DNA of 64,000 nt from an uncultured archaeon (GCA_963799775.1 CAWCYD010000003.1:1344001-1408000); one strand, 5' to 3'. Positions 1-64,000 are shown, numbered from the stretch's first letter. The notes: generated from the letters alone by a model not told the origin. Made by a program: numbers and translations.

Positions 1-108
1 GCGGAAGGCCGTGAGGAGCGAAGCGACGGACACGGCGAGCGAAGCGAGGGGGTGAATTTGCTCCGCAGCGAAGTCCGAGCCTGAAGGATGTCGGCTGCTA
101 TGGGCGAG

Positions 109-483
109 CTATGTACGGCTGTCGATAAGGAACTCGCGCAGAGTCTTGACGGTCACTTGACCGTTCACGAGCTTCTTGCGATACTCTTCGGCCACCGCCG
201 TATTGGGGACAAGGACGACGAATGGCTTGGTGGCGAACTTTGTGATCCGCTCCTGAAGGTCATCGACCCTTCGCTTGAGCCCCGTCTCGATTTCGATGTA
301 CGCCCCGCTAGTCTCGATATCAGGGAGGGCCTCGCCTGAGGAAGCAACGTGCACGACGCCCTTGCATCCCTCGACCGCCTGACCCAGCATCCACTTGTGG
401 AGCGGGCCCTCGTTCTCGTTGGTGCCCTTGGCAAAATACAGGGAGACGGTCTCTCCCGACTCCACATCGTCGAACCGCTGCAC
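109..483 (-). CDS. PD-(D/E)xK-like nuclease domain; probably the C-terminal part of the upstream ATPase
   Basis: LPDIETSGAYIEIETG motif; in frame with and immediately after the TAG of 484..1995. Confidence 0.55.
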   Translation of the reverse strand: MQRFDDVESGETVSLYFAKGTNENEGPLHKWMLGQAVEGCKGVVHVASSGEALPDIETSGAYIEIETGLKRRVDDLQERITKFATKPFVVLVPNTAVAEEYRKKLVNGQVTVKTLREFLIDSRT

Positions 484-1995
484 CTAAACCTCTCCCGCCT
501 TCAGGAGCTTGAGGAGCACGTCCCTGAGTCTGAGCTTCGCGGCGTCCTTGGCGAAGTGATATCTTTCCTCAACCAACGAGGCGAGCCCAGAGACCCAGAC
601 GACCCCACCGCGTTCGAGCTCCTCCTCGACTATCCCTCGATAGTCTACGGGGGCCTGCGGTTGAGGCTCTTGGGCGATGTCCACTGGTTCGACCGGCCGC
701 ACCTCCATCTTCGGGAGAGCGTCCATGTCCACACGGAAGACCGGGACAAGACCGGCTTCGCCAACGCGGAACGCGAGGTCCACGAACTCGTACGGCTGAA
801 GGTGCCTCACGATCCAGGGATAAGCCGGGTCTATCTTTCCCAACGCTTCAAGCTCCTTCGGGACGGTGGTGTGGAAGGCCAATTCCGTTCCGGACTGCCT
901 GAGGTTGTCGGGTATGTCCGTCTGATTCTGGGTCGCCGTGAGCAGTGTTCCGAGCTGCCTTATCTCCAGCATGATGGTGTCGAGGATCGTCCGCGCGTCA
1001 ATCTGGTAGAGTTGCGTCAGCCGATGAACCTCGTCTATCACGATGGCGATGCCCTGACTGGTCATTGCGCCTTGGAGCGGTGCTACCCGTTGCGTCAAGG
1101 AGTTCCATGTCTGCCTCAAGGCTATCTCTGCGTAGAAGGTCTTCGCGGCCTCGTCAAGGCGTGAGAAGTCCAGAACGACATCCTTGGTGAGGTCCATGTT
1201 GAACGCGCCTTCGCCCACCGCCAGGCTCCCTGTCTGCTGCTGGATCAGGGCGAGCGCCTCCAGTTGAATATCTGTAGCCTTTCTCTCCATCCGTTTGAGG
1301 TTCGCCCTGAATTGGCTCCAGTCGTTGCTTTGACCGGCAACACTCTTGACGATCGCCCTGGCCTGCGAGAGCATGATGCCCCTCAGGTTGGCGGGGAAGG
1401 CGAGAGCGTATGCTGTCGAGAGCGCGTCCGCGTCCTGAAACGGGTTCGGGATGTGCCTTGATACGTCCACCACCGGATAGGGGAGGCGAAGATGCGTGTC
1501 GTTCGGCTTGAACGAGAAGACGATCTTGGGCGCTCTCACCACAGTCAGAAGAAGGGTCTTCGTGAGCTCGCTCTTGCCCATGCCTGAGCGCCCGCAGACC
1601 ATCACCAAGGGGTTGCCCTTGCTTGAGATGTACTCGTCGAAGTTCACGTAACACGGGTCGATTCTCCTCTTCAGGGGAGTGTCTCGCCTCTTCTCGCCGA
1701 CCTTCTCTCTCCTCCTCTCCACTATTGGACGGCCATCCTCGTCCTCTCCCACGTTCGCGTTGTAGTAGTGATAGACAGGCTCGGTCAGCGAGACGTAAGC
1801 GACCTGCCTTATCGGGGTCCTTGCGAAGCGCTTGAGGATCCTGGTCCTCATCACCAGGAACGCTACCACGGCGGCAGGAACGGTCGCAATCAGAACGAGG
1901 GGGAACTTGCGGGTAGCGACCAGCAACACCGTGAAGAATGTCAACAGGGCGATGAGCTTGTACCTGTCCCCTCTGGTGAATGTCGATACGTTCAT
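484..1995 (-). CDS. Membrane-anchored FtsK/HerA/VirB4-like P-loop ATPase of a mobile element
   Basis: Two N-terminal TM helices; Walker A GRSGMGKS; Walker B IVIDEVH; ATQ motif; start at 1995 overlaps the upstream stop (ATGA). Confidence 0.75.
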   Translation of the reverse strand: MNVSTFTRGDRYKLIALLTFFTVLLVATRKFPLVLIATVPAAVVAFLVMRTRILKRFARTPIRQVAYVSLTEPVYHYYNANVGEDEDGRPIVERRREKVGEKRRDTPLKRRIDPCYVNFDEYISSKGNPLVMVCGRSGMGKSELTKTLLLTVVRAPKIVFSFKPNDTHLRLPYPVVDVSRHIPNPFQDADALSTAYALAFPANLRGIMLSQARAIVKSVAGQSNDWSQFRANLKRMERKATDIQLEALALIQQQTGSLAVGEGAFNMDLTKDVVLDFSRLDEAAKTFYAEIALRQTWNSLTQRVAPLQGAMTSQGIAIVIDEVHRLTQLYQIDARTILDTIMLEIRQLGTLLTATQNQTDIPDNLRQSGTELAFHTTVPKELEALGKIDPAYPWIVRHLQPYEFVDLAFRVGEAGLVPVFRVDMDALPKMEVRPVEPVDIAQEPQPQAPVDYRGIVEEELERGGVVWVSGLASLVEERYHFAKDAAKLRLRDVLLKLLKAGEV

Positions 1996-2156
1996 GCGAA
2001 TTCCTCCCTCAGAAGTGCCTGCCACGTCCCGAGCTTCGCCAGGTAGTCCCTAGCGTCCAACGAATCAGGCTCTGACAGCAGCACCTTGCGCAGAATCGAA
2101 TCATTCGGCAGAATTCTCGCCGCCAGCCTCTTCAGTGAGCGAATGTCCACGATCAT
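1992..2156 (-). CDS. Small 54-aa hypothetical protein (not in ORF track)
   Basis: MIVDIRSLKRLAARILPNDSILRKVLLSEPDSLDARDYLAKLGTWQALLREEFA; GGAGG upstream; ATGA coupling to the ATPase. Confidence 0.65.
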   Translation of the reverse strand: MIVDIRSLKRLAARILPNDSILRKVLLSEPDSLDARDYLAKLGTWQALLREEFA

Positions 2157-2300
2157 TCTCGTCCTCCTCCAATGGAATGATGGGAAGGCCTCCGCTCAAA
2201 TCATTCGGCCGAGAATTTCGTCAAGCCAAGGGATGACGAGGTCAAAACGAACCCGAAAAAGTGTTAATTCGAAGGGTAGAGGCGTCAATTTCGAAGCCGC

Positions 2301-3134
2301 GTGGGTTCACTGGCCGATGAGCTGAGTGAGGGGGTGAAGGAGGGTCGGATCAGAAGGAGCGAGATAGGCGCGTACATGAGAGGCAAGGGATTCCAGGACT
2401 CTGCGACAAGCAGGGCGCTCGGGGCGGCCGTCAAGAAGTGGGGTTCGCTCGCGAAGGTCGAACTCGCGTCAGGTCACGACTTGGACTCGACCGATGAGGC
2501 CTACGTGCCATGCGGCGGCGGCCACGCAGCCCTTGGTGAGCTCCTGAGAAGACCCGCGACCGACAGGTTCGCCTTCAGACTTGGTTCCTCGTTCCGCGGA
2601 GTAAGCAGATACACCGAATCTCCGATTCCTCTCTACGTCGACGTGGTCGCGAACGAATCTTCAACGAACTGCAAGGCGAAGGTCAGTGCGATTCCATCTG
2701 GGAACAGAGAGGCGCAGATCTACTGGCAGCCACAGGATGCATTCTCCTTGGACTTGAACCAGGGCGAGACTGCGAGGGCAGAGTTGTTTCAGGTGGACAA
2801 CCCGGGACGAAGGGCGATAGCGAACTATCAGAGCGCGCTCGCAGGCGAGACAGACTCCAGGGCAATCGGGCACATCGAAATGAGGCTGAAGCAGACGTAC
2901 GAAAGGGCGGCAAGGCAGAAACCGGTGATCTACGTGCGGACACCGGACGTCGAGGGAAAGAGGATAAACGTCAGTGACACCGTCAACGTCCTAGTTCTCA
3001 CCGTCTATTCCACGGGCGGGTTGAGCTACGCGCCGTTCCTGGTCCTGAGAAGGAACCTCGAAGAGAGCCAGGCACTGCCGATTCTGAGGTACGAATCGAG
3101 GCGCGCTCAATGGCCTGCAAGGACGCAAGGATAG
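2301..3134 (+). CDS. Hypothetical protein (possible N-terminal wHTH)
   Basis: 277-aa ORF, divergent from the ATPase operon; no recognised catalytic motif. Confidence 0.5.
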   Translation: MGSLADELSEGVKEGRIRRSEIGAYMRGKGFQDSATSRALGAAVKKWGSLAKVELASGHDLDSTDEAYVPCGGGHAALGELLRRPATDRFAFRLGSSFRGVSRYTESPIPLYVDVVANESSTNCKAKVSAIPSGNREAQIYWQPQDAFSLDLNQGETARAELFQVDNPGRRAIANYQSALAGETDSRAIGHIEMRLKQTYERAARQKPVIYVRTPDVEGKRINVSDTVNVLVLTVYSTGGLSYAPFLVLRRNLEESQALPILRYESRRAQWPARTQG

Positions 3135-3182
3135 GGCTTCTGCTGCAACGCGCTTGGTTGATGGATGACGTTCAGGGCCGAG

Positions 3183-3653
3183 TCAAGCTTTGGGCCAGCT
3201 GTGAACTCCGCTGACCAGGGCGAGGAGGAGGAAGGCGTTGAACACGTAGAACCATGGGCCAAAGACCCACGTAGGAATCACGAAGTCTATCACGAGGAGG
3301 CCGAAGAGGATCACTAGCATCGACTCGATGATGCCGGTCTGCTCCACCGACTTGGACGCCTCATACTCGCGCTTCATCTCGCGCGCAGACACTTCGCGCT
3401 CGACGTAGTATTGGAAGACCTCCTTAGGGTCGTCGTACTTGTCGGGGCCCAGGGCGTCGTAGAGAGTTCTCTTCTCGCCATCTGACAGGACGAGATAGGC
3501 CTGAGAGACCTCCTTGAACTTCTCCTCCGCGTCGGGAGACTTGTTCCTGTCGGGGTGATACCTGATGGCCAGCCTCCTGTAGGCTTCCTTAATCGTTTCT
3601 CTCGATGCCGTCTTGGCGACGCCGAGAACATCGTAAAAGTCGTGCCTCTGCAT
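3183..3653 (-). CDS. J-domain (DnaJ-like) protein with C-terminal TM helices
   Basis: DFYDVLGV...[14 protein letters not shown] (HPD motif); hydrophobic C-terminus. Confidence 0.85.
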
Positions 3654-3664
3654 GCCTTTCGCCC

Positions 3665-4954
3665 TCAGAACGGCACCCTGACTATCGCCCCGCCGTCAGG
3701 AAGCGACGCCACGTACTCGTATCCCTGGCCGATGAAGGACCTGACCTCTTGGATTGGAATCACCTTCTGCCTTGAGCCGTTGCCCGTCATCATGCCGACC
3801 AGCCTCTGTCTCACAGCGTTCTGGAGCTCCTCGTCGCTCATCTCTTCGAGGCTCATCTTCTCGACCTCCTCTTTCTTGAAGCCCGCGACAACGAGAAACT
3901 GCTCCCTCATTGTCTTCTTGATTTGCTCCTCGCTGGCTGACTCCGCCTTTGTTGAAAGGAGGGGCTCGCACTTCGCGTAAACTGCCCTCATCTCCTCTAT
4001 CATCGTAGGCAGGAGCCTGCCCTTGTTGGTCGAATACCTGGCCTCGATGTCCCCCTTGTGCCCCATCAGGAACTGGAGGTATGGGTGAGAAATCAAGCCC
4101 TTGGACTCCGCCACTATCATGTTGGTGTCGCAATAGGCCCTCAGGACGTAGGGCCTCCAAGTGAATCCCGCTTTGGTTATCGCCTCCTTGATGTCCCGGG
4201 TGACCAGGATGGTTCTCAGGAAGGCGTTCTTCCTTACGCCTCTCGGGTCGAACGCGAGCAGAGGGCTTTGAGGGGTCAGCTTCTCGCCGGATTTGGTCCT
4301 TTCCTGAATGTACTCCTGAATGTAGGTTATGGCCTCGGCCCCCACGAACGTAAAGTATGGATGCCTTGCCTTGCTAAGCGTTCTCCTGACGAGCAGGATC
4401 GCCCGAACCTTCTCGAACTCGACGCTGCCGCCCGATACCTTCGCCTCCGCAAAGTCAGCGAGCCTGATGCCGTCCGTTCCAAGGTAGTCGCCAAGACTCT
4501 CCGGCCTCAGACCGCTGAACGCCATCATGGCGATTGAGACTCTGCCTCTCGGCGATGCCATCCTGAGAATCCTCGAAAGCTCGTTCTTGCTCGGGATTCT
4601 TTCGTTGGCGATTGTCGGTGTCTCGGAGGTGCCCTTGATGTTGACCTTGAGCTTGACGCCGAGGTTGTTGTAGTAACTCCAGGAGAGGACGACCTTCTTG
4701 AAGCGCTCGATGTAGGAGCCCGCTTTCCCGTCTTTCTCCATCTTCCCGATAAAGTCTGTGAACTCGTCGCGGAATCTCTTGGACTTGGCCTCAGCGAGTA
4801 TCTTCTTCGGGGTCGTCCCTTCCAGGGCGCAGTAGAGTCCCATCGTTCGAAGATAGACTGTGGCGGTTATGATCGACTTGGCTTCGAGGTTCTCAAACCA
4901 CCTGCGGACGTCCTGGTCGTCCAGAAGGTGCTTGTACTTGCTCCCGGCGGGCAT
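3665..4954 (-). CDS. Tyrosine recombinase/integrase (archaeal)
   Basis: SGLRPES (R), [17 protein letters not shown] (H,Y); adjacent to tRNA-Ile 3' end. Confidence 0.9.
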
Positions 4955-4985
4955 GTCTCCCCTTGGGAACTCGGTTTCTAATAAG

Positions 4986-5021
4986 GGATTCTCTTAAGAG
5001 TTTAAGTGGGCCGGAAGGGAT
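4986..5021. repeat. attL-like site: arm GGATTCTCTTAA plus core GTGGGCCGGAAGGGAT
   Basis: Core is the tRNA-Ile 3' end; core recurs at 48186, 50715, 60434 and 62881 together with the inverted arm. Confidence 0.7.
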
Positions 5022-5106
5022 TCGAACCCTTGACCTCTCGATTATCAGTCGAGTGCTCTAGCCAAGCTACCCGTCGGGATAATCCACGACTCTGAGCTAC
5101 CGGCCC
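5007..5106 (-). tRNA. tRNA-Ile(GAT) with ~25-nt non-canonical intron at about position 15/16 (5067..5091)
   Basis: Spliced form GGGCCGGTAGCTCAG/CTTGGCTAGAGCACTCGACTGATAATCGAGAGGTCAAGGGTTCGAATCCCTTCCGGCCCA folds as a 75-nt cloverleaf. Confidence 0.9.
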
Positions 5107-5194
5107 ACCGTTCCTCAGGTGCAAGACTAACTCTCTATAAGCGTAAACATCTGAATTTCGCAGGCGGGCGGCAGAGCGAACCGGGGTGGTCCGA

Positions 5195-5617
5195 CTAGAG
5201 GCCCAGGAGGCCGTCCAAGGAGAGCGCGCCAGCTCCAAGAACGACCAGCACCAAGGCGACCATTGCGAAGAAAACCTCCACCTCAAAGTTGGGCTTGCCG
5301 TATCCGACGTAGACCGCGTTCTGCTTGGTCTTCTTCATGGCAATGATGTTGGCGAAGTAAATCGCCTCTATCGCGCCCACGACGGGAACTATGAAACCGA
5401 TGACGAGGAAGACGCCTCCGAAGAACTCGATGACCATCCCTAGGAAGACCGCGGCTGCTGGGACTCCCATGGCCGCGAAATTCTTTACCGACTGCTCCCG
5501 GTTCTGTTTGTTGAGCTTCGGGCGCCCGTGAATCATCAGGGTGGCCCCCAGCCAGACTCGCAAGACGAGCGCCAGGTAGGGTGTGTAGGGCATCAGGACC
5601 TCGAGGAGCTGCGCCAC
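5195..5617 (-). CDS. DoxX family membrane protein
   Basis: LVLRVWLG..HG.PKL, EFFGG, GAGALSLD motifs. Confidence 0.85.
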   Translation of the reverse strand: MAQLLEVLMPYTPYLALVLRVWLGATLMIHGRPKLNKQNREQSVKNFAAMGVPAAAVFLGMVIEFFGGVFLVIGFIVPVVGAIEAIYFANIIAMKKTKQNAVYVGYGKPNFEVEVFFAMVALVLVVLGAGALSLDGLLGL

Positions 5618-5723
5618 AAGCGTCTTCGAGAGCAGGTGCTACTTAACGAGAGCGGGGTGGGCGAAGAGAGGAGAAGCGGAGCTGGGAAAGGATAAGAAGA
5701 ATCTGGCGGAGCCACGCCTCGAC

Positions 5724-5798
5724 GGGCCGGTAGTTCAGCGGTAGAACGCTCGCCTTGCACGCGAGAGGTCAAGGGTTCAAATCCCTTCCGGTCCACCA
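5724..5798 (+). tRNA. tRNA-Ala(TGC)
   Basis: Cloverleaf; anticodon loop CTTGCAC; G3:U70; encoded CCA. Confidence 0.95.
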
Positions 5799-6392
5799 TC
5801 AGTCACACACCGGAGTTTGCTCCGCTTGACCAATCACCGAAGATTCGCTAGCACTTATTAGGAGACGAAGTTCTTCTCTCTTAGAGCTTGGCTTCTGATC
5901 ACAAAGGAAAAGAGCCAGTCGAACAGAAGAAAGGGCACAATCACCCCATCAAGGAGAAGTGCGGTCCTCACTGCCCTCGCAACGAGAACTACAAGGGGCC
6001 TGTGAAGAAGATGGGCTTCCTATTTCGAAGGAAGCAATGAGAGAAGGCCGCCTACGAATTGTGGTTGGAGTCAATCCTAGCAGACAGGAAGCCCTAGACT
6101 TACTGCCTCGCGAATCCTCTCCTACCGAGTCCCGCTTCGCGCTTGTGATTGGGAGCCTCACGCAGGAAGAGTTGGCTGAGGCTCTTGCAGCCGCAAGTTG
6201 TGCCTAAACAGCTCTTCGACGGAGTTGAAACTTACGTCACAGGCGTCGCATCGGAACCGGCTCATTTGTTCGGCCATCGCATCATTTGTTGCACCCGGCG
6301 ATTTGATATAGAAAATGCTTGAAGTCACCAGAAGAATCTTCGAGGCGTCGGCGCCATCCGCTTATATTGCGGCCAAGGCCCGAGGACAAGAC

Positions 6393-6839
6393 ATGAGCGC
6401 CCAGAAAGGAGCCCGGTTGGTTCCTCAGCCGGAGAACACAAAGCCCGAGGAGGTCATGCACATCTCTTCGTTCGTCCTCGTAAAAAAGGGGAAGCAGATC
6501 TTGCTGACGAGACGTGTCAAGCCGGAGCAGATGGCCGGGAGCTGGAACCTACCCAGCGCCGTGATAAACTGGGGAGAGGAACCGGGAGCGGCCGCCCTGA
6601 GGATAGTCAAGGACCAGGTAGGCCTGATGCCGACTTCGTTGAAGCTTCTCGATGTCCAGTCGTTCGGCGACAAGCACTGGGACATGTGCTTCCTCTTCGA
6701 GGCGGAGGCCCCTGGCGCGCCGAAGCTCGCGCCGGAGTTTGACAAGGCGGAATACTTCGATATCACGAAGCTGCCCCCCGAACTGAGGGAGGGCCACAGG
6801 GAAGTCCTTGACATGGCGAAGTCAAGGAAGGTCATCTAG
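6393..6839 (+). CDS. NUDIX-fold hydrolase (degenerate Nudix box)
   Basis: ILLTRR..GSWNLPS..GEEPGAAALRIVKDQVG; start uncertain (6315 or 6393). Confidence 0.7.
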   Translation: MSAQKGARLVPQPENTKPEEVMHISSFVLVKKGKQILLTRRVKPEQMAGSWNLPSAVINWGEEPGAAALRIVKDQVGLMPTSLKLLDVQSFGDKHWDMCFLFEAEAPGAPKLAPEFDKAEYFDITKLPPELREGHREVLDMAKSRKVI

Positions 6840-6887
6840 ACGACCTACAAACCTCTGGGGAACAGCTCAAGGGTCTCCGAGGTAGGG

Positions 6888-7676
6888 ATGGGGACGTATT
6901 ACGACCCCCAGTGGCTCGCGACCGCGAAGGCGTTCGGATGGAAGAGAGGGGCCTCGTCGAAGGTTGAGGCATTGAAGGCGGGGCTGGAGGGAGGCATGAA
7001 CCTCATCGACACGGCGGAGCTCTATGGGTCGGAGCCCCTAGTCGCCGAGGCCATCAGAGGCAGGAAGAGGGACGAGCTCTTAATAGCGACGAAGGTCTGG
7101 CCGAGCCACCTGAGAAGGGACGCGCTCGTCAATGCTTTGGAGAAGAGCCTGAAACGGTTGGAGACCTCTTATGTAGACCTGTATATGGCTCACTTCCCCA
7201 ACCCCAAGGTGCCGATCGCCGAGACGATGGCGGCGATGGAGGAGATGAAGGACAAGGGCAAGACCCTCTCCATCGGGGTGAGCAACTTCTCTCTCCAGCA
7301 GACGAAGGATGCAAGCGCTGCGCTCAAGAAATCTCAGCTCGCCTCGAACGAGGTCGAGTATTCCCTCGCCCACAGGGAGATTGAGGGCGACCTGCTCCCC
7401 TACTGCGAGGCAAACAAGATCGCGATACTCGCCTACTATCCCCTCGGGCACGGAAAGCTCGCGGGAGGTGGCGCTCAGGAGAAGATGGAGGAGGTTTGCA
7501 AGGCCTACTCCAAGACGCCCGCACAGGTGGCGCTGAACTGGCTCGTCACGGGCAGGGACGTCTTCGCCATCCCACGGGCATCAAGGAAGGAGCACGTGAT
7601 GGAGAACCTGGGGGCGAGCGGCTGGGAGCTCAAGCCCGAAGACAGGTCCAAGCTCGAAGCTGCTTTCCCAAGGTAG
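6888..7676 (+). CDS. Aldo/keto reductase
   Basis: IDTAELYG, ATKVW, IGVSNF, AQVALNW; true start probably ~50 bp upstream. Confidence 0.9.
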   Translation: MGTYYDPQWLATAKAFGWKRGASSKVEALKAGLEGGMNLIDTAELYGSEPLVAEAIRGRKRDELLIATKVWPSHLRRDALVNALEKSLKRLETSYVDLYMAHFPNPKVPIAETMAAMEEMKDKGKTLSIGVSNFSLQQTKDASAALKKSQLASNEVEYSLAHREIEGDLLPYCEANKIAILAYYPLGHGKLAGGGAQEKMEEVCKAYSKTPAQVALNWLVTGRDVFAIPRASRKEHVMENLGASGWELKPEDRSKLEAAFPR

Positions 7677-7713
7677 GGTTCTCGGAAAAAGGAAAGGAAT
7701 GGTGTAGCTCGCG

Positions 7714-7869
7714 CTACACCGACTTCATCATTTTCTTCATCTGATCGTCGGACATTTTCATCCCAGGGTGAGCATCCATCATGTGCATCTTCGCGTGCTT
7801 CATGAGGTCGCCCTCTCCCATAGGGGTGATCATTGTCCAGCCACATTCGCAGGACATCATCTTGGCCAT
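7714..7869 (-). CDS. Small Met/His/Cys-rich metal-binding protein (DUF1059-like), 51 aa
   Basis: MAKMMSCECGWTMITPMGEGDLMKHAKMHMMDAHPGM...; CxC plus H..H..H pattern. Confidence 0.7.
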   Translation of the reverse strand: MAKMMSCECGWTMITPMGEGDLMKHAKMHMMDAHPGMKMSDDQMKKMMKSV

Positions 7870-7966
7870 AGGGGAATTTTCTATTCGCTACGGTAATAAG
7901 CATTTTCCCAAATGTTCTACAATTCGCCTCTAAACGTTTAATCCCTCGACGAGCGGCGAGGGTTCG

Positions 7967-8425
7967 ATGGAAGCCCACGTCGACTCTATTATGACAAAGA
8001 GCCCCGAGCCCGTCGACCTCGACCTCACGGTAATGAAGGCGGCGGGGATAATGGCCAACCGCGCCGAACGCTGTCTTGTAGTGGTCAACGGCGACTTCAT
8101 CGTCGGGATCGTGACGGCATCGGACATGATCGAGAAGGTGATAGCGGCCGGAGCGAACCCTTCGGAGGTCTACGTCAGGGACATCATGGCCACGCCCGTC
8201 GTCACGGTCAACTCGAACGCGACCATCCAGGAGGCGGCGGAGCTGATGAGCGACTATGGAGTCGCCAAACTCCCCGTCGTCGACGACTCGGGCGCACTCG
8301 TCGGGATAGTGACATCGCTAGAGCTCTCGCGCTGGCTGGCGAAGCAGCACGACTTTCAGGACCCGGCCCTCAACGCCTTGGCGAGGATGAAGAAGGAAGC
8401 GGGCGGGACCAGTCCTTACCGCTGA
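7967..8425 (+). CDS. CBS domain pair protein
   Basis: Two CBS repeats (IVGIVTASD, LPVVD..LVGIVT). Confidence 0.9.
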   Translation: MEAHVDSIMTKSPEPVDLDLTVMKAAGIMANRAERCLVVVNGDFIVGIVTASDMIEKVIAAGANPSEVYVRDIMATPVVTVNSNATIQEAAELMSDYGVAKLPVVDDSGALVGIVTSLELSRWLAKQHDFQDPALNALARMKKEAGGTSPYR

Positions 8426-8437
8426 GCGCGCGGGCGC

Positions 8438-9025
8438 TCAGTCGACCTTTATCCTGACGCCTGAGGCCTTGCCCTTGGGCCTGGGAAGCGTGACCTCGAG
8501 GATCCCGTTGTTGAAGGTGGACTTGGCGTTCTGGAGCTCTACAGCGACGGGCAGCTCGAGTTCCTTGTGATACTTTCTGGCTGAGGTCTCCGCAGAGATC
8601 ACCAGGGTCTTCCCCTCGCCTGTGAGGTTGATGTCTTGCTTGCGGGCTCCCGGCAGCTCCGCTATCACCCTGACCTCCTTGTCCCCCTCGACGACGTCCA
8701 CGAGCGGCTCCCGCGAGTCGGTGATGGCCTCCTTCCACTCCTTGGTGGGGCCCCGCTTGATGTTCCCGAACTCCCGGATGACGGGCTTGCCGTCGGGGCC
8801 CACGGTGACAGAGTAACCGTAGACTATGGGGCCGATCTCCTTCGAGACGCTCCCGTCTTCGGCCCTCTTCTCCCTCACAAGCTCCTTCGGGAGCTCTCTC
8901 TCGATGTCAAGGTTCAAGAAATCCTTCTCCATCTCCTTCATCATCTCCTCCACGTCGGCGTACGACCACGGCCCGAAGGGCATGGCCTTTCCCCACCTCT
9001 TGAACCATTTGTCTTCAGACGACAT
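8438..9025 (-). CDS. hsp20: Archaeal small heat-shock protein Hsp20
   Basis: YGYSVTVGPDGKPVIREFGN, AELPG, FNNGILEV. Confidence 0.92.
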   Translation of the reverse strand: MSSEDKWFKRWGKAMPFGPWSYADVEEMMKEMEKDFLNLDIERELPKELVREKRAEDGSVSKEIGPIVYGYSVTVGPDGKPVIREFGNIKRGPTKEWKEAITDSREPLVDVVEGDKEVRVIAELPGARKQDINLTGEGKTLVISAETSARKYHKELELPVAVELQNAKSTFNNGILEVTLPRPKGKASGVRIKVD

Positions 9026-9169
9026 GCTCTAGCTACCCTGGACTCGCCGCGCGGATTTTCTTTAAGCTTTTGGAACGCCGGCCTTCGCGGGACCAGAGAA
9101 ACGCTCTGGAGCCGCCAAAGGTTTTTACGCATCCGGACGCGCGCGAAAGATTCTCAGGCGTTCAAGGCA

Positions 9170-10078
9170 ATGGGACTATACACGAGGATGGCGGCCCTGT
9201 TCTTCGTACTCACGGGACTGCTGATGCTGATAGGGTACTTCATCGGACTCTACTTTGGCGACCCTCTCGCCTTCATGCTGCTAGGCCTTGTCCTCGCAGG
9301 CGTCGTGAACTTCGTCTCCTACTACTTCAGCGACACCATAGTCGTGAAGATGAGTAGGGCTAGGATCATCCAGCCCAGCGACAACCCGACCCTCTACTCG
9401 ATAGTGCAGAAGGTGGCCCAAAGGGCGGGAATCCCCACCCCGAGGGTCGGGATCGTCAGCTCGCCCCAGCCCAACGCCTTTGCGACGGGGAGAGGCCCGA
9501 ACAAGGCGGTCGTGGTCGCGACCTCCAGCATTCTCCAGACTCTGACGCCCGACGAGCTGGAGGCGGTGATCGGCCACGAGATAGGCCACGTCGTCCACAG
9601 GGACGTGCTCACCTCGAGCGTCGCCGCGACCATCGCCGGCGTGATCTCGTACATCGGGAACATCGCGCTCTTTTCCATGATGTTCGGGTCGTTCGGGAGC
9701 GGGAACAACAAGCAGGGCTCGAACCCCATAGCCCTCGTTGCCGCCATAATCCTGGTGCCGTTGGGCGCGACGTTCGTCCAGCTGGGGATCTCACGGGGCC
9801 TGGAATACAACGCTGACGAGTACGGAGCCAAGCTGACCCAGAACCCAGGGGCGCTCGCCTCCGCACTTCAGAAGATTGCCGCAAAGGCCCAGACAAGGCC
9901 CATCTCCGCCGCGGGGAATCCCGGAGGTTCTCCCTCGCCCGCCACCGCCTCGCTCTGGATAGTGAACCCGTTCAGGGGGAGCACGATGCTCGAACTCTTC
10001 TCGACCCACCCCTCCATCCAGCACCGGGTCGAGAGGCTCCGACAGATGGGCCAGCAGATGGGCGTCTACGTCCAGTAG
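9170..10078 (+). CDS. htpX: Zinc metalloprotease HtpX (M48)
   Basis: PNAFATG, HEIGH, E.NAD, FSTHP; real start at ATG 9170. Confidence 0.92.
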   Translation: MGLYTRMAALFFVLTGLLMLIGYFIGLYFGDPLAFMLLGLVLAGVVNFVSYYFSDTIVVKMSRARIIQPSDNPTLYSIVQKVAQRAGIPTPRVGIVSSPQPNAFATGRGPNKAVVVATSSILQTLTPDELEAVIGHEIGHVVHRDVLTSSVAATIAGVISYIGNIALFSMMFGSFGSGNNKQGSNPIALVAAIILVPLGATFVQLGISRGLEYNADEYGAKLTQNPGALASALQKIAAKAQTRPISAAGNPGGSPSPATASLWIVNPFRGSTMLELFSTHPSIQHRVERLRQMGQQMGVYVQ

Positions 10079-10095
10079 ACGTAGCGACCGGCGCC

Positions 10096-11486
10096 CTATG
10101 TCGCTCTGAGCGCCTTTAGATGTTCCATGCTCCGGGCGATGTCCACGGCGCTCCCCACGTCGTCTCTGTGACGGAACTTCCGGCCGAGCGCGCTGACGCC
10201 GCTCAGGGAAATCTCGTGCGCTTCGCCGAGGGTCGGCGCGATCCCTGTCACGGCGACAGAACGCGACGTGCCCATCAATATCTTCCCACCCTTGCCAAGC
10301 CTGAGGTCCATGGGGAAGAGGCGGAGGTCTCCGCCGCTCTTCTTCTCGAGCGCGAGGGCACGCGTCAGACTGACCGCCTCCTGGGCAGATGGCGGCGCCC
10401 CACCCGTCCCGTAGGCCCGCGGGACCGCGCAGGTAACCACCGAGGCCATGTTGGAGAATCTTATCCCCTTGAGGTGTCCCTTCGATCATCCTGTAGCAGA
10501 CGTCGACGTAGTCGTCGAGCATGGTGGTGAGGATGCTGATCTGCTCTGTGTTCCCTCCCCTGCTGTTCCTCTCGAGTATCTTGAACCCACTGCTCGTGTG
10601 CATCAAGGCGTCGTAAAGGACGATGCCGCGGAGGCCCGGGTTCGACCCGCGCCCCTTCCACTTGTCGAAGGCCCTGCGCTCGAGCTGGACCACCTTGTCC
10701 CACTCGGATGAGGGAAGGAACGGCAACACCTCCCTGGAGTCCCTGTAGCTGCCCATTCCCCCCGTGAGCTTTCCCTTGTCCCCGTCGAGGGCGCGCTTGT
10801 AGTCCCTCGTGAGGGGGGCGGGGACGAAGTGCCGGCCGTCGCTGAAGGCGTGGAAGCTCGACTCCTCCCCTTCCACGCGCTCCTCCACGACGACCCTTCC
10901 CTTGGAGTAGACGTTGCGGAAGAACTGCAAGGCCTCTTCCTCGGTCCGAAAGTCCTTGCCCCATACACCCACCCCCGCTCCCCTCGCTGGGGCGTCTGGC
11001 TTGATCACGAAACCCCTGCGATTCTCCGATGCGAACTTCTTGAGGTCGTCCACCGCCTCCCGCTCGCTCGAGTATCTCGACGGGTCGAGTGACCCTGTAG
11101 CGCGGGTTCGCTTCGGGGCAAATCTCCTCGAACAGGAGGCGCTGGTCGGCCTTGCTCGCCTCGACCGCGAACTCCTTCGTGACGCAGAGCATCTGGATGC
11201 CGGTCTCCTTCTCGAGGACGTCCCTACCGCCTGCAGTGACAAAGTCCTCGGTGTCTGTGAGACCGAATGCGATCTTCTTCTTGTGCCGGGACGCGAACGT
11301 TACTATCTCCGCGACATTAAGGTCAGGGATCACCTTGTGGACCTTCGCCCTCTTCGAGTTCAGGGGGTTGACCTGCTTCTCAGCGACGTAGAACTCGGGC
11401 CTGTAGCTCTCGCTCCTCGCGAACGTGTCTATTATCGCGGCCGAGCTGAGACACTTCGAGACGATGAGGATGCCTACCTTGTCCAA
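10096..11486 (-). CDS. purD: Phosphoribosylamine--glycine ligase-like ATP-grasp protein (two frameshifts, ~11090 and ~10480)
   Basis: VIKPD..GAGV, VVEERVEGEESS, DYKRALDGDKGKLTGGMGS. Confidence 0.8.
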
Positions 11487-11540
11487 CGAAGTGACGGCGA
11501 GTTTCTAGGAGTTTTAAACCGTAGTCGATGAGGAAAAGAA

Positions 11541-11750
11541 TGGTGGGACGGGAGAGAATCAGCAGGTATACTTACGGTTCTCGACCCAGATGACGCGCCC
11601 TCGCCTCGTCTAGTGTTCATTGCGCCTCCGCCGGGGCATGTAGGTAAATTTGGTGGGCCGGGAGAGAATTGGCAGGTTTAGTTACGCGACTCGACCCAGC
11701 TGACGCGCCCCCTTCTCGCATAGGGTCCAATGCGCCTCGGCCGGAGCATG
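11541..11750. repeat. Two ~110-bp tandem units, each starting with the tRNA-Val 3' end (attR-like)
   Basis: TGGTGGGACGGGAGAGAAT at 11541 and TGGTGGGCCGGGAGAGAATT at 11651 match 18956-18973; rest of the units similar. Confidence 0.85.
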
Positions 11751-11793
11751 CATGCTCCGAAACCGACACTGTCCTCTCGCGGGGATGCGGGGA

Positions 11794-13019
11794 CTAGACC
11801 GGCAAGCATGTGTCATTTGAACCAATCAATGAAGGGTTCGCATCGCCCTCGAAGTTCAGGTCGGGGAAGGCCAGGAGATGCCCCGAGGTCGCCACGTAGA
11901 ATTCGTTGGTGCTGGGGTTGTAGGCAACCAATTGTGGCGAGCTCGGGAGCGAGTACATGGTGAGCAGGGCTCCGGACGTTCCGTCGTACACCAGCAGGTA
12001 GTCGTAGTTCTGCGGGACCATGGCGACCTGGTTCGCCGAAGGAACCACGGTCATGCCGAGGAAGGGGCCGCAAGTGTCAGGGTCCACGTGGAAGATCGTG
12101 CCCCCGTTGGTTCCATTAAGGGCGACGAGCTCCCTTGCTCCAGAAGCGTAGACTATGTTCGTCGCCGGGTTGGAGGTCATGGTCGTGGAGTACGCCGAGT
12201 TCAGGTGAACGGTGGCGACCAGGCTACGGCTCGTCTCGTTGACTATCGACACGACCGCGTCGCAGTCAATGCCGATCTGGTCGCACCCGTCGGCATACAC
12301 CATGTTTGTCATGGGATTGACTGCCAGGTTAAAGGCCCTGAAACCAAGCGACACGTTTGACACCAGGGAGCCCGTCTGGACGTCGACGCCAAGGAGACTG
12401 CCATTATGGCCTGCGGGCCCGGGTTCCCCCCCGCGGAGCCGTAAAGGATGTGAGTGGATGGGTCGTAAGCGAGCGCGCCCTCGGGGGAGTCGAGCGGAAG
12501 CTCGCGCACGATTGCGTTCGTGGAGCCGTTGATCTCGGCGACCTCGCCCTTGACGGGCGCCCCGTCGTTGAAGAACTCGACCGAGACGAACACGATGCCT
12601 GTGGGGTTGTCGACGGCGATTCCTCCAGTGCCGCTCGCTGGCAGTGTGACGTTCGCGATCGCTGCTTGCGACGACGCGTCTAGGACGGTCTGAGTGAACC
12701 CGTCAACGATGTAGACTCTGCTGATGTTGGGATTGACCGCGATTGTCTCCGCGTACGGATCAGGAGATTGTCCGATAGTTATGTTCGCTGTCTCGACGCT
12801 CGCGACCGGAATGGGCTGACCGCTAGCTACGCTTACGAAGGAGGTAGAGGTGCTGGTCAGAGTGGACGTCGAAGTCGAGGTGCTGGTAGAGGTGATAGTC
12901 TGAGTGGATGTCGAGTTGAGCGTCTCGGTGCGCTGGGCTTGGATGCCGAGTTGGTAGCCAACCCCTAGACTCGCTGCGACCAAGACTATGACAACCGCTG
13001 CGACGATTGCGCTCCTCAT
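11794..13019 (-). CDS. Membrane-anchored YVTN/YncE beta-propeller protein (frameshift ~12400)
   Basis: N-terminal TM, S/T linker, AVNP.TN..Y repeats across two ORFs. Confidence 0.75.
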
Positions 13020-13183
13020 AGCGCCTCAGGATGAAGCGTGCGCGCTCCCTATTGAACCCGATAGAACAGGTCTCCTAGCGCGCGGGCTCCGCCAAGCATG
13101 TCAAAATGAAGTACGCGGGGCTTTGCCATACACAGGGTTCATTGCGCCTCCGCCAGTGGATTTTAGCAGCAGAGTGGCCCAAC

Positions 13184-14929
13184 TCATCCGCAATCGTAAA
13201 GGGCTGTCAGGCCTTCATAGTCGCTGCCCGCGTACACCGTCAGGGTTGCGTTCGTGCCGTAAGCAACCACCTGGCGATTTCCGTTCTCCCACGCCATGAA
13301 TGTGCAGTTCCCCTCGTTCTGCTGCACCGACACGGCGTATTCCTGCCCATAGGTCAGGTCACTAAATGTGACTGACGTGTATCCCGTTGCTACGGTCGCT
13401 CCTGAGATGCTGAGAGACACTGCATAGCCGTAGATCAAGTGGTTTGGGTCGTTATCTGCTGCGGCGATGCCGATGCCTTGCGGTAGCATCCTCACTGTCG
13501 CGACGACACTCTCTGTCGCAGACGCCACGACTGAGAGAGGCTCGTAGGGGCCGCAAGGAGAGTATACGTCCCCGTTGGCGGAGTCGAATACCGCAGGTTC
13601 GGCACTGCACGAGACGGTCACATTCGCTATGACCGCATTTGCGGTCTCAGATATCACGGAGATCGACTTGGGGAGGGCACCCAAGGGGCCTGAAAGCCCT
13701 CCTAAGGCAGAGTCAGCGATGTAGACCCTGCCATCCAGGGAATCTAACGCGGGGGTCGTAGGACCAAACCCGACAGTGATGGTAGCAACCAGTGAATTGT
13801 TCGTGGTAGATATCACGGAGACGGTACCAGGATAAAAATCAGGATTGCCGTAGTTCGGAACGTAGATGTTCCCGTTGGTCGGGTCGAGCATAGGGAAACT
13901 AGGATCGGTGCCAACCGTGACGTTGGCGATGATGGCGTTTGAGGCTCCTGAGACTACCGACTCGACGTTCTGTTTGGAGCCGGAGGTGGTCACATAGATG
14001 TTCCCGGTTGCGGAGTCGAAGAGCGGCGGGCCAATCGGAGACCCGGGCAGGGACACGCTAGCAATCACCGTATTGCTATTGCCCGAGAGTATCACGAGGC
14101 TGTCGTTGGTGAGGGGCACGTAGACGTCACCGTTTGACGGGTCAGAGACCGCTTCTCCAGGGTCGTGACCAACAGGAATCGTGGCGATAACAGAGTTCGT
14201 GGTTCCAGATATCACCGACACACTGCCGTTGTCCGCGTTGGGGACGTAGATCTCGCCGTTGTAGGAGTCGAAGGCGGGTGTCAGAGGGTTGGTTCCCACT
14301 AGCAGATTCGCCACAACGCCATTCGTTGTCCCAGACACCACTGAGACTGTGTCCCCGTCACCGTTGGGCACGTAAAGGTAACCGTCGAAGGTGTCGAGGA
14401 CAGGAGTCTGCGGCCAACTTCCGACGGTGACCGCCCCCACCAACTCGTTCTTGACGGTTGACACCACCAAGAGCGCATCTCCCCCATCTTGAGGCACGTA
14501 GAGGCACCCATTCATCGGGTCGAAGAGGGGTAGGGATAGCGAAGCAGGGATGTTTGTGTCTGTCACAACCGGCCGGGTGTTGGTGGAAGGCGAATAGGAA
14601 GTCGCGCTGACCCTGGTCTCTGTGGGGGCGCATGCATCGGCGGTCAGTTCAGTAGTCGAGACCGTTCCGTTGACGTATCCTGACGACTCGCTCGTGGTGG
14701 TCGAGGTACCCGGGATCGTCTGACTAGCGATTTGGCTGCTCGAAGTGCCGACCTGATTCGAACTCGTGCTCGAGGATGGCGGCGCCTGGCTCGATGTGCT
14801 ACCCGATGAAGTTGAGAGGCCGTTCGGTTTGGCCTGGAACTCCAGAGGCAGCGACACGAGTAGAAGGACAACTAGGAAGATGGCGGCTTGCGCAACTGCG
14901 AATGCGCCTTCTTTCCTTCTCATCACCAT
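13184..14929 (-). CDS. YVTN beta-propeller surface protein with C-terminal beta-sandwich
   Basis: Signal/TM, S/T linker, repeated FDP.NG.IYVPN..VSVISG..N.V.A.I.VG. Confidence 0.85.
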   Translation of the reverse strand: MVMRRKEGAFAVAQAAIFLVVLLLVSLPLEFQAKPNGLSTSSGSTSSQAPPSSSTSSNQVGTSSSQIASQTIPGTSTTTSESSGYVNGTVSTTELTADACAPTETRVSATSYSPSTNTRPVVTDTNIPASLSLPLFDPMNGCLYVPQDGGDALLVVSTVKNELVGAVTVGSWPQTPVLDTFDGYLYVPNGDGDTVSVVSGTTNGVVANLLVGTNPLTPAFDSYNGEIYVPNADNGSVSVISGTTNSVIATIPVGHDPGEAVSDPSNGDVYVPLTNDSLVILSGNSNTVIASVSLPGSPIGPPLFDSATGNIYVTTSGSKQNVESVVSGASNAIIANVTVGTDPSFPMLDPTNGNIYVPNYGNPDFYPGTVSVISTTNNSLVATITVGFGPTTPALDSLDGRVYIADSALGGLSGPLGALPKSISVISETANAVIANVTVSCSAEPAVFDSANGDVYSPCGPYEPLSVVASATESVVATVRMLPQGIGIAAADNDPNHLIYGYAVSLSISGATVATGYTSVTFSDLTYGQEYAVSVQQNEGNCTFMAWENGNRQVVAYGTNATLTVYAGSDYEGLTALYDCG

Positions 14930-14935
14930 CTCGAC

Positions 14936-17144
14936 CTATCCTGCGACCACGGTGGTCTTCGCGGTCGCCGTCGAGTTGTCCGCATATAGGGCCACGAAAG
15001 TGATGACGTAAGAGTCTCCCGCTATCGCCTGCGGAGACTGGAACGTGCCCTTGTACTCGTAGATCACGTCGAGCTGCCCTATCCCGTGCCCCAGGTTCCC
15101 CTCGTCCGTCCCGTTGACGAAGAGCTGCAGGCTCTTGACGGGCTGTGGCCCCTGGAAGTAGATCTCACCTGTGAGATAGGGGCTCGGATAGAGGCAGTTC
15201 GAGGGGCAGAGCGAGAAGCTTTGCAGGGTGACCTGCTCGACGTCGAAATGGACGATTGCGAAAGCGCCCCACTCGTCGCCCGCCAAGACGGTGTAGACCC
15301 CCGGCGTGAAGGGTACGAAGGCGGAGCCGTTGTAAAAACCTTTGAAAGCGTTCGTGTACGACATCGCGTCTCGTTCTCCACCGCACCCGAGGATTATGCA
15401 CCCTTCGAGGGCACTGTTTATCGCCAGGTCGCTCGAAGCCTGGAACACGTAGCCAAAGACTTCTCCAGCTTCGAGCGGGCAGGTGTGTGGCGAGGAGTAC
15501 AGGGTGAGCCAATGCGACACGTCAGAGAAGTTGTTTGCAGCGTAGTACCCTGTGGCGATCGCCCACCCCTCCGGCAAGCCCACGATTCCGCACGGACCAT
15601 CCCCGAGTGGAGTGCCGGCCGGCGAGTGGAGCGAGCGGGGCGGTCCCAGCAGGGGGAAGCTGTCGGAGGCCGTGACGTTGTTGTCCTGTGTAAGGGCGTT
15701 CTGCTCGTCGACCGTGATGGATATGGGTTGGCCGGTCTGGATGTCCGTCGAGCTGGTCGAGATGCTGAGCACCAATCCGTCGACCGACGGAGAAGAGGCA
15801 GTTCTTGCGACGGTCGGTCCGATCACGGACAAGTCACCCGTCGAACCTGAGGCCCCGTTCGCGGGCACGTAGATGTCGCCGTTCTTAGGATCGTATGCGG
15901 GAGTGAGTGGGTTGGGACCGACCTTGAGGGTCGACACAACGGGGTCAGCTATCGGCGAAATGGGGTACGCTCCAGAGACGATGTCGACTGTGTCCCCCGT
16001 CCCGCTTGGGACCACGACGTCTCCGGTCGCCGAGTCGATTGTCGGCGTCCGGGGGTCGTCTCCCACCGTGAAGTTTCGTATGAACGTGTTCGATCTATCC
16101 AACAGCATCCAGAGGCTCCCGTGGAGGGTTCCCTCTTCAATGGCGGGCACGTAGAGCTCTCCGTTCCGAGGGTCGAACGCGGGCGTCAACGGCCGGTTGT
16201 CGCCCATGCTCACCTCGGCTACGGCCTTGTTGGTCACGCTCGACAACGTTGTGATGGAGTGTCCGCTGATGTCTGGGAAGTACAGGTCCACCGCTCTCGG
16301 GGTCGAGGGCCGGCGTGCTCGGGTTGGGGACCGCGATGCTTGCCACTATGGTGTTGTTGGCGCTCGAGATCCGGTAGACAGTGGAGTTGACTTGGTCTGG
16401 GACGTAGATGTCGCCGTTGTAGGAGTCGAAGAAGGGAGACCCCGGAAGCTGCATGCTCAACGTCGCCAGGACGGCGCTCGTGGTCCCGGAGACTACCCAC
16501 AGAGTGCCCTCGGTCCCCCCGGTCATGTTGGGGGATGACAGATAGACGTCGCCGTTGGATGCGTCGAAGACCGGCGGACCAAGGAACACCTGGTGGCTGC
16601 CTGGAAAGGTCACGTTGGAGATCACCGAGTTGGTCGCCCCCGAGACGACCAGCAGCATTGCAGGCGGTCCGCCGCGGCCCAACGGCAAGGTCCCGGAATG
16701 CTGCACGGTCGCGTATATGTCGTCATTCTCGGGGTCGAATGCCAGATTCTGTTCCCCATAGCCAAGCGTCACCGTGGCTATGACCGCGTTCGATGTTCCT
16801 GAGACCACCGACAGCTGGTTTCCGAAGAGCGTGCTTGGGACGTACAGGTCTCCGTTCGCCGGGTCGAAGAGAGGCGTCCCCGGAGTGGCCGTGACAGATA
16901 GGGAAGTAAGAACTCCGTAGGTCGAGTTCTGGGTAGGAACAAAGGAGGTGTTAGTGCCTGTCGAAATCGTGCTAGTCGTCGAGGTGGTCTGCTCACAACA
17001 TTGGCTGGACGACGATTTGGTTGTTTGGACAAACAAAAGTGGAGTGATTACGAGGCTCGCCAGGATTAAGACCGCCACGATGACGAGTGCCGCGGCTACG
17101 AATCTGTAGCGCCCATGGAGATTCCGGGACGTAATCGGATCCAA
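14936..17144 (-). CDS. YVTN beta-propeller fused to a DEWG domain (frameshift ~16290)
   Basis: Propeller repeats in both ORFs, then GLVLSIS...FTPGVYTVLAGDEWGAFAIVHF. Confidence 0.75.
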
Positions 17145-17306
17145 TGTTGGCCACAGGTGAGCTGGAATTGAGATGTTTCGCGATTAATACCTTTGTCCGA
17201 ACCCGAGATTCTCGATCGCGCGCGCTGGTCCTGGCCGGATTGCGAGGCCTTAGTTTGATTGATTTCGTCCGGCAACGGGTTCGGCCCGAATCACAGCTCT
17301 TCTTGC

Positions 17307-17349
17307 CAAACGGAGCATAGTCTAGGCTATTTCTGGAGTGGGCCGGGAG
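17307..17349. repeat. 43-bp direct repeat of 18925..18967 (island left end plus tRNA-Val 3' end)
   Basis: CAAACGGAGCATAGTCTAGGCTATTTCTGGAGTGGGCCGGGAG at both positions. Confidence 0.9.
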
Positions 17350-17413
17350 GCGCACGGCGCCATGAGCGCTTGGGGCCCAAGCATTTTATTGGACCCAACC
17401 ATTTCGCCCAAAC

Positions 17414-17677
17414 ATGGAAGAAGGCCCACTTTCGAGGATACTCGCGTTTTCCCTTATAGGCGGTCTGGCCTTGTTCCTTGGGGTGTTGCTCCTCTTGTAT
17501 GGGTTTGGCGGATGTTGCGGAGGGCAGGGATTATTGACAACTAACTCTGGCCCTTGCAGTTGTGCCACCATTACGCCCTCAGGTCCGGCATTGTCCGCCC
17601 CCTTCATTCTCGCAGGGGCTGGTCTCCTCGCAGGAGCGATGTGGACAGGATTGCAGGTTCGCCGAGAAAATCAATGA
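17414..17677 (+). CDS. Small two-TM protein with Cys-rich loop
   Basis: Two hydrophobic stretches around GGCCGG..PCSC. Confidence 0.5.
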   Translation: MEEGPLSRILAFSLIGGLALFLGVLLLLYGFGGCCGGQGLLTTNSGPCSCATITPSGPALSAPFILAGAGLLAGAMWTGLQVRRENQ

Positions 17678-17942
17678 GGCGGAATCACCCTTTGATTGGA
17701 CAGAGCCCGCTTGAGAGCCCTGAGACTATTAATAATTCGAACACGAGTGGGATGGTTGCGAGTCGGGGCGGCGCCGAGCGGCAATGGCACGCTTTCTATC
17801 ATCTTCGGGAGCGACAAGCACGGTAGTTGCGAGTCAGACTGCCTAGATGGACGACTCTTTTAGCGAGGAGAAGGTCCGAGGAGAGCAAGCAAAGCAGGGC
17901 ATTCGCAATGTACAGGTTTCATTGCGCCTCCGGGGCATTTCA

Positions 17943-18810
17943 TCATGCGACTTCGAAATACAGGAACACTGCCTGACCCCACTGATCATCCAACGCGACT
18001 GTGTACACACCCGGAACGAACGCCTTCGTGAATAGATCGTCTCGCAGATTTTGGGCGCTGTTCAGCACCGAATATGACGAGCTGTTCACCAGGTCATAGG
18101 CAGCTCTTCGTCTCGATAATGGCTGTCGTGTTTACGGGACCATAAGTCGTGTCGCCGACGCCATCCGGTGCGTCTTCAGTGAGGTTTGCCTTGAAGCTGT
18201 TCGGGAGAAGGATGATGTCGTGGACCGCCCCAAACTCCATGCAGGGTCCGGCCGCGTAAAGGAACGGGTGGTCGGCGATGCTGGTTATGTTCGAGCTTGT
18301 GTAGTATCCGTTGAGCACCACGATCTCCAGCGGCGTGCTCTCGTGAGGATCGGGCATGCACTGACCCCAGAAGGCGATCGGCACGCCTTCGAATGCCCAG
18401 GTATCGTTTGAGACGGATTCGCTGTTCGGTCCGGGCGAGATGCTCGAAAGCGTGGCGTTCATCGCGAGCGTCTGGCCGACCTCCAGCCTTGTTGCGTTGA
18501 TAGAGAGCGACAGCCTGATGTCGCTCGAGTCGGTGGTAGAATTGCCGCTGATGAGGGGGATGTCTGGCAGAGTCAGCGTAGTCGAAGTCGATGAGGTTGC
18601 TGAGCTTGTGGAGGAAGAAGTTTGAGAGCTTGTTATCTGTTGGGTGGATGCCTGAGAGGAAGAAGTGGTGGAAGCGGTTTCACTCGGCTTGTTGGCGAGA
18701 GCGCCGAGCGCGTACCACGATATCGCGCCCGCGGCTAGCAGGATTGCTACGGCCATGGCAACGACTTTGGTTGTCAAGAAGAACCCGTCGAGATCGAAGG
18801 GACTGGCCAC
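17943..18810 (-). CDS. DEWG-family membrane-anchored protein (frameshift ~18100)
   Basis: LSLSINATRLEVGQ; shifted frame continues ...FVPGVYTVALDDQWGQAVFLYFEVA stop at 17943. Confidence 0.75.
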
Positions 18811-18956
18811 TATTGAACCTCATCGTTAGCAGTCTTGGTAGAGGGCAGCGAATCTGCTGCCACAGGGAACTTGGAGCGATAGCGGTTTTTGCCCCAGTCT
18901 CGCCCCAAATGGAACTCCTTTTGTCAAACGGAGCATAGTCTAGGCTATTTCTGGAG

Positions 18957-19051
18957 TGGGCCGGGAGAGAATTGAACTCTCGACCTTAGCGACGCTCTTC
19001 GCGTATCCGCCGTGTCAGAGCGGCGTCCTGACCAGACTAGACGACCGGCCC
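18957..19051 (-). tRNA. tRNA-Val(GAC) with ~20-nt non-canonical intron at about 43/44-44/45 (18987..19006)
   Basis: CCGCT-CTGACAC-GGCGG anticodon arm; removing 20 nt restores the AGGTC variable loop and a 75-nt cloverleaf. Confidence 0.88.
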
Positions 19052-19117
19052 CCAAAAGACAGCCGGCAAACTGCAGTTTTTATCCTTACTCAATCTCAGC
19101 ATTCCGTTAGCGTTGCG

Positions 19118-19644
19118 TCACCGAGCCTTCTGGTAGAATTCCAGAGAGAGCAAGGTGTCCGGCGTGACTATAGCAGGTCTTGCTGACATCATTGTCGCGA
19201 ACTCGGCGACGGAGACAAACCTACCTTCCTGGGATTCGTTGCTAAGCGTTATCGACTTGTCCGACGTGCCCTCAAATACGGTGATGTACTCCCATTCTGT
19301 TCCGCCGGGTATTTTCCATCTTGGGGTGATGAACTTCCCCAGAGGAAGAATGTCGCACTCGATACCCGGCTCTTCCCTGATCTCCCTCCTCGCCCCTACG
19401 ATGTATGATTCGCCGGCGGAGACGTGGCCTGTGCAGGAAGCCGTCCAGAATCCTGGATAGAATCGACGGTCGTTGGCGCGCTTCTGCAGGTAGATCTCTC
19501 CCTTCGAGTTTGAGACGAAGGCGACGATGGCTCTGTGGAGAAGACCCTTGTCGAGGCATTCGCGGCCTGGTCGTCTGTCCACGACGACGTCGTTCTCGTC
19601 GACAACATCGAAATACTCTTGCGTGTCCTGTTCCTTGTAATCAT
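19118..19644 (-). CDS. NUDIX protein, type-1 IPP isomerase/YfcD-like (possible N-terminal frameshift)
   Basis: [30 protein letters not shown]. Confidence 0.7.
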
Positions 19645-19762
19645 TGAGATTATAGGTCGTGCGTCTCTCGCTCAGCCTGAATTATCGTGGCAGTATCGAC
19701 GAAGAGACGTCATTTGTCCGGAAGAGCGAGCGCTTTTATCCGGTCCGCTCAACTAGTCCCTC

Positions 19763-20701
19763 GTGGCCGTAGTGCCTCTCGGTGGGACCGAGTCCATCGT
19801 CGCGGTGGACAGGAAGTCCGGTGAGATGGGGGCCGCGGTGGTCTCCCAGTCCTTCGCAGCAGGGTCGCAGACAATCTGGGCGGAGCCCAGCGTAGGGATA
19901 GTGCTCGTTCAAGGGTCCGTGGAGCCTACCTATGGGCCTCTCGGGCTCGCGCTCCTCAAAGGAGGCAAGACTCCGCAGCATGCGCTCAAGTCACTGCTGG
20001 CGACCGACCCGCGTCCGGGGGTCAGGCAGGTGATGATGATGAACTCGAGAGGAAGGGTCGCCGCCCACTCCGGCAAGGGATGCCTGCCCGAGTCTGGCTA
20101 CCAGGCAGGAAGGGGTTTCTGCGTCCAGGCCAACTTTGTCGAGGCCAAGAGGGCGTGGAGGTCGATGGCAGCGGCGTTCAGGGCGGAGAAGGGGACGCTC
20201 GCGGAGAGGCTCGTCGCCTCGCTGGAAGCAGGCGAGCGGGCCTCGAAGGGGCCCAGGAGAGGAGGTGGGGCGAGGTCGGCAGCCGTCCTGGTCGTGGCTG
20301 CGACGTCGACGAACACGCCGTGGGAGGGGAGGTACCTCGACCTCAGGGTGGAGGACAGCGACAACCCGCTGAAAGAGCTGAAGGCCGCGCTGAAGGTCAA
20401 CGAGGCCTACGAGCGCGCCTCGAACGCCGAGGAGTTTCTCGGGAGGGGCGACATCGCAAAGGCAGAGAAAGAGTTCGGGAAGGCGATCTCCCTTGCGAAC
20501 GGAAGCCCAGCTCTCAAGATGAGGTTCGCCCTAGGCATGATTCAGGCCGGCGAGGAGAAGAAGGGAGCGTCTCTGATGAAGAGCGCCTTGGGGAGGGGGC
20601 ACGACGCCAAGGCATTGATGCGCGAGATGTCCTCTCGCGGGATAATCAGGGGCGGGACCGGCAAGAAGGAAAAGGCGCGAAGCAAGACTTCTCAGACTTA
20701 A
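19763..20701 (+). CDS. DUF1028 (Ntn-hydrolase-like) protein with C-terminal TPR-like helices
   Basis: SIVAVD..GEMGAAV.S, RQV, RSAAVLV, DLRVED. Confidence 0.85.
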   Translation: MAVVPLGGTESIVAVDRKSGEMGAAVVSQSFAAGSQTIWAEPSVGIVLVQGSVEPTYGPLGLALLKGGKTPQHALKSLLATDPRPGVRQVMMMNSRGRVAAHSGKGCLPESGYQAGRGFCVQANFVEAKRAWRSMAAAFRAEKGTLAERLVASLEAGERASKGPRRGGGARSAAVLVVAATSTNTPWEGRYLDLRVEDSDNPLKELKAALKVNEAYERASNAEEFLGRGDIAKAEKEFGKAISLANGSPALKMRFALGMIQAGEEKKGASLMKSALGRGHDAKALMREMSSRGIIRGGTGKKEKARSKTSQT

Positions 20702-20737
20702 TAGCCAGTCAGAGAGGAAGAGACCCCAGAAGAAGCG

Positions 20738-22007
20738 ATGCAGGGGAGTTCAGAGCTTTCAGGTTTCTACAAGCTCAGTATGCAGGAGAGGCTCGAGCTC
20801 CTGCGGAAGCTGGCAGGATTGACCGAGGAGGAGGCCGCTACCTTGGCGAACACGGGAGGCCTGCCGGGCGAGGTCGCGAACAGGATGATCGAGAACGTCG
20901 TCGGAGGGATAACGCTCCCCCTCGGGATGGCGACCAACTTTCTGATCAATGGGAAGGACTACGTCGTCCCGATGGCGCTGGAGGAGCCGTCGGTAGTCGC
21001 GGCGGCCTCGAACGCTGCGAAGATCGCTCGATTGAAGGGAGGGTTCAAGGTCACCAACACAGGCCCGGTGATGATAGGGCAGATCCAGACGGTGAGGGTG
21101 CCGAATCCCAAGGGGGCGGCCAGGAAGGTGTTGGCGAAGAAGAAGCTGCTCCTGGAGAGGGCGAACGCCCAGGACCCGATGCTCGTCTCCCTAGGAGGCG
21201 GGGCGAAGTACCTCTGGGCCAGGGTCATCAAGACGCTCAGGGGGCCGATGGTGATAGTCGAGCTCTTCGTGAACTGCGGCGACGCGATGGGAGCCAACGC
21301 CGTGAACACGATGGCCGAGGCGGTGGCGCCCATGGTCGAGGAGATAACGGGGGGGAAGGTGTACCTGAGGATAATCTCGAACCTGGCCGACAGGAGGCTC
21401 GTCAGGGCGACCGCCATCTTCGAGAAGGAGGCGCTGGGCGGGCCTGAGGTCGTCGAGGGCATAGTCTACGCCTACGCCTTCGCGGAGGCCGACCCCTACA
21501 GGTGCGCGACCCACAACAAGGGCATCATGAACGGGGTGATCGCCGTCGCACTCGCTTGCGGTCAGGACACGCGGGCGCTCGAGGCTGGTGCGCACAGCTT
21601 CGCCTCTCGTTCCGGCGCATACAAGCCACTGACCGTCTGGAAGAAGACAAAGGACGGAGACCTCATGGGCATCCTGGAGATGCCGATGGCCGTCGGGCTG
21701 GTGGGGGGAGCAGCGAAGGTACACCCGGCAGCAAAGGCCAACGTCAAGGTCCCTCGGGGTAAAATCCGCGGTCGAACTGGCCAACATCATGGGTGCGGTC
21801 GGGCTCGCCCAGAACTTTGCGGCGCTCCGCGCGCTCTCAGCAGAGGGGATCCAGAGGGGGCACATGAAATTACATGCCAGAAACATCGCCGCGTCAGCAG
21901 GGGCGACGGGGAAGATGGTGGACCAGATAGCCGACCAGCTAGTGGCGGAGAAGAAGATCAGGATGGACAGGGCCAAGGAGATCCTGGACAGCCTGTCCAA
22001 GACGTAG
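20738..22007 (+). CDS. mvaA: HMG-CoA reductase, class II (frameshift ~21755)
   Basis: [41 protein letters not shown]. Confidence 0.92.
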
Positions 22008-22016
22008 GGCGACGCT

Positions 22017-22493
22017 TCAGACTGTGGCGGTCATCGGAGTGCTCGGTTTGGGGACCGTGTCACTCTTCGAGCTGTTCGTGCGCCTCGCGTCGATAAAGTC
22101 GAAGACGGTGTACCCGTAGGAGCAGACTAGCGCGAGGACTACGAGGTAGATCAGGCCCGAGCTCTCGATCCCTCCCGACCCTAGCGCAGACCCGAGGGAG
22201 CTAGGTAGGAGGAGGAAGATGTAGTAGAAGAGGGCGATGTCCACTAGCCCTCCCCCTATCTTGCCGAAGAGCCAGGGATAGTCTCCCTTCGAATAGCCAT
22301 TCCTGCAGAAGCTGGTGACGGCGAAGAGCGCGCCGAACAGGATGAAGACCTCCCACCTCTCCGTCGAAGGAGGGAGCTTGAGGTAGCCCGCGAAGAGCGG
22401 AGACAGGTAGTCGAGGGCGAGGGGGATGACGACCCCTATCAAGACGAAGATGACCACGGCGGACGAGATCCCTTTGGAGAGCTTCAGCGTCAT
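22017..22493 (-). CDS. Hypothetical membrane protein
   Basis: About four TM segments. Confidence 0.65.
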   Translation of the reverse strand: MTLKLSKGISSAVVIFVLIGVVIPLALDYLSPLFAGYLKLPPSTERWEVFILFGALFAVTSFCRNGYSKGDYPWLFGKIGGGLVDIALFYYIFLLLPSSLGSALGSGGIESSGLIYLVVLALVCSYGYTVFDFIDARRTNSSKSDTVPKPSTPMTATV

Positions 22494-22497
22494 TCTC

Positions 22498-22977
22498 TCA
22501 CTGCCCCAGGCTCACCGTTATCGACCAGAGGCCGTTCTCCTGGAGAGTCATCTGGCCTCCTCCGCTGATCTGCTGCCCCTGCATCTGTGAGATCGCGCTG
22601 GGCGGGATGTCGAGGGTGAGGTTGAGTGCCCCGGAATGGAACGCAGGGAGGTCGACGCTCGCCTTCGGGGTCTGGTAGACCGTCGTGCCGTTCTCGGAGA
22701 GGCTCAGCGAGAGGGAGACGCTGGCAGGGAGGAACCACTTGTTGAACGCGGGAACGATGACAGAATGCGTCCCGTTGAGAGTGGCGGAGGACGAGAAAAT
22801 CTGCTGCAGCTGCGCCTGGACGCTCCCCAGGTTGACGCCGAGGCCTATCTCGTTGTTCGGCTGGATCTGCGGCGTCACGGCTCCGAGTATGGGGGCGGCG
22901 ACGACAAGGAGGATGAATATCCCGATGATGATGGACGCGGCCCGGAAGGCATACTTGCCGACCTTGATGCCGTTCAA
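22498..22977 (-). CDS. Hypothetical membrane-anchored protein
   Basis: N-terminal TM followed by a beta-rich domain. Confidence 0.6.
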   Translation of the reverse strand: MNGIKVGKYAFRAASIIIGIFILLVVAAPILGAVTPQIQPNNEIGLGVNLGSVQAQLQQIFSSSATLNGTHSVIVPAFNKWFLPASVSLSLSLSENGTTVYQTPKASVDLPAFHSGALNLTLDIPPSAISQMQGQQISGGGQMTLQENGLWSITVSLGQ

Positions 22978-23122
22978 ATTGTCAGCGACGCTTCAGGGGG
23001 CAGTTCGAGTATAATATGATTTGTAGAGCCAGGCTCTATCCGCGGCACTTATTTTCAATCCCGGACGCTCAATCGCGGCGAAGAGTTAATTCTGCCTCGA
23101 TGTCGCGACTCCCTGACCTGCC

Positions 23123-24061
23123 TTGGGTGAACTCGTCACAGAGGGGCTGACAAAGCGCTACGGCGGCAGCGCGAAGGCCTTGGATGCGGTCAGCTTCTCT
23201 GCGCCGTCGTCCGGAATCTTCGCGCTCATCGGCAGGAACGGCGCCGGGAAGACGACGCTTGTGAGGATCCTCGCGACCGAGCTCGAGCCCACGGCGGGGA
23301 GGGCGTCCATCAACGGGCTGGACGTCGTCAGGGACGACAAGAAGCTCAGGGAGAGGATCGCCATCGTGCCTCAAGAGGCGAGGACCATCTCGTGGATGAC
23401 CCCAAAGCAGTCGGCGACGTCCTACCTGATGTGGAGGGGGTTCTCGATCTCCGAGGCGAGGAAGCGGGCCGACGAGTCTCTGGCTAGGTTGAAGCTTGAG
23501 AAGTCCGCGGACAAGCTCAACCGTCTCCTCTCAGGGGGCACGAAGAGGAAGGTGCTGACGGCGATGGTGCTCGCCTCCGAGGCTGACATCATCTTCCTCG
23601 ACGAGCCCACCACAGGGCTCGACCCCATATCGAGGAAGGACTTTTGGGAGATACTCCGGGAGCTGGCGAAGGACAGGTTCATCTTCCTAACCACGCACTA
23701 TCTCGAGGAGGCCGAGCAGCTGGCCGACACTCTCGGCATCCTTGGCGCAGGACGGCTGGTCGCGGTGGGCTCGGTCCCGTCGATAAGGGGGATGACCAGG
23801 CACCAATACAGCGTCAAGCTCCCGGCGAACGCAGAGGTGCCGAGAGTGACGCAAGGGGAAGTGATCAAGGGAAGGAACGGAGAGGTCCAGATATTCACGA
23901 CCGAGGACGAGGCCTTTGATATCTCGAGGCGGCTGTCGGTCTCCGGGACGAGGTTCTCCGTCAGCCCTGTGTCGTTGGACGACATCTTCTTCCAGCTTGT
24001 CGGGGAGTCCCCGCTGGAGCAGGAGGCTCCGGTCGGGGCCGAGGGAGGGTGGTCGGCGTGA
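23123..24061 (+). CDS. ABC transporter ATP-binding protein
   Basis: GRNGAGKT, LSGG, FLDEPTTGLD. Confidence 0.93.
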   Translation: MGELVTEGLTKRYGGSAKALDAVSFSAPSSGIFALIGRNGAGKTTLVRILATELEPTAGRASINGLDVVRDDKKLRERIAIVPQEARTISWMTPKQSATSYLMWRGFSISEARKRADESLARLKLEKSADKLNRLLSGGTKRKVLTAMVLASEADIIFLDEPTTGLDPISRKDFWEILRELAKDRFIFLTTHYLEEAEQLADTLGILGAGRLVAVGSVPSIRGMTRHQYSVKLPANAEVPRVTQGEVIKGRNGEVQIFTTEDEAFDISRRLSVSGTRFSVSPVSLDDIFFQLVGESPLEQEAPVGAEGGWSA

Positions 24062-24801
24062 AGCGGAGCCTCTCGAGCCAGTTCCTTGCCTCTGTCCTGG
24101 TGAACTCCATCTACGAGATGAAGAACTACCCCATCAACCTCGTAAACACGGTCATCGCGCCCATCTCGTTCCTGCTCGTCATCGACTTTGTGAGCAAGGG
24201 GGCGCTGATCGGCCAGGCGATAGAGGGAGGCCTCATCATGAGCATGTTCCAGAGCGGGATGTCGCTCCAGGGTGACATCTCTCACCTCAAGAACGACTTC
24301 AAGCTGCAGGACATGCTGGTGAGCTCGCCTGCCTCTCCGGCGGTCTATGTCCTTGGGATGGCGGCATCGGAGGTCATCTACAGTCTCCCAGCGCTCGCCC
24401 TCCTGGTCGTCCTGGGGGAGATCTACATCCACCCGAGCATCTTCGTCGCACTCGAGCTCACGGCAGCTCTTCTCCTCATGTTCTTCACCTCGGTCACGAT
24501 AGGCTTCATGTTCGCGACGCTCTCGAGCGACATCGTCCAGAGCTTCGCCTGGTCGAGGCTTCTCACCACCATTTTCACCGCGATAACGCCCGTTTACTAT
24601 CCTATCACCTACATCCCGCTACCTTTCAGATATCTGGCCTACCTCTCGCCGACGACCTACGTGGCTGAGATAATGCAGAACGCTGCGGGATACCTGCAGT
24701 TGAGCCCGAGCGCTGCCGCCACAGACTGGGCGGTCGTGGTGGGGCTCGCGGTCGTCCTCTTCTTCATCGTGTCCCGGAACGCGAGATGGAAAGAGGTCTA
24801 G
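24058..24801 (+). CDS. ABC-2 type permease
   Basis: Six TM, PVYYP...YLSPTTY; GTGA overlap with the ATPase. Confidence 0.88.
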   Translation: MKRSLSSQFLASVLVNSIYEMKNYPINLVNTVIAPISFLLVIDFVSKGALIGQAIEGGLIMSMFQSGMSLQGDISHLKNDFKLQDMLVSSPASPAVYVLGMAASEVIYSLPALALLVVLGEIYIHPSIFVALELTAALLLMFFTSVTIGFMFATLSSDIVQSFAWSRLLTTIFTAITPVYYPITYIPLPFRYLAYLSPTTYVAEIMQNAAGYLQLSPSAAATDWAVVVGLAVVLFFIVSRNARWKEV

Positions 24802-24850
24802 GCAGAAGAATGCCCTAATCGTTTAAGCCCACGAGGACCGAGCCCTCGAG

Positions 24851-25633
24851 GTGGCTATGCCTCGCATGCAATACCGGACGGACATGTATCACGGGATGCT
24901 CGCAGAGACTGTGATGATGAGGGGGAACAACGGGGACACGATCAACGCGTACCTCGCTCGCCCGCTCGGTCCCGGGCCGTTCCCCGGGATGGTCCTCATC
25001 CATCACGCCCCTGGATGGGACGAGTGGTATTGGGAGGCGGCGAGGAGGTTCGCGCACCACGGCTATGTCGCGATGGTCCCGAACCTCTACTACCGCGTCG
25101 GCCACGGGTCACCCGAGGACGTGGCCGCGAAGGTCCGCGCGTCGGGTGGCGTGCCGGACGACCAGGCGGTCGGCGACATATCCGGGGCGAGGGACTACCT
25201 GAAGGCCATGCCGACATCGGGGAAGTTCGGCGTCTTCGGGACGTGCTCTGGCGGGAGGCAGGCGTTCCTCGCCGCATGCAGGACCAAGGCGTTCGACGCG
25301 GCCGTCGACTGCTGGGGAGGCCGGGTAGTCATGAGCAAAGAGGAGCTGACCCCGAACTATCCCGTCGCTCCTATCGACTACACGAATGGACCTGTCTTGC
25401 CCCTGCTGGGCCTGTTCGGCGAGGAGGACCAGTTCCCTCCGCCTCAGCAGGTTGCCCAACAGGAAGAGGCGCTCAAGAGTTTCGGGAAGAAGTACGAGTT
25501 CCACATGTACCCAAAGGCCGGGCACGGGTTCTTCTACTACGACAAGCCGATGTATAGGCAGGAGCAGGCGGTCGACGGCTGGAAGAAGGTCTTCGACTTC
25601 CTTGAGAGGAACCTCGGCGACGGGAGCTCTTGA
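24851..25633 (+). CDS. Dienelactone hydrolase family protein
   Basis: GTCSGG nucleophile, EED, AGHGF. Confidence 0.9.
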   Translation: MAMPRMQYRTDMYHGMLAETVMMRGNNGDTINAYLARPLGPGPFPGMVLIHHAPGWDEWYWEAARRFAHHGYVAMVPNLYYRVGHGSPEDVAAKVRASGGVPDDQAVGDISGARDYLKAMPTSGKFGVFGTCSGGRQAFLAACRTKAFDAAVDCWGGRVVMSKEELTPNYPVAPIDYTNGPVLPLLGLFGEEDQFPPPQQVAQQEEALKSFGKKYEFHMYPKAGHGFFYYDKPMYRQEQAVDGWKKVFDFLERNLGDGSS

Positions 25634-25648
25634 GGAGGCATCGAGAGA

Positions 25649-25993
25649 ATGTGCACAGGGCTGATCCAAAAGGCTAAGGTCGACGGCGCGGGCAAGGGAG
25701 CTGACGGCTGGTTCAAGCTGGACGAGCTGAGCGTAACCTATGACTGCTCCTATCACACCAGCTCGCCTACGGGTGTCAACATCGACTTCTTCAACGAGAA
25801 GAAGGGGCCGGGCGCGAGGGTGGCCGTCGAGCTTACGCCGACCTCCGCCATGAACCTCGTTCACGCGATAATGGAGTCGCTCTATAGCGCGGGGATCGAC
25901 CCTGGAGAGGCTGCTCTGGGCATCGTCGCGACCAAACCGGAGACGAGCGCGGCCCAGCACGAAGCCCTCGGGCGTCCCGAGATCAGGAACTGA
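25649..25993 (+). CDS. DUF6295-like protein
   Basis: MCT..GAGKG.DGWF..YD..H..NIDF..RVAVEL. Confidence 0.7.
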   Translation: MCTGLIQKAKVDGAGKGADGWFKLDELSVTYDCSYHTSSPTGVNIDFFNEKKGPGARVAVELTPTSAMNLVHAIMESLYSAGIDPGEAALGIVATKPETSAAQHEALGRPEIRN

Positions 25994-26004
25994 GAGCCTG
26001 CCAG

Positions 26005-26439
26005 CTAGGGCACGGTCACAACAGGAATAGGCGAGTTCTCGATTATCCGTCTCGATGTGCTCCCGAGGGCACGGATCATCCCTAGCCTGTGCAGCCCAGT
26101 GACGCCCACGACTATCATCGCGGACTTTCGCTCCTTCGCCTTGCTGAGGATGAACTCGACAGGGTTCCCGACGCCGTAGATCTTCTCGACTGTGAGCTTC
26201 TCGCTCTTTATCCTGTCGTCGAGGTCGCCGAGCATCCTGTCGGAGAACTCTTTGTAGTAATCGTCCTGGTCAGGCGCGTCTTCCTCGATCGCCTTTTCGT
26301 ACTCGTCGGGGACGTTGAGCTTGGGAGCGACGTAGGCGAGGACAACCTTGGCCCTCATCGACTTTGCCAGCGCAACAGCCATGTCCACGACCTTCCCGGA
26401 TTGCTTGCTCCCGTCCACCGCCACCAGAATCTCTGTCAT
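26005..26439 (-). CDS. Universal stress protein
   Basis: ILVAVDGS, LGSTS..I...PVVTVP. Confidence 0.9.
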   Translation of the reverse strand: MTEILVAVDGSKQSGKVVDMAVALAKSMRAKVVLAYVAPKLNVPDEYEKAIEEDAPDQDDYYKEFSDRMLGDLDDRIKSEKLTVEKIYGVGNPVEFILSKAKERKSAMIVVGVTGLHRLGMIRALGSTSRRIIENSPIPVVTVP

Positions 26440-26502
26440 TCGAGAGCGAAGGGCCTTCTCCCGTTTATTTAACTACGAGGGGCGATTCTCAGTTCGGGGA
26501 GG

Positions 26503-28168
26503 GTGGCGCCAAGGATAATGAGCCACCTCGAGCGAGGGAGCGCGTTCTCATTGCGTCCGATAGGAGAGGTCGCCGCGGAGCTGGGCATTGATGTGAACCA
26601 GCTGACGCTTTACGGCAACTACAAGGCAAAGGTGCCCATCTCGACTCTGAAGGGGAGGCCCCTAAAGGGAAAGCTCGTCCTCGTGACGGGGATCACCCCC
26701 ACCCCCCACGGGGAGGGGAAGACCGTCGTCTCGATAGGGTTGGCCATGGCCATCAGGCTCATCGGGAAGACCTCGGTCGCGTGCATCAGGCAGCCTTCCC
26801 TAGGGCCTGTGTTCGGCGTCAAGGGAGGAGGGGCGGGGGGCGGGAGCTCCACCATCGAGCCGATGCAGGAGATCAACATGCGCCTCACCGGCGACATCGA
26901 CGCGATATCGTCGGCCCACGACCTCCTCGCCGCCGCGATAGACAACCACGTCTTCCACGGCAACGCGCTCGGGATAGACACCGAGGCCATCCTATGGCCC
27001 AGGGCGCTGGACGTCGAGGACAGGGCGCTGAGGGACGTGAGGGTGGCGCTGGGCGAGAAGAACGGGACACCCCACGAAGGGAAGTTCATCATCACCGCCG
27101 CGTCCGAGATAATGGCGATCCTCTGCCTCAGCAGAGACTACGCGGACCTAAAGTCCCGGCTGGGGAAGATGGTCGTGGCCTACGACAAGCTTGGAAGGCC
27201 GGTCACCGCGACCGACCTGAAGGTCGTGGGGGCCATGGCAGCGCTCCTGAAAGAGGCGCTGGAGCCTAACCTTGTCCAGACCAGGGAGGGGACGCCCGCC
27301 CTGGTCCACGGAGGCCCGTTCGGGAACATCGCGCACGGGGACCTGCAGCAACATCTCGATCCTCCTCGCGCTACAGTCCGCGGACTACGCCATCGTCGAG
27401 GCGGGTTTCGGCAGCGACCTCGGGGCTGAGAAGTTCGTAGACATCGTCACCCGGACCGCGGGCGTCCAGGTCGGGGTCGCCGTCATCGTGGCTACCCTCA
27501 GGGCGTTGAGACACCACGGCGGGAAGGCCGACTTTGACCGCCCGGCTCCGGAGGCGGTGAAGGCGGGCCTCGCCAACCTCGGAAAGCATATCGAGAACGT
27601 ACGCACGCTCGGCATTAGGCCGGTGGTGGCCTTGAACCTCTTCGAGGGCGACGGGAATGAAGAGGTCCGGCTGGTCTCTTCTTTCTGCGCCGGCGAGGGC
27701 GTCCCCTTCGCGAAGACGACGGCATACTCGGAGGGAGGCGAGGGGTCCAGGCTCCTCGCGGAGCTCGTCGTCGAGGAGGCTGTGGGGGAGGGCAGGTGCG
27801 TCCCTGTCTATCAGATGGACGACCCGATCAAGGAGAAGGTGGACAAAGTCGTGAAGAAGATGTACGGGGGCTCGGGTGTGGCCTACTCAGGGACTGCGAA
27901 GTCCGAGCTCGAGAGGATCGTGAGGCTCGGGTATCAAGGGTTGCCGATATGCATCGCAAAGACCTCCAACTCGCTCTCGGACGACGCGAAGCTCGTAGGC
28001 CGGCCCGTGGGGTTCGTGGCGACCGTGCACGACGTCGAGCTCGCGGCGGGAGCAGGGTATGTCATCGTCGAGATGGGCGAGATATCCCGGATGCCCGGCC
28101 TTCCATCGGTCCCAGACGCGGAGAGGATCTCGCTGAGCGACGACGGCGTGATCTCGGGCGTAGTCTAG
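26503..28168 (+). CDS. fhs: Formate--tetrahydrofolate ligase (frameshift ~27340)
   Basis: TPTPHGEGKT, KGGGAGGG, HGGPFGNIAHG, EAGFGSDLGAEKF. Confidence 0.93.
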
Positions 28169-28178
28169 AAGAGGCGCG

Positions 28179-29069
28179 CTAGATCGTTATCCCGAACACG
28201 GCCCGCATTATGCTTCCGAAGACGTAGAGGGCCGCGGTCGCGCCTAGCATCACGCCTGCCAGCTCTGAGAACTCCCTAAGGAACCTGCTCCCGACTATGA
28301 TCGAGTTATACCAGGTCACGAATGCGATTATCGTCAGGCCGATCACCACTGACAGTGTTATCGCGAGGATCATCGTCTTTGTGAGGAAATAGGGGAGCGC
28401 GAGCAAGATGGCGGCGATGAAATATGAGCCGCCTGTGTAACCTGCGGCGAGCCCGGGCGACCCCTCGAAGCCCTGTTTTGCCTGGGCGTAAGCCGCGGAG
28501 GCCATCGCCAGCGATGCCGCTGCTCCTGCGACTATGCCGGCCAGGCCCGTCAGCTCCGTGGAGTTGTAGATGCCCAGCGAGCCCGCGTGGATCCCCGCAA
28601 TCTCCACCAGCGCATCCGCGAGGCCGAGCACGATGAAGGAGATGTACTTCACGTACGTGCCTGCGACGATGTCTGCGAAGGCCGTCTCGTGCCCCTTCTC
28701 GTCCTCGATCATCGACTGGAAAGCGGGCTTGTCCTCGGGGGGGACCGAGGGCATGAGCTCCTCGTACTTCTTGACGGTCGACTTCTCGCGTCGCTCCAGG
28801 AATTTTATCGCGAAGGAAGCCCCGAAGAGACGGCGGAGGAAGAGGACCAGATTGACTGTCGCGCCCTTCGGGCGTATCTCCTTCGTGTCCTGGGGGGCGT
28901 ATTTCTTCCAGAGCTCGTAGTGGGTGTGCTCCATCGCGCTGAGCTTCTCGAACATCTCCTTGTTCGCCTTTGACTTCTCAGAGGCGGCGAGCCGCCGATA
29001 GGTCGTGTAGTCGGTTATCTCGTCCCTAGCTTCTCCCACGGCCACCTCCGAGAGCTCCTGCTTCGACAA
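28179..29069 (-). CDS. Rubrerythrin/ferritin-like plus VIT1/CCC1 membrane protein
   Basis: E..H motifs, then LGLADALVE, ASLAMASAAY. Confidence 0.85.
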   Translation of the reverse strand: MSKQELSEVAVGEARDEITDYTTYRRLAASEKSKANKEMFEKLSAMEHTHYELWKKYAPQDTKEIRPKGATVNLVLFLRRLFGASFAIKFLERREKSTVKKYEELMPSVPPEDKPAFQSMIEDEKGHETAFADIVAGTYVKYISFIVLGLADALVEIAGIHAGSLGIYNSTELTGLAGIVAGAAASLAMASAAYAQAKQGFEGSPGLAAGYTGGSYFIAAILLALPYFLTKTMILAITLSVVIGLTIIAFVTWYNSIIVGSRFLREFSELAGVMLGATAALYVFGSIMRAVFGITI

Positions 29070-29193
29070 CGCGCTACTCCCCTCCCTCGCGATGTCCGGG
29101 GATTAAACCTTGACAGGCGGTTCTCAGGCTTGAGGACGCTACGCAGCCCTCGGCTCTCTACATGCGAGCGGTTGCGCCGAAATATGCGTAGCT

Positions 29194-30117
29194 TTAGAGG
29201 GACAGGGTGAGCTTCTGGAGCTTCCAGGGCTTCATGACCAGGTCCCATCTCGACAAGACGTGGGCGCCGTCTTCAAGGACAAGGACATCGTGTCCTTTGA
29301 TTGTCAGGCTGCCGATGTCTTGGACGGCGGCATGCGGTGAGACAGTCGTCGCCTTCATCCCCCGGATCTCAGAGAGGCTGACGTCAGTCCATGACTCCGG
29401 CTTGTCCCTCGCGGCCTTGAGCCCGTTCGGAGAGAAGAGGAACGCGAGTATGTGCCTATCTGAGATGAACTCGCCCGACTTGCCGCTCAAGAAGAGTCTT
29501 CGGATCCTCTTCTCGCACATCATCTTCATCGCATCGATCAGCTTCATTTCAGGGTCCACTGAGACTAGGTCAGAGGCGACGTCCTTGGCCTCCAGCCTGC
29601 ACCTCAGTTTTCCCTCAGCGTAGAGCGAGACCACCTCCATCAATGTGATGAGCGTGTTAGGGGGCGTGTCCGCCTCTGCCCTTGCGTCTCCAAAGCCGGT
29701 GGTCTCGTAGAGTTGAAGCAGGTGCTGCAGAGTGTCTTGATAGTCCAGGGAGCCGATCCAAGTCGTGGTCGTTGAGCAGGGAGCCCAAAGTGCCTTGTAG
29801 TATTCGCTGGGCTTTGTCGCCACGATCATCCGGATGACGGGGAGTCCACCGATAGCCTGGAAGATCTTCGACTTGCGGTTACCTGGGGTCCCTGGCCTCC
29901 CTGGCGCGAGCCTCTCCTTGACAATCGGCAGCATGGGGGAATCATAGATGGACAGCATCGAGGCGGCTACTATGACAGGGGTGTCAAACGTTGTTACGGG
30001 CCTGGGAATATCGAAGAGTCCCGGGAACAACTTCGAGAGGGGCGCGTCGAGAGGAATTCCCATCTTATACATGGAAAAAACCGTTTGCACTCCATTTAAG
30101 ACTTGTGAAAATGACAT
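29194..30117 (-). CDS. CBS domain protein
   Basis: C-terminal CBS-like repeats; start uncertain (30072 or 30117). Confidence 0.65.
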   Translation of the reverse strand: MSFSQVLNGVQTVFSMYKMGIPLDAPLSKLFPGLFDIPRPVTTFDTPVIVAASMLSIYDSPMLPIVKERLAPGRPGTPGNRKSKIFQAIGGLPVIRMIVATKPSEYYKALWAPCSTTTTWIGSLDYQDTLQHLLQLYETTGFGDARAEADTPPNTLITLMEVVSLYAEGKLRCRLEAKDVASDLVSVDPEMKLIDAMKMMCEKRIRRLFLSGKSGEFISDRHILAFLFSPNGLKAARDKPESWTDVSLSEIRGMKATTVSPHAAVQDIGSLTIKGHDVLVLEDGAHVLSRWDLVMKPWKLQKLTLSL

Positions 30118-30167
30118 GATATCATATCCCTTCCACCGAAAATTTGTCTTGGTGAGGGAGTTGCACT

Positions 30168-30608
30168 CTATTTTTTGAGCGTGGACTTGCCCGTCTTCAG
30201 GTAGGCGTCGTCTCCCGTGAGCCAGTCCTCTCGAAGCGGGCTGAAGCTGTCTATGTCGTCGCAATCCTCCAAGGCAACCGCCGAGTGGACGACGTTGGGC
30301 GGGATTACGAGGACATCCCCCGCCTTGACCATGATGTCCTTCCCGTCGATCGTGAACCTCAAAGAGCCGCTGATCACCATCGTTATCTGCTCTGCGAGGT
30401 GCTTGTGGGGAGGGACGGTCGCGCCCTTCGCCAGGGTCAGGCGGCCTATCATCTCGTTCTTTCCGACCGCGAGCTTCCTGGTTATCTTGTCGTTCATCCT
30501 CTCCTCCTTGACGTCCGACCATCTGATCAGCTGTGGCTTCTCCGCCGCCTTCTTCCACTTCGCGAGCTTGTCTCGAGCCAACCTGATGCTATTACCTCTC
30601 CAGCCCAC
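30168..30608 (-). CDS. Cupin domain protein
   Basis: PPHKH.AEQ, IPPNVVH, DSFSPLREDW. Confidence 0.88.
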   Translation of the reverse strand: MGWRGNSIRLARDKLAKWKKAAEKPQLIRWSDVKEERMNDKITRKLAVGKNEMIGRLTLAKGATVPPHKHLAEQITMVISGSLRFTIDGKDIMVKAGDVLVIPPNVVHSAVALEDCDDIDSFSPLREDWLTGDDAYLKTGKSTLKK

Positions 30609-30669
30609 CGCCGTCGCTTGATTTAACGTGTGGCGTCTCGAGCAAGCCTTGCCCTCGAGGAGTCGACCT

Positions 30670-32266
30670 TCAAGGGTGCACTTCCTTGCCTGTCGTCCCG
30701 TCCAGCCAGACTATCCTCTTCTTCCTCTTCCTAAGAAGCTCGACCCTGTAGAGAGGGTAGACGAAGCGCTTGAAGCTTTGGACGTCAGCGTAGGGTATCA
30801 GGCCCTTCAGCACCTCACGGACGCCCGCCTCCTCGAGCTTGTACTCCTCGGTCTTCCCCTTGGAACCATCCACCGTCTCCAAAGGACGCTCCGATTCGTG
30901 CCACGGTGGGTCGGGGAAGCTGAAGACCCGGCGGAAGACCTTGGACTTGCCCATTTGGATCGACCTGACGAGCCTCCTCTCCTCGAGTGACCCGCATGGG
31001 GCGTCTGAGCATCTCCTTGGAGATGCCCACCTTGTTCGCGACCTCCAAGATGCTCATGTCCCTGTCCGCCTTGACTTCGCGGAGCACCTCGATCTGCTCG
31101 GAGGTGAGCCCCATCAGCCGCTGGAATCCCTCGAACATCACAGGACCGTCTCCGAGCTCTACGAACTTCCCTGTCCGGCCGTCGAGGATGAGGTATCTCA
31201 TCTCGATCCTTCTCTTTATCCTTCCCGTCCTTAGGGCGACCCCGACCTCCACGAGGGGATGGAAGACGAGCTGCGCGTTCGCTACGACCTCCTCCCTCCC
31301 GAAGAAGACGAAGCTCTTCTCCCGTTTCACGATGGTCGGGATGTCCTCCACGTGGAAGCTCGGGTTGACACCCGGGACATCACCTCCCCGCGCCTTCATA
31401 GACCCCTGTGAGTGCGTGGCAGCTGCCGCGGACTTGGAACTGAACGGCCTGACGACGCGCGTCCCCAATTTCGGCGTCGAGCCGCCGTGGCGCGTGTCCT
31501 TCTTTCTTATCATGATTGACCTTGCGTTGGCGGAGAGGCCGCCCATGGCGAAGAACCTTCCGGGCTCGAGCGTGGTCAGGTGCTTCGGGAGCTCGTGTCC
31601 GGGAAAGAACTGGGCCACGGCCTGAAGGTCGTTCTTGATGACGAGCTTGCCGATCAGCTGGTTGCCGCATTGGCTCAGGATGTTCTTGTCGACGAGCGAG
31701 GGGCGCTGGGTGCAGACCATCAGCCCCATCCCGCGTTTCCTGCCCCTCCTGGCGACCTCGCCGAAGATGGGGGCCCTCTCCCCGTTCTGGGGGATGAGCC
31801 TGTCGGCCTCCTCGACTATCACGAGGTAGGGAGTCCTCCGCCTCTCGACCTCCTCGTAGATCGCGGAGAGAAGACCGCCAACGGCCTGCTTCGGGTTTTC
31901 AGTCTCAGAGACGTCGAGTATCAGCGGCGCGATGTCCGGCGCCTGGCTCGCAAGCTCGGCGGCGTCGAGTGTCGACCACCTGAGGTCCGAGCCCTCGTCG
32001 TCGCCCACGACGATCACCTCGAACTTCTCCTTCAGGCCGGCGTGCTCGCCTTCGGTGTCGACCATGGCGAACGGGACCTGGTTCTTGCAAAGCTCCTCGC
32101 AGATCACACCCACCGCGTAGCTCTTGCCGCTGCCGCTCGCCCCGATTACGCACGTCCTCCCCGTCGCGATGATGTTGGCGTCGACCTCGAATGGCGTCTC
32201 GCCATCCCAGCCGATGTGGAGGACGGGTTCGTGGGCGTCCGGCCCAATTTGCGTGGGCCTCTCCAT
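30670..32266 (-). CDS. HerA/DUF87 ATPase with C-terminal wHTH (frameshift ~30985)
   Basis: GASGSGKS, DTEGE, EEAD, RRGRKRG, TQRP. Confidence 0.85.
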
Positions 32267-32525
32267 GGGAGCGTGAAGCGGGCCTGAAGGGATTTAACGG
32301 TTCGCCTGTCACGAAGTTACTGCTTCTTGGCCGTGGAGAGCCGGATGTGCTTCATCCTCTGGTCCGGCTGCCCCTCCGATGCCTCCGCTTCTTGGTAGAG
32401 AGAACGATTGCTATGTCGTAGGGGCTTAAGTATATGGTGAGCCTCCCCATGAAGAGACATCAGGAAATGCTCGCCCTTCTTCACGCCCGTCATCTCAGGA
32501 TCACGGGCCGGCGCAGAGGCCGTCG

Positions 32526-34307
32526 ATGAGCGTCGACCACGCCGGAGGCGGCGCCTCGCTGGAAGCGTCTTCCCTTGAGGCCGGCCGCAACAACGAGACG
32601 GCGCCCGCAAGAGCAAAGCCGAACCTTCCGATATTCTCCATCCTCGACTCAATAGACTTCTCGGACCACTTTGTGATCATCGGCGACGTCGGGACGGGAA
32701 AGAGCACCGTCACCCCGATACACGAGTTCGAGTTGTCCGGGAGGCAGAGGCGCATCCTCATCCGGGAACCTTCGAGGGCGGCGTGCAACGCCCTGTTCTA
32801 CTCCCTGGAGGCCCTCCATCCAGAGATAAAGCACGAGCTGTCGGTGATAACGAAGGACACGAAGATCAACGTGGGCGGAAGGGTAACGCTGGTCACGGAC
32901 GGTGTCCTCCTGAGGATGCTCGCCGAGAACTCGGTTGTCAACTCCTCGATCTACTTCGACGAGAGCCACCAGATGTCCTCTCAGCTCGAGCTGTGCCTCT
33001 CTCTGGCGAATAGGGAGGAGTCGAAGGCGGGGAACCTCTTCCGGATAATGAGCGCGACCATCGACCCCCACGAGTTCCTCTCCTTCCTCGGCATCTCGAA
33101 GCTCTACACGCTCAGCGGCCGCAGGTTCCCGGTCTCGCTGGAGGTCGAGCTGGCCCGGGACGTCGACGACATGTTCAAGAAACTCTCGCTCTACCTCTTC
33201 AACCAGCCACACGACGAGTCGTGGCTCGTCTTCCTGCCGACGAGGCGGCTGGTGGAGAAATACGCGTCCAGCTACGGGGGCGTGTACATCCACGGCGGGC
33301 TCGAAGGCTCGGAGATCAACAAGATCCAGCTGCGTGCGGAGACGGACAAGAACCTGAGGATCTTCGCGACGAACGTCATCGCCTCTTCAGTGAACATCTA
33401 CGTCGACAACGTCCTGATCTTCAACGAGGTCATCGACGGCAAGGAGAAGGAAGGGCAGAAGACGCTCCACTACAAGAAGATAGACAACAACTCGCTCCTG
33501 CAGATGATGGGGAGGATAGGGCGCTTCAAGCCTGGCAGGGCCGTGATAATCAGCGACACGATGGTCCCGAAGAAGATCGAGGCCATCCCCGTGCGCAAGG
33601 CGCTTGAGACGGAGACGCCCTTCGACCTGGTCCTGCTCATGTCGAAGTACGGGCTGCGGCTCTCCGAGCTGGAGTTCATGTCGAAGGTGAACCACCGCGA
33701 GGTCGCGTTCGCCGACGACTGGCTCGTCCAGATAGGCGCGATCGACGGCCGCAGCCACGCGATAACCGAGAAGGGCCTGATCATGAGCGAGATCCCGTAC
33801 GACCCCGACTTCGCCCACATGATCTCCAGCGCCCTCATCTCCGGCGACTACGACATGGCCCGCTTCTTCCTGGCGAGCGGCGCCTTTGGAGACTCGCTCA
33901 ACCACGCGTGGAAGACCGAGCTGGAGGGCCTCGCCCGACACTTCCTCTACGGCTTCGACAAGTCGAACGAGCTGAACATCAAGGCCAACCTCCTCAAGAG
34001 GTGGTCGGAGGACACGCAGGGGTCGTTCAGGGCGAGGATGGTCACCCACGGGATCTACCCCGTCTTCGTCGAGGAGGCTTCGAAGAACTACTTCGCCGCG
34101 AGAGAGTCGCTCAACGACCTGCTGAGCTCGTCCGGAAGGGACCTGATCCCTCCCGAGATCGTGGCGAACCCAGAGGTCTCCAGGCTGAGGCCCTACCTCG
34201 ACGACTGCCTCTCGTTCCAGAGGTTCGAGCTCCACGAGAAGAACGCGCACAACCTCCACGAGATGGAGATCTATGGTCCAGTTCTACGCGATGAACCCTC
34301 ACGATAA
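32526..34307 (+). CDS. DExH-box SF2 helicase, HrpA-like
   Basis: GDVGTGKST, DESH, MSAT, ATNVIASSV, QMMGRIGR; 3' end may be frameshifted. Confidence 0.85.
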   Translation: MSVDHAGGGASLEASSLEAGRNNETAPARAKPNLPIFSILDSIDFSDHFVIIGDVGTGKSTVTPIHEFELSGRQRRILIREPSRAACNALFYSLEALHPEIKHELSVITKDTKINVGGRVTLVTDGVLLRMLAENSVVNSSIYFDESHQMSSQLELCLSLANREESKAGNLFRIMSATIDPHEFLSFLGISKLYTLSGRRFPVSLEVELARDVDDMFKKLSLYLFNQPHDESWLVFLPTRRLVEKYASSYGGVYIHGGLEGSEINKIQLRAETDKNLRIFATNVIASSVNIYVDNVLIFNEVIDGKEKEGQKTLHYKKIDNNSLLQMMGRIGRFKPGRAVIISDTMVPKKIEAIPVRKALETETPFDLVLLMSKYGLRLSELEFMSKVNHREVAFADDWLVQIGAIDGRSHAITEKGLIMSEIPYDPDFAHMISSALISGDYDMARFFLASGAFGDSLNHAWKTELEGLARHFLYGFDKSNELNIKANLLKRWSEDTQGSFRARMVTHGIYPVFVEEASKNYFAARESLNDLLSSSGRDLIPPEIVANPEVSRLRPYLDDCLSFQRFELHEKNAHNLHEMEIYGPVLRDEPSR

Positions 34308-34377
34308 ACTACAGGCAGATCCTCTTCGATGTCGTCGCGATGAACCCGCCTAGAGGGCGCCACAAGAGGAATCGGCG

Positions 34378-34809
34378 CTAGCCCGCGCCCGCCAGCACAG
34401 GCGCGACCTTGCTCGTGATCTCCTGCACGACGGTCGCGAGTTTCTCCCTGGCCAGTTCCAGGTCGGCGATCCCGACTCTCTCCAGACCTTTGGGGGCTTC
34501 GAGGGATGTCCGAGCGTGTTGGCTCCCCACTCGACTCAGCTCTTCCAGGACGTAGGCCACTTTCACTCCGAGGTTGGGCTCGAGTGCCCAGAGCCTCGCC
34601 CTTGACTTGTAGCGGCCTACGGAGCCGACCCGCATGACAACGAGTCCCGCCTCCTCGAGCTTCTGAAGCGAGCTGGCTGCGGTCCCCCAGTTGCTCACCC
34701 CGATAGCGTTCATGATGCGGTTCGTCGGCGCAGGCTCCCTGTTCCGGTGAAGGAAGAGAAGAATCTGAGGCGCGTGTGCGGCGCTCAGTACGTTGAAGAG
34801 TTCGACCAT
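34378..34809 (-). CDS. Winged-helix regulator (HxlR/ArsR-like)
   Basis: ILLFL..IMNAIGVSNW..LQKLEEAGLV. Confidence 0.7.
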   Translation of the reverse strand: MVELFNVLSAAHAPQILLFLHRNREPAPTNRIMNAIGVSNWGTAASSLQKLEEAGLVVMRVGSVGRYKSRARLWALEPNLGVKVAYVLEELSRVGSQHARTSLEAPKGLERVGIADLELAREKLATVVQEITSKVAPVLAGAG

Positions 34810-34946
34810 AATCGTGACACCTGAGAAAGATGTGTCGGACTAGTTACCGGTGATGGAAGAAACTATCTTATCGAACACGAGATGGATTCTTGATGAGAAA
34901 TGACCTTGAGCACTCAAGCAGCACTCGTAATACAAGGCATACGCCG

Positions 34947-35261
34947 TCATCTGCCGCGCATCGATTGGGCGTCCACGATGTTCCGCTCGATCTCTTTGAG
35001 TTCAGAAGCGACCTTGGAGCCGAGTTTGGGCTCGAGCTGCCAGAGATTCGCCTTCGAGTGATATCTACCCACCGTCCTCTCCCGGCGTAATATCAGGCCG
35101 GAGTCTTCTAGCATTGTCAGAGTCTTCCTGACAGTCGCCCAGTTCTGGACCCCTATGGCCGCCATGATCGATTTTGTCAGGACGGGTTCTTCCTTCTCCC
35201 TGAGGAACATGAGAATCATCGTGCAGTGCTTGGCTTCAAGGAGCGCGAGCGGTCGATTCAT
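34947..35261 (-). CDS. Winged-helix regulator, paralog of 34378..34809
   Basis: IMAAIGVQNW..LEDSGLI..VGRY..LW.LEP.LG.KVA shared. Confidence 0.7.
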   Translation of the reverse strand: MNRPLALLEAKHCTMILMFLREKEEPVLTKSIMAAIGVQNWATVRKTLTMLEDSGLILRRERTVGRYHSKANLWQLEPKLGSKVASELKEIERNIVDAQSMRGR

Positions 35262-35646
35262 CGCGCAGGCCAGGCGCTAGAAGCGAGACGATGTCTTTCC
35301 AAGATTCGCGCATGCTTAGGACATTGCGAGGGCGATTTTAATATCAGGTAACGAACTACGTAGGTTGCATAGGGTTGTCCCGTATCGATCTTACGACAAT
35401 GAAAAAGAGAGCCAGATTGGGAGTCCCCCGGCTCCCAACCCGCTCACCTTGAATTTTCGGGACGCTGCCGAGTTCTGTGCACGCTCGGCAGGCCATGTAG
35501 ACCACGATTCCATATAATGAATGTCTCAAATCGTGCTAGTAGATTGTTCTAATGCCCAGAGATGGCCAATCGGAGGCATCAGAGGTCATTTTAGGCGCGG
35601 AACGGGTGCCATATGCCGTTTCTATCTCTGGGCCAGGTAGCTGGAA

Positions 35647-35988
35647 CTACTTGTAATATCTGAACTCGAGAATCAAGCAAGTCTTCAGACACTTGAAGGG
35701 GCCGTGCTCCTCTCCAGGTTCATGGAAGACATAGTCTCCGGCTCTAATTCTCTTCTTGGTCTTTGTGTTGAGCATCTCTCCTTCGAAGTAGAACGCTTCC
35801 TCGAAGAACTTGTGCGTGACGGGCTCGGAGAACTCCACTCCCTTCCTCACTCTGAGGACGTGGGTGTAGCTGCCGTCTTTGTGCCTGTGCAGCACCGCCT
35901 CGTCGACGCCGTCCGGCTCCCCGTCAGCATGTGACCAACTGAGGGTCGCTGACAGGAGGTTGGCGTATGCGCCAGCTTTGATGGCCAT
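35647..35988 (-). CDS. ChrR-like cupin
   Basis: THKFFEE, PGEEHGPF, LEFRYY. Confidence 0.75.
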   Translation of the reverse strand: MAIKAGAYANLLSATLSWSHADGEPDGVDEAVLHRHKDGSYTHVLRVRKGVEFSEPVTHKFFEEAFYFEGEMLNTKTKKRIRAGDYVFHEPGEEHGPFKCLKTCLILEFRYYK

Positions 35989-36111
35989 GGCTCATTGATG
36001 CTTCTCAACCGTAGAAAAAGGTGGCGCGATTACGGACCGATGCTCATGACGACACTTCTCTTCTTGCGCAAGGAAAATCAATGGGCAAGCCCGCGGGCAG
36101 CTGCGCCGAGA

Positions 36112-37023
36112 ATGACAGCGAAAGCCGAGCCCGACATCCCGACGAAGTGCCCCAACTGTGGGAAGGGGCCTTTCATCAGGGATCCGGATAGCGGAGAACT
36201 CGTCTGCTCCAATTGCGGCTACGTCCTCTTGGAGAAGGAGGAAGAAGAGGCGCCGGAGTTCGTCTCCGATGGGGAGGGTGGGTCGCGGCCGTCTGGCGCT
36301 CGGACCTCCATATCGCGGCCCACATGGGCCTGAGCACCGTGATCGGGCGGTCTGACAGCGACGCCAGAGGAGGGGCGATCAAGGGCCGCGCGAGGTCGAC
36401 CGTCGAGAGGATGAGAGTCTGGGATAGGAGGAGCCAGCCGAAGATCTCTGGCTACAGGGGGATGGGGAAGGCGTTCGACGAGATGAGAGCCCTTGCCGAG
36501 AAGCTCTCGGTGGGCGAGAACGTGGTGGACCAAGCCGCCTACATCTACAGGAAGGCCATCGAGCTGGGCATCAACAGGGGGCGGAGGACCGCCGACCTCG
36601 CCGCAGCCTCGTTCTACGCGGCGTGCAGGGAGCTGCAGATTCCCAGGAGCCTCAAGGACGTGGCTGCCGCGGTGAACATAGACAAGGGGGCCGTGTCGCG
36701 AGCGTATCGGGTCTTGCTCGGCAGGATGGACATCAGGATGCCGATCGAGTACACCGGCTAAGTCCCTACCGAAGATAGGCTCGGCGGTCGATGCATCTCC
36801 CGCGGCGATGAAGAGGGCCTACGAGATACTCGGCCAGGCGAACGCCAAGGGACTGTCCGCCGGCAAGGATCCCATGGCACAAGCCGGCGCGGCCTTGTAT
36901 CTGGCGGGCCGGTTGCAGGGAGAGAGGGGGATGAGCCAAAAGGAGATGGCGGCGGCCGCGGAGGTGACCGAGGTCACGCTCAGGAACCGATACAAGACGC
37001 TCAAGGCCGGACTGGGCCTGTAA
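36112..37023 (+). CDS. tfb: Transcription initiation factor IIB (frameshifts ~36320 and ~36760)
   Basis: CPNC..CSNCG zinc ribbon; GLSTVI; two cyclin repeats; VTEVTLRNRYK. Confidence 0.9.
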
Positions 37024-37076
37024 GCCGCCTAAGCCTTCGACCAATCGCTAAATACCGAGCGACCTTATTCGGTCTT

Positions 37077-37598
37077 GTGTTCGAGACAGAAGCAGAGCTC
37101 GCCGAGCTCCAGCGACTACTGGATGAGAGCTACGAGAGGACTCGCGAAAGGATGTTGGTTGCATACAGCGCCGACCAGCGACTCTCCGCGGAGCAGCTCG
37201 CGGGCTTCAAAGGCGTCAAGCTCGTCGCCGTAGCATCCGTGAACAAGAAGGGGGAGCCCAGGGTGGCTCCGAGGAGCGCGGCCTTCCTCCACGGGAAGTT
37301 CTACCTCGCCGCCAACACAAAGTCGACCCTGGTGCGACGACTCTGGGTGAACCCGAAGGTCGCCACAACCTATTATGAGAATCGTCTCCTCGTGATGGGC
37401 CACGGACAGGTTGCCTTCCTTCGAAAGGGGGAAAAAGGATTCCGCGAGGTCCGCCCGGAATGGAAGAAAGCGTTTGGTGGAGGAGAGATGCACTGGGACG
37501 AGGTAGACCTATTCCTCAGGGTCGATGCGAATCAATTGGTGGCCTTCGCGAACCAGCCGAAGCGGTATCCCGGCGCGTGGGCCAAGACACATCCTTGA
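37077..37598 (+). CDS. Pyridoxamine 5'-phosphate oxidase family protein
   Basis: VASVNKKGEPRVAP, NPKVA. Confidence 0.75.
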   Translation: MFETEAELAELQRLLDESYERTRERMLVAYSADQRLSAEQLAGFKGVKLVAVASVNKKGEPRVAPRSAAFLHGKFYLAANTKSTLVRRLWVNPKVATTYYENRLLVMGHGQVAFLRKGEKGFREVRPEWKKAFGGGEMHWDEVDLFLRVDANQLVAFANQPKRYPGAWAKTHP

Positions 37599-37679
37599 GA
37601 CTCGCTCGCCAGACATAAATCCGACTCTGACCTGTCGTTTGGGCCGCTTTCTGGTTTGAAGGGTAGGCGAAGCAAGACG

Positions 37680-38519
37680 ATGTCGATGGAAGGCGCCGCG
37701 CCGGGTGGGCCGGTTCCGTTTCTCACGAAGGACAAGCTTGGGGCGGCGGTCGCGACCTTGCTCATCTCAGCGTCCATCCTGTCCTGGCTGGTCGTCGTCT
37801 ATGCCATGCCCCTAATGACGGTCATGTCAGGAGGAATGATGGGAGTCGCGTCCCTAGTCTCTTCACTCTCTGTGTCCGCTGTCGGGCTGTTCGAAGTCCT
37901 TTGGGTGGACGGAATGGCTGCGATGATGTTCCCTGCGATGATCCCCATCGTGCTCTTTTACAACCGATTCTCGACCAAGGCCGAGCCGAATCCGAGGGTT
38001 GCGAAGGTCGTGGGCACTCCCCTCTTCCTTGTCGGATACCTGGCGGTCTATGCTGGACTAGGCCTGATGGTCTATGTCGGCGTCTATCTGGCCGTGAGCC
38101 TGTCATCCGCAGCCCCGAGCCTCAGCCCTCTGGCTGCCATCGCGCCGGGGCTCCTGCTGGTGGTTGCGGGCCTATACCAACTGACTCCCCGCAAGTCAAG
38201 TTTCCTGATGCAGTGCGTCTCGCCGATAGCCTTCTTCACGCAGCACTCCCACGGTGGGTTGTTCGGAAGCCTGAGGATGGGGTTCGAGCATGGCAAATAC
38301 TGCGTCGGTTGCTGCTGGGCCTACATGCTCGTCATGTTCGCCGTGGCGTTGATGAGCATCCCGTTCATGGCCGTCCTTGCCGTGGTGATAGCGTTCGAGA
38401 AGGTCTTGCTGCGGGGTGCGGTCTGGCTGACGAGAGGGATCGCCGTGGGGTTCGTGGTCCTGGGGCTGGCGTCCATCCTCTACCCAGGCGTGCTTGGGCT
38501 TCTTTCCGTCGGCCTCTGA
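37680..38519 (+). CDS. DUF2182 metal-binding membrane protein
   Basis: MAAMMFP, AGLYQLTPRK, GKYCVGCCWAYM, EK. Confidence 0.88.
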   Translation: MSMEGAAPGGPVPFLTKDKLGAAVATLLISASILSWLVVVYAMPLMTVMSGGMMGVASLVSSLSVSAVGLFEVLWVDGMAAMMFPAMIPIVLFYNRFSTKAEPNPRVAKVVGTPLFLVGYLAVYAGLGLMVYVGVYLAVSLSSAAPSLSPLAAIAPGLLLVVAGLYQLTPRKSSFLMQCVSPIAFFTQHSHGGLFGSLRMGFEHGKYCVGCCWAYMLVMFAVALMSIPFMAVLAVVIAFEKVLLRGAVWLTRGIAVGFVVLGLASILYPGVLGLLSVGL

Positions 38520-38523
38520 AGGG

Positions 38524-39195
38524 TCAGGGGCCTTTGAAGTTCAGCGTCTGACAGAAGAACGCGTTCTTTCCGGACTCGTCGAAGGTGAGGTTGGGGCTCA
38601 CCACCCGCATGACCTTGCTCTTGCAGGCCTTCGCGGTCTGCCAGATGAATCCCTTTGGGATGTGGACCTCCGTCTCCGACTCGACACCCGTGACAGGGTT
38701 CCTGAAGGGCTCTATCTTCACGTCGACCACCCCCGGCACGGAGAAGTGGCTGTTCTTCCCGTCGATCTTGTACCGGACCTCGACGAACCTGGGCTCGAGG
38801 AAGTACTTCATCGTGCCAGCGAAGACCGCGAAGTGCCCGTTGCCTTTCGCCTTCCCGCCGATGATGGCCGCGACCGCGTCCCTCTGTTTGCCCCTGGCGT
38901 TCTCCCCGATGTAGAGCTGCAAGTGCCCGTCGCCTTCGTGTATCGCCTTGGGCCAGGAGGCGACGTACACGACCGGGATGTTCTCGAGGGTGACGTCCCC
39001 ATAGTGCCCCTTTGTGATGTTGAACATGACTATCGCCCGGCAGAAGCCGTAGCTTGGGATTCCGCTGAAGTTGCAGGGACACCCATAGTCGCAGTTGCAT
39101 GTCTCGACGTAGTTGACGGTTATCTGCCAGTCTGGGATGTGCGTCTTGCCCTTGGCCGCCTCCTTTGCTTTGGCCGCCTGGGCCGTTATGGCCAA
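38524..39195 (-). CDS. DUF1326 protein
   Basis: ETCNCDYGCPC..P..GFC. Confidence 0.88.
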   Translation of the reverse strand: MAITAQAAKAKEAAKGKTHIPDWQITVNYVETCNCDYGCPCNFSGIPSYGFCRAIVMFNITKGHYGDVTLENIPVVYVASWPKAIHEGDGHLQLYIGENARGKQRDAVAAIIGGKAKGNGHFAVFAGTMKYFLEPRFVEVRYKIDGKNSHFSVPGVVDVKIEPFRNPVTGVESETEVHIPKGFIWQTAKACKSKVMRVVSPNLTFDESGKNAFFCQTLNFKGP

Positions 39196-39254
39196 CGCAG
39201 ACGCGCAAGTGGCCCGAAGATATTAGTGTTTGACAGCCCTTGCTGAGGGAGCGT

Positions 39255-39603
39255 ATGAAGAGTGAAGTCCTTCTTGGGGTCACCGTCCTCACCCCAGGAG
39301 GAACGACGATCGTCCCCACCTCTGTGACGAGGTTACTGAAGCTAGACTCGGCATCCCGGGGGAGAACAAAGATTCTGTGGACTCTGGAAGGCGACGCAGT
39401 GATCGTTTCGAAAGGGACACCCTGAGTCGAGTTACAAGAAGACGATGTTGAGAAGAGGTGGCAGGACTGCGTTCCCCAAGCACATACTGAAGGCCTTGAG
39501 GCTCAGGCCCGCGGTCGAAGGGGGAGAGAGTCTGGTATGGGTCCGAAGGGGCGACCAGATTCTCGTCAGGAGGGCAACGCCTCGGACGACAAGGACCGGA
39601 TAG
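39255..39603 (+). CDS. Tandem AbrB-like DNA-binding protein (frameshift ~39421)
   Basis: GGTTIVP..LKL..ILW and GGRTAFPK..LRL..LVW repeats joined by removing one C. Confidence 0.55.
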
Positions 39604-39762
39604 GTGTCTCGAGGTCAGAAAAGGGAAGGAATTTTCTAGGCAGCGCTCTTTGGCTGGTAGACGAACGAGGTCTCGCTTGCGCTGACTCCGTTCGTTGGTC
39701 AGTGCTGCGCGAGAAGGTTTATCAGAAAGTAGACCATTTGGTAAACCGAGGAAGCATGCGAC

Positions 39763-39993
39763 ATGTCGGTTGTAAGCGTAAAAATTCCAGATAAGACGAA
39801 AAGAGAGATGGAGGAATTCAAAGACAAGGTCGAGTGGCCGTCCGAAATCAGAGCCTTCATAGAGGCAAGGCTTGACCAGGCAAGAAGAGAGGATACTTTG
39901 GAGCGAGTCGAGAGAATGTTGAAGAATCAACCCAAAGTAAAGCGCGGGACAGCATCAAAGCTGGTGCGAGAAGATCGTGACAGCGGTCATTGA
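39763..39993 (+). CDS. VapB-type antitoxin (RHH)
   Basis: VVSVKIP..VEWPSEIRAFI..KLVREDRD; overlaps the PIN gene. Confidence 0.8.
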   Translation: MSVVSVKIPDKTKREMEEFKDKVEWPSEIRAFIEARLDQARREDTLERVERMLKNQPKVKRGTASKLVREDRDSGH

Positions 39994-40390
39994 TGCTTCT
40001 GCTCTTGTCGCATTCTGCCTCAATGAGGACGGCTTAGACAGACAGAGGCTCAAAGCGCATTTTCTGAAAGGCGTCATCAGCGTGGACATGATAAGAGTCG
40101 AGTCCGCCAATGCAATATTAGTCTCGAAAAGAAGAGGAGTGACGAAGGACGACGGGGTCAAGCTCGCCCTCTCGAGCATGCTCGAGCTTTCAAGGAATAA
40201 CATCAAACTGATTCCTCAAGACGACGAACTGATCTTTGACGCGTTTGAAGTGAGCGAGAGCACGACATTAGCAATTTACGACTCGCTTTATCTCTCTCTC
40301 GCGAAGAGGATGAGTGCGAGCCTCCTTTCGAAGGATGAAGGTCAGATGAACGCGGCGAGGAGTCTAGGAGTCAAGACAGAGAATATCTAA
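39977..40390 (+). CDS. vapC: VapC PIN-domain toxin
   Basis: VIDASAL, E..N, IYDSLY..LA, SKD. Confidence 0.88.
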   Translation: MTAVIDASALVAFCLNEDGLDRQRLKAHFLKGVISVDMIRVESANAILVSKRRGVTKDDGVKLALSSMLELSRNNIKLIPQDDELIFDAFEVSESTTLAIYDSLYLSLAKRMSASLLSKDEGQMNAARSLGVKTENI

Positions 40391-40487
40391 GACGGATGGA
40401 TGCGGTCGCCGCGATGCTTAGGCCGCGATGGCCAATCCGCGACTGCTGAGATACCCCGCGTTAAATGCGGTCCCGCCCACCTACCGC

Positions 40488-41776
40488 ATGACCCCGGACC
40501 AGATATACGACTACGGCTATGACATGAGGAACGCTGAGAAGAAGCTCGAAGAGGAACCCGAAGGTAAAGCCCCAGGACAGGAAGACAATCCAAGCCTTCA
40601 TGAAGCACATCAAGCCCCAGGGGATATCACTGGGGCGCCAGGCGAAGTACGTCAACCTGCTGCACCGCTGCGCTCAGCTGATCCGCGTGCCGTTCGGCAA
40701 GGCCCGGCGCCAGGACATCGATGGACCTAATCACGCGGCTCGCAGATTATGAATTCACTGTCAAGGGCCCGAACCGGAGCGAGACGCGGCGCCACTACTC
40801 CCCGGCGACCATGTCCGACTTCCGCATGGCGATCAAGAGGTTCCAGAAGTTCGTGAGATACGGGGACACCGACCTCACCACCCCCTTCCCGGACGAGGTG
40901 AGATGGCTGCGGGGGAGCATCAAGGTCAGCGAAAGGCGGGAGCCCGAGTTCTTCACCGACTGGGATGTGGAGGCCCTGCTAAAGGCTGCGGATGGCATCA
41001 GGGACAAGGCCATTATTGCGGTGGCGGCGGAGTTGGGGACGCGGGTCAGCGAACTCCTGCTAATCCGGCTCGGGGACGTCCAGTTCGACGACGCCGGGGC
41101 GATCCTGCACATCCGGCGCGGGAAGACGGGCTCCCGGACCCTGAGGTTGATTTCGTCGGTGGCGTATCTCGCAGACTACATGTCAATCCATCCGTTCAGG
41201 AACACTGACCCTGAGGCCCCGCTCTGGCTGTCAACGAGCACCAACCACCTCAACGAGCCTGTGAGCTGGGTGGCGTGCTCGAGGATGCTAAAGGACACGG
41301 CGAAGAAGGCCGGGATCAAGAAATCTCGCATCCACATGTACATGTTTCGTCACGGGAGCGCAACAAGGAATGCGAAGTATCTCTCGGACGCAGAGTTGCG
41401 TCTGATGTACGGCTGGTCGGCCTCCTCCAAGATGCCGGCTGTATACGTGCATCTCACCGGCGGGCACCTCGACGAGAAGTACCGGCAGGTCTACGGCTCG
41501 GGGCGGCCCGTCGAGCCTCCGAAGCCGAGCTTCTCCCCGGTGATTTGCCCGAGGTGTCAGGAGAAGGCCTCCCCAGGGATGCTCTACTGCCCCAGGTGTG
41601 CTTCGCCCTTGGACCAGGCGGAGAGGGCCAAGATTGCGGTTCAGCAGGAGAGCACCAAGAAGGAGGTGTCGGAGCTGAGGGGCCTTTTGGAAAGATACCT
41701 CAAGGCGCCGGCTTCCGAGCTGGAAAGCCACGCAGCAGGTGACACCACGGCGCAGAGGGGCACGGCTCCCGCCTGA
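40488..41776 (+). CDS. Tyrosine recombinase with C-terminal Zn ribbon (N-terminal frameshifts)
   Basis: [35 protein letters not shown]. Confidence 0.9.
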
Positions 41777-41787
41777 GGGGCTCTGGT

Positions 41788-42250
41788 TTGACCCGAGACT
41801 TCTACGCGGTCCTGGGGGTGCCGAGGGCGGCTTCGATGGCCGAGATCAAGGAAGCCTTCAGGAGGCTCGCGTTGCAATACCACCCCGACAAGGACGCAGC
41901 GGAAGCCGAGAGGTTCAAGGAGATGAGCGAAGCCTATGCCGCCCTGTCGGACGCCGCGAAGAGGGCCCTGTACGATGCCCTTGGCCCCGACAAGTACGAT
42001 GACCCGCGTGAGGTTCATGTTTTACAGGCTGAACCAGGAAGCGGCCAACCGCGAGATGGAGAGGGAGTACGAAACGTCGAGGTCGGCGCAGAAGCACAGC
42101 GATGCGGAGGGCCTAGGATTTGTAATCTTCATCCTCCTCATCATGGATTTCCTGATTCCCTCGTGGGTCTTTGGGCCCTGGTTCTACGTGTTCAATGCCT
42201 TCCTCATCCTCGCCATAGCGGTCGGCGTCTACGATTCGTTGAAGCCCTGA
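41788..42250 (+). CDS. J-domain protein with C-terminal TMs, paralog of 3183..3653 (frameshift ~42010)
   Basis: YHPDK; [12 protein letters not shown] and [14 protein letters not shown] shared with the first copy. Confidence 0.85.
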
Positions 42251-42366
42251 TTACGCGCCTAGATTCCGAGAGAGCGATTTTTCGCCCGACCGGCCAGTCC
42301 CAAGGCCTCCGCCGGGTTGACATAAGCAGCCCTCTGTCTTCGATTTTATAAAGTTCTAAACTTTAA

Positions 42367-43656
42367 ATGGCTAGTCTGTTAAAAATTACTCGTATGCCAG
42401 AAGGCGAGAATGTATGGGAATGGTTCGGCTTCCGCAAGAACCCATACGATTTCCTCCCGCTAGCAGTAAACAAAGAAGACAGGACTCTGTTCGTTGGAAG
42501 GGAAGCAGAGCTTCCTAGGCTTGTCACGCCAATTGCAAGCGACTCCGGCGGGATTATTGTCGTCGAAGGGCGTGCGGGCGTAGGGAAAACAAGTTTCGTC
42601 AATGTAGTTCAGTACGACAGGTGGCAGGCCAAGTCATGTCTCCCGTCGTTTCAGGTACTCCAGGTCCAGCCAAATACTGACCCAATAGGCTTCATATTGT
42701 CTGCGTTTTCCACCTGCATAGGGCCCCTCGAGCTGTCGAAGTCCGGTGCGACCGACCACGACCCTGATTTGAAAGCTGGAAAGGCGATGGTAACACAGAT
42801 GTTGAATTCCGGATGGAGTTTCTCGGGCGGTCTCAATGTCGGCCTATTTGGCGGGCAGGCGGGAGCTGGGAAAGCAGCGGCGCCGTCTTCGCCACTCCTC
42901 CCTGCGATGCCAAGCATACTGAGCACAGCAGGGAAATGGTTCGACGCGGCAAGCCGGTTCGGCTGGGTGAAGTTCATCATACCGGTCAATAACCTCGACA
43001 TGCTGGATGAAGAATATGCCGTCGAGTTCATGAACGTGGTTCGCGATTACATGATAACCTTCGCTAAGAAAGGCGTCTGGTGGGTTCTGATCGCCAAGGA
43101 CGGATTTGTCCACACGCTGGAGAACAGAGCACATAGAGTCAGCGAAGTCCTGACCGGTCCACCTGTGAGGTTGAATCCGTTGTCGTTGGACGAGGTCAAA
43201 AAGGCGATAGATGTCCGCGTGAAAAAATATGGAAAGGAGGGTGTCAAAGCGCCGGCTCCGGACGAGATAGTGTCTTGGCTGTATAAATTGTCAGATGGAG
43301 AGGTGAGGGCAATCTTCAAGAAACTTACTGATATGATTTTCGAGTATCACGCGACCGTTCCCAGTGCGCAGACGATAACCGAAACCGCCGCAAGGAACAT
43401 CTTAGTGGGAGAAGCTAGGCGAAGAATTGAAGGGCTTGGCATACAGACAAACTGGATTAGAATTCTCGAAGGAACAGCAAAAAAGGGCATAGTCCACCAG
43501 GGAGGGTTCAAGGACTTCAATTTCAACAATCAGCCCGCATTTAGGAACGCGCTGGAGAAACTCTGCTACTTCGATTTGCTCAGACGTAAAGAGACTGGCA
43601 GGGAAGTGAAGTACTTGCCTACCGCAGATACAAACCTCGCATTTTCAAAGAGCTAG
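42367..43656 (+). CDS. AAA+/STAND-like ATPase with C-terminal wHTH
   Basis: FGF..NPY, FVGRE, GRAGVGKTS, degenerate Walker B (VNNLD). Confidence 0.8.
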   Translation: MASLLKITRMPEGENVWEWFGFRKNPYDFLPLAVNKEDRTLFVGREAELPRLVTPIASDSGGIIVVEGRAGVGKTSFVNVVQYDRWQAKSCLPSFQVLQVQPNTDPIGFILSAFSTCIGPLELSKSGATDHDPDLKAGKAMVTQMLNSGWSFSGGLNVGLFGGQAGAGKAAAPSSPLLPAMPSILSTAGKWFDAASRFGWVKFIIPVNNLDMLDEEYAVEFMNVVRDYMITFAKKGVWWVLIAKDGFVHTLENRAHRVSEVLTGPPVRLNPLSLDEVKKAIDVRVKKYGKEGVKAPAPDEIVSWLYKLSDGEVRAIFKKLTDMIFEYHATVPSAQTITETAARNILVGEARRRIEGLGIQTNWIRILEGTAKKGIVHQGGFKDFNFNNQPAFRNALEKLCYFDLLRRKETGREVKYLPTADTNLAFSKS

Positions 43657-44071
43657 CACGTGACGTGTTGAGTGAAGGCTCGGCGGAGGCGCAATGAGAC
43701 CGCGGGATAACGGATTCCGCTACCTCAACTCGGAACGCTTCATGAGTCCAAACCTGGGTGACTACAACCCTCCGAAAAAAGTGTAGTCACCTTTTGAGAG
43801 CTGCAATGAACCGCCGGTACTCCTTCAGCATCAAATCGAGGGAAGGACGAAGGTTTCCGTTCGCCTGATATCCCTGAGCGCCTCATGATACTCTTTCCTG
43901 TTCTGCAGCTCGGCGTACAAAGGTGGCAATTCGCGCTTGATTAGGACGTTGATCTTCCAGCCTCGAAAGGAGGGCCATAATCCTCTCCAGGTCAGCTCTC
44001 CTGATCATTACGAACTCTCCTCTCTCGGCCTTGTGACGTTCCTCGACCATGCTTGTACTCTGGCTCTGCCT

Positions 44072-44593
44072 ATTTAACGCGGGATAGAATCAAGCTTTCG
44101 TCACTATCTGGTGGGAATATGGGCGCTTTGTCCCTTGGCCTAAGGGTGGACATGGCAACGGCTGGCATCTCCAGCCTTGTCCAGCTAGGGTGGACATCGA
44201 AGCTCAGGGTGGACATCGACGACGTCACCCTCCGACTTTCGAGTGTCGCCCATTCCCGATATGTCACCGTCTTGCGCAAATCGATGTCACCCTTCGGCGC
44301 TCGGATGTCACCCATCCGGCCGCGATGTCACCTTTTGGCGTGGAATGTCAACCCTGGACGGAAAAGTGTCAAGCCTCCACGTTAGGATGTCAAGCCTTTG
44401 GCTTTCAGGGTTGACATCAATGACCTTCGCGACTCGGTTTCGGCAGCCCTGCTGTCCACATTCGTCCTCAGACCCCTCCAAAGGTCACACTTTCGACCGC
44501 TCTGTCCACGTTGGCGCCGTCCTGATCTCCTAAAGATGTCCACTTCCATCGGTTTAAAGGAAAACCCGACAGGAAGGTCTGCCCGCGTTAAAT
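44072..44593. repeat. Iteron-like array (ATGTCA[C/A]C, ~20-23 bp period) bracketed by inverted CCCGCGTTAAAT
   Basis: Copies near 44261, 44284, 44305, 44325, 44345, 44366, 44387; inverted GTGGACAT at 44146, 44190, 44209. Confidence 0.75.
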
Positions 44594-44784
44594 ACTCCCG
44601 CCTACTTCTCCACTGCTAATTCATTAGCAAACCAACACCCCCCTAAAACAAAAAACAGAGGCCCGCTCCAGTAGGAACGTGCCGTCAAAGAGGCCTTGAG
44701 CGGTGGCTATGAACGAAGCGTAAGCATTCATTCTTGTCGGGACTCTGCGTCCGCGCGTTATATTGACAATGATTCTCAGTCCTC

Positions 44785-45387
44785 GTGACCGAGATTAGAG
44801 GCCTCAGCACGAGGCTCTGCGGCAACTGCGGGTCAGCGACCCCCCAGAGGACGCTTTACTTGAAGACCGAGACGGGCGGACGATCGAGATGGTCCCAGGT
44901 GTTCTGGGCCTGTACCGATTGCGATTCGCTGAATCGCGTCGTCCTCCCTCTCTACAGACTGGTCTCTCTTCCATCCGAACTGCCGTCACGGCTGGTCCAG
45001 CTGGTACTCGAGGCTCTGAAAGCCGGCCCGCGGGATGGGGACGAACTCTTGTCAGATCTCAGGCGGAGACGGCCCCATCGAACCCGGCACGTCCCCGACT
45101 TGGACGTCGGGATGGCCGTCGTCTACCTCAGGTCAAGAGGGGTCTTGGCTGAGGAGGCGGTCGACCGGACTGCGTCGGTAATAGATAGCCTGAGGGCGAG
45201 ACCCTGGAAGTCGAAGCACCTAGGCCCCTGTCCTTCCGAACTGCAGCAGGGTGTCGTAATGAAGAGCCTTGTCTCGGTGTACGCCCAAAGACAAGTGTCA
45301 GGGACTCATCTCAGGCGGCTAGGCTCTGTCGGCGTCCTCTGCCTTTCGTGCCTTCACTGCAGTGTCGACCACGAATCCATGAGGTAG
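44785..45387 (+). CDS. Zn-finger plus wHTH hypothetical protein
   Basis: CGNC, CTDC, CLSC motifs around a helix-turn-helix-like segment. Confidence 0.55.
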   Translation: MTEIRGLSTRLCGNCGSATPQRTLYLKTETGGRSRWSQVFWACTDCDSLNRVVLPLYRLVSLPSELPSRLVQLVLEALKAGPRDGDELLSDLRRRRPHRTRHVPDLDVGMAVVYLRSRGVLAEEAVDRTASVIDSLRARPWKSKHLGPCPSELQQGVVMKSLVSVYAQRQVSGTHLRRLGSVGVLCLSCLHCSVDHESMR

Positions 45388-45811
45388 GAAGCGAATGGCC
45401 AATCGGTAGAGAGTTGCGGCTTAGTTAGTAGCCTGCCCCTTGGGGGTTTTTTGAAAGTCTTCGACCTCTATACGGATGGCTTCCCATCCCCCGCTCGCTG
45501 TGGTGTTCGGAGGAAAATTGCGAGGATCGACCGCTTCTTAATACCGTGATCCCCGATGCCAGGTAGATCAGGAACCCGGGAGGACTAACGGTGTTCACCA
45601 TCGTGCTCCGTTCAGCCTAGTCGGACACTTTCAGGGGCTCTCCAGCCCACGGCTCCGAACTCTAGCTTTGACAGGTTCGAGGGTCGAGCAGATCTCCATT
45701 TCCGATTGTGCTCGAGAGTCGGACATCTGCTGTTTCGATGGTCGAACGTTGCCCTTCTGGTTAGCTATCAGATTTCATTGGCCGTTATAAGGCGTACATG
45801 ATTAGGAGTAC

Positions 45812-46741
45812 ATGGGCATAGCTGCGGAAAGCACGAAGCCTGATCAGGACATAGTCGCCAGCTCCTCATTCATGGCACAAGGCATCCCCACGCCCAAGCG
45901 CGCCAGGGTCGATTGGAACCCCATCATGAGATGGCTCCTCGAGGAGATCAATGCCCTAGACTACTCCCCCAGCACACGCTGGTGCTTCTACAGGGTGATG
46001 GACAAGTACAGGCTGCCAAAGTCGGCCTGGGGCACCTTCAAGCAGACCCAGAGCACCTGGAGGAAAGGGTTCCGGGAGGGCTGGGCCCCCAACACCCTGT
46101 CCGACTCGGTCAGGCAGGTGAACTACGCCGGGTACGGCGTCGCTTCGAAGAGGGAGTTCTATCTCCAGATGCTGGAAAAACCGCCGGCGGTAGGGATCTG
46201 GGACGACCTGCCGTTCTATCCGGAGGTCTGGTTCGAGGCGGAAGCCATGAACGGCCAGTTCGAGCACTATGTGAGAGGGCCGTGGAGGATCACGACTCGA
46301 CCCTTCAGGGGAGACTACTCGATAGAGAAGAAGTTTCAGGTCGCGAACGACCTTTTAGCCATGGCTAAGAGCGGCAAGTCGATCACCATCCTGTACTTCG
46401 GGGATTGCGACGCGAAGGGAAAGGCCATACCCTACAGCGCCCTCAAGGACGTCAAGCAATGGATGGACGAATCTCAAGATGTCCTCCAGTTCCACGTCGC
46501 AGGGCTGACCCTGGAGCAGGCGCATCGCTGCGGTCTTCCTGAGAACTTCGAGAGGCCGGGAGAGTGGCAGTGGGAAGCGCTCTCAGACGAGCAAGCGAGG
46601 GACATCATCCAAGCAGCTCTAGGACTCTACCTGGACCTGGATGCCCTGGGAGGGGCCATCGAAGGGGCGAAGAGGTTACGTTCAGAGTGGGTCAAGATGG
46701 CAGAGAGGCTCCTGTTGCCGCCGACAAATCGAGAAGAATAG
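45812..46741 (+). CDS. Toprim-domain protein (Topo VI-A/JetD-like fold)
   Basis: EVWFEAEAM, RGDYS, ILYFGDCDAKG, WEAL. Confidence 0.75.
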   Translation: MGIAAESTKPDQDIVASSSFMAQGIPTPKRARVDWNPIMRWLLEEINALDYSPSTRWCFYRVMDKYRLPKSAWGTFKQTQSTWRKGFREGWAPNTLSDSVRQVNYAGYGVASKREFYLQMLEKPPAVGIWDDLPFYPEVWFEAEAMNGQFEHYVRGPWRITTRPFRGDYSIEKKFQVANDLLAMAKSGKSITILYFGDCDAKGKAIPYSALKDVKQWMDESQDVLQFHVAGLTLEQAHRCGLPENFERPGEWQWEALSDEQARDIIQAALGLYLDLDALGGAIEGAKRLRSEWVKMAERLLLPPTNREE

Positions 46742-46973
46742 CAATAGCCAGGGTGGGGCTAACTGTCAGGCTTCTACCGACAGACATCAAAACGACTGGC
46801 CTCAAAAGCTACGCACAGATTTCCATTCGAATCATCGGCTCCCGACGCCTGTTAACTGGGTGGATATCCGTAACGGCGTTCACTTTGAACTGGTGTCCAG
46901 CACGCGAAGGAACGCAGCATGGATCTCGAGATAATAAGTCAAAGCAGAGCGTATCGACTGTGATCCGGCGAAC

Positions 46974-47120
46974 GTTGCCACCCCATGTTGCAACGCCCTT
47001 GCCATTTGCAAGAGTTGAGGTTGCCAAATAAGGCCCAAGGTTGCCAAATCGGCCTCTCAGGGGTTGCCAATGACAAGAAGCTGTCTTGGAAAATGGCAAC
47101 CTCACTGACCCGCGTTAAAT
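46974..47120. repeat. Second iteron-like array (GGTTGCCA) ending in CCCGCGTTAAAT
   Basis: GTTGCCA at 46974, 47020, 47040, 47063; inverted at 47094; motif at 47109. Confidence 0.65.
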
Positions 47121-48185
47121 GCTGAACGAGTCTTCACACCTGTATTCCATCTTTTTCTCTCTGAATACCGACAAACCCGATACCTCAGGCCTAGCGTAGG
47201 CCTCGTACCTTTCAGTGTCTCCGGGAGAGAACGGGATGATCCTCGCCGGGGTTTACGGCAGGCATGCGGAAGGCTCCGGCTGGACCCTTACCTCAGGATA
47301 GGACGAAGAAGGTCTTTGACCTGATACATCCCGACTGCCCCCGACAATCCTTATCAGGACGCGGCAACTTCGGCAGCTCAAGGGCATGGAACCTAAGGCG
47401 CGAAAGGAAGGGGAGAAGGCGCCCACAAGGGCAGAGGCCGAGAGGCTCGTCTCCAAGCTGAGAGACCAGATAGGGGACGCGTTCAAGAACCACAGGGACG
47501 GGGACGCGGAAAAATACCTATTCACAGAGATTGTCCCCATGAAGAAGGGAGCAAGGCGGAAAAGGGGCGGTGGCAGTTCCCGTGCAGCTACAAATCATTA
47601 ACGCTGTCGAGGGGAGGCTCGAGGACCAGTCGAGGCTCCAGTGACTCATCATCCCCGGAAGCAGGGTTCTACTAATTACTCCTGGCGTGCTCACCCGTGC
47701 CACCCAGTTCTTCATGACGGCGGCGACATGGCGAGCCTCCTACTTCGACACTATGATTGCGGCGGCGGGCCTGGAGGTCGGCGCGAACTCAGCGGTCACT
47801 ACGGATTGGAAGTTGTCCAAGCTCGGAATCAGGCCCGTCGTCTGACGATTCTGGAGCTCCGTTGCGGATATGATTCGTATCCGCCTCTCTCTTTTTTTTG
47901 GACCATTTCATTGTCTGCTCACCCTCCCACCTTGTGTGTTCTTGGACCGTTTCTGGGTCTAAACAGCCATCTTCGGCCGGCGCAAAAGCGCTCCGGCCGT
48001 CTTTTTACGGGTGGCGTGTGACATAAGTGCCTGGACGAGCACAAGCCAAGCTTGGCCTCCCCGTTCCACTTGGGGGAAGGCGGCCGAATGAAGGCTACCG
48101 ATTTTTCCGTTCAGGTCGAGTCGTTCTTAGACCTGATTGCGTTCAAATCCAGATTCGGTTAGCGAAAATTGCTGAACGTTCGAGA

Positions 48186-48219
48186 CGGAAGGGATGCAAT
48201 TAATTATTTAAGAGAATCC
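48186..48219. repeat. att-like site A
   Basis: CGGAAGGGATGCAATTAATTATTTAAGAGAATCC. Confidence 0.85.
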
Positions 48220-48222
48220 GCT

Positions 48223-49077
48223 CTACGAGCGCACATTGAAGTGTAATATCACAGCTTGTCCCCATTCGTCGGCAACGGCGATTGTGTAAACGCCGGCGAC
48301 AAAGGCAGTCACAGTAGGTGTAAGCTCGCTCTGTTGTCGGCCATAATCGATGAACGGAGGTTGTTGAATGGAGGTATTCGTTAGCGGGTTAAATCCTCCA
48401 ACACGAAGGGAATTGTTCAGAAGATCCCAGTATCCCCCAGTGGAGAAACTGTTGGCAATTTCGTACGAACCCAAGGACGTACCATTTGTAACACCAGACA
48501 TAAGACTAGCTTGTGAGCTATTTTGACCGAAGCTCAGTTGATTTACGTCCTGGACTTCATGGCAATTGACGCGCGGAATGTAGATATCGGCAGCATTCGT
48601 AATGTTACCCATAACGAAGTTTCCCTTCAACACGACAACCTCGGCAGCAGTCGTAAAGTTCTCAGGCGCATAGGGATGCGTGCTAACGTATGAAGGGTTT
48701 GAGACGTATGCATTGGTGTAGAAACAGTCCGGCCACATGGCGAGCGGAATCCCTTGGAAAAGCCAGTTATCCGATGTTGAAATTGTGTTGAGCTGAAGGT
48801 GAGTGTTGAAGAGGGACACATTGGCCTCCAGAAATTGTCCCTCAACCAGTTCTGTTGCATTGATGGACAAAGACAACTGAATTCCCTCTGAATTGATCGT
48901 AGATGATGTCGCGCTTGAATGAATTCCTGAGGAAGGCTGCGACATGCTCGTTGAGTCTACCAACCTGTTTGGTGCTGGGAGTTTGTTGAGCTCAACCGCA
49001 GTAACGCCTACGACTATAATGGCAATAATGACCCCTGCTAATATCGAGTGGAAACGTTTTGGCATCATCGAGAGCAC
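48223..49077 (-). CDS. DEWG-family membrane-anchored protein
   Basis: TM, S/T linker, LSLSINAT..GQ, FVAGVYTIAVADEWGQAVILHF. Confidence 0.85.
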   Translation of the reverse strand: MLSMMPKRFHSILAGVIIAIIVVGVTAVELNKLPAPNRLVDSTSMSQPSSGIHSSATSSTINSEGIQLSLSINATELVEGQFLEANVSLFNTHLQLNTISTSDNWLFQGIPLAMWPDCFYTNAYVSNPSYVSTHPYAPENFTTAAEVVVLKGNFVMGNITNAADIYIPRVNCHEVQDVNQLSFGQNSSQASLMSGVTNGTSLGSYEIANSFSTGGYWDLLNNSLRVGGFNPLTNTSIQQPPFIDYGRQQSELTPTVTAFVAGVYTIAVADEWGQAVILHFNVRS

Positions 49078-49199
49078 TTCAAAGGGGGTCGCTCACTGTT
49101 ATCGTTAGTCTCTTGAATATGCTTGACTCCCAATTCCACATTGCGAGTTGATGAGTCAAGTCCTTTCTGCACCTCAGACTCTGGCACTCATGCTCTTTG

Positions 49200-50363
49200 T
49201 TATTCTCCCTGTGAGGTCTCGTACAGTTCGGTGAAATCACCGCCGGACGGGACACTGGGGCATACGTTCCAATAGTAGGTACTGCCTTGGCACGAGTAAG
49301 TAGATGTCGATTGGTTCATGACATCGATATAGGCATAGCCACTTCCGATGCTGTACTCATTATCAGAAGTGTCCTCGTAAAGTCCACTGAATACAGATAG
49401 CTCGCTGAATTGGGGCAGGCCGTAGTAATAGCCGCCACTTGCGTATGAGGGGCGCTCTCCCATGAAATCCGAATAGTGAGCAACTCCCAATCCATAGCTG
49501 CTCGACGAATCGCCTCCGCACGTTTGTTGAGAGGCGTAGTCGTAAATTGAGGCTTCATACTCATTGTCACCAATAGGGTTGACTTGGGCGGAGACATGGT
49601 CGCCTTCGGAAACGTCGTAACAGAGAGTTGGAGTGCCAGGATAGAATTCATACCACATTTGATAGTAGCCATAGGTGTAATCTGAGCACTCATCTTGGCA
49701 ATAGGAATCGGTGCCAGCCTGAGCTATGTATCCGGCATGATACGCTGCAGCGTCAGTCTCGCCGACCCAGAAGCTGAACTCACACTCATAATCGTAGTCA
49801 GGACTATCGCACAGGTTATAACCCGGACTTCCGCCCGAATATCCGGGCCCTTCGATTTCGGGGACATACCAATCTGCTGAATTGAAGGAAAATCCATGCG
49901 CCTCGAAGTATTCGTACCCGACGTAATTTTCGCTGTTTTCTGTCGTATGCATTGAGCCGTGATAAATAAAGGTGTTAAGAACGGTAGTTGCTGCTGGGTT
50001 CTCAATCATTTCAAGGGTATATTCTGATCCATTCTCGGCCCTGAGTGTATAAGCGACCCCTACATTCTGCAACGACACGACGCAGTTCGAATCCCAATGA
50101 CCGAGGAAAAAGATACTATTGAATGAGATGCTATAAATTGCCGCTGCATAAGATGCAACAACAGGGGATGCAGTGGTATTTGCGAGCTTCTGGTCGATTG
50201 ACGCTAGAACCTCTTGATTGCCCTGACTTAGGGCAGCGGTAGTGCAATTGGATGCCGAAGACGGCGTAGCGTTCAGTGATGGGATTCTTGAGACCATCAA
50301 AAGACCGAGAACTACAAGAATGAGAGCCGCACCGAAATTAGTCTTAGCCGCCTGCCTGAACAA
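49200..50363 (-). CDS. Secreted G1 (eqolisin-like) glutamic peptidase with prodomain
   Basis: NYVGY, WYVP, SFWVG, IAQAGT (Q), WYEFYP, GD.V, FMGERP (E), LPQF. Confidence 0.8.
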   Translation of the reverse strand: MFRQAAKTNFGAALILVVLGLLMVSRIPSLNATPSSASNCTTAALSQGNQEVLASIDQKLANTTASPVVASYAAAIYSISFNSIFFLGHWDSNCVVSLQNVGVAYTLRAENGSEYTLEMIENPAATTVLNTFIYHGSMHTTENSENYVGYEYFEAHGFSFNSADWYVPEIEGPGYSGGSPGYNLCDSPDYDYECEFSFWVGETDAAAYHAGYIAQAGTDSYCQDECSDYTYGYYQMWYEFYPGTPTLCYDVSEGDHVSAQVNPIGDNEYEASIYDYASQQTCGGDSSSSYGLGVAHYSDFMGERPSYASGGYYYGLPQFSELSVFSGLYEDTSDNEYSIGSGYAYIDVMNQSTSTYSCQGSTYYWNVCPSVPSGGDFTELYETSQGE

Positions 50364-50714
50364 TTCTCTTCGGCGTTCTCACGATTAGAGATCTATAAAT
50401 TCGCAATGAAGCCGCGTTACGTAGGTATCGTCTAGCCAACCAGTAGAAATAGAAGATGCATCTTCCCGCTGCGCACGTCTGAAAGCTGGCCCATGCCTGA
50501 TTTAGCCGGTTGACTTGGGCTCTGCTTTGAGATTCGTCGTCATCTTCAGTAACCTCTATTTCGTTTTGCGCAATATCTCCACATCCCGCAGGCCGGACTG
50601 CACTGTAGCTGGAATTGTTCCCCCCTTGTGAGTCTGCTTCAGCTTGTGAAGCCTTGCAGATCGAGCCTCGCCCTAGAGGCCTCCCTCGTCCGCAGTTCCT
50701 ATGATAGCAGTAGG

Positions 50715-50746
50715 GGGCCGGAAGGGATGCAATTAATTATTTGAGA
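50715..50746. repeat. att-like site B
   Basis: GGGCCGGAAGGGATGCAATTAATTATTTGAGA. Confidence 0.85.
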
Positions 50747-51039
50747 CTTGAGCATAATTCTCGCCTGACATCATAGCCAATTCTGGTTGAGATGGCTTGC
50801 TAAGGGTCTCCTATCTCATGAGATTCATTGGTCAATGGCTCCCAAGAGTAGGACACTTCCTAGGAGGATGTTGCTCTCCGAGTCCTTCCTTATTGGGATT
50901 CTACGTCTAATCGAATTGATTCCTTGGCCAACAATACCCGCCAAGAAGAAGAGAGGCAGACGTATGTCTACCCGCATATCGTCATGCTCAGGTGCTTTAT
51001 AGTCAGGATCTGGATGAGGATTCCGAGCGACAATGCGCT

Positions 51040-51493
51040 CCATTCGTTCATGGTTCCACTATCGGCGGATTTCATTACGGCGAACGTTGCTGACAGCAAG
51101 ACATACGGCAGGTCACCGCGTCACTTCGCGGCGTCAGGTACGTCGATGGGGACGAAAGGTACGACGTAGACGAACTCTACGAGCTCTCGAGGCATAGAGG
51201 ATTCGACCTGCCCCATAGCGAGGTATGAGAACACGCATCCACACAGGGTCGAGCTCGTGTTCTTCTACGAGTCAGAGCTCGGACAGCTTGTCTATCCGTG
51301 GAGGACCAAATCCGTCGAGCCATGGATAGAGCAGATCAAGGACGTCTTTGGCATCGACCCGCTCCCCGTGAGAAGATTCGACAAAACGAAGACATTCGTC
51401 CTCTTGTCGGTTCTGCTGTACCAGCACATGGTCTGCCACAATCATATCAGAGGGAGACCATTGAGAGCTCTCAAGCACATGCTTGGAAGCTGA
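51040..51493 (+). pseudogene. DDE transposase remnant (IS4/IS5-like)
   Basis: Y..R..SVEPWIEQIKDVF (YREK-like) C-terminus; upstream fragmented. Confidence 0.6.
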
Positions 51494-51752
51494 ACCATCC
51501 TAATTGGATAAATTATGCCCACGTCTCAATAAGATGATCCCAATGAAAAGCTAGGTTAACATCCGTTGTAGGCCCGCTAACTGCGAGGGTTCAAACCCTT
51601 ATGCTCGAATGCGATGAAAGGTCAATCAAAGGTAGCCTGGTCTGGATCTGCGCACGGACCATGCACTTCGAGGGGGCGCACAACTGATTGGTAAGCTATT
51701 GCAGCAATCCGATTTTTTCTAGCTTAAATCCAACTTGAAACCGGCGTGGCTA

Positions 51753-52550
51753 TCAAGTGACTTGGAAATGCAGAATCACGGCTCGACCCCACTCGTCGCA
51801 TACTGCCACCGTGTATACTCCAGGAACGAAGGGAGTAGCAACAGGAGGTTCGATTGAAGGGGTATAACGCACGTATGCAATATATCCCATAATAGAGGAC
51901 GCATTCCAAGATCCGTCGGTGACATAGTAATTCGCCAGTCTGATTGGACCCAAAGTCTCGTTCGTTGGTGGCGGTGCAAGGCCATTCACGAGGCCCGTGA
52001 GGTTCGCAATAGAACTCGATGGTTGAAACACTACGTGATCTATCACCCCGTTGCCTTCCTCACAACTGAGCGTTGCGTGGAACGAGTTCGTTATGCTCGA
52101 AATATTGTCAAGGGTATAGTCTCCCTTGACCACGTCTGCGTAGACGGGCGCAGCAAAGATATTCTTCGAAGGGGTGGCCGTTCCAAAGCAATCTCCCCAT
52201 ACTGCGAATGAGACACCGCCGAATGGCCATTCCATTGCAGTGGGAATGGTATTTACAACAGGCAAAGTGTTGAATAGAGAGATGTTGAGTTCCAACGACT
52301 GCCCGACGGTCAACTGAGTGGCGTTAATCGAAAGGGTCAATTGAAGGCCACTTGGATTGGTCGCCGATTTTGTATCCTCCAACGCGCTCGAGAAATTCGT
52401 AGATGTAATTTGACTCGTTGAAGACTCTGATTTTGAAGATGACGGACTAGTTGCTGTTGGCGGAGAGTAGTCTCCCTTCAGTTTGACTACAAGTGATGTG
52501 ATGATGAGCACAACAAGTATTCCAACCGCAATTTCGCGCGAATACTTCAC
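51753..52550 (-). CDS. DEWG-family membrane-anchored protein
   Basis: GLQLTLSINATQLTVGQ, FVPGVYTVAVCDEWGRAVILHF. Confidence 0.85.
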   Translation of the reverse strand: MKYSREIAVGILVVLIITSLVVKLKGDYSPPTATSPSSSKSESSTSQITSTNFSSALEDTKSATNPSGLQLTLSINATQLTVGQSLELNISLFNTLPVVNTIPTAMEWPFGGVSFAVWGDCFGTATPSKNIFAAPVYADVVKGDYTLDNISSITNSFHATLSCEEGNGVIDHVVFQPSSSIANLTGLVNGLAPPPTNETLGPIRLANYYVTDGSWNASSIMGYIAYVRYTPSIEPPVATPFVPGVYTVAVCDEWGRAVILHFQVT

Positions 52551-52614
52551 CGTACTCCACCAACAAACCCTTTCGAGAAGCAGGGACTTGTATTGCTACT
52601 TCTTACTGAACGTT

Positions 52615-53819
52615 TCAATAGCCATAGTCGTTCTCGTACGTCAATGTGAAGTCGCCGCTTGAGTCCACGCTGCTCGGGCAGACGTTCATATAATACGGGC
52701 TGCCACTTCCTCCACTACAGGACACTGTTTGGCTCTGGTCCAAGTCGATGTAGTCGAAGTAGTTGGGGCTATTAGTGATTGTGTAACAGTATTCCTCCCA
52801 ACTACAATAGTAACCTCCCGTCACACTAATCTGGCTGAAATCTGGGATCCCATACGAAGTGGAGGCCTCGCTTGACCCTACTCCAGGGACACTCAGCCTC
52901 GAATTTGGCGTAGTATGCTTCACCCATGGCAAAATTGCTCGGCTCGTAGCCGGTGCAGCCCTGTAGTGTCGTAGCGTCATAGATGCTTGCTTCGTAGTAT
53001 TCGCTGTCATACGTACTTTCGGTAACGTAGGCTTCAATTGTGTTGCCTGAGCCAATGTAATCACAAAGGTTGTAGTATTGAGTAGGGTAGAGGTCTTCCC
53101 AGAACTGATACCACATGACGTAGTAGTGACTGGAGCATGACCCATAGCAGTAAGAATCCGTGCCCGTCTGATCAAGGTATGCCCCGGTTTGCTCCCCGTA
53201 CGTGCTTTCGCCAACCCACATTGAAACCAGGCATGTAGAGTTCTCATAGTTGCTGCAATCGGCACCACCGCTACTTACCGACGGCACATTCCAGTCGGCC
53301 CCGTCATAATACATGCCATAACCATACGAATCCTTGTACTCTACCCCCGACCACATGCTGTTTGGATAAGAGGAATGAGCGATTTGTGGGTAGACACTAG
53401 CCCCCAGAACCGTCGTAAGGCTTGGATTCAAGGTTACTTCAAGCACGTAGGTGCCCCTTTGTCGCCATGAGGTTGTAGTCAACGCTGACATTCTCAATGG
53501 AAATGCTGCATGAAGAGTCCCAGGTTGTCCGATAGAATATGCTGTCGAAAGAACTACTGCTGTAGTTTATTGCGTACGCGGCCAGAACTGGGGCGGCCAG
53601 CTGTTTGGCTACATCTTGATTGATGTTGACCGCTGCCTGTTGAGTACTCTCCGAGAGTACTTTGGCAGAACAGGTGGATGCAGAGGTGGACCCACCGCTT
53701 GTCGCAGTTGCCAATACGGGTTCAAATCTGGCCGCGATGAGAACTGCGAAAAGACAAAGAACCGTCGAAATTTCCAGCCAGGAGTTTCCACCGATTGTTC
53801 CGCTACGTGAGAAAATCAC
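52615..53819 (-). CDS. G1 glutamic peptidase (two frameshifts)
   Basis: WSGVEY, SMWVG, LDQTGT, FEAECP, IPDF across three ORFs. Confidence 0.75.
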
Positions 53820-53949
53820 TCTAGTCCCTCGGTTACAGGTAGCGCTCCTCCGACCTACGATTTTGACAATGCCTGGACCAGACGTTCATGATTGCGGTAA
53901 TGCTACGGATTGGTGTTCCATATATTCATTATGTAACATTCTTCTGGGT

Positions 53950-54350
53950 GTTTTATGTCACGACCTGTAGGACGCTCGTCCCATGGCGTCCTGTGAGTGT
54001 CTGGTAGTCGACTGATTGGTATCGTCTGATTTAGTTGTAGCATTGGATGAAGCCGTCCAGTGTGTTGTACCTCCATGGCTCTACGGAACATGTTACGAAG
54101 AACCTCTCGATCTTCCTGGTCGTCCTAGGCTTGCCTATACCCGACATGATGTGGCTGATTCCAGCTCGTTGAGCTTCCTGTCGAAAGATGACTCCCCTCT
54201 CGTCACCCAGTAAAACTGGGTCCCTGGTCTGTGAGTATCTTCGATGTTCCACACATCCTGATGCAATCGAGAAGGCAGTCGATGGTGTTCTCGGTGATCG
54301 CGTTCTCGTACATCAGAAGCCTTCGGGCCGACTTCCATAGACACCTCGAG
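53950..54350 (-). pseudogene. rve/IS481-like transposase remnant
   Basis: GISHI..GKPRTTRKIERFF..YN fragments. Confidence 0.6.
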
Positions 54351-54633
54351 AACAGGGTATATCTTGAAACACGCTGTGTTTATGATAAATAGCTGATTTC
54401 ATCGTGTCCTTTCCCTCCCGCCTTCTCGCGAGCCCATAGCAGCCCAACGGATATTCCCCCAGTCTAGGACTAGTCAATGTCTGTTCGGAGGGCGCGCAAT
54501 CGACGAATTTTTTCCCTAGATGACCCTACTCACTTGGGCGGCGTCCGCAACATCGCATCTACGGCGTGATCACGAGGTCAGTGCTGGGGCCCTAAAGTTC
54601 GCTATCTACTGAAATTGAGGCCTGCATCATTCT

Positions 54634-55097
54634 TCATTGGCTAGGAGGGGCGTCTGGGCTAATGATAGGCGAGGAGATCAGGAAAGCACCTACAACCCGC
54701 GTGGCATTCACGTCCTCCTCTACGCCAATGGGTTGATTGCCCACGTTGAACGCAAGATTGAGTTCTTGCTCCACGATCGTGCCATTCGAACGGCTCTTAT
54801 AGGCAATCTGATATCCATTGTAGCACACTGACCCTCCTGTGGCAAGGCTCTGGAACTGTGATGAACTTATTGCCAGCTGGATGCCTTTGGGATGACGCTG
54901 GTTGAAATTACGGCGATGAGATTGCCTGGACAGTTCGCGACGGTGGCAACTGGAAAGCTGGGTGCTGAAGAGTTGGCAGAAACTCTTGAAAGGCCAAGAA
55001 CCCTAAGCTTGCCAGAAGCAAGAACAGCATCAGCGTTACCATTGGCAGGAGTTTCGACCGCGGAAACATGGGAACCTTTTCAGAATCGCTTCTCATA
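54634..55097 (-). pseudogene. Fragmented membrane-anchored protein resembling the G1 prodomain
   Basis: TM segment, then YQIAY..ELNLAFNV..IGVEEDVNATRVV, weakly like prodomain ends. Confidence 0.35.
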
Positions 55098-55181
55098 AAT
55101 CCTTGGCTACAAAGTTCAACGAGGAAAAATTGCCGTAATCTACGTTTCCCCATACTCACCATACGGCCCGATCCTGTTGGA

Positions 55182-55520
55182 TCAAACACTTTGGTCGTAG
55201 TATTCAGTGAAGGTGTTGGAACTCGTGCTGTAATCTGGATAGGCTTCTGTGTATTCGTCCAACGCCATGTGATAGGTGTTGAATGAGCCGTCGGAGAACA
55301 GGGTGGCATCACCATCATTAGTCGTTGTGCTAAATGTAAACGCTTCCCGTGATTCCGAAGTCGTAATTGGAACCATAGCTGAATCCAGGCATGCCGTAGT
55401 AAGCGGTTACATCGGCCATCTGGGGCGCATAATACGATATTCCTTGTTCTTGACAGGGTTTGAGACGACCACGTTTGCGCCAAGGTTACTCCCAGGGCTT
55501 TCAGTCTCCCCGACGCGGGC
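55182..55520 (-). pseudogene. C-terminal remnant of a G1-like peptidase
   Basis: AYPDYSTSSNTFTEYYDQS parallels VCPS..SGGDFTELYETS. Confidence 0.4.
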
Positions 55521-55606
55521 TTCAGGAGTTCTGTGCCGCAATCCAATGTGTTACGGATTCCAACTCCCGCTTTGAACCCGATGCTGTCTTGGACGCGAAG
55601 AGTTAA

Positions 55607-55648
55607 GTGCGGTCGCCGGTTCTTAGACGCAATTGAGTTCAAATCCAC
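55607..55648. repeat. 42-bp direct repeat (with 56526..56567; degenerate copy 48114..48151)
   Basis: GTGCGGTCGCCGGTTCTTARACGCAATTGRGTTCAAATCCAC, 40/42 identical. Confidence 0.88.
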
Positions 55649-55739
55649 GGGTACAAACCGTCAGTTACGGAAGCGGACAACGTTAGCGGACGAAGGCCGA
55701 AGCCAGTTCAGATTTTCTTCTAGCAAGTGCACTGCGTCT

Positions 55740-56141
55740 CTAAGTCTGATTCAAGGCCTCAGACACAGATAGGATTCTGATCTTCTTGAACCTCTTCAGG
55801 CGAAGGAGAGCCCTGTCGCCTGTGACAATGAAATCTGCATGTCCATCGTAAGCTGTGTTGAGAATCATGTTGTCGGAAGGATCACTCTCAATCGCTCGGA
55901 AATCTGACTCGACTCTCACCATGTCGCCAGACTGCATTAGTGCAAGAACGACTCTTTGAATCTCGTCTTCGCCGGTCTTGAATTTCGGTCTGCGCAGCAC
56001 AGTTTCGGTTTCTTTCAGGATGAATTCAGATATCACAAGAGAGAATCGGTTCTCTATTCCGCGGTCAAGCAATTCTCTAGGTTTGCCCTTAGAGATTGCA
56101 GCACTAACAATTACGTTGGTGTCGAGGACAACCCGATACAT
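55740..56141 (-). CDS. PIN-domain toxin
   Basis: VVLDTNV, DPSDNMIL, IVTGD..LL. Confidence 0.9.
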   Translation of the reverse strand: MYRVVLDTNVIVSAAISKGKPRELLDRGIENRFSLVISEFILKETETVLRRPKFKTGEDEIQRVVLALMQSGDMVRVESDFRAIESDPSDNMILNTAYDGHADFIVTGDRALLRLKRFKKIRILSVSEALNQT

Positions 56142-56145
56142 CCAA

Positions 56146-56427
56146 TCACTTGATTCTGTGCTTTTCTCTCCGAATTGTGGCTACCTCTTCTTGGACTTGT
56201 CTCTCTGAGAGTTTCAATCCCTTCTTATCCATCATCTTGAATATATCCTCCCACTCCCTCCTGACATCAGGGAGTTCGAGCTTCTTCATCACAACGGTAT
56301 CGCCTCTTCCAAAGACCAGGAATTTCGTTCCAGGCTTTAGCCTCAATGCGTTTCTTAGAGATTGGGGAATTACAACCTGTCCTTTCCCACTGATTGTGGT
56401 AATCTGCAGTTCTTCTTCCTGGGCCAT
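56146..56427 (-). CDS. AbrB/MazE-type antitoxin
   Basis: ISGKGQVVIPQSLR..L.LKPG. Confidence 0.9.
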   Translation of the reverse strand: MAQEEELQITTISGKGQVVIPQSLRNALRLKPGTKFLVFGRGDTVVMKKLELPDVRREWEDIFKMMDKKGLKLSERQVQEEVATIRREKHRIK

Positions 56428-56525
56428 ACTTACTCGTATGAGCGCTTTACTTTCTTACTATTAATAGGTTTTCAGTCACCGTGTTCCAATGTCCTGATGA
56501 AGAGTGCGGTCTAGGAATTTGAACT

Positions 56526-56567
56526 GTGCGGTCGCCGGTTCTTAAACGCAATTGGGTTCAAATCCAC
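56526..56567. repeat. 42-bp direct repeat, second copy
   Basis: Matches 55607..55648. Confidence 0.88.
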
Positions 56568-56818
56568 ATAGTCGAACATTAAGCGAATCCTTCTGAATAA
56601 CCACTCCATCACAATTCAAAAAGCCCCCAACTGCCGAGCACAACTGAGCCCCTTCGTGTGCGGATTAGAAACAGAGCCGCCTGTTTAGCCCAACATACGC
56701 TCAGGTCAGATTTGGGTTAGGTGACTGGGCGTAAGGTCACCAAAGGCATTTTCGATGTGCCTGAATAGGATTTGGGTTCTTGCGAGTGAATTTGCGTGGG
56801 TTCTGACTTCGTTTTTCG

Positions 56819-57694
56819 CTAGCCTGTCACTTCGAAATGCAGGATCACGGCCTGCCCCCAGCAATCTGCGACGGCTATCGTGTATGTCCCAGGAACGAAG
56901 GATGTCGCGACAGGACTCTGGTTACTATTGAGCTCACTCGGGTTGCTATAGACCTCAGGCGGTTCCAACAGCTGCGAATTGGCGCCCAGATCCCAATAAC
57001 CATTGGTCGTGAAACTCGTCGAAAGAGAATATGGACCGGAAGTTTGGTTCACCGGTTCCTTGGCCAGTCCACAGCAATAGCTGACTAGATCGACTCGCGA
57101 ACTGCTTGGCAGGAAGATCACGTGGTTTACGGGACTAGGTTCGTGGCACGTGCCTCCGGAAACCGTGCTGTTTGCCACCCGCGATATATTCGCTATCGTA
57201 TAGAAGCCTTGGAGAACCACCGCCTGCGCTGCCCCCACGAGGCTATCGTTCACCGGATTACAATCCGGCCAGAAGCTTATCGCGATGCCTTGCAGCGCCC
57301 AATCGTCGCTCGCAGCAATGCTGTTGGCTTGGGGCAGAGTATTGTACAGCGAGACGTTGGCCCAAATGGACTGTCCTACCGTCAGTCGGGTAGCGTTGAT
57401 AGAGAGCGAGAGTTCGAGTCCATTCACGTTCACAGTCGAATTGAAGTCCGCCACTAGTGGACCAGCGGCGGAACTCCGACTGAAGGATTGTATGGTATTG
57501 ATGCTTGCGCTCGCGTTAGAAGAAGTTGCGCTAACGGCTTTGGTCGTGGTGTTCGCAAGGCTCCCCAGCGAACTGGTGGATTGAGTGGTGACGCCATTTG
57601 ATGGGTAGAGGGTACTGATTTCGACCGCCACCAACGTCGTAGCGAGCACTACAGCTATGACTCCCGCAATGATCCGATGCGAATATTCAGACAT
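56819..57694 (-). CDS. DEWG-family membrane-anchored protein
   Basis: GLELSLSINATRLTVGQ, FVPGTYTIAVADCWGQAVILHF. Confidence 0.85.
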   Translation of the reverse strand: MSEYSHRIIAGVIAVVLATTLVAVEISTLYPSNGVTTQSTSSLGSLANTTTKAVSATSSNASASINTIQSFSRSSAAGPLVADFNSTVNVNGLELSLSINATRLTVGQSIWANVSLYNTLPQANSIAASDDWALQGIAISFWPDCNPVNDSLVGAAQAVVLQGFYTIANISRVANSTVSGGTCHEPSPVNHVIFLPSSSRVDLVSYCCGLAKEPVNQTSGPYSLSTSFTTNGYWDLGANSQLLEPPEVYSNPSELNSNQSPVATSFVPGTYTIAVADCWGQAVILHFEVTG

Positions 57695-57846
57695 CGCAAC
57701 TACGTAGAATGGCCGGAACTATATTGCTACGCATTAGCAAATTGATTGCTAGTAGATATATCAAAATCTTATGTAATAATGGCAAATTCTTGTATCACCT
57801 TCAAAGCGCCTGAGCGGATCTATCAGTTCAGCGTCCATGATTTTTG

Positions 57847-58260
57847 CTAGATTCTTCGGCTCGACACGGTGAGGGATTCATAAACAGAAACAAGTAGTGA
57901 TGAAGTAATCGTAAACAGAGAGAAGAGGTATGACGGAGTACCGAACACGGATGGTCGAAGAAGCGTCAGAAGCAAAGTCAACGATGTGGCCAAAAATGCT
58001 GAAAAGGCCGCCCACAATGGAATAACGGTTCTTCTTATTCTTATCATGTTCTCGAAGACAACGCTGTTAGCGACGTATCCATCGCCCACTTCATTGACCA
58101 ACCCCATTCGGACCAGTTTTTGGAGATGATATTCGGCGACCGATGATGAACTCATCTTCAATTCTCGTTGAATATCCGACAAACGGGTTGGACCTCGTCT
58201 ATAGACGAACCGATAGACCCCGAGAGAAGTTCCCGTCAAGCCGTCAGCCCGTTGCTTCAA
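57847..58260 (-). CDS. wHTH regulator with two C-terminal TM helices
   Basis: DIQRELKMSSSSVAEYHLQKL; hydrophobic C-terminus. Confidence 0.8.
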   Translation of the reverse strand: MKQRADGLTGTSLGVYRFVYRRGPTRLSDIQRELKMSSSSVAEYHLQKLVRMGLVNEVGDGYVANSVVFENMIRIRRTVIPLWAAFSAFLATSLTLLLTLLRPSVFGTPSYLFSLFTITSSLLVSVYESLTVSSRRI

Positions 58261-58329
58261 GCGAATCGGAATCTAATATCGATACCGAAGAAGTGACTTT
58301 TAGCAGTTTCCTATGAAGGCGTCCATCTG

Positions 58330-59590
58330 TCAGATGCCATCGGACGTCTCCCAGGTCTCATCGAAGGCCCCACTGCTTACCTCGGTAGGGCAAACGTTGA
58401 CTGGTAGGGAGCTGAGGGTATTGCAGGAGTACGTATAGTTGTTGTTGTTTGTGGTTGCATCGATGTAGTCAAAGATGGATGATGATGTTGATGAAACGGG
58501 GCTATTGTCGATTTCGATCGCGTTCCCCCCACTGTAATAGTATCCATCGAATACCTCCATACCTGAGCCAGAGCCACCTGTACCATAAAAGTCAGGCAGG
58601 CCGTACTCACCCGGGTTTGCTTCACCCATGAAGTCCGCATAGGTTGCCGTGTTCATGTAACCGCTGGACGAGTTTGCTGTACAGCCCTGAGTCGGGGTTA
58701 CAGAGTAGTCGTAGACGCTGTCTTCCCAGTAGTAGTACTCGCCATCATTCAGCTGAGTCACTTCACCGCCCATCTCGTCACCGGGGCTCACATTGTGGCA
58801 GGAGACTGCACCGTCAGGAAGGAACTCGGTCCAATCGTTATAAGTGTAAGGAGATGAACAAGAACTGTTGCACTTGGAGTCCGTACCGGTCTGGGGCAAG
58901 TTGTCGTCATTCGCGCCAGTTGCGTCCTCAGTCCCAACCCAGAATGAAAACCTACAACCATTGCCCGAACAAATTGCTGGGACCTCCAGAGCCGCCGATG
59001 TAAGGCACGTACCAAGATGAAGAAGCCTCGGTGATTCCACCGCTTTCGTAGTATTCGTAACCCGACCAAGCGACGTGGTCAGTTGTGTCATCGTTCCCGT
59101 GCACGTAATGGTATTCAGGAAGGTACAATTGAACACTGATGATGCTGGTCAGGGAAGGAGACTCTGTGATCTCAAGCGTGTAAGCCGTTGTTCCATTTGC
59201 CGCCTTCAGATCGTAGGCGACAACAACGCTCTCGATTGAGACAACGCAATTCGAGGTCCAGGTCGTATGGTACACGATGCTGTTGAATAGAGGCGTGTAT
59301 TCCATAGCGTATTGTGCCAAAGTCTGAGCCGCCGCATCCTTGGCCGCCACCTGGCTTATCGATGTCTCGGCGGCTCGAGTCCCCTTCGCGAGATCATTAA
59401 CGGAACATGTCGGGGCTGAAAGACCCGAAGTCGTATCGGCAAAGACTGGCACTAATCTTCCCAGTACTAACAGTGCAAGAACTGCCAGTATTATGGAGGC
59501 GCTTAAGCTAGGCTTCACCGCAAGAACTTTCCGATTTGAGAACTCCATCTCTATCGCGTTCGTCTCTAACATAGCTTTTCTATATAACAC
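58330..59590 (-). CDS. G1 glutamic peptidase (frameshift ~58980)
   Basis: WSGYEY, SFWVG, LPQTGT, FMGEANP, LPDF. Confidence 0.78.
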
Positions 59591-59710
59591 AGTAAGAACC
59601 TATGGTCCAGGACCATAGGTCCGCCTCATTCTTCTAGAACGCTATTCTTTTGTCAGCTCTCAAAATTAACAGAGGATTCAAGCTTGGATTCTGCAAAACT
59701 GTGGCGATTT

Positions 59711-59992
59711 TCAGCCCTGGCTTTCCGCTCGAGTCGAGCCCTGTTTGTACCACTTTAGCCACCTCAATCCCTTTTTGCTTATTGAGTATTTCAGGAACCT
59801 CCCGGATCTCTTTGCGGCGATCAGCCCTTGAGCTTCCATCGAGTCCAGGTAGCGTCTTATTCGCTCTGTGTTTAGGTTGGTTACCCTCATCAACCTTGTG
59901 CGAGTGGCGTCCTCAAAAACCAATTCATCTAGGATAGCAGCCTGTATGTCGTAGTCGTTCCTTCTCCTTCGGGGACGGTCCTCCGAATTCAG
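59711..59992 (-). CDS. Small winged-helix regulator
   Basis: RRNDYDI.AAIL..TRTRLM..TNLN..YL..GLI; start uncertain. Confidence 0.7.
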   Translation of the reverse strand: MNSEDRPRRRRNDYDIQAAILDELVFEDATRTRLMRVTNLNTERIRRYLDSMEAQGLIAAKRSGRFLKYSISKKGLRWLKWYKQGSTRAESQG

Positions 59993-60420
59993 GAAGTATC
60001 AACCGGGGGGCCATAGTTAAGAATACTCATATATTTATGAGTTGTCGATTGTGAATTCGCTATTTGCATTCTTTTGCAACAATATCATAGGAAATAGAAC
60101 TCAAACTTGAGGCTGCTCGCTCCAAGATGACCTGGGATAGGCAACAAGAAGTCCAAAAATTCCGAAGATGCGGATCAGTGGCTCGCAGCCAGGCTTCATG
60201 CGCCACCGCACTGTAGCATGGAACTCTTCTCCAAGGATGCAGCAAATCACTATAAGCCCTGCCGGAGGACTGCCTCTTCTTTGCACCGCTCATTGGAGTT
60301 TATCCCAAAAACAGTCTTTCTTGCTCAGAACAGCCCAATTCTCCCCCTTTCTTCCCCTCCCTTGCGAGCCCATAGCTGCGAATTGCGCTTGCGATTTAGT
60401 GGCGCTCGCAGGCGATCTTC

Positions 60421-60473
60421 GGGATTCTCCTAGGTGGGCTGGAAGGGATGCAATTAATTATTTAGGCGAATCC
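60421..60473. repeat. att-like site C
   Basis: GGGATTCTC..GTGGGCTGGAAGGGATGCAATTAATTATTTAGGCGAATCC. Confidence 0.85.
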
Positions 60474-60590
60474 TCTTGCGTAGTAAACATTTTGCCCCTG
60501 TTCATTTCCGGCGCTTGAGGAACCGCTCTGCTTTCGCCGTCAGGGCATGGAATGTGAGGGAGCAAAGTGGAAATACTGGTTGCCGTACTC

Positions 60591-61403
60591 TCAGCCGGTG
60601 GCCTTGACTTCGAAATGAAGCACGACCGCTTGACCCCATTCGTCGCACACACCAACTGTATAGACACCTGGCTCGAAGGACGAATAACGAGGAACATTTG
60701 TTGAGTTGACATAGACGGCTTCGTATGGTACTCTCGACAAAGATGGTGATGATTCGTTTGCCTGGGCGAGAAGAGCTGTCGTATTCCAAACGCCTCCGAC
60801 TGCAAAGTGAGATGAAATGTGAAAAGGCCCTGCGGTTAATGGTCCTTGGATGTCAGCATCAAGATAGAGGCTGACCTCACTGTCTTGCGGTTCGAATTTG
60901 TAGGTTAGGTCGTTCACCAATCCATAATCTATAGGTGGGCAGGAGGGGAGCTTTGGGTTCCCTGGCGTTGTTGCAAGCTGTGCTACTGAGAGGTTACCAG
61001 AGACGATGATCACCTCGATTGGAGATGGCCAGAATGCATAGGTGCCTCTGCACAATGGATCCCATATGGCAACTGGAACCCCGTGAAATAGCCAGTTCGA
61101 ATTCGCTGAAATGTTAGCGTCAGTGGGTAATGTGTTGAAGAGCGATAGTGACACATTTAACTCCTGTCCGACTTGGAATTTCGTTGAATTTAGAGATGCC
61201 TCGAGTCTTAGACCATTCGCTAGACTAGTCGAGTCGTTGACAGTCGATTCGGCAGCGAAGGATGATGTTGGGGTGAGTGAAGAAGTTGTTTGCGGCCAAA
61301 ATGGGCCAACTCGGAAAATCAAGATTGCCGAAACGAGGATAGTTATGACGAAGAGCGCTGTCAAGGAAATGAATATGCCCTTGTGTCGAAAAGTTACTCG
61401 CAT
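60591..61403 (-). CDS. DEWG-family membrane-anchored protein
   Basis: GLRLEASLNST..VGQ, FEPGVYTVGVCDEWGQAVVLHF. Confidence 0.85.
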   Translation of the reverse strand: MRVTFRHKGIFISLTALFVITILVSAILIFRVGPFWPQTTSSLTPTSSFAAESTVNDSTSLANGLRLEASLNSTKFQVGQELNVSLSLFNTLPTDANISANSNWLFHGVPVAIWDPLCRGTYAFWPSPIEVIIVSGNLSVAQLATTPGNPKLPSCPPIDYGLVNDLTYKFEPQDSEVSLYLDADIQGPLTAGPFHISSHFAVGGVWNTTALLAQANESSPSLSRVPYEAVYVNSTNVPRYSSFEPGVYTVGVCDEWGQAVVLHFEVKATG

Positions 61404-61441
61404 GGATCAGGACAAGCGCCCCAAACTTGTTCTCACTGGTG

Positions 61442-62638
61442 CTAGTATCCATCAGTAGCTTCGAGGGTTTCCGTAAAACTCTGGCTCGAAACGCTGCTAG
61501 GGCAAACGTTGACATGAATTGTGGTTCCCAAGCATGAAGTGGTTGTTGAGGTTAGGTCTGTGTAGTCGGCCGTATTCCAGTTATTGTCAATGCCGTAATA
61601 GTTGTTTGCCGAGTCATAGTAATAGCCATCCCAAGGGCTCAAGCCGTAGAAACCTGGCAGTGCTGTATTGCCCGGAGTTTCAGCCATGAATTGTGCGTAG
61701 TATGAGCCCCACGAAGAAAGGTCGAAACCCGATGGTGAGTAGCTAGAACAGCCTATCGAAAGAGTATAGTCATCCACAGTGACGTAGTATTCTGTACTGG
61801 ATGCCTTCTCGACTTCGCCGGCCACTTCGTCGCCGTATTGGGTGCCGCCACACACGTTCTGGTTAGCTGTTGGGTACCATTCATACCAATAGTTGGCCTT
61901 GTAGTTTGATGTGCAGGTAAATTTGCAGTAAGAATCAGTTCCAGTCTGCGCCAAATAACCGGCACCATTACAACCTGAAAGTGACTGATTTCCTCCCTGG
62001 CAATATGTTTCGCCAACCCAAAACGAGATGTCGCACTCGTAGTTATGAGAACTTTGGTCGCAGTTGTTCGTAGAGCCGTCGTATCCAGCACCATCGACAT
62101 ATGGTACGTCCCAGTATGCTCCGTTTTGTTCCACTTGATCGCCATTGGTGGGGGAGTACTCATACCCACTCCAGCCGTATTTGCCGGTAGGATTGAGGTT
62201 CCCGCTGTGAGTGAGACTCAAGTACACCATGCTGTTCAGGACACTCGCGAGGTTTGGACTGACTGCGACTTCGAGGGTGTATGATGATCCATTGAGTGCC
62301 CTCATGTCAAAGTCCACACTTACATCTTTCAGAGAAAGATTGCAGTTCGAGTTCCAAGAATAGCTGTAGAAGGTGCTATCATAATGGATCCCGGTATACA
62401 TAGAGTTGTATCCTGCCAAGACAGGAATGGCCGTTGCGTTAGCGGTTGCTTCGTTCAATGTTCCGTGTATCGCTTGAACCTGTTGGTCCAGCACACTTGG
62501 CGCACAAGTGGAGCTTGACAGTCCATTGGCTCCAGCCGGGAGTCCTCGGGACAAGAGAAGAAGAGCGAGAATGCCGAAGATGATGACAGCGTTCAAGTGA
62601 CGCCCTGTGCCGAGCACAGTGCGATTTGAGAAGAGCAA
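61442..62638 (-). CDS. Secreted G1 glutamic peptidase
   Basis: WSGYEY, WDVP, SFWVG, LAQTGT, WYEWYP, FMAETP. Confidence 0.8.
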   Translation of the reverse strand: MLFSNRTVLGTGRHLNAVIIFGILALLLLSRGLPAGANGLSSSTCAPSVLDQQVQAIHGTLNEATANATAIPVLAGYNSMYTGIHYDSTFYSYSWNSNCNLSLKDVSVDFDMRALNGSSYTLEVAVSPNLASVLNSMVYLSLTHSGNLNPTGKYGWSGYEYSPTNGDQVEQNGAYWDVPYVDGAGYDGSTNNCDQSSHNYECDISFWVGETYCQGGNQSLSGCNGAGYLAQTGTDSYCKFTCTSNYKANYWYEWYPTANQNVCGGTQYGDEVAGEVEKASSTEYYVTVDDYTLSIGCSSYSPSGFDLSSWGSYYAQFMAETPGNTALPGFYGLSPWDGYYYDSANNYYGIDNNWNTADYTDLTSTTTSCLGTTIHVNVCPSSVSSQSFTETLEATDGY

Positions 62639-62874
62639 ACGTTCGGAGGATTCTTCTGGCTTGCCTAAATTTCTTATGAAGAAAGTCTATGTAGGCTTCT
62701 TCCGAGACGACAAAAATGGACGAGAAACTGGTTTCGCCCATTACCGTTGGCGCGGGTATACTGGTAGATTGACTGGATGCCCCAAAGGTATAGCCTCTAA
62801 TGATTCGGAATTCGTCATAGAAGCCCAATTTCCCCTTCTCTCCCCCTCCTCGCGAGCCAAGGTCCGAAGGATTA

Positions 62875-62920
62875 GTTTAAGTGGGCCGGAAGGTATGCAA
62901 TTAATGTTTTAAGAGAATCC
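62875..62920. repeat. att-like site D (attP-like, both arms)
   Basis: GTTTAAGTGGGCCGGAAGGTATGCAATTAATGTTTTAAGAGAATCC; first 22 nt match 5000..5021 with 1 mismatch. Confidence 0.88.
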
Positions 62921-63035
62921 GTCGGGCTGAGTTGCCATATTTACGGCGGGATTTAGTATTGCCGTGCTGCCATCACTCCATTACTACTCCCCGAGATTTT
63001 AATCCCACATGCTCTTTAAGCCGGTGAGGCGTCCA

Positions 63036-63240
63036 TTATGGTCCTATTTCGAAGTGATCAATTGCCGTTTGGTTCCAAGCGTCGATTGCCACAGCTGTAT
63101 ATCTGCCCGGCGGCAAGCTCACAAACGTCGCATTTTCGGGGGTGGATGAGTAAGAGCCAATATCGGGAGTATTAGCCGCTACAGGTTGCCTGCATCATTG
63201 ATCCTTGGACACATGTAGGTGCATCTGGCGGGTAAGCTAG
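63036..63240 (-). pseudogene. C-terminal remnant of a DEWG-family gene
   Basis: FVSLPPGRYTAVAIDAWNQTAIDHFEIGP stop. Confidence 0.65.
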
Positions 63241-63423
63241 CGTCACCATGTCACTCCTCGGTGCGAACGTATAGCTAGAGGGATGGACTTGCATACTCAG
63301 GATTTCCGTTATTTGGCAAAGGAGCCTGTAGGAGGAGAGGCGACGCGAGGGTCATGTTGTGAAAATGAAATCACGCTGGATTGTGTCGCAGGCAATTCGA
63401 AGGAACGGGAATCTGAAACGGTA

Positions 63424-64000
63424 TCAGAAACCCTCGTTGGCCGGGTACTCCGTGTTGAACTGCTTGAACAGCGTTACCTCTCGAGAAATTAGCCACTGTC
63501 CTGTCTGATACATGTACGTATACGTTCCCGAAGTAGTGACGTTGTAATACCCGATTGTCTTCCCATACCCCTGAAAGGACAATTCTGCTTGAACAATCAC
63601 AGTCGCATTGAGCAATCGGGTCGCGTTCACAGAATTAATTGAATAGGTGACATTCTGGACAGACAAGAATGTCTCCCACGCGAATTCGATCGACGAGGAG
63701 CTGTTATAGATTCCACCCAGACCCTGCGTATTCCCCACCCACTTCATCGTCGCATTCGACGCATAGCCAGCAGCCACCCCAGTGGCATTCCGCTCACTTA
63801 CAGGTGAGAGATGCGACTCGAATGCCTGGATTACAACGCTCACGTTACTCTCCTCAAGGTATGATGATTCGAGGTTCGTGTATGCGTTTGCCTGCGAACT
63901 AAGGCTCGAAGCGAGAACTGCACTTTCTGAGATGAGACTCGAATTCCGACTCTGCAGAGAGCCTGCTATAGTGTATTCGTAAGCCCCTAACGAAGAGATG
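63424..64000 (-). CDS. NTF2/SnoaL-like extracellular protein, 5' end outside window
   Basis: Frame open to the window edge; YASNATMKW..GIY....I...W, GQWLISRE. Confidence 0.6.
   Translation of the reverse strand, partial: ISSLGAYEYTIAGSLQSRNSSLISESAVLASSLSSQANAYTNLESSYLEESNVSVVIQAFESHLSPVSERNATGVAAGYASNATMKWVGNTQGLGGIYNSSSSIEFAWETFLSVQNVTYSINSVNATRLLNATVIVQAELSFQGYGKTIGYYNVTTSGTYTYMYQTGQWLISREVTLFKQFNTEYPANEGF

What the first reader, a model, noticed from the sequence alone, without database searches (positions are those of the whole stretch)
48186..62920. Integron-like cassette array delimited by tRNA-derived att sites
Seen: four same-orientation sites (48186, 50715, 60421, 62875) with consensus GTGGGCCGGAAGGGAT-GCAATTAATTAT-TTAAGAGAATCC. 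The core equals the tRNA-Ile 3' end (5006..5021). The distal arm TTAAGAGAATCC is the exact reverse complement of GGATTCTCTTAA between that tRNA and the integrase (4986..4997). Sites C and D also keep parts of that left arm, so they look like attP junctions. A-B and C-D each enclose exactly one peptidase+DEWG pair (~2.5 kb) with no integrase, and site A ends 3 bp from a stop codon. Inference: minimal non-autonomous cassettes stacked by the tRNA-targeting integrase acting in trans, an archaeal integron analogue using tRNA att sites rather than attC.
Basis: partly seen in the sequence, partly recalled or inferred. Interest (0 to 1): 0.88.

Follow-up and report, generated by a model that had tools for sequence, protein, structure and literature searches.

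The report
Stacked integrase-less modules between tRNA-derived sites
A soil archaeon carries a 25-kb island next to a tRNA gene in which short tRNA-derived recombination sites separate small gene modules that have no integrase of their own, most likely the leftovers of repeated insertions of one family of mobile elements rather than an integron.

Summary
Four same-orientation ~40-bp sites (A 48180, B 50713, C 60434, D 62881) carry the tRNA-Ile 3' end plus a conserved arm. None is expected by chance. They match the left end of an intact 7-kb element at tRNA-Ile.

The array runs about 9 kb past the window to a second, related integrase and a tRNA-Met. The B-C gap holds two more DEWG/peptidase pairs (peptidase genes frameshifted), a PIN/antitoxin pair and three sites built on the tRNA-Met 3' end. 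So this is a ~25-kb tRNA-Met-anchored island of at least seven modules from one Nitrososphaerota element family with two att specificities.

Cargo copies are only 30-40% identical and similarity stops at the 40-bp sites, so tandem duplication is excluded. Metagenome contigs show the family is active: the same flank carries different elements, and the same element sits at different sites.

Best reading (0.6): serial site-specific insertion followed by loss of integrase and replication genes, as in bacterial CIMEs or tycheposon islands. Trans-mobilised cassettes remain possible (0.2). Integron membership fails three of three tested features: no attC-like fold, no platform integrase, two-gene cassettes.

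The parts
3665..4954 (-). Integrase Int(I), 429 aa, of the intact ~7-kb reference element E0 (C3:1342049-1349021; its left end lies 1.95 kb left of the window)
   Evidence: Motifs GLRPES / YVLR / MGH / ARY are visible in the translation. There are 1605 homologues, named 'site-specific integrase' in Nitrososphaerota records. The AlphaFold2 model's 22 Foldseek hits at E<=1e-3 are all tyrosine recombinases, with XerA on top. No Pfam, NCBIfam or PDB sequence hit.
4986..5021 (+). P arm (GGATTCTCTTAAGAGTTTAA) plus 16-nt core. This is the right junction (P-O-B') of E0 at the 3' end of tRNA-Ile.
5006..5109 (-). tRNA-Ile(GAT) with a D-loop intron. It is the integration target of the I-type elements.
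   Evidence: ARAGORN and Rfam. The 5' end is from my reading.
48124..48152 (+). M0: degenerate tRNA-Met-type arm (24 of 29 nt), 27 nt left of site A. Probable left border of the island.
48180..48219 (+). Site A: attL-like. The left part of the core is not tRNA-like (TCGAGAC); the rest is CGGAAGGGAT plus a perfect P' arm.
48223..49077 (-). DEWG1: membrane-anchored beta-sandwich protein of unknown function
49200..50363 (-). Pep1: secreted glutamic (A4/G1) peptidase homologue
   Evidence: Pfam Peptidase_A4. The family profile hits aspergillopepsin II at E 3.8e-8, with Q and E of the dyad aligned.
50713..50750 (+). Site B: core (GGGGGCCGGAAGGGAT) plus a variant P' arm (TTTGAGACTTGAGCATAATTCTC). 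The same variant arm occurs in G017 and in two metagenome contigs.
51753..52550 (-). DEWG2
52615..53819 (-). Pep2, broken into three reading-frame pieces
54415..54442 (-). Element-specific motif (CTGCTATGGGCTCGCGAGAAGG...) upstream of the cargo pair
   Evidence: Seven copies in the genome, all inside elements of this family
55607..55648 (+). M1: tRNA-Met 3' core (GTGCGGTCGCCGG) plus M-type arm
55740..56427 (-). PIN-domain toxin (55740-56141) plus MazE/AbrB-type antitoxin (56146-56427). This 0.9-kb module lies between M1 and M2.
56526..56590 (+). M2: tRNA-Met core plus M-type arm, ending in TTAAGCGAATCC. It is preceded by a degenerate tRNA-Met 3' fragment.
56819..57694 (-). DEWG3
57847..58260 (-). 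Winged-helix regulator
58330..59590 (-). Pep3, broken into two pieces
60351..60378 (-). Element-specific motif, 55 nt left of the core of site C
60421..60473 (+). Site C: P-arm remnant plus core (1 mismatch) plus P' arm. An attP-like tandem junction.
60591..61403 (-). DEWG4
61442..62638 (-). Pep4
62866..62920 (+). Site D: P-arm remnant plus core (1 mismatch, inside the presumed crossover stretch) plus P' arm. The arm variant is the one seen in genome G022.
63424..64000 (-). First gene of the last modules (223 aa, runs to 64095). Beyond the window follow Pep5, two further motifs, a 641-aa ATPase, DnaJ, Int(M) (C3:1415562-1416839) and tRNA-Met (C3:1416884-1416977).

Best explanation
The four sites are junctions left by a family of tyrosine-recombinase integrative elements of Nitrososphaerota.

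The element and its site:
- A complete element reads [core + P' arm] - two secreted-protein genes - conserved ~245-nt region - ATPase - DnaJ - integrase - [P arm + core].
- It inserts into the 3' end of a tRNA gene.
- One integrase type (I) uses the tRNA-Ile/Ala-type end GTGGGCCGGAAGGGAT. A related type (M; 56% identical overall, about 88% in the last 130 residues) uses the tRNA-Met end.

The island:
- The region from 48.1 kb to the tRNA-Met 8.9 kb beyond the window is an integration hot spot.
- At least seven such elements, from different lineages, were stacked there by successive site-specific insertions. Insertions went into the tRNA, into att sites of resident elements and into secondary sites.
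- All but the tRNA-proximal one then lost their integrase and replication genes.
- What remains are cargo modules (site - DEWG - peptidase - motif) separated by I-type or M-type junctions, plus a toxin-antitoxin module.
- These modules are the archaeal counterpart of bacterial cis-mobilisable elements produced by 'accretion and decay'.

Shown versus inferred:
- Shown: the sites, their tRNA origin, the anchoring integrase and tRNA-Met, the divergence of the cargo, activity and secondary-site use of the family in nature, and integrase loss in a relative.
- Inferred: the order of events and how I-type junctions came to lie in a tRNA-Met-anchored island. A possible route is insertion of I-type elements, or of a multi-element circle, into I-type sites carried by resident M-type elements.
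For: 1. Reference element. The same core+P' site lies at C3:1342049, so the integrase-bearing element at tRNA-Ile is a clean 7-kb unit flanked by direct repeats. A 3.6-kb sister (X, integrase 89% identical) sits in a degenerate, non-tRNA site.

2. Anchor. Right of the window lie ATPase, DnaJ, a 425-aa integrase and tRNA-Met on the same strand. tRNA-Met-derived sites occur at 55607 and 56526 (0 expected by chance), with a degenerate one at 48124.

3. Independent acquisitions. The four DEWG proteins are 31-37% identical and the Pep proteins 36-40%. Nucleotide similarity between junctions is <=42 bp. D carries the P' variant of genome G022 and B the variant of G017.

4. Decay.
- Pep2 and Pep3 are frameshifted.
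- The P arms of C and D have 8-9-nt internal deletions.
- An integrase-less module with an M-type site but no second site stands alone at C3:96192-99136.
- In genome G015 the tRNA-proximal element keeps 72 bp of integrase leader plus P arm but has lost the gene.
- In G028 the integrase is truncated.

5. Tandem insertion is real in this family. G017 has a perfect P-O-P' junction. G015 has O-P' / P-O-P'' / P-O-tRNA in a row.

6. The family is active and uses secondary sites.
- In metagenome contigs the same left flank carries different P' arms (L070 against L072 and L085; L066 against L076).
- The same element end is joined to three different left flanks, two with non-tRNA core halves (L067; L068, L080 and L081; L077). 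This places the crossover in GGAAGGGAT.

7. Literature.
- Arrays formed by re-use of one site by tyrosine-recombinase elements, and integrase loss after integration, are described for archaea (PMC6563490 and PMC8371274, passages read).
- The accretion/decay route to CIMEs is described for bacteria (PMC5704250, passages).
- Islands with scattered partial tRNAs are described for Prochlorococcus (bioRxiv 10.1101/2020.12.28.424599, passages).
Against: 1. I-type (tRNA-Ile) junctions have no business in a simple tRNA-Met array. No P-O-B' end for the I-type series was found right of D (core <=2 mismatches, P arm <=5 mismatches). The history therefore needs extra, unobserved steps.

2. A and B have no P arm at all. 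Simple serial insertion predicts P-O-P' at every internal junction.

3. In modules 4 and 5 the motif abuts the next junction (55 and about 10 nt), so the integrase would have to be lost between nearly the same two landmarks twice. The same [site-cargo-motif-site] pattern recurs in a metagenome contig (L074). Small integrase-less modules between sites occur in L064, L086, G008 and G023. That regularity fits non-autonomous cassettes as well as it fits selection on promoter plus cargo.

4. A, B and C keep the O-P' word 23 of 23 identical to the active element's, which is more than neutral decay predicts.

5. No empty site or alternative arrangement in a close relative could be found. The genus is too divergent for synteny.
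Confidence: 0.6

Rival explanations
1. The modules are non-autonomous cassettes. Each [core+P' site - two genes - upstream motif] unit would be a minimal mobile element without an integrase. The I-type integrases of element E0 (3665-4954) or X would excise it as a circle and re-insert it in trans at any resident core, so that cassettes stack. Functionally this is an integron- or CIME-like gene-capture system built on tRNA-derived att sites.
For: - Recurrent architecture: motif directly next to the following junction in modules 4 and 5, and in metagenome contig L074.
- A and B lack P arms, as expected if the cassette side of the site is just the cargo end.
- 6 of 47 places outside this genome have two or more same-orientation O-P' sites, with 0.9-3.3-kb integrase-less intervals in L086, L033, L029 and L074.
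- A 2-kb ABC-transporter module lies between O-P' and a tRNA-like O-B' in L064.
- The O-P' word in A, B and C is identical to that of the resident intact element.
- Two intact I-type integrases are present in the genome.
- The family uses secondary sites.
Against: - No circle, empty site or relocated copy of any cassette was seen.
- DEWG1 has no relative above 46% identity among the 22 found. Pep1-like genes were found in 1 of 96 other genomes of the family.
- C and D differ in the presumed crossover stretch (AGGGAT against AGGTAT), and their P arms carry deletions.
- Two of four peptidase genes in the array are broken.
- A lone module at C3:96-99 kb has only one site.
- In G015 integrase loss by deletion is directly visible.
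Confidence: 0.2
2. The array was assembled elsewhere and arrived in one piece. Tandem I-type elements at a tRNA-Ile/Ala site would have excised together as a multi-element circle (or recombined with an M-type element) and then integrated at tRNA-Met or into a resident element. The internal junctions would be fossils carried along.
For: - Composite sites (M-type site followed within 63-114 nt by an I-type O-P') occur both here (M0+A) and in G017.
- The G017 element combines an I-type integrase (94% identical) with an M-like ATPase (84%).
- The integrase 3' part and DnaJ are conserved between types (79% DNA identity over 1358 bp), which gives substrates for module exchange. Such exchange in tandem arrays is described in PMC8371274 (passage).
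Against: M1 and M2 lie between the I-type junctions, which needs more than one event anyway. No second copy of the composite is known.
Confidence: 0.12
3. Tandem duplication of one ancestral attR-plus-cargo unit, or an assembly artefact created by the 40-bp repeats.
For: Same orientation and similar module length (about 2.5 kb) of A-B and C-D.
Against: - Cargo proteins are 30-40% identical, and no nucleotide similarity exists outside the <=42-bp sites.
- Different P' arm variants are present.
- Logan contigs of one soil run match the stretch at >=99% in 29 of 38 laid pieces, in 25 of 30 bins. None was shown to bridge a junction.
Confidence: 0.03

Closest known systems
Cis-mobilisable elements (CIMEs) and tandem accretion at ICESt1/ICESt3-type sites in Streptococcus (described in PMC5704250, passages read)
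   Same: Integrase-less modules that keep att sites on both sides. They lie in tandem with related integrase-bearing elements at a tRNA or gene 3' end. They arise by integration, decay, then integration of a further element into the att site.
   Different: Here the host is an archaeon and there is no conjugation module. Two att specificities (tRNA-Ile-type and tRNA-Met-type) are mixed in one island. There are at least seven modules. The nearest integrase of matching specificity is 43 kb away. Mobilisation is untested.
Tycheposon-built genomic islands of Prochlorococcus (bioRxiv 10.1101/2020.12.28.424599, passages read)
   Same: Tyrosine-recombinase elements target tRNA genes, and later arrivals push earlier ones into the island. 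Partial tRNAs and degenerated elements are scattered through the island. The cargo is adaptive rather than viral.
   Different: The integrase family is unrelated and the host is from another domain. Here the remnants are strikingly regular two-gene modules with a family-specific upstream motif.
Cryptic integrated elements of Thaumarchaeota (Krupovic et al. 2019, PMC6563490, passages read)
   Same: Same phylum. Integration is by a tyrosine recombinase into tRNA genes, including intron-bearing ones. The paper notes that tyrosine-recombinase elements are known to form arrays by re-using one integration site.
   Different: In the passages I read, the tandem thaumarchaeal example is a casposon pair. 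'DnaJ' does not occur in the main text (0 occurrences). Supplementary tables could not be opened, so overlap with listed elements cannot be excluded.
Integrons, including those reported in Archaea (10.1101/2022.02.06.479319 / PMC9668308, search listing only)
   Same: An ordered, co-oriented array of short gene modules, each ending in a recombination site for a tyrosine recombinase. A toxin-antitoxin module lies inside the array.
   Different: - The sites are tRNA-derived duplex att sites, not folded attC.
- There is no attI/Pc platform.
- The integrases are element-borne and sit next to tRNAs.
- The cassettes hold two genes with their own upstream motif.

Membership tests
Integron | attC sites: imperfect inverted repeats that act as folded single strands | tested here: not met
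   ssDNA folds of 71-nt windows around A, B, C and D give z-scores of -0.99, +0.84, +0.23 and -1.56 against shuffles. The sites are tRNA 3' end plus arm.
Integron | A stationary intI gene with adjacent attI (and Pc) at the head of the array | tested here: not met
   The integrase at the array's end sits between DnaJ and tRNA-Met as part of a complete element. Two further copies lie in other elements. Neither Int(I) nor Int(M) reaches any NCBIfam model, including integron integrase. The fold is a generic tyrosine recombinase.
Integron | Cassettes are mostly single, promoterless ORFs | tested here: not met
   The modules have two ORFs, or three in module 4, and a conserved upstream motif. That the motif is a promoter is my inference.
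Integron | Cassettes excise as circles and re-insert | not testable with these tools
   Only low-depth Logan contigs were available.
tRNA-targeting tyrosine-recombinase integrative element | Encodes a tyrosine recombinase | tested here: met
   R..YxxR..H..Y pattern. All 22 Foldseek hits at E<=1e-3 are tyrosine recombinases.
tRNA-targeting tyrosine-recombinase integrative element | Flanked by direct repeats of the tRNA 3' end, with the intact tRNA at the integrase end | tested here: met
   Met for E0 (C3:1342049 and 1349006) and for relatives L024, L027, L031 and L053.
tRNA-targeting tyrosine-recombinase integrative element | Presence/absence or alternative occupancy of the same site in populations | tested here: met
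   L070 against L072 and L085, and L066 against L076, share a left flank but carry different elements. Shown for the family, not for this array.
CIME / tandem accretion | att sites retained on both sides of the module | tested here: met
   A/B, C/D and M1/M2. The P arms are absent (A, B) or damaged (C, D).
CIME / tandem accretion | No recombinase or transfer genes inside | tested here: met
   tblastn with three integrases finds nothing between 48.1 and 71.5 kb.
CIME / tandem accretion | Lies in tandem with an element whose integrase recognises the same att | tested here: inconclusive
   The adjacent integrase is M-type, which matches M0-M2. The I-type integrases are 43 kb and 1.3 Mb away.
CIME / tandem accretion | Excised or mobilised by the helper integrase | not testable with these tools
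   No raw reads were available.
Peptidase A4 / G1 (glutamic peptidases), for the cargo 'peptidase' | Sequence membership and the Gln/Glu catalytic dyad | tested here: met
   Pfam PF01828 scores 44.2 bits against a cut-off of 22.3 for Pep1 only; Pep4 has no hit. A 7-sequence profile hits aspergillopepsin II heavy chain at E 3.8e-8. The family's AQxGTD Gln and the invariant Glu (E303) fall on chain residues 24 and 110. That these two are the catalytic pair is recalled, not from a call.

The most novel reading that the evidence does not exclude
The integrase-less units [tRNA-derived core + P' arm - two genes - family motif] are a class of non-autonomous archaeal gene cassettes. Resident tRNA-targeting integrases move them in trans, into tRNAs, into att sites of other elements and into an internal pseudo-core of the conserved 245-nt region. 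That would make such islands a working gene-capture and shuffling platform: functionally an integron built from duplex tRNA att sites.
Probability: 0.2. Interest if true: 0.75.

Novelty: new variant of a known kind. Interest (0 to 1): 0.45.

Why it matters
How archaea without known conjugation or abundant plasmids build variable genomic islands is poorly documented. This locus gives an unusually legible case.

- It shows one element family with a defined attP: a core flanked by inverted 12-mers.
- It has two tRNA specificities, three intact integrases and a 25-kb island of at least seven stacked modules.
- The cargo, secreted glutamic peptidases paired with a beta-sandwich membrane protein, is expanded in this genome (8 peptidase matches). 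It was found in only 1 of 96 other genomes of the family searched with Pep1.

Whether the integrase-less modules still move is directly testable with the sequences given here. If they do, this would be a cassette system of a new type. If they do not, it extends the bacterial 'accretion and decay' picture (CIMEs, tycheposon islands) to soil Nitrososphaerota.

Tried and rejected
**Tried without a useful result**

- Reads. Only three coded soil runs kept as Logan contigs were offered. One held 24% of the sampled words. Laid on 47000-64000 they gave short low-depth pieces. They also gave one joint, 55648 -> 48178 (1 contig, depth 3, shorter side 38 nt, letters between unknown). That joint could be a circle or tandem joint. 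It could equally be a strain whose M0 site is intact and aligns better to M1. I treat it as undecided. Parts without cover mean nothing.
- Complex of Pep1 (60-387) with DEWG1 (52-284): no support, score 0.00 in both runs. This is no evidence either way.
- DEWG fold. The AF2 model (pLDDT 77.9) is a beta-sandwich, but Foldseek against the PDB gave 0 hits at E<=1e-3. The Atlas lead to BsuPI proteinase inhibitors (score 0.86) is therefore unconfirmed.
- Empty site or synteny. The luciferase-like gene right of tRNA-Met has orthologues in 14 of 22 genus genomes. None of the 5 neighbourhoods I fetched contains the tRNA or other shared genes.
- Sequence-level recognition of the integrase: Pfam, PHROGs, NCBIfam and PDB by sequence and by profile all found nothing.
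- Rfam on 47-64 kb at E<=0.1 found nothing, so there are no hidden tRNAs in the array.
- A viral-contig scan for the site found 0.
- The core-like word at 32278 has no arm and is probably chance. Among collection hits, L050 (a Nitrospirota contig) and L082 also lack the arm and look like chance matches.

**Considered and rejected**

- Tandem duplication was rejected (see rivals).
- A role for the sites as terminators was not pursued. There is no T-run on the sense strand, and the sites are conserved together with integrases across genomes.
- An extra degenerate I-type site near window-equivalent 65860, which I suspected by eye, is not supported by the profile search.

- Supplementary tables of PMC6563490, which list the elements and their att sites, could not be seen and might list related elements.

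Full report
**1.
- The core GTGGGCCGGAAGGGAT is found on the + strand at 5006 (exact) and at 50713, 60434 and 62881 (one mismatch each). Shuffles give 0.07 matches.
- The core+arm word GGAAGGGATGCAATTAATTATTT is found at 48187, 50720 and 60441 (exact) and at 62888 (three mismatches). Shuffles give none.
- The core is the 3' end of a tRNA-Ile(GAT) on the - strand. From the sequence I read a D-loop intron, so the gene would span about 5006-5109.
- The distal arm TTAAGAGAATCC is the reverse complement of GGATTCTCTTAA at 4986-4997.
- C and D keep parts of that left arm.
- A lacks the left six bases of the core, B lacks the distal arm, and D is the most diverged.
- A profile made from 42 distinct sites of other genomes recovers exactly six sites in the 2.47-Mb genome. 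They are A, B, C, D, the left end of the tRNA-Ile element, and the end of a second element elsewhere.

**2. What the site is.**
- The window is G000:C3:1344001-1408000.
- The same core+P' site lies 1951 bp left of the window (C3:1342049). The ORF at 3665-4954 therefore belongs to a clean 7-kb element, E0.
- E0 reads: [core-P'] two secreted proteins, a conserved non-coding region, a 124-aa ORF, a 513-aa ATPase, DnaJ, integrase, [P-core] tRNA-Ile.
- A 3.6-kb sister element, X (C3:47847-51460), has the same ends, an integrase 89% identical and only two cargo genes. Its target is a degenerate tRNA-like word.
- The attP is therefore P arm, core, P' arm, with 12-nt inverted repeats 8 and 12 nt from the core.
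- The integrase has no Pfam, PHROGs, NCBIfam or PDB sequence hit. It does show the pattern GLRPES...YVLR...MGH...ARY. It has 1605 homologues, where named mostly 'site-specific integrase' of Nitrososphaerota/Thaumarchaeota.
- Its AlphaFold2 model (pLDDT 66.8; 70-93 in the catalytic part) matches only tyrosine recombinases at E<=1e-3: 22 hits, with archaeal XerA first.

**3. The array is larger than the finding and is anchored elsewhere.**
- Right of the window lie a 641-aa ATPase, a DnaJ (90-93% identical to E0's), a 425-aa integrase and a tRNA-Met. All are on the - strand, ending at C3:1416977.
- This integrase, Int(M), is 56% identical to Int(I). The similarity is concentrated in the last 130 residues.
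- The 3' end of tRNA-Met (GTGCGGTCGCCGG), followed by a different arm, recurs at 55607 (M1) and 56526 (M2); none is expected by chance. A degenerate copy of the arm (24 of 29) lies at 48124, just left of A.
- The B-C interval holds two more DEWG/peptidase pairs with frameshifted peptidase genes, a winged-helix gene and, exactly between M1 and M2, a PIN toxin with a MazE/AbrB antitoxin.
- A 28-nt motif occurs seven times in the genome, always in these elements and always upstream of the cargo pair.

Module map:

| Module | Content |
|---|---|
| 1 | [M0+A] DEWG1, Pep1 |
| 2 | [B] DEWG2, Pep2 (broken), motif |
| 3 | [M1] toxin-antitoxin |
| 4 | [M2] DEWG3, wHTH, Pep3 (broken), motif |
| 5 | [C] DEWG4, Pep4, degenerate motif |
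| 6 | [D] 223-aa gene, Pep5, motif |
| 7 | two ORFs, motif, ATPase, DnaJ, Int(M), tRNA-Met |

- Left of the island, at 40.7-43.7 kb, sits yet another element with an unrelated Pfam-positive integrase, a DnaJ and a STAND ATPase.

**4. The cargo.**
- Pep proteins are glutamic (A4/G1) peptidase homologues with an N-terminal hydrophobic segment.
- DEWG proteins have an N-terminal helix, a Ser/Thr-rich linker and a beta-sandwich ending in the invariant ..D.W....H..V motif. No structural neighbour reaches significance.
- tblastn finds about 17 DEWG-like and 10 Pep-like loci in this genome.
- Of 20 DEWG-like gene ends examined, two have an I-type arm within 200 nt (those at A and C). One has an M-type site within 200 nt (at C3:99 kb).
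- With Pep1 as query at E<=1e-20, 1 of 96 other genomes of the family has a match, against 8 matches here.
- DEWG1 has 22 relatives at E<=1e-5 in the large protein collection, the best at 46% identity.

**5. Comparative evidence.**
- The I-type site (<=2 mismatches) is present in 10 of 60 relatives. All 10 are in the same family (10 of 36), usually once per genome.
- An exact 20-mer scan found 9 places in the species-representative genomes and 25 in metagenomes, each with a single exact match. Two of these look like chance.
- Typical loci are simple elements of 3.7-8.7 kb ending at tRNA-Ile (L024, L027, L031, L053).
- The family is active. Two pairs of metagenome contigs share the left flank but continue into different elements. 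One element end is joined to three different left flanks, two of which replace the left half of the core. This puts the crossover in GGAAGGGAT and documents secondary sites like that of A and of X.
- Tandem insertion occurs. G017 has a perfect P-O-P' junction, and beside it a composite of an M-type site and a B-like I-type site. G015 has three junctions in a row.
- Integrase loss occurs. G015's tRNA-proximal element keeps 72 bp of leader and P arm but not the gene. G028's integrase is truncated.
- Integrase-less intervals between same-orientation sites are not unique to this genome. With a looser 19-mer (<=3 mismatches), 6 of 47 distinct places have two sites: L023, L028, L029, L033, L074 and L086. 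Most contigs are short, so this is a lower bound.
- L064 holds a 2-kb ABC-transporter module between O-P' and a tRNA-like O-B'.
- In L074 the joint lies exactly at a core-like word (GAGCCTGAAGGG) inside the conserved 245-nt region that all full elements carry. The integrase can therefore apparently also use that internal site.

**6. Mechanism.**
- The simplest account is the one established for bacterial islands. Elements of one family insert one after another into the same tRNA or into the att sites of residents. Older ones lose integrase and replication genes, and what selection keeps is the cargo with its upstream region.
- This fits the broken genes, the damaged P arms, the lone one-sided module at C3:96-99 kb and the visible integrase losses in relatives.
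- It does not by itself explain I-type junctions inside a tRNA-Met island, the absence of P arms at A and B, or the repeated 'motif next to junction' pattern.
- I put 0.6 on accretion and decay, 0.2 on still-mobile cassettes, 0.12 on import of a pre-assembled composite, and 0.03 on duplication or artefact.

**7. Comparison with known systems.**
- As a member of the integrons the array fails three of three tested features: folded attC, a platform integrase, and single promoterless ORFs.
- It works like CIME/ICE accretion (PMC5704250, passages).
- It also works like tycheposon islands with scattered partial tRNAs (bioRxiv 10.1101/2020.12.28.424599, passages).
- For archaea, re-use of one site by tyrosine-recombinase elements, tandem integration and integrase loss are mentioned in PMC6563490 and PMC8371274 (passages).
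- My four literature searches listed no paper describing this element family, its DnaJ gene, mixed-specificity islands or integrase-less two-gene modules in Nitrososphaerota. That is a statement about those searches only, and supplements were closed.

**8. Verdict.**
- The feature is real and well delimited.
- It is a new variant of a known kind, not an integron.
- It is of moderate interest, and it becomes high only if the modules prove mobile.

**9. Caveats.**
- The genome is a metagenome-type assembly, 81.7% complete.
- Junctions were not independently bridged by reads.
- The order of events is inferred.

Noticed in passing
C3:1343840-1344130 (straddles the window start, about -160..130); also L008:4110-4375, L009:5200-5480, L023:14610-14860, L028:12670-12950, L029:13725-13990: A ~245-nt conserved non-coding region lies between cargo and backbone in every full-length element. 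It is closed by an 18-bp stem (GCTCGCCCATAGCA...TGCTATGGGCTCGC). In 6 sequences, 10 of 61 predicted pairs show compensatory changes. It has no Rfam family. It could be an RNA, an origin or a recombination site.
   Followed up: partly
L074:6650-6920 (metagenome contig): A recombinant joint lies exactly at a core-like word (GAGCCTGAAGGG) inside that conserved region, fused to a normal P' arm. This suggests an internal secondary att site through which backbones could leave cargo behind or newcomers could insert.
   Followed up: partly
window 40721-43656: A separate element in the opposite orientation lies directly left of the island. It has a 351-aa Pfam-positive tyrosine recombinase with a zinc ribbon, a DnaJ-domain protein and a STAND/AAA ATPase. 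A PIN gene lies at 39977-40390. Its att sites were not determined.
   Followed up: no
window 3183-3653, 41788-42351; C3:1415144-1415551 and four more loci: J-domain (DnaJ) proteins are a recurrent gene of these integrative elements, directly downstream of the integrase. The word DnaJ does not occur in the main text of the 2019 thaumarchaeal mobilome paper.
   Followed up: no
C3:96192-99136: A stand-alone integrase-less module (motif, Pep-like, DEWG-like, M-type core+arm) lies far from any tRNA-Met or integrase and has only one att end.
   Followed up: partly
genome-wide: There is a lineage-specific expansion of glutamic-peptidase / DEWG gene pairs: about 10 and 17 loci here. Pep1-like genes were found in 1 of 96 other genomes of the family. 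Several pairs lie near tRNA genes (C3:1816-1818 kb, 1824-1826 kb) without recognisable I/M sites.
   Followed up: partly
window 5724-5798 (+) and C3:1740069-1740162: tRNA-Ala(TGC) and tRNA-Ala(CGC) share the I-type core with 1-2 mismatches. In genome G017 the I-type array appears to end at a tRNA-Ala(CGC), so the integrase may have several natural targets.
   Followed up: partly
window 56499-56525: Immediately left of M2 lies a degenerate copy of the tRNA-Met 3' part, including T-arm bases (GAGTGCGGTCTAGGAATTTGAAC). These bases are not part of the attP overlap. It may be a relic of an earlier tRNA-proximal junction.
   Followed up: no
L028:14390-15871 (G015): A 493-aa transposase-like ORF is inserted in the integrase-less tRNA-proximal element of a relative.
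   Followed up: no
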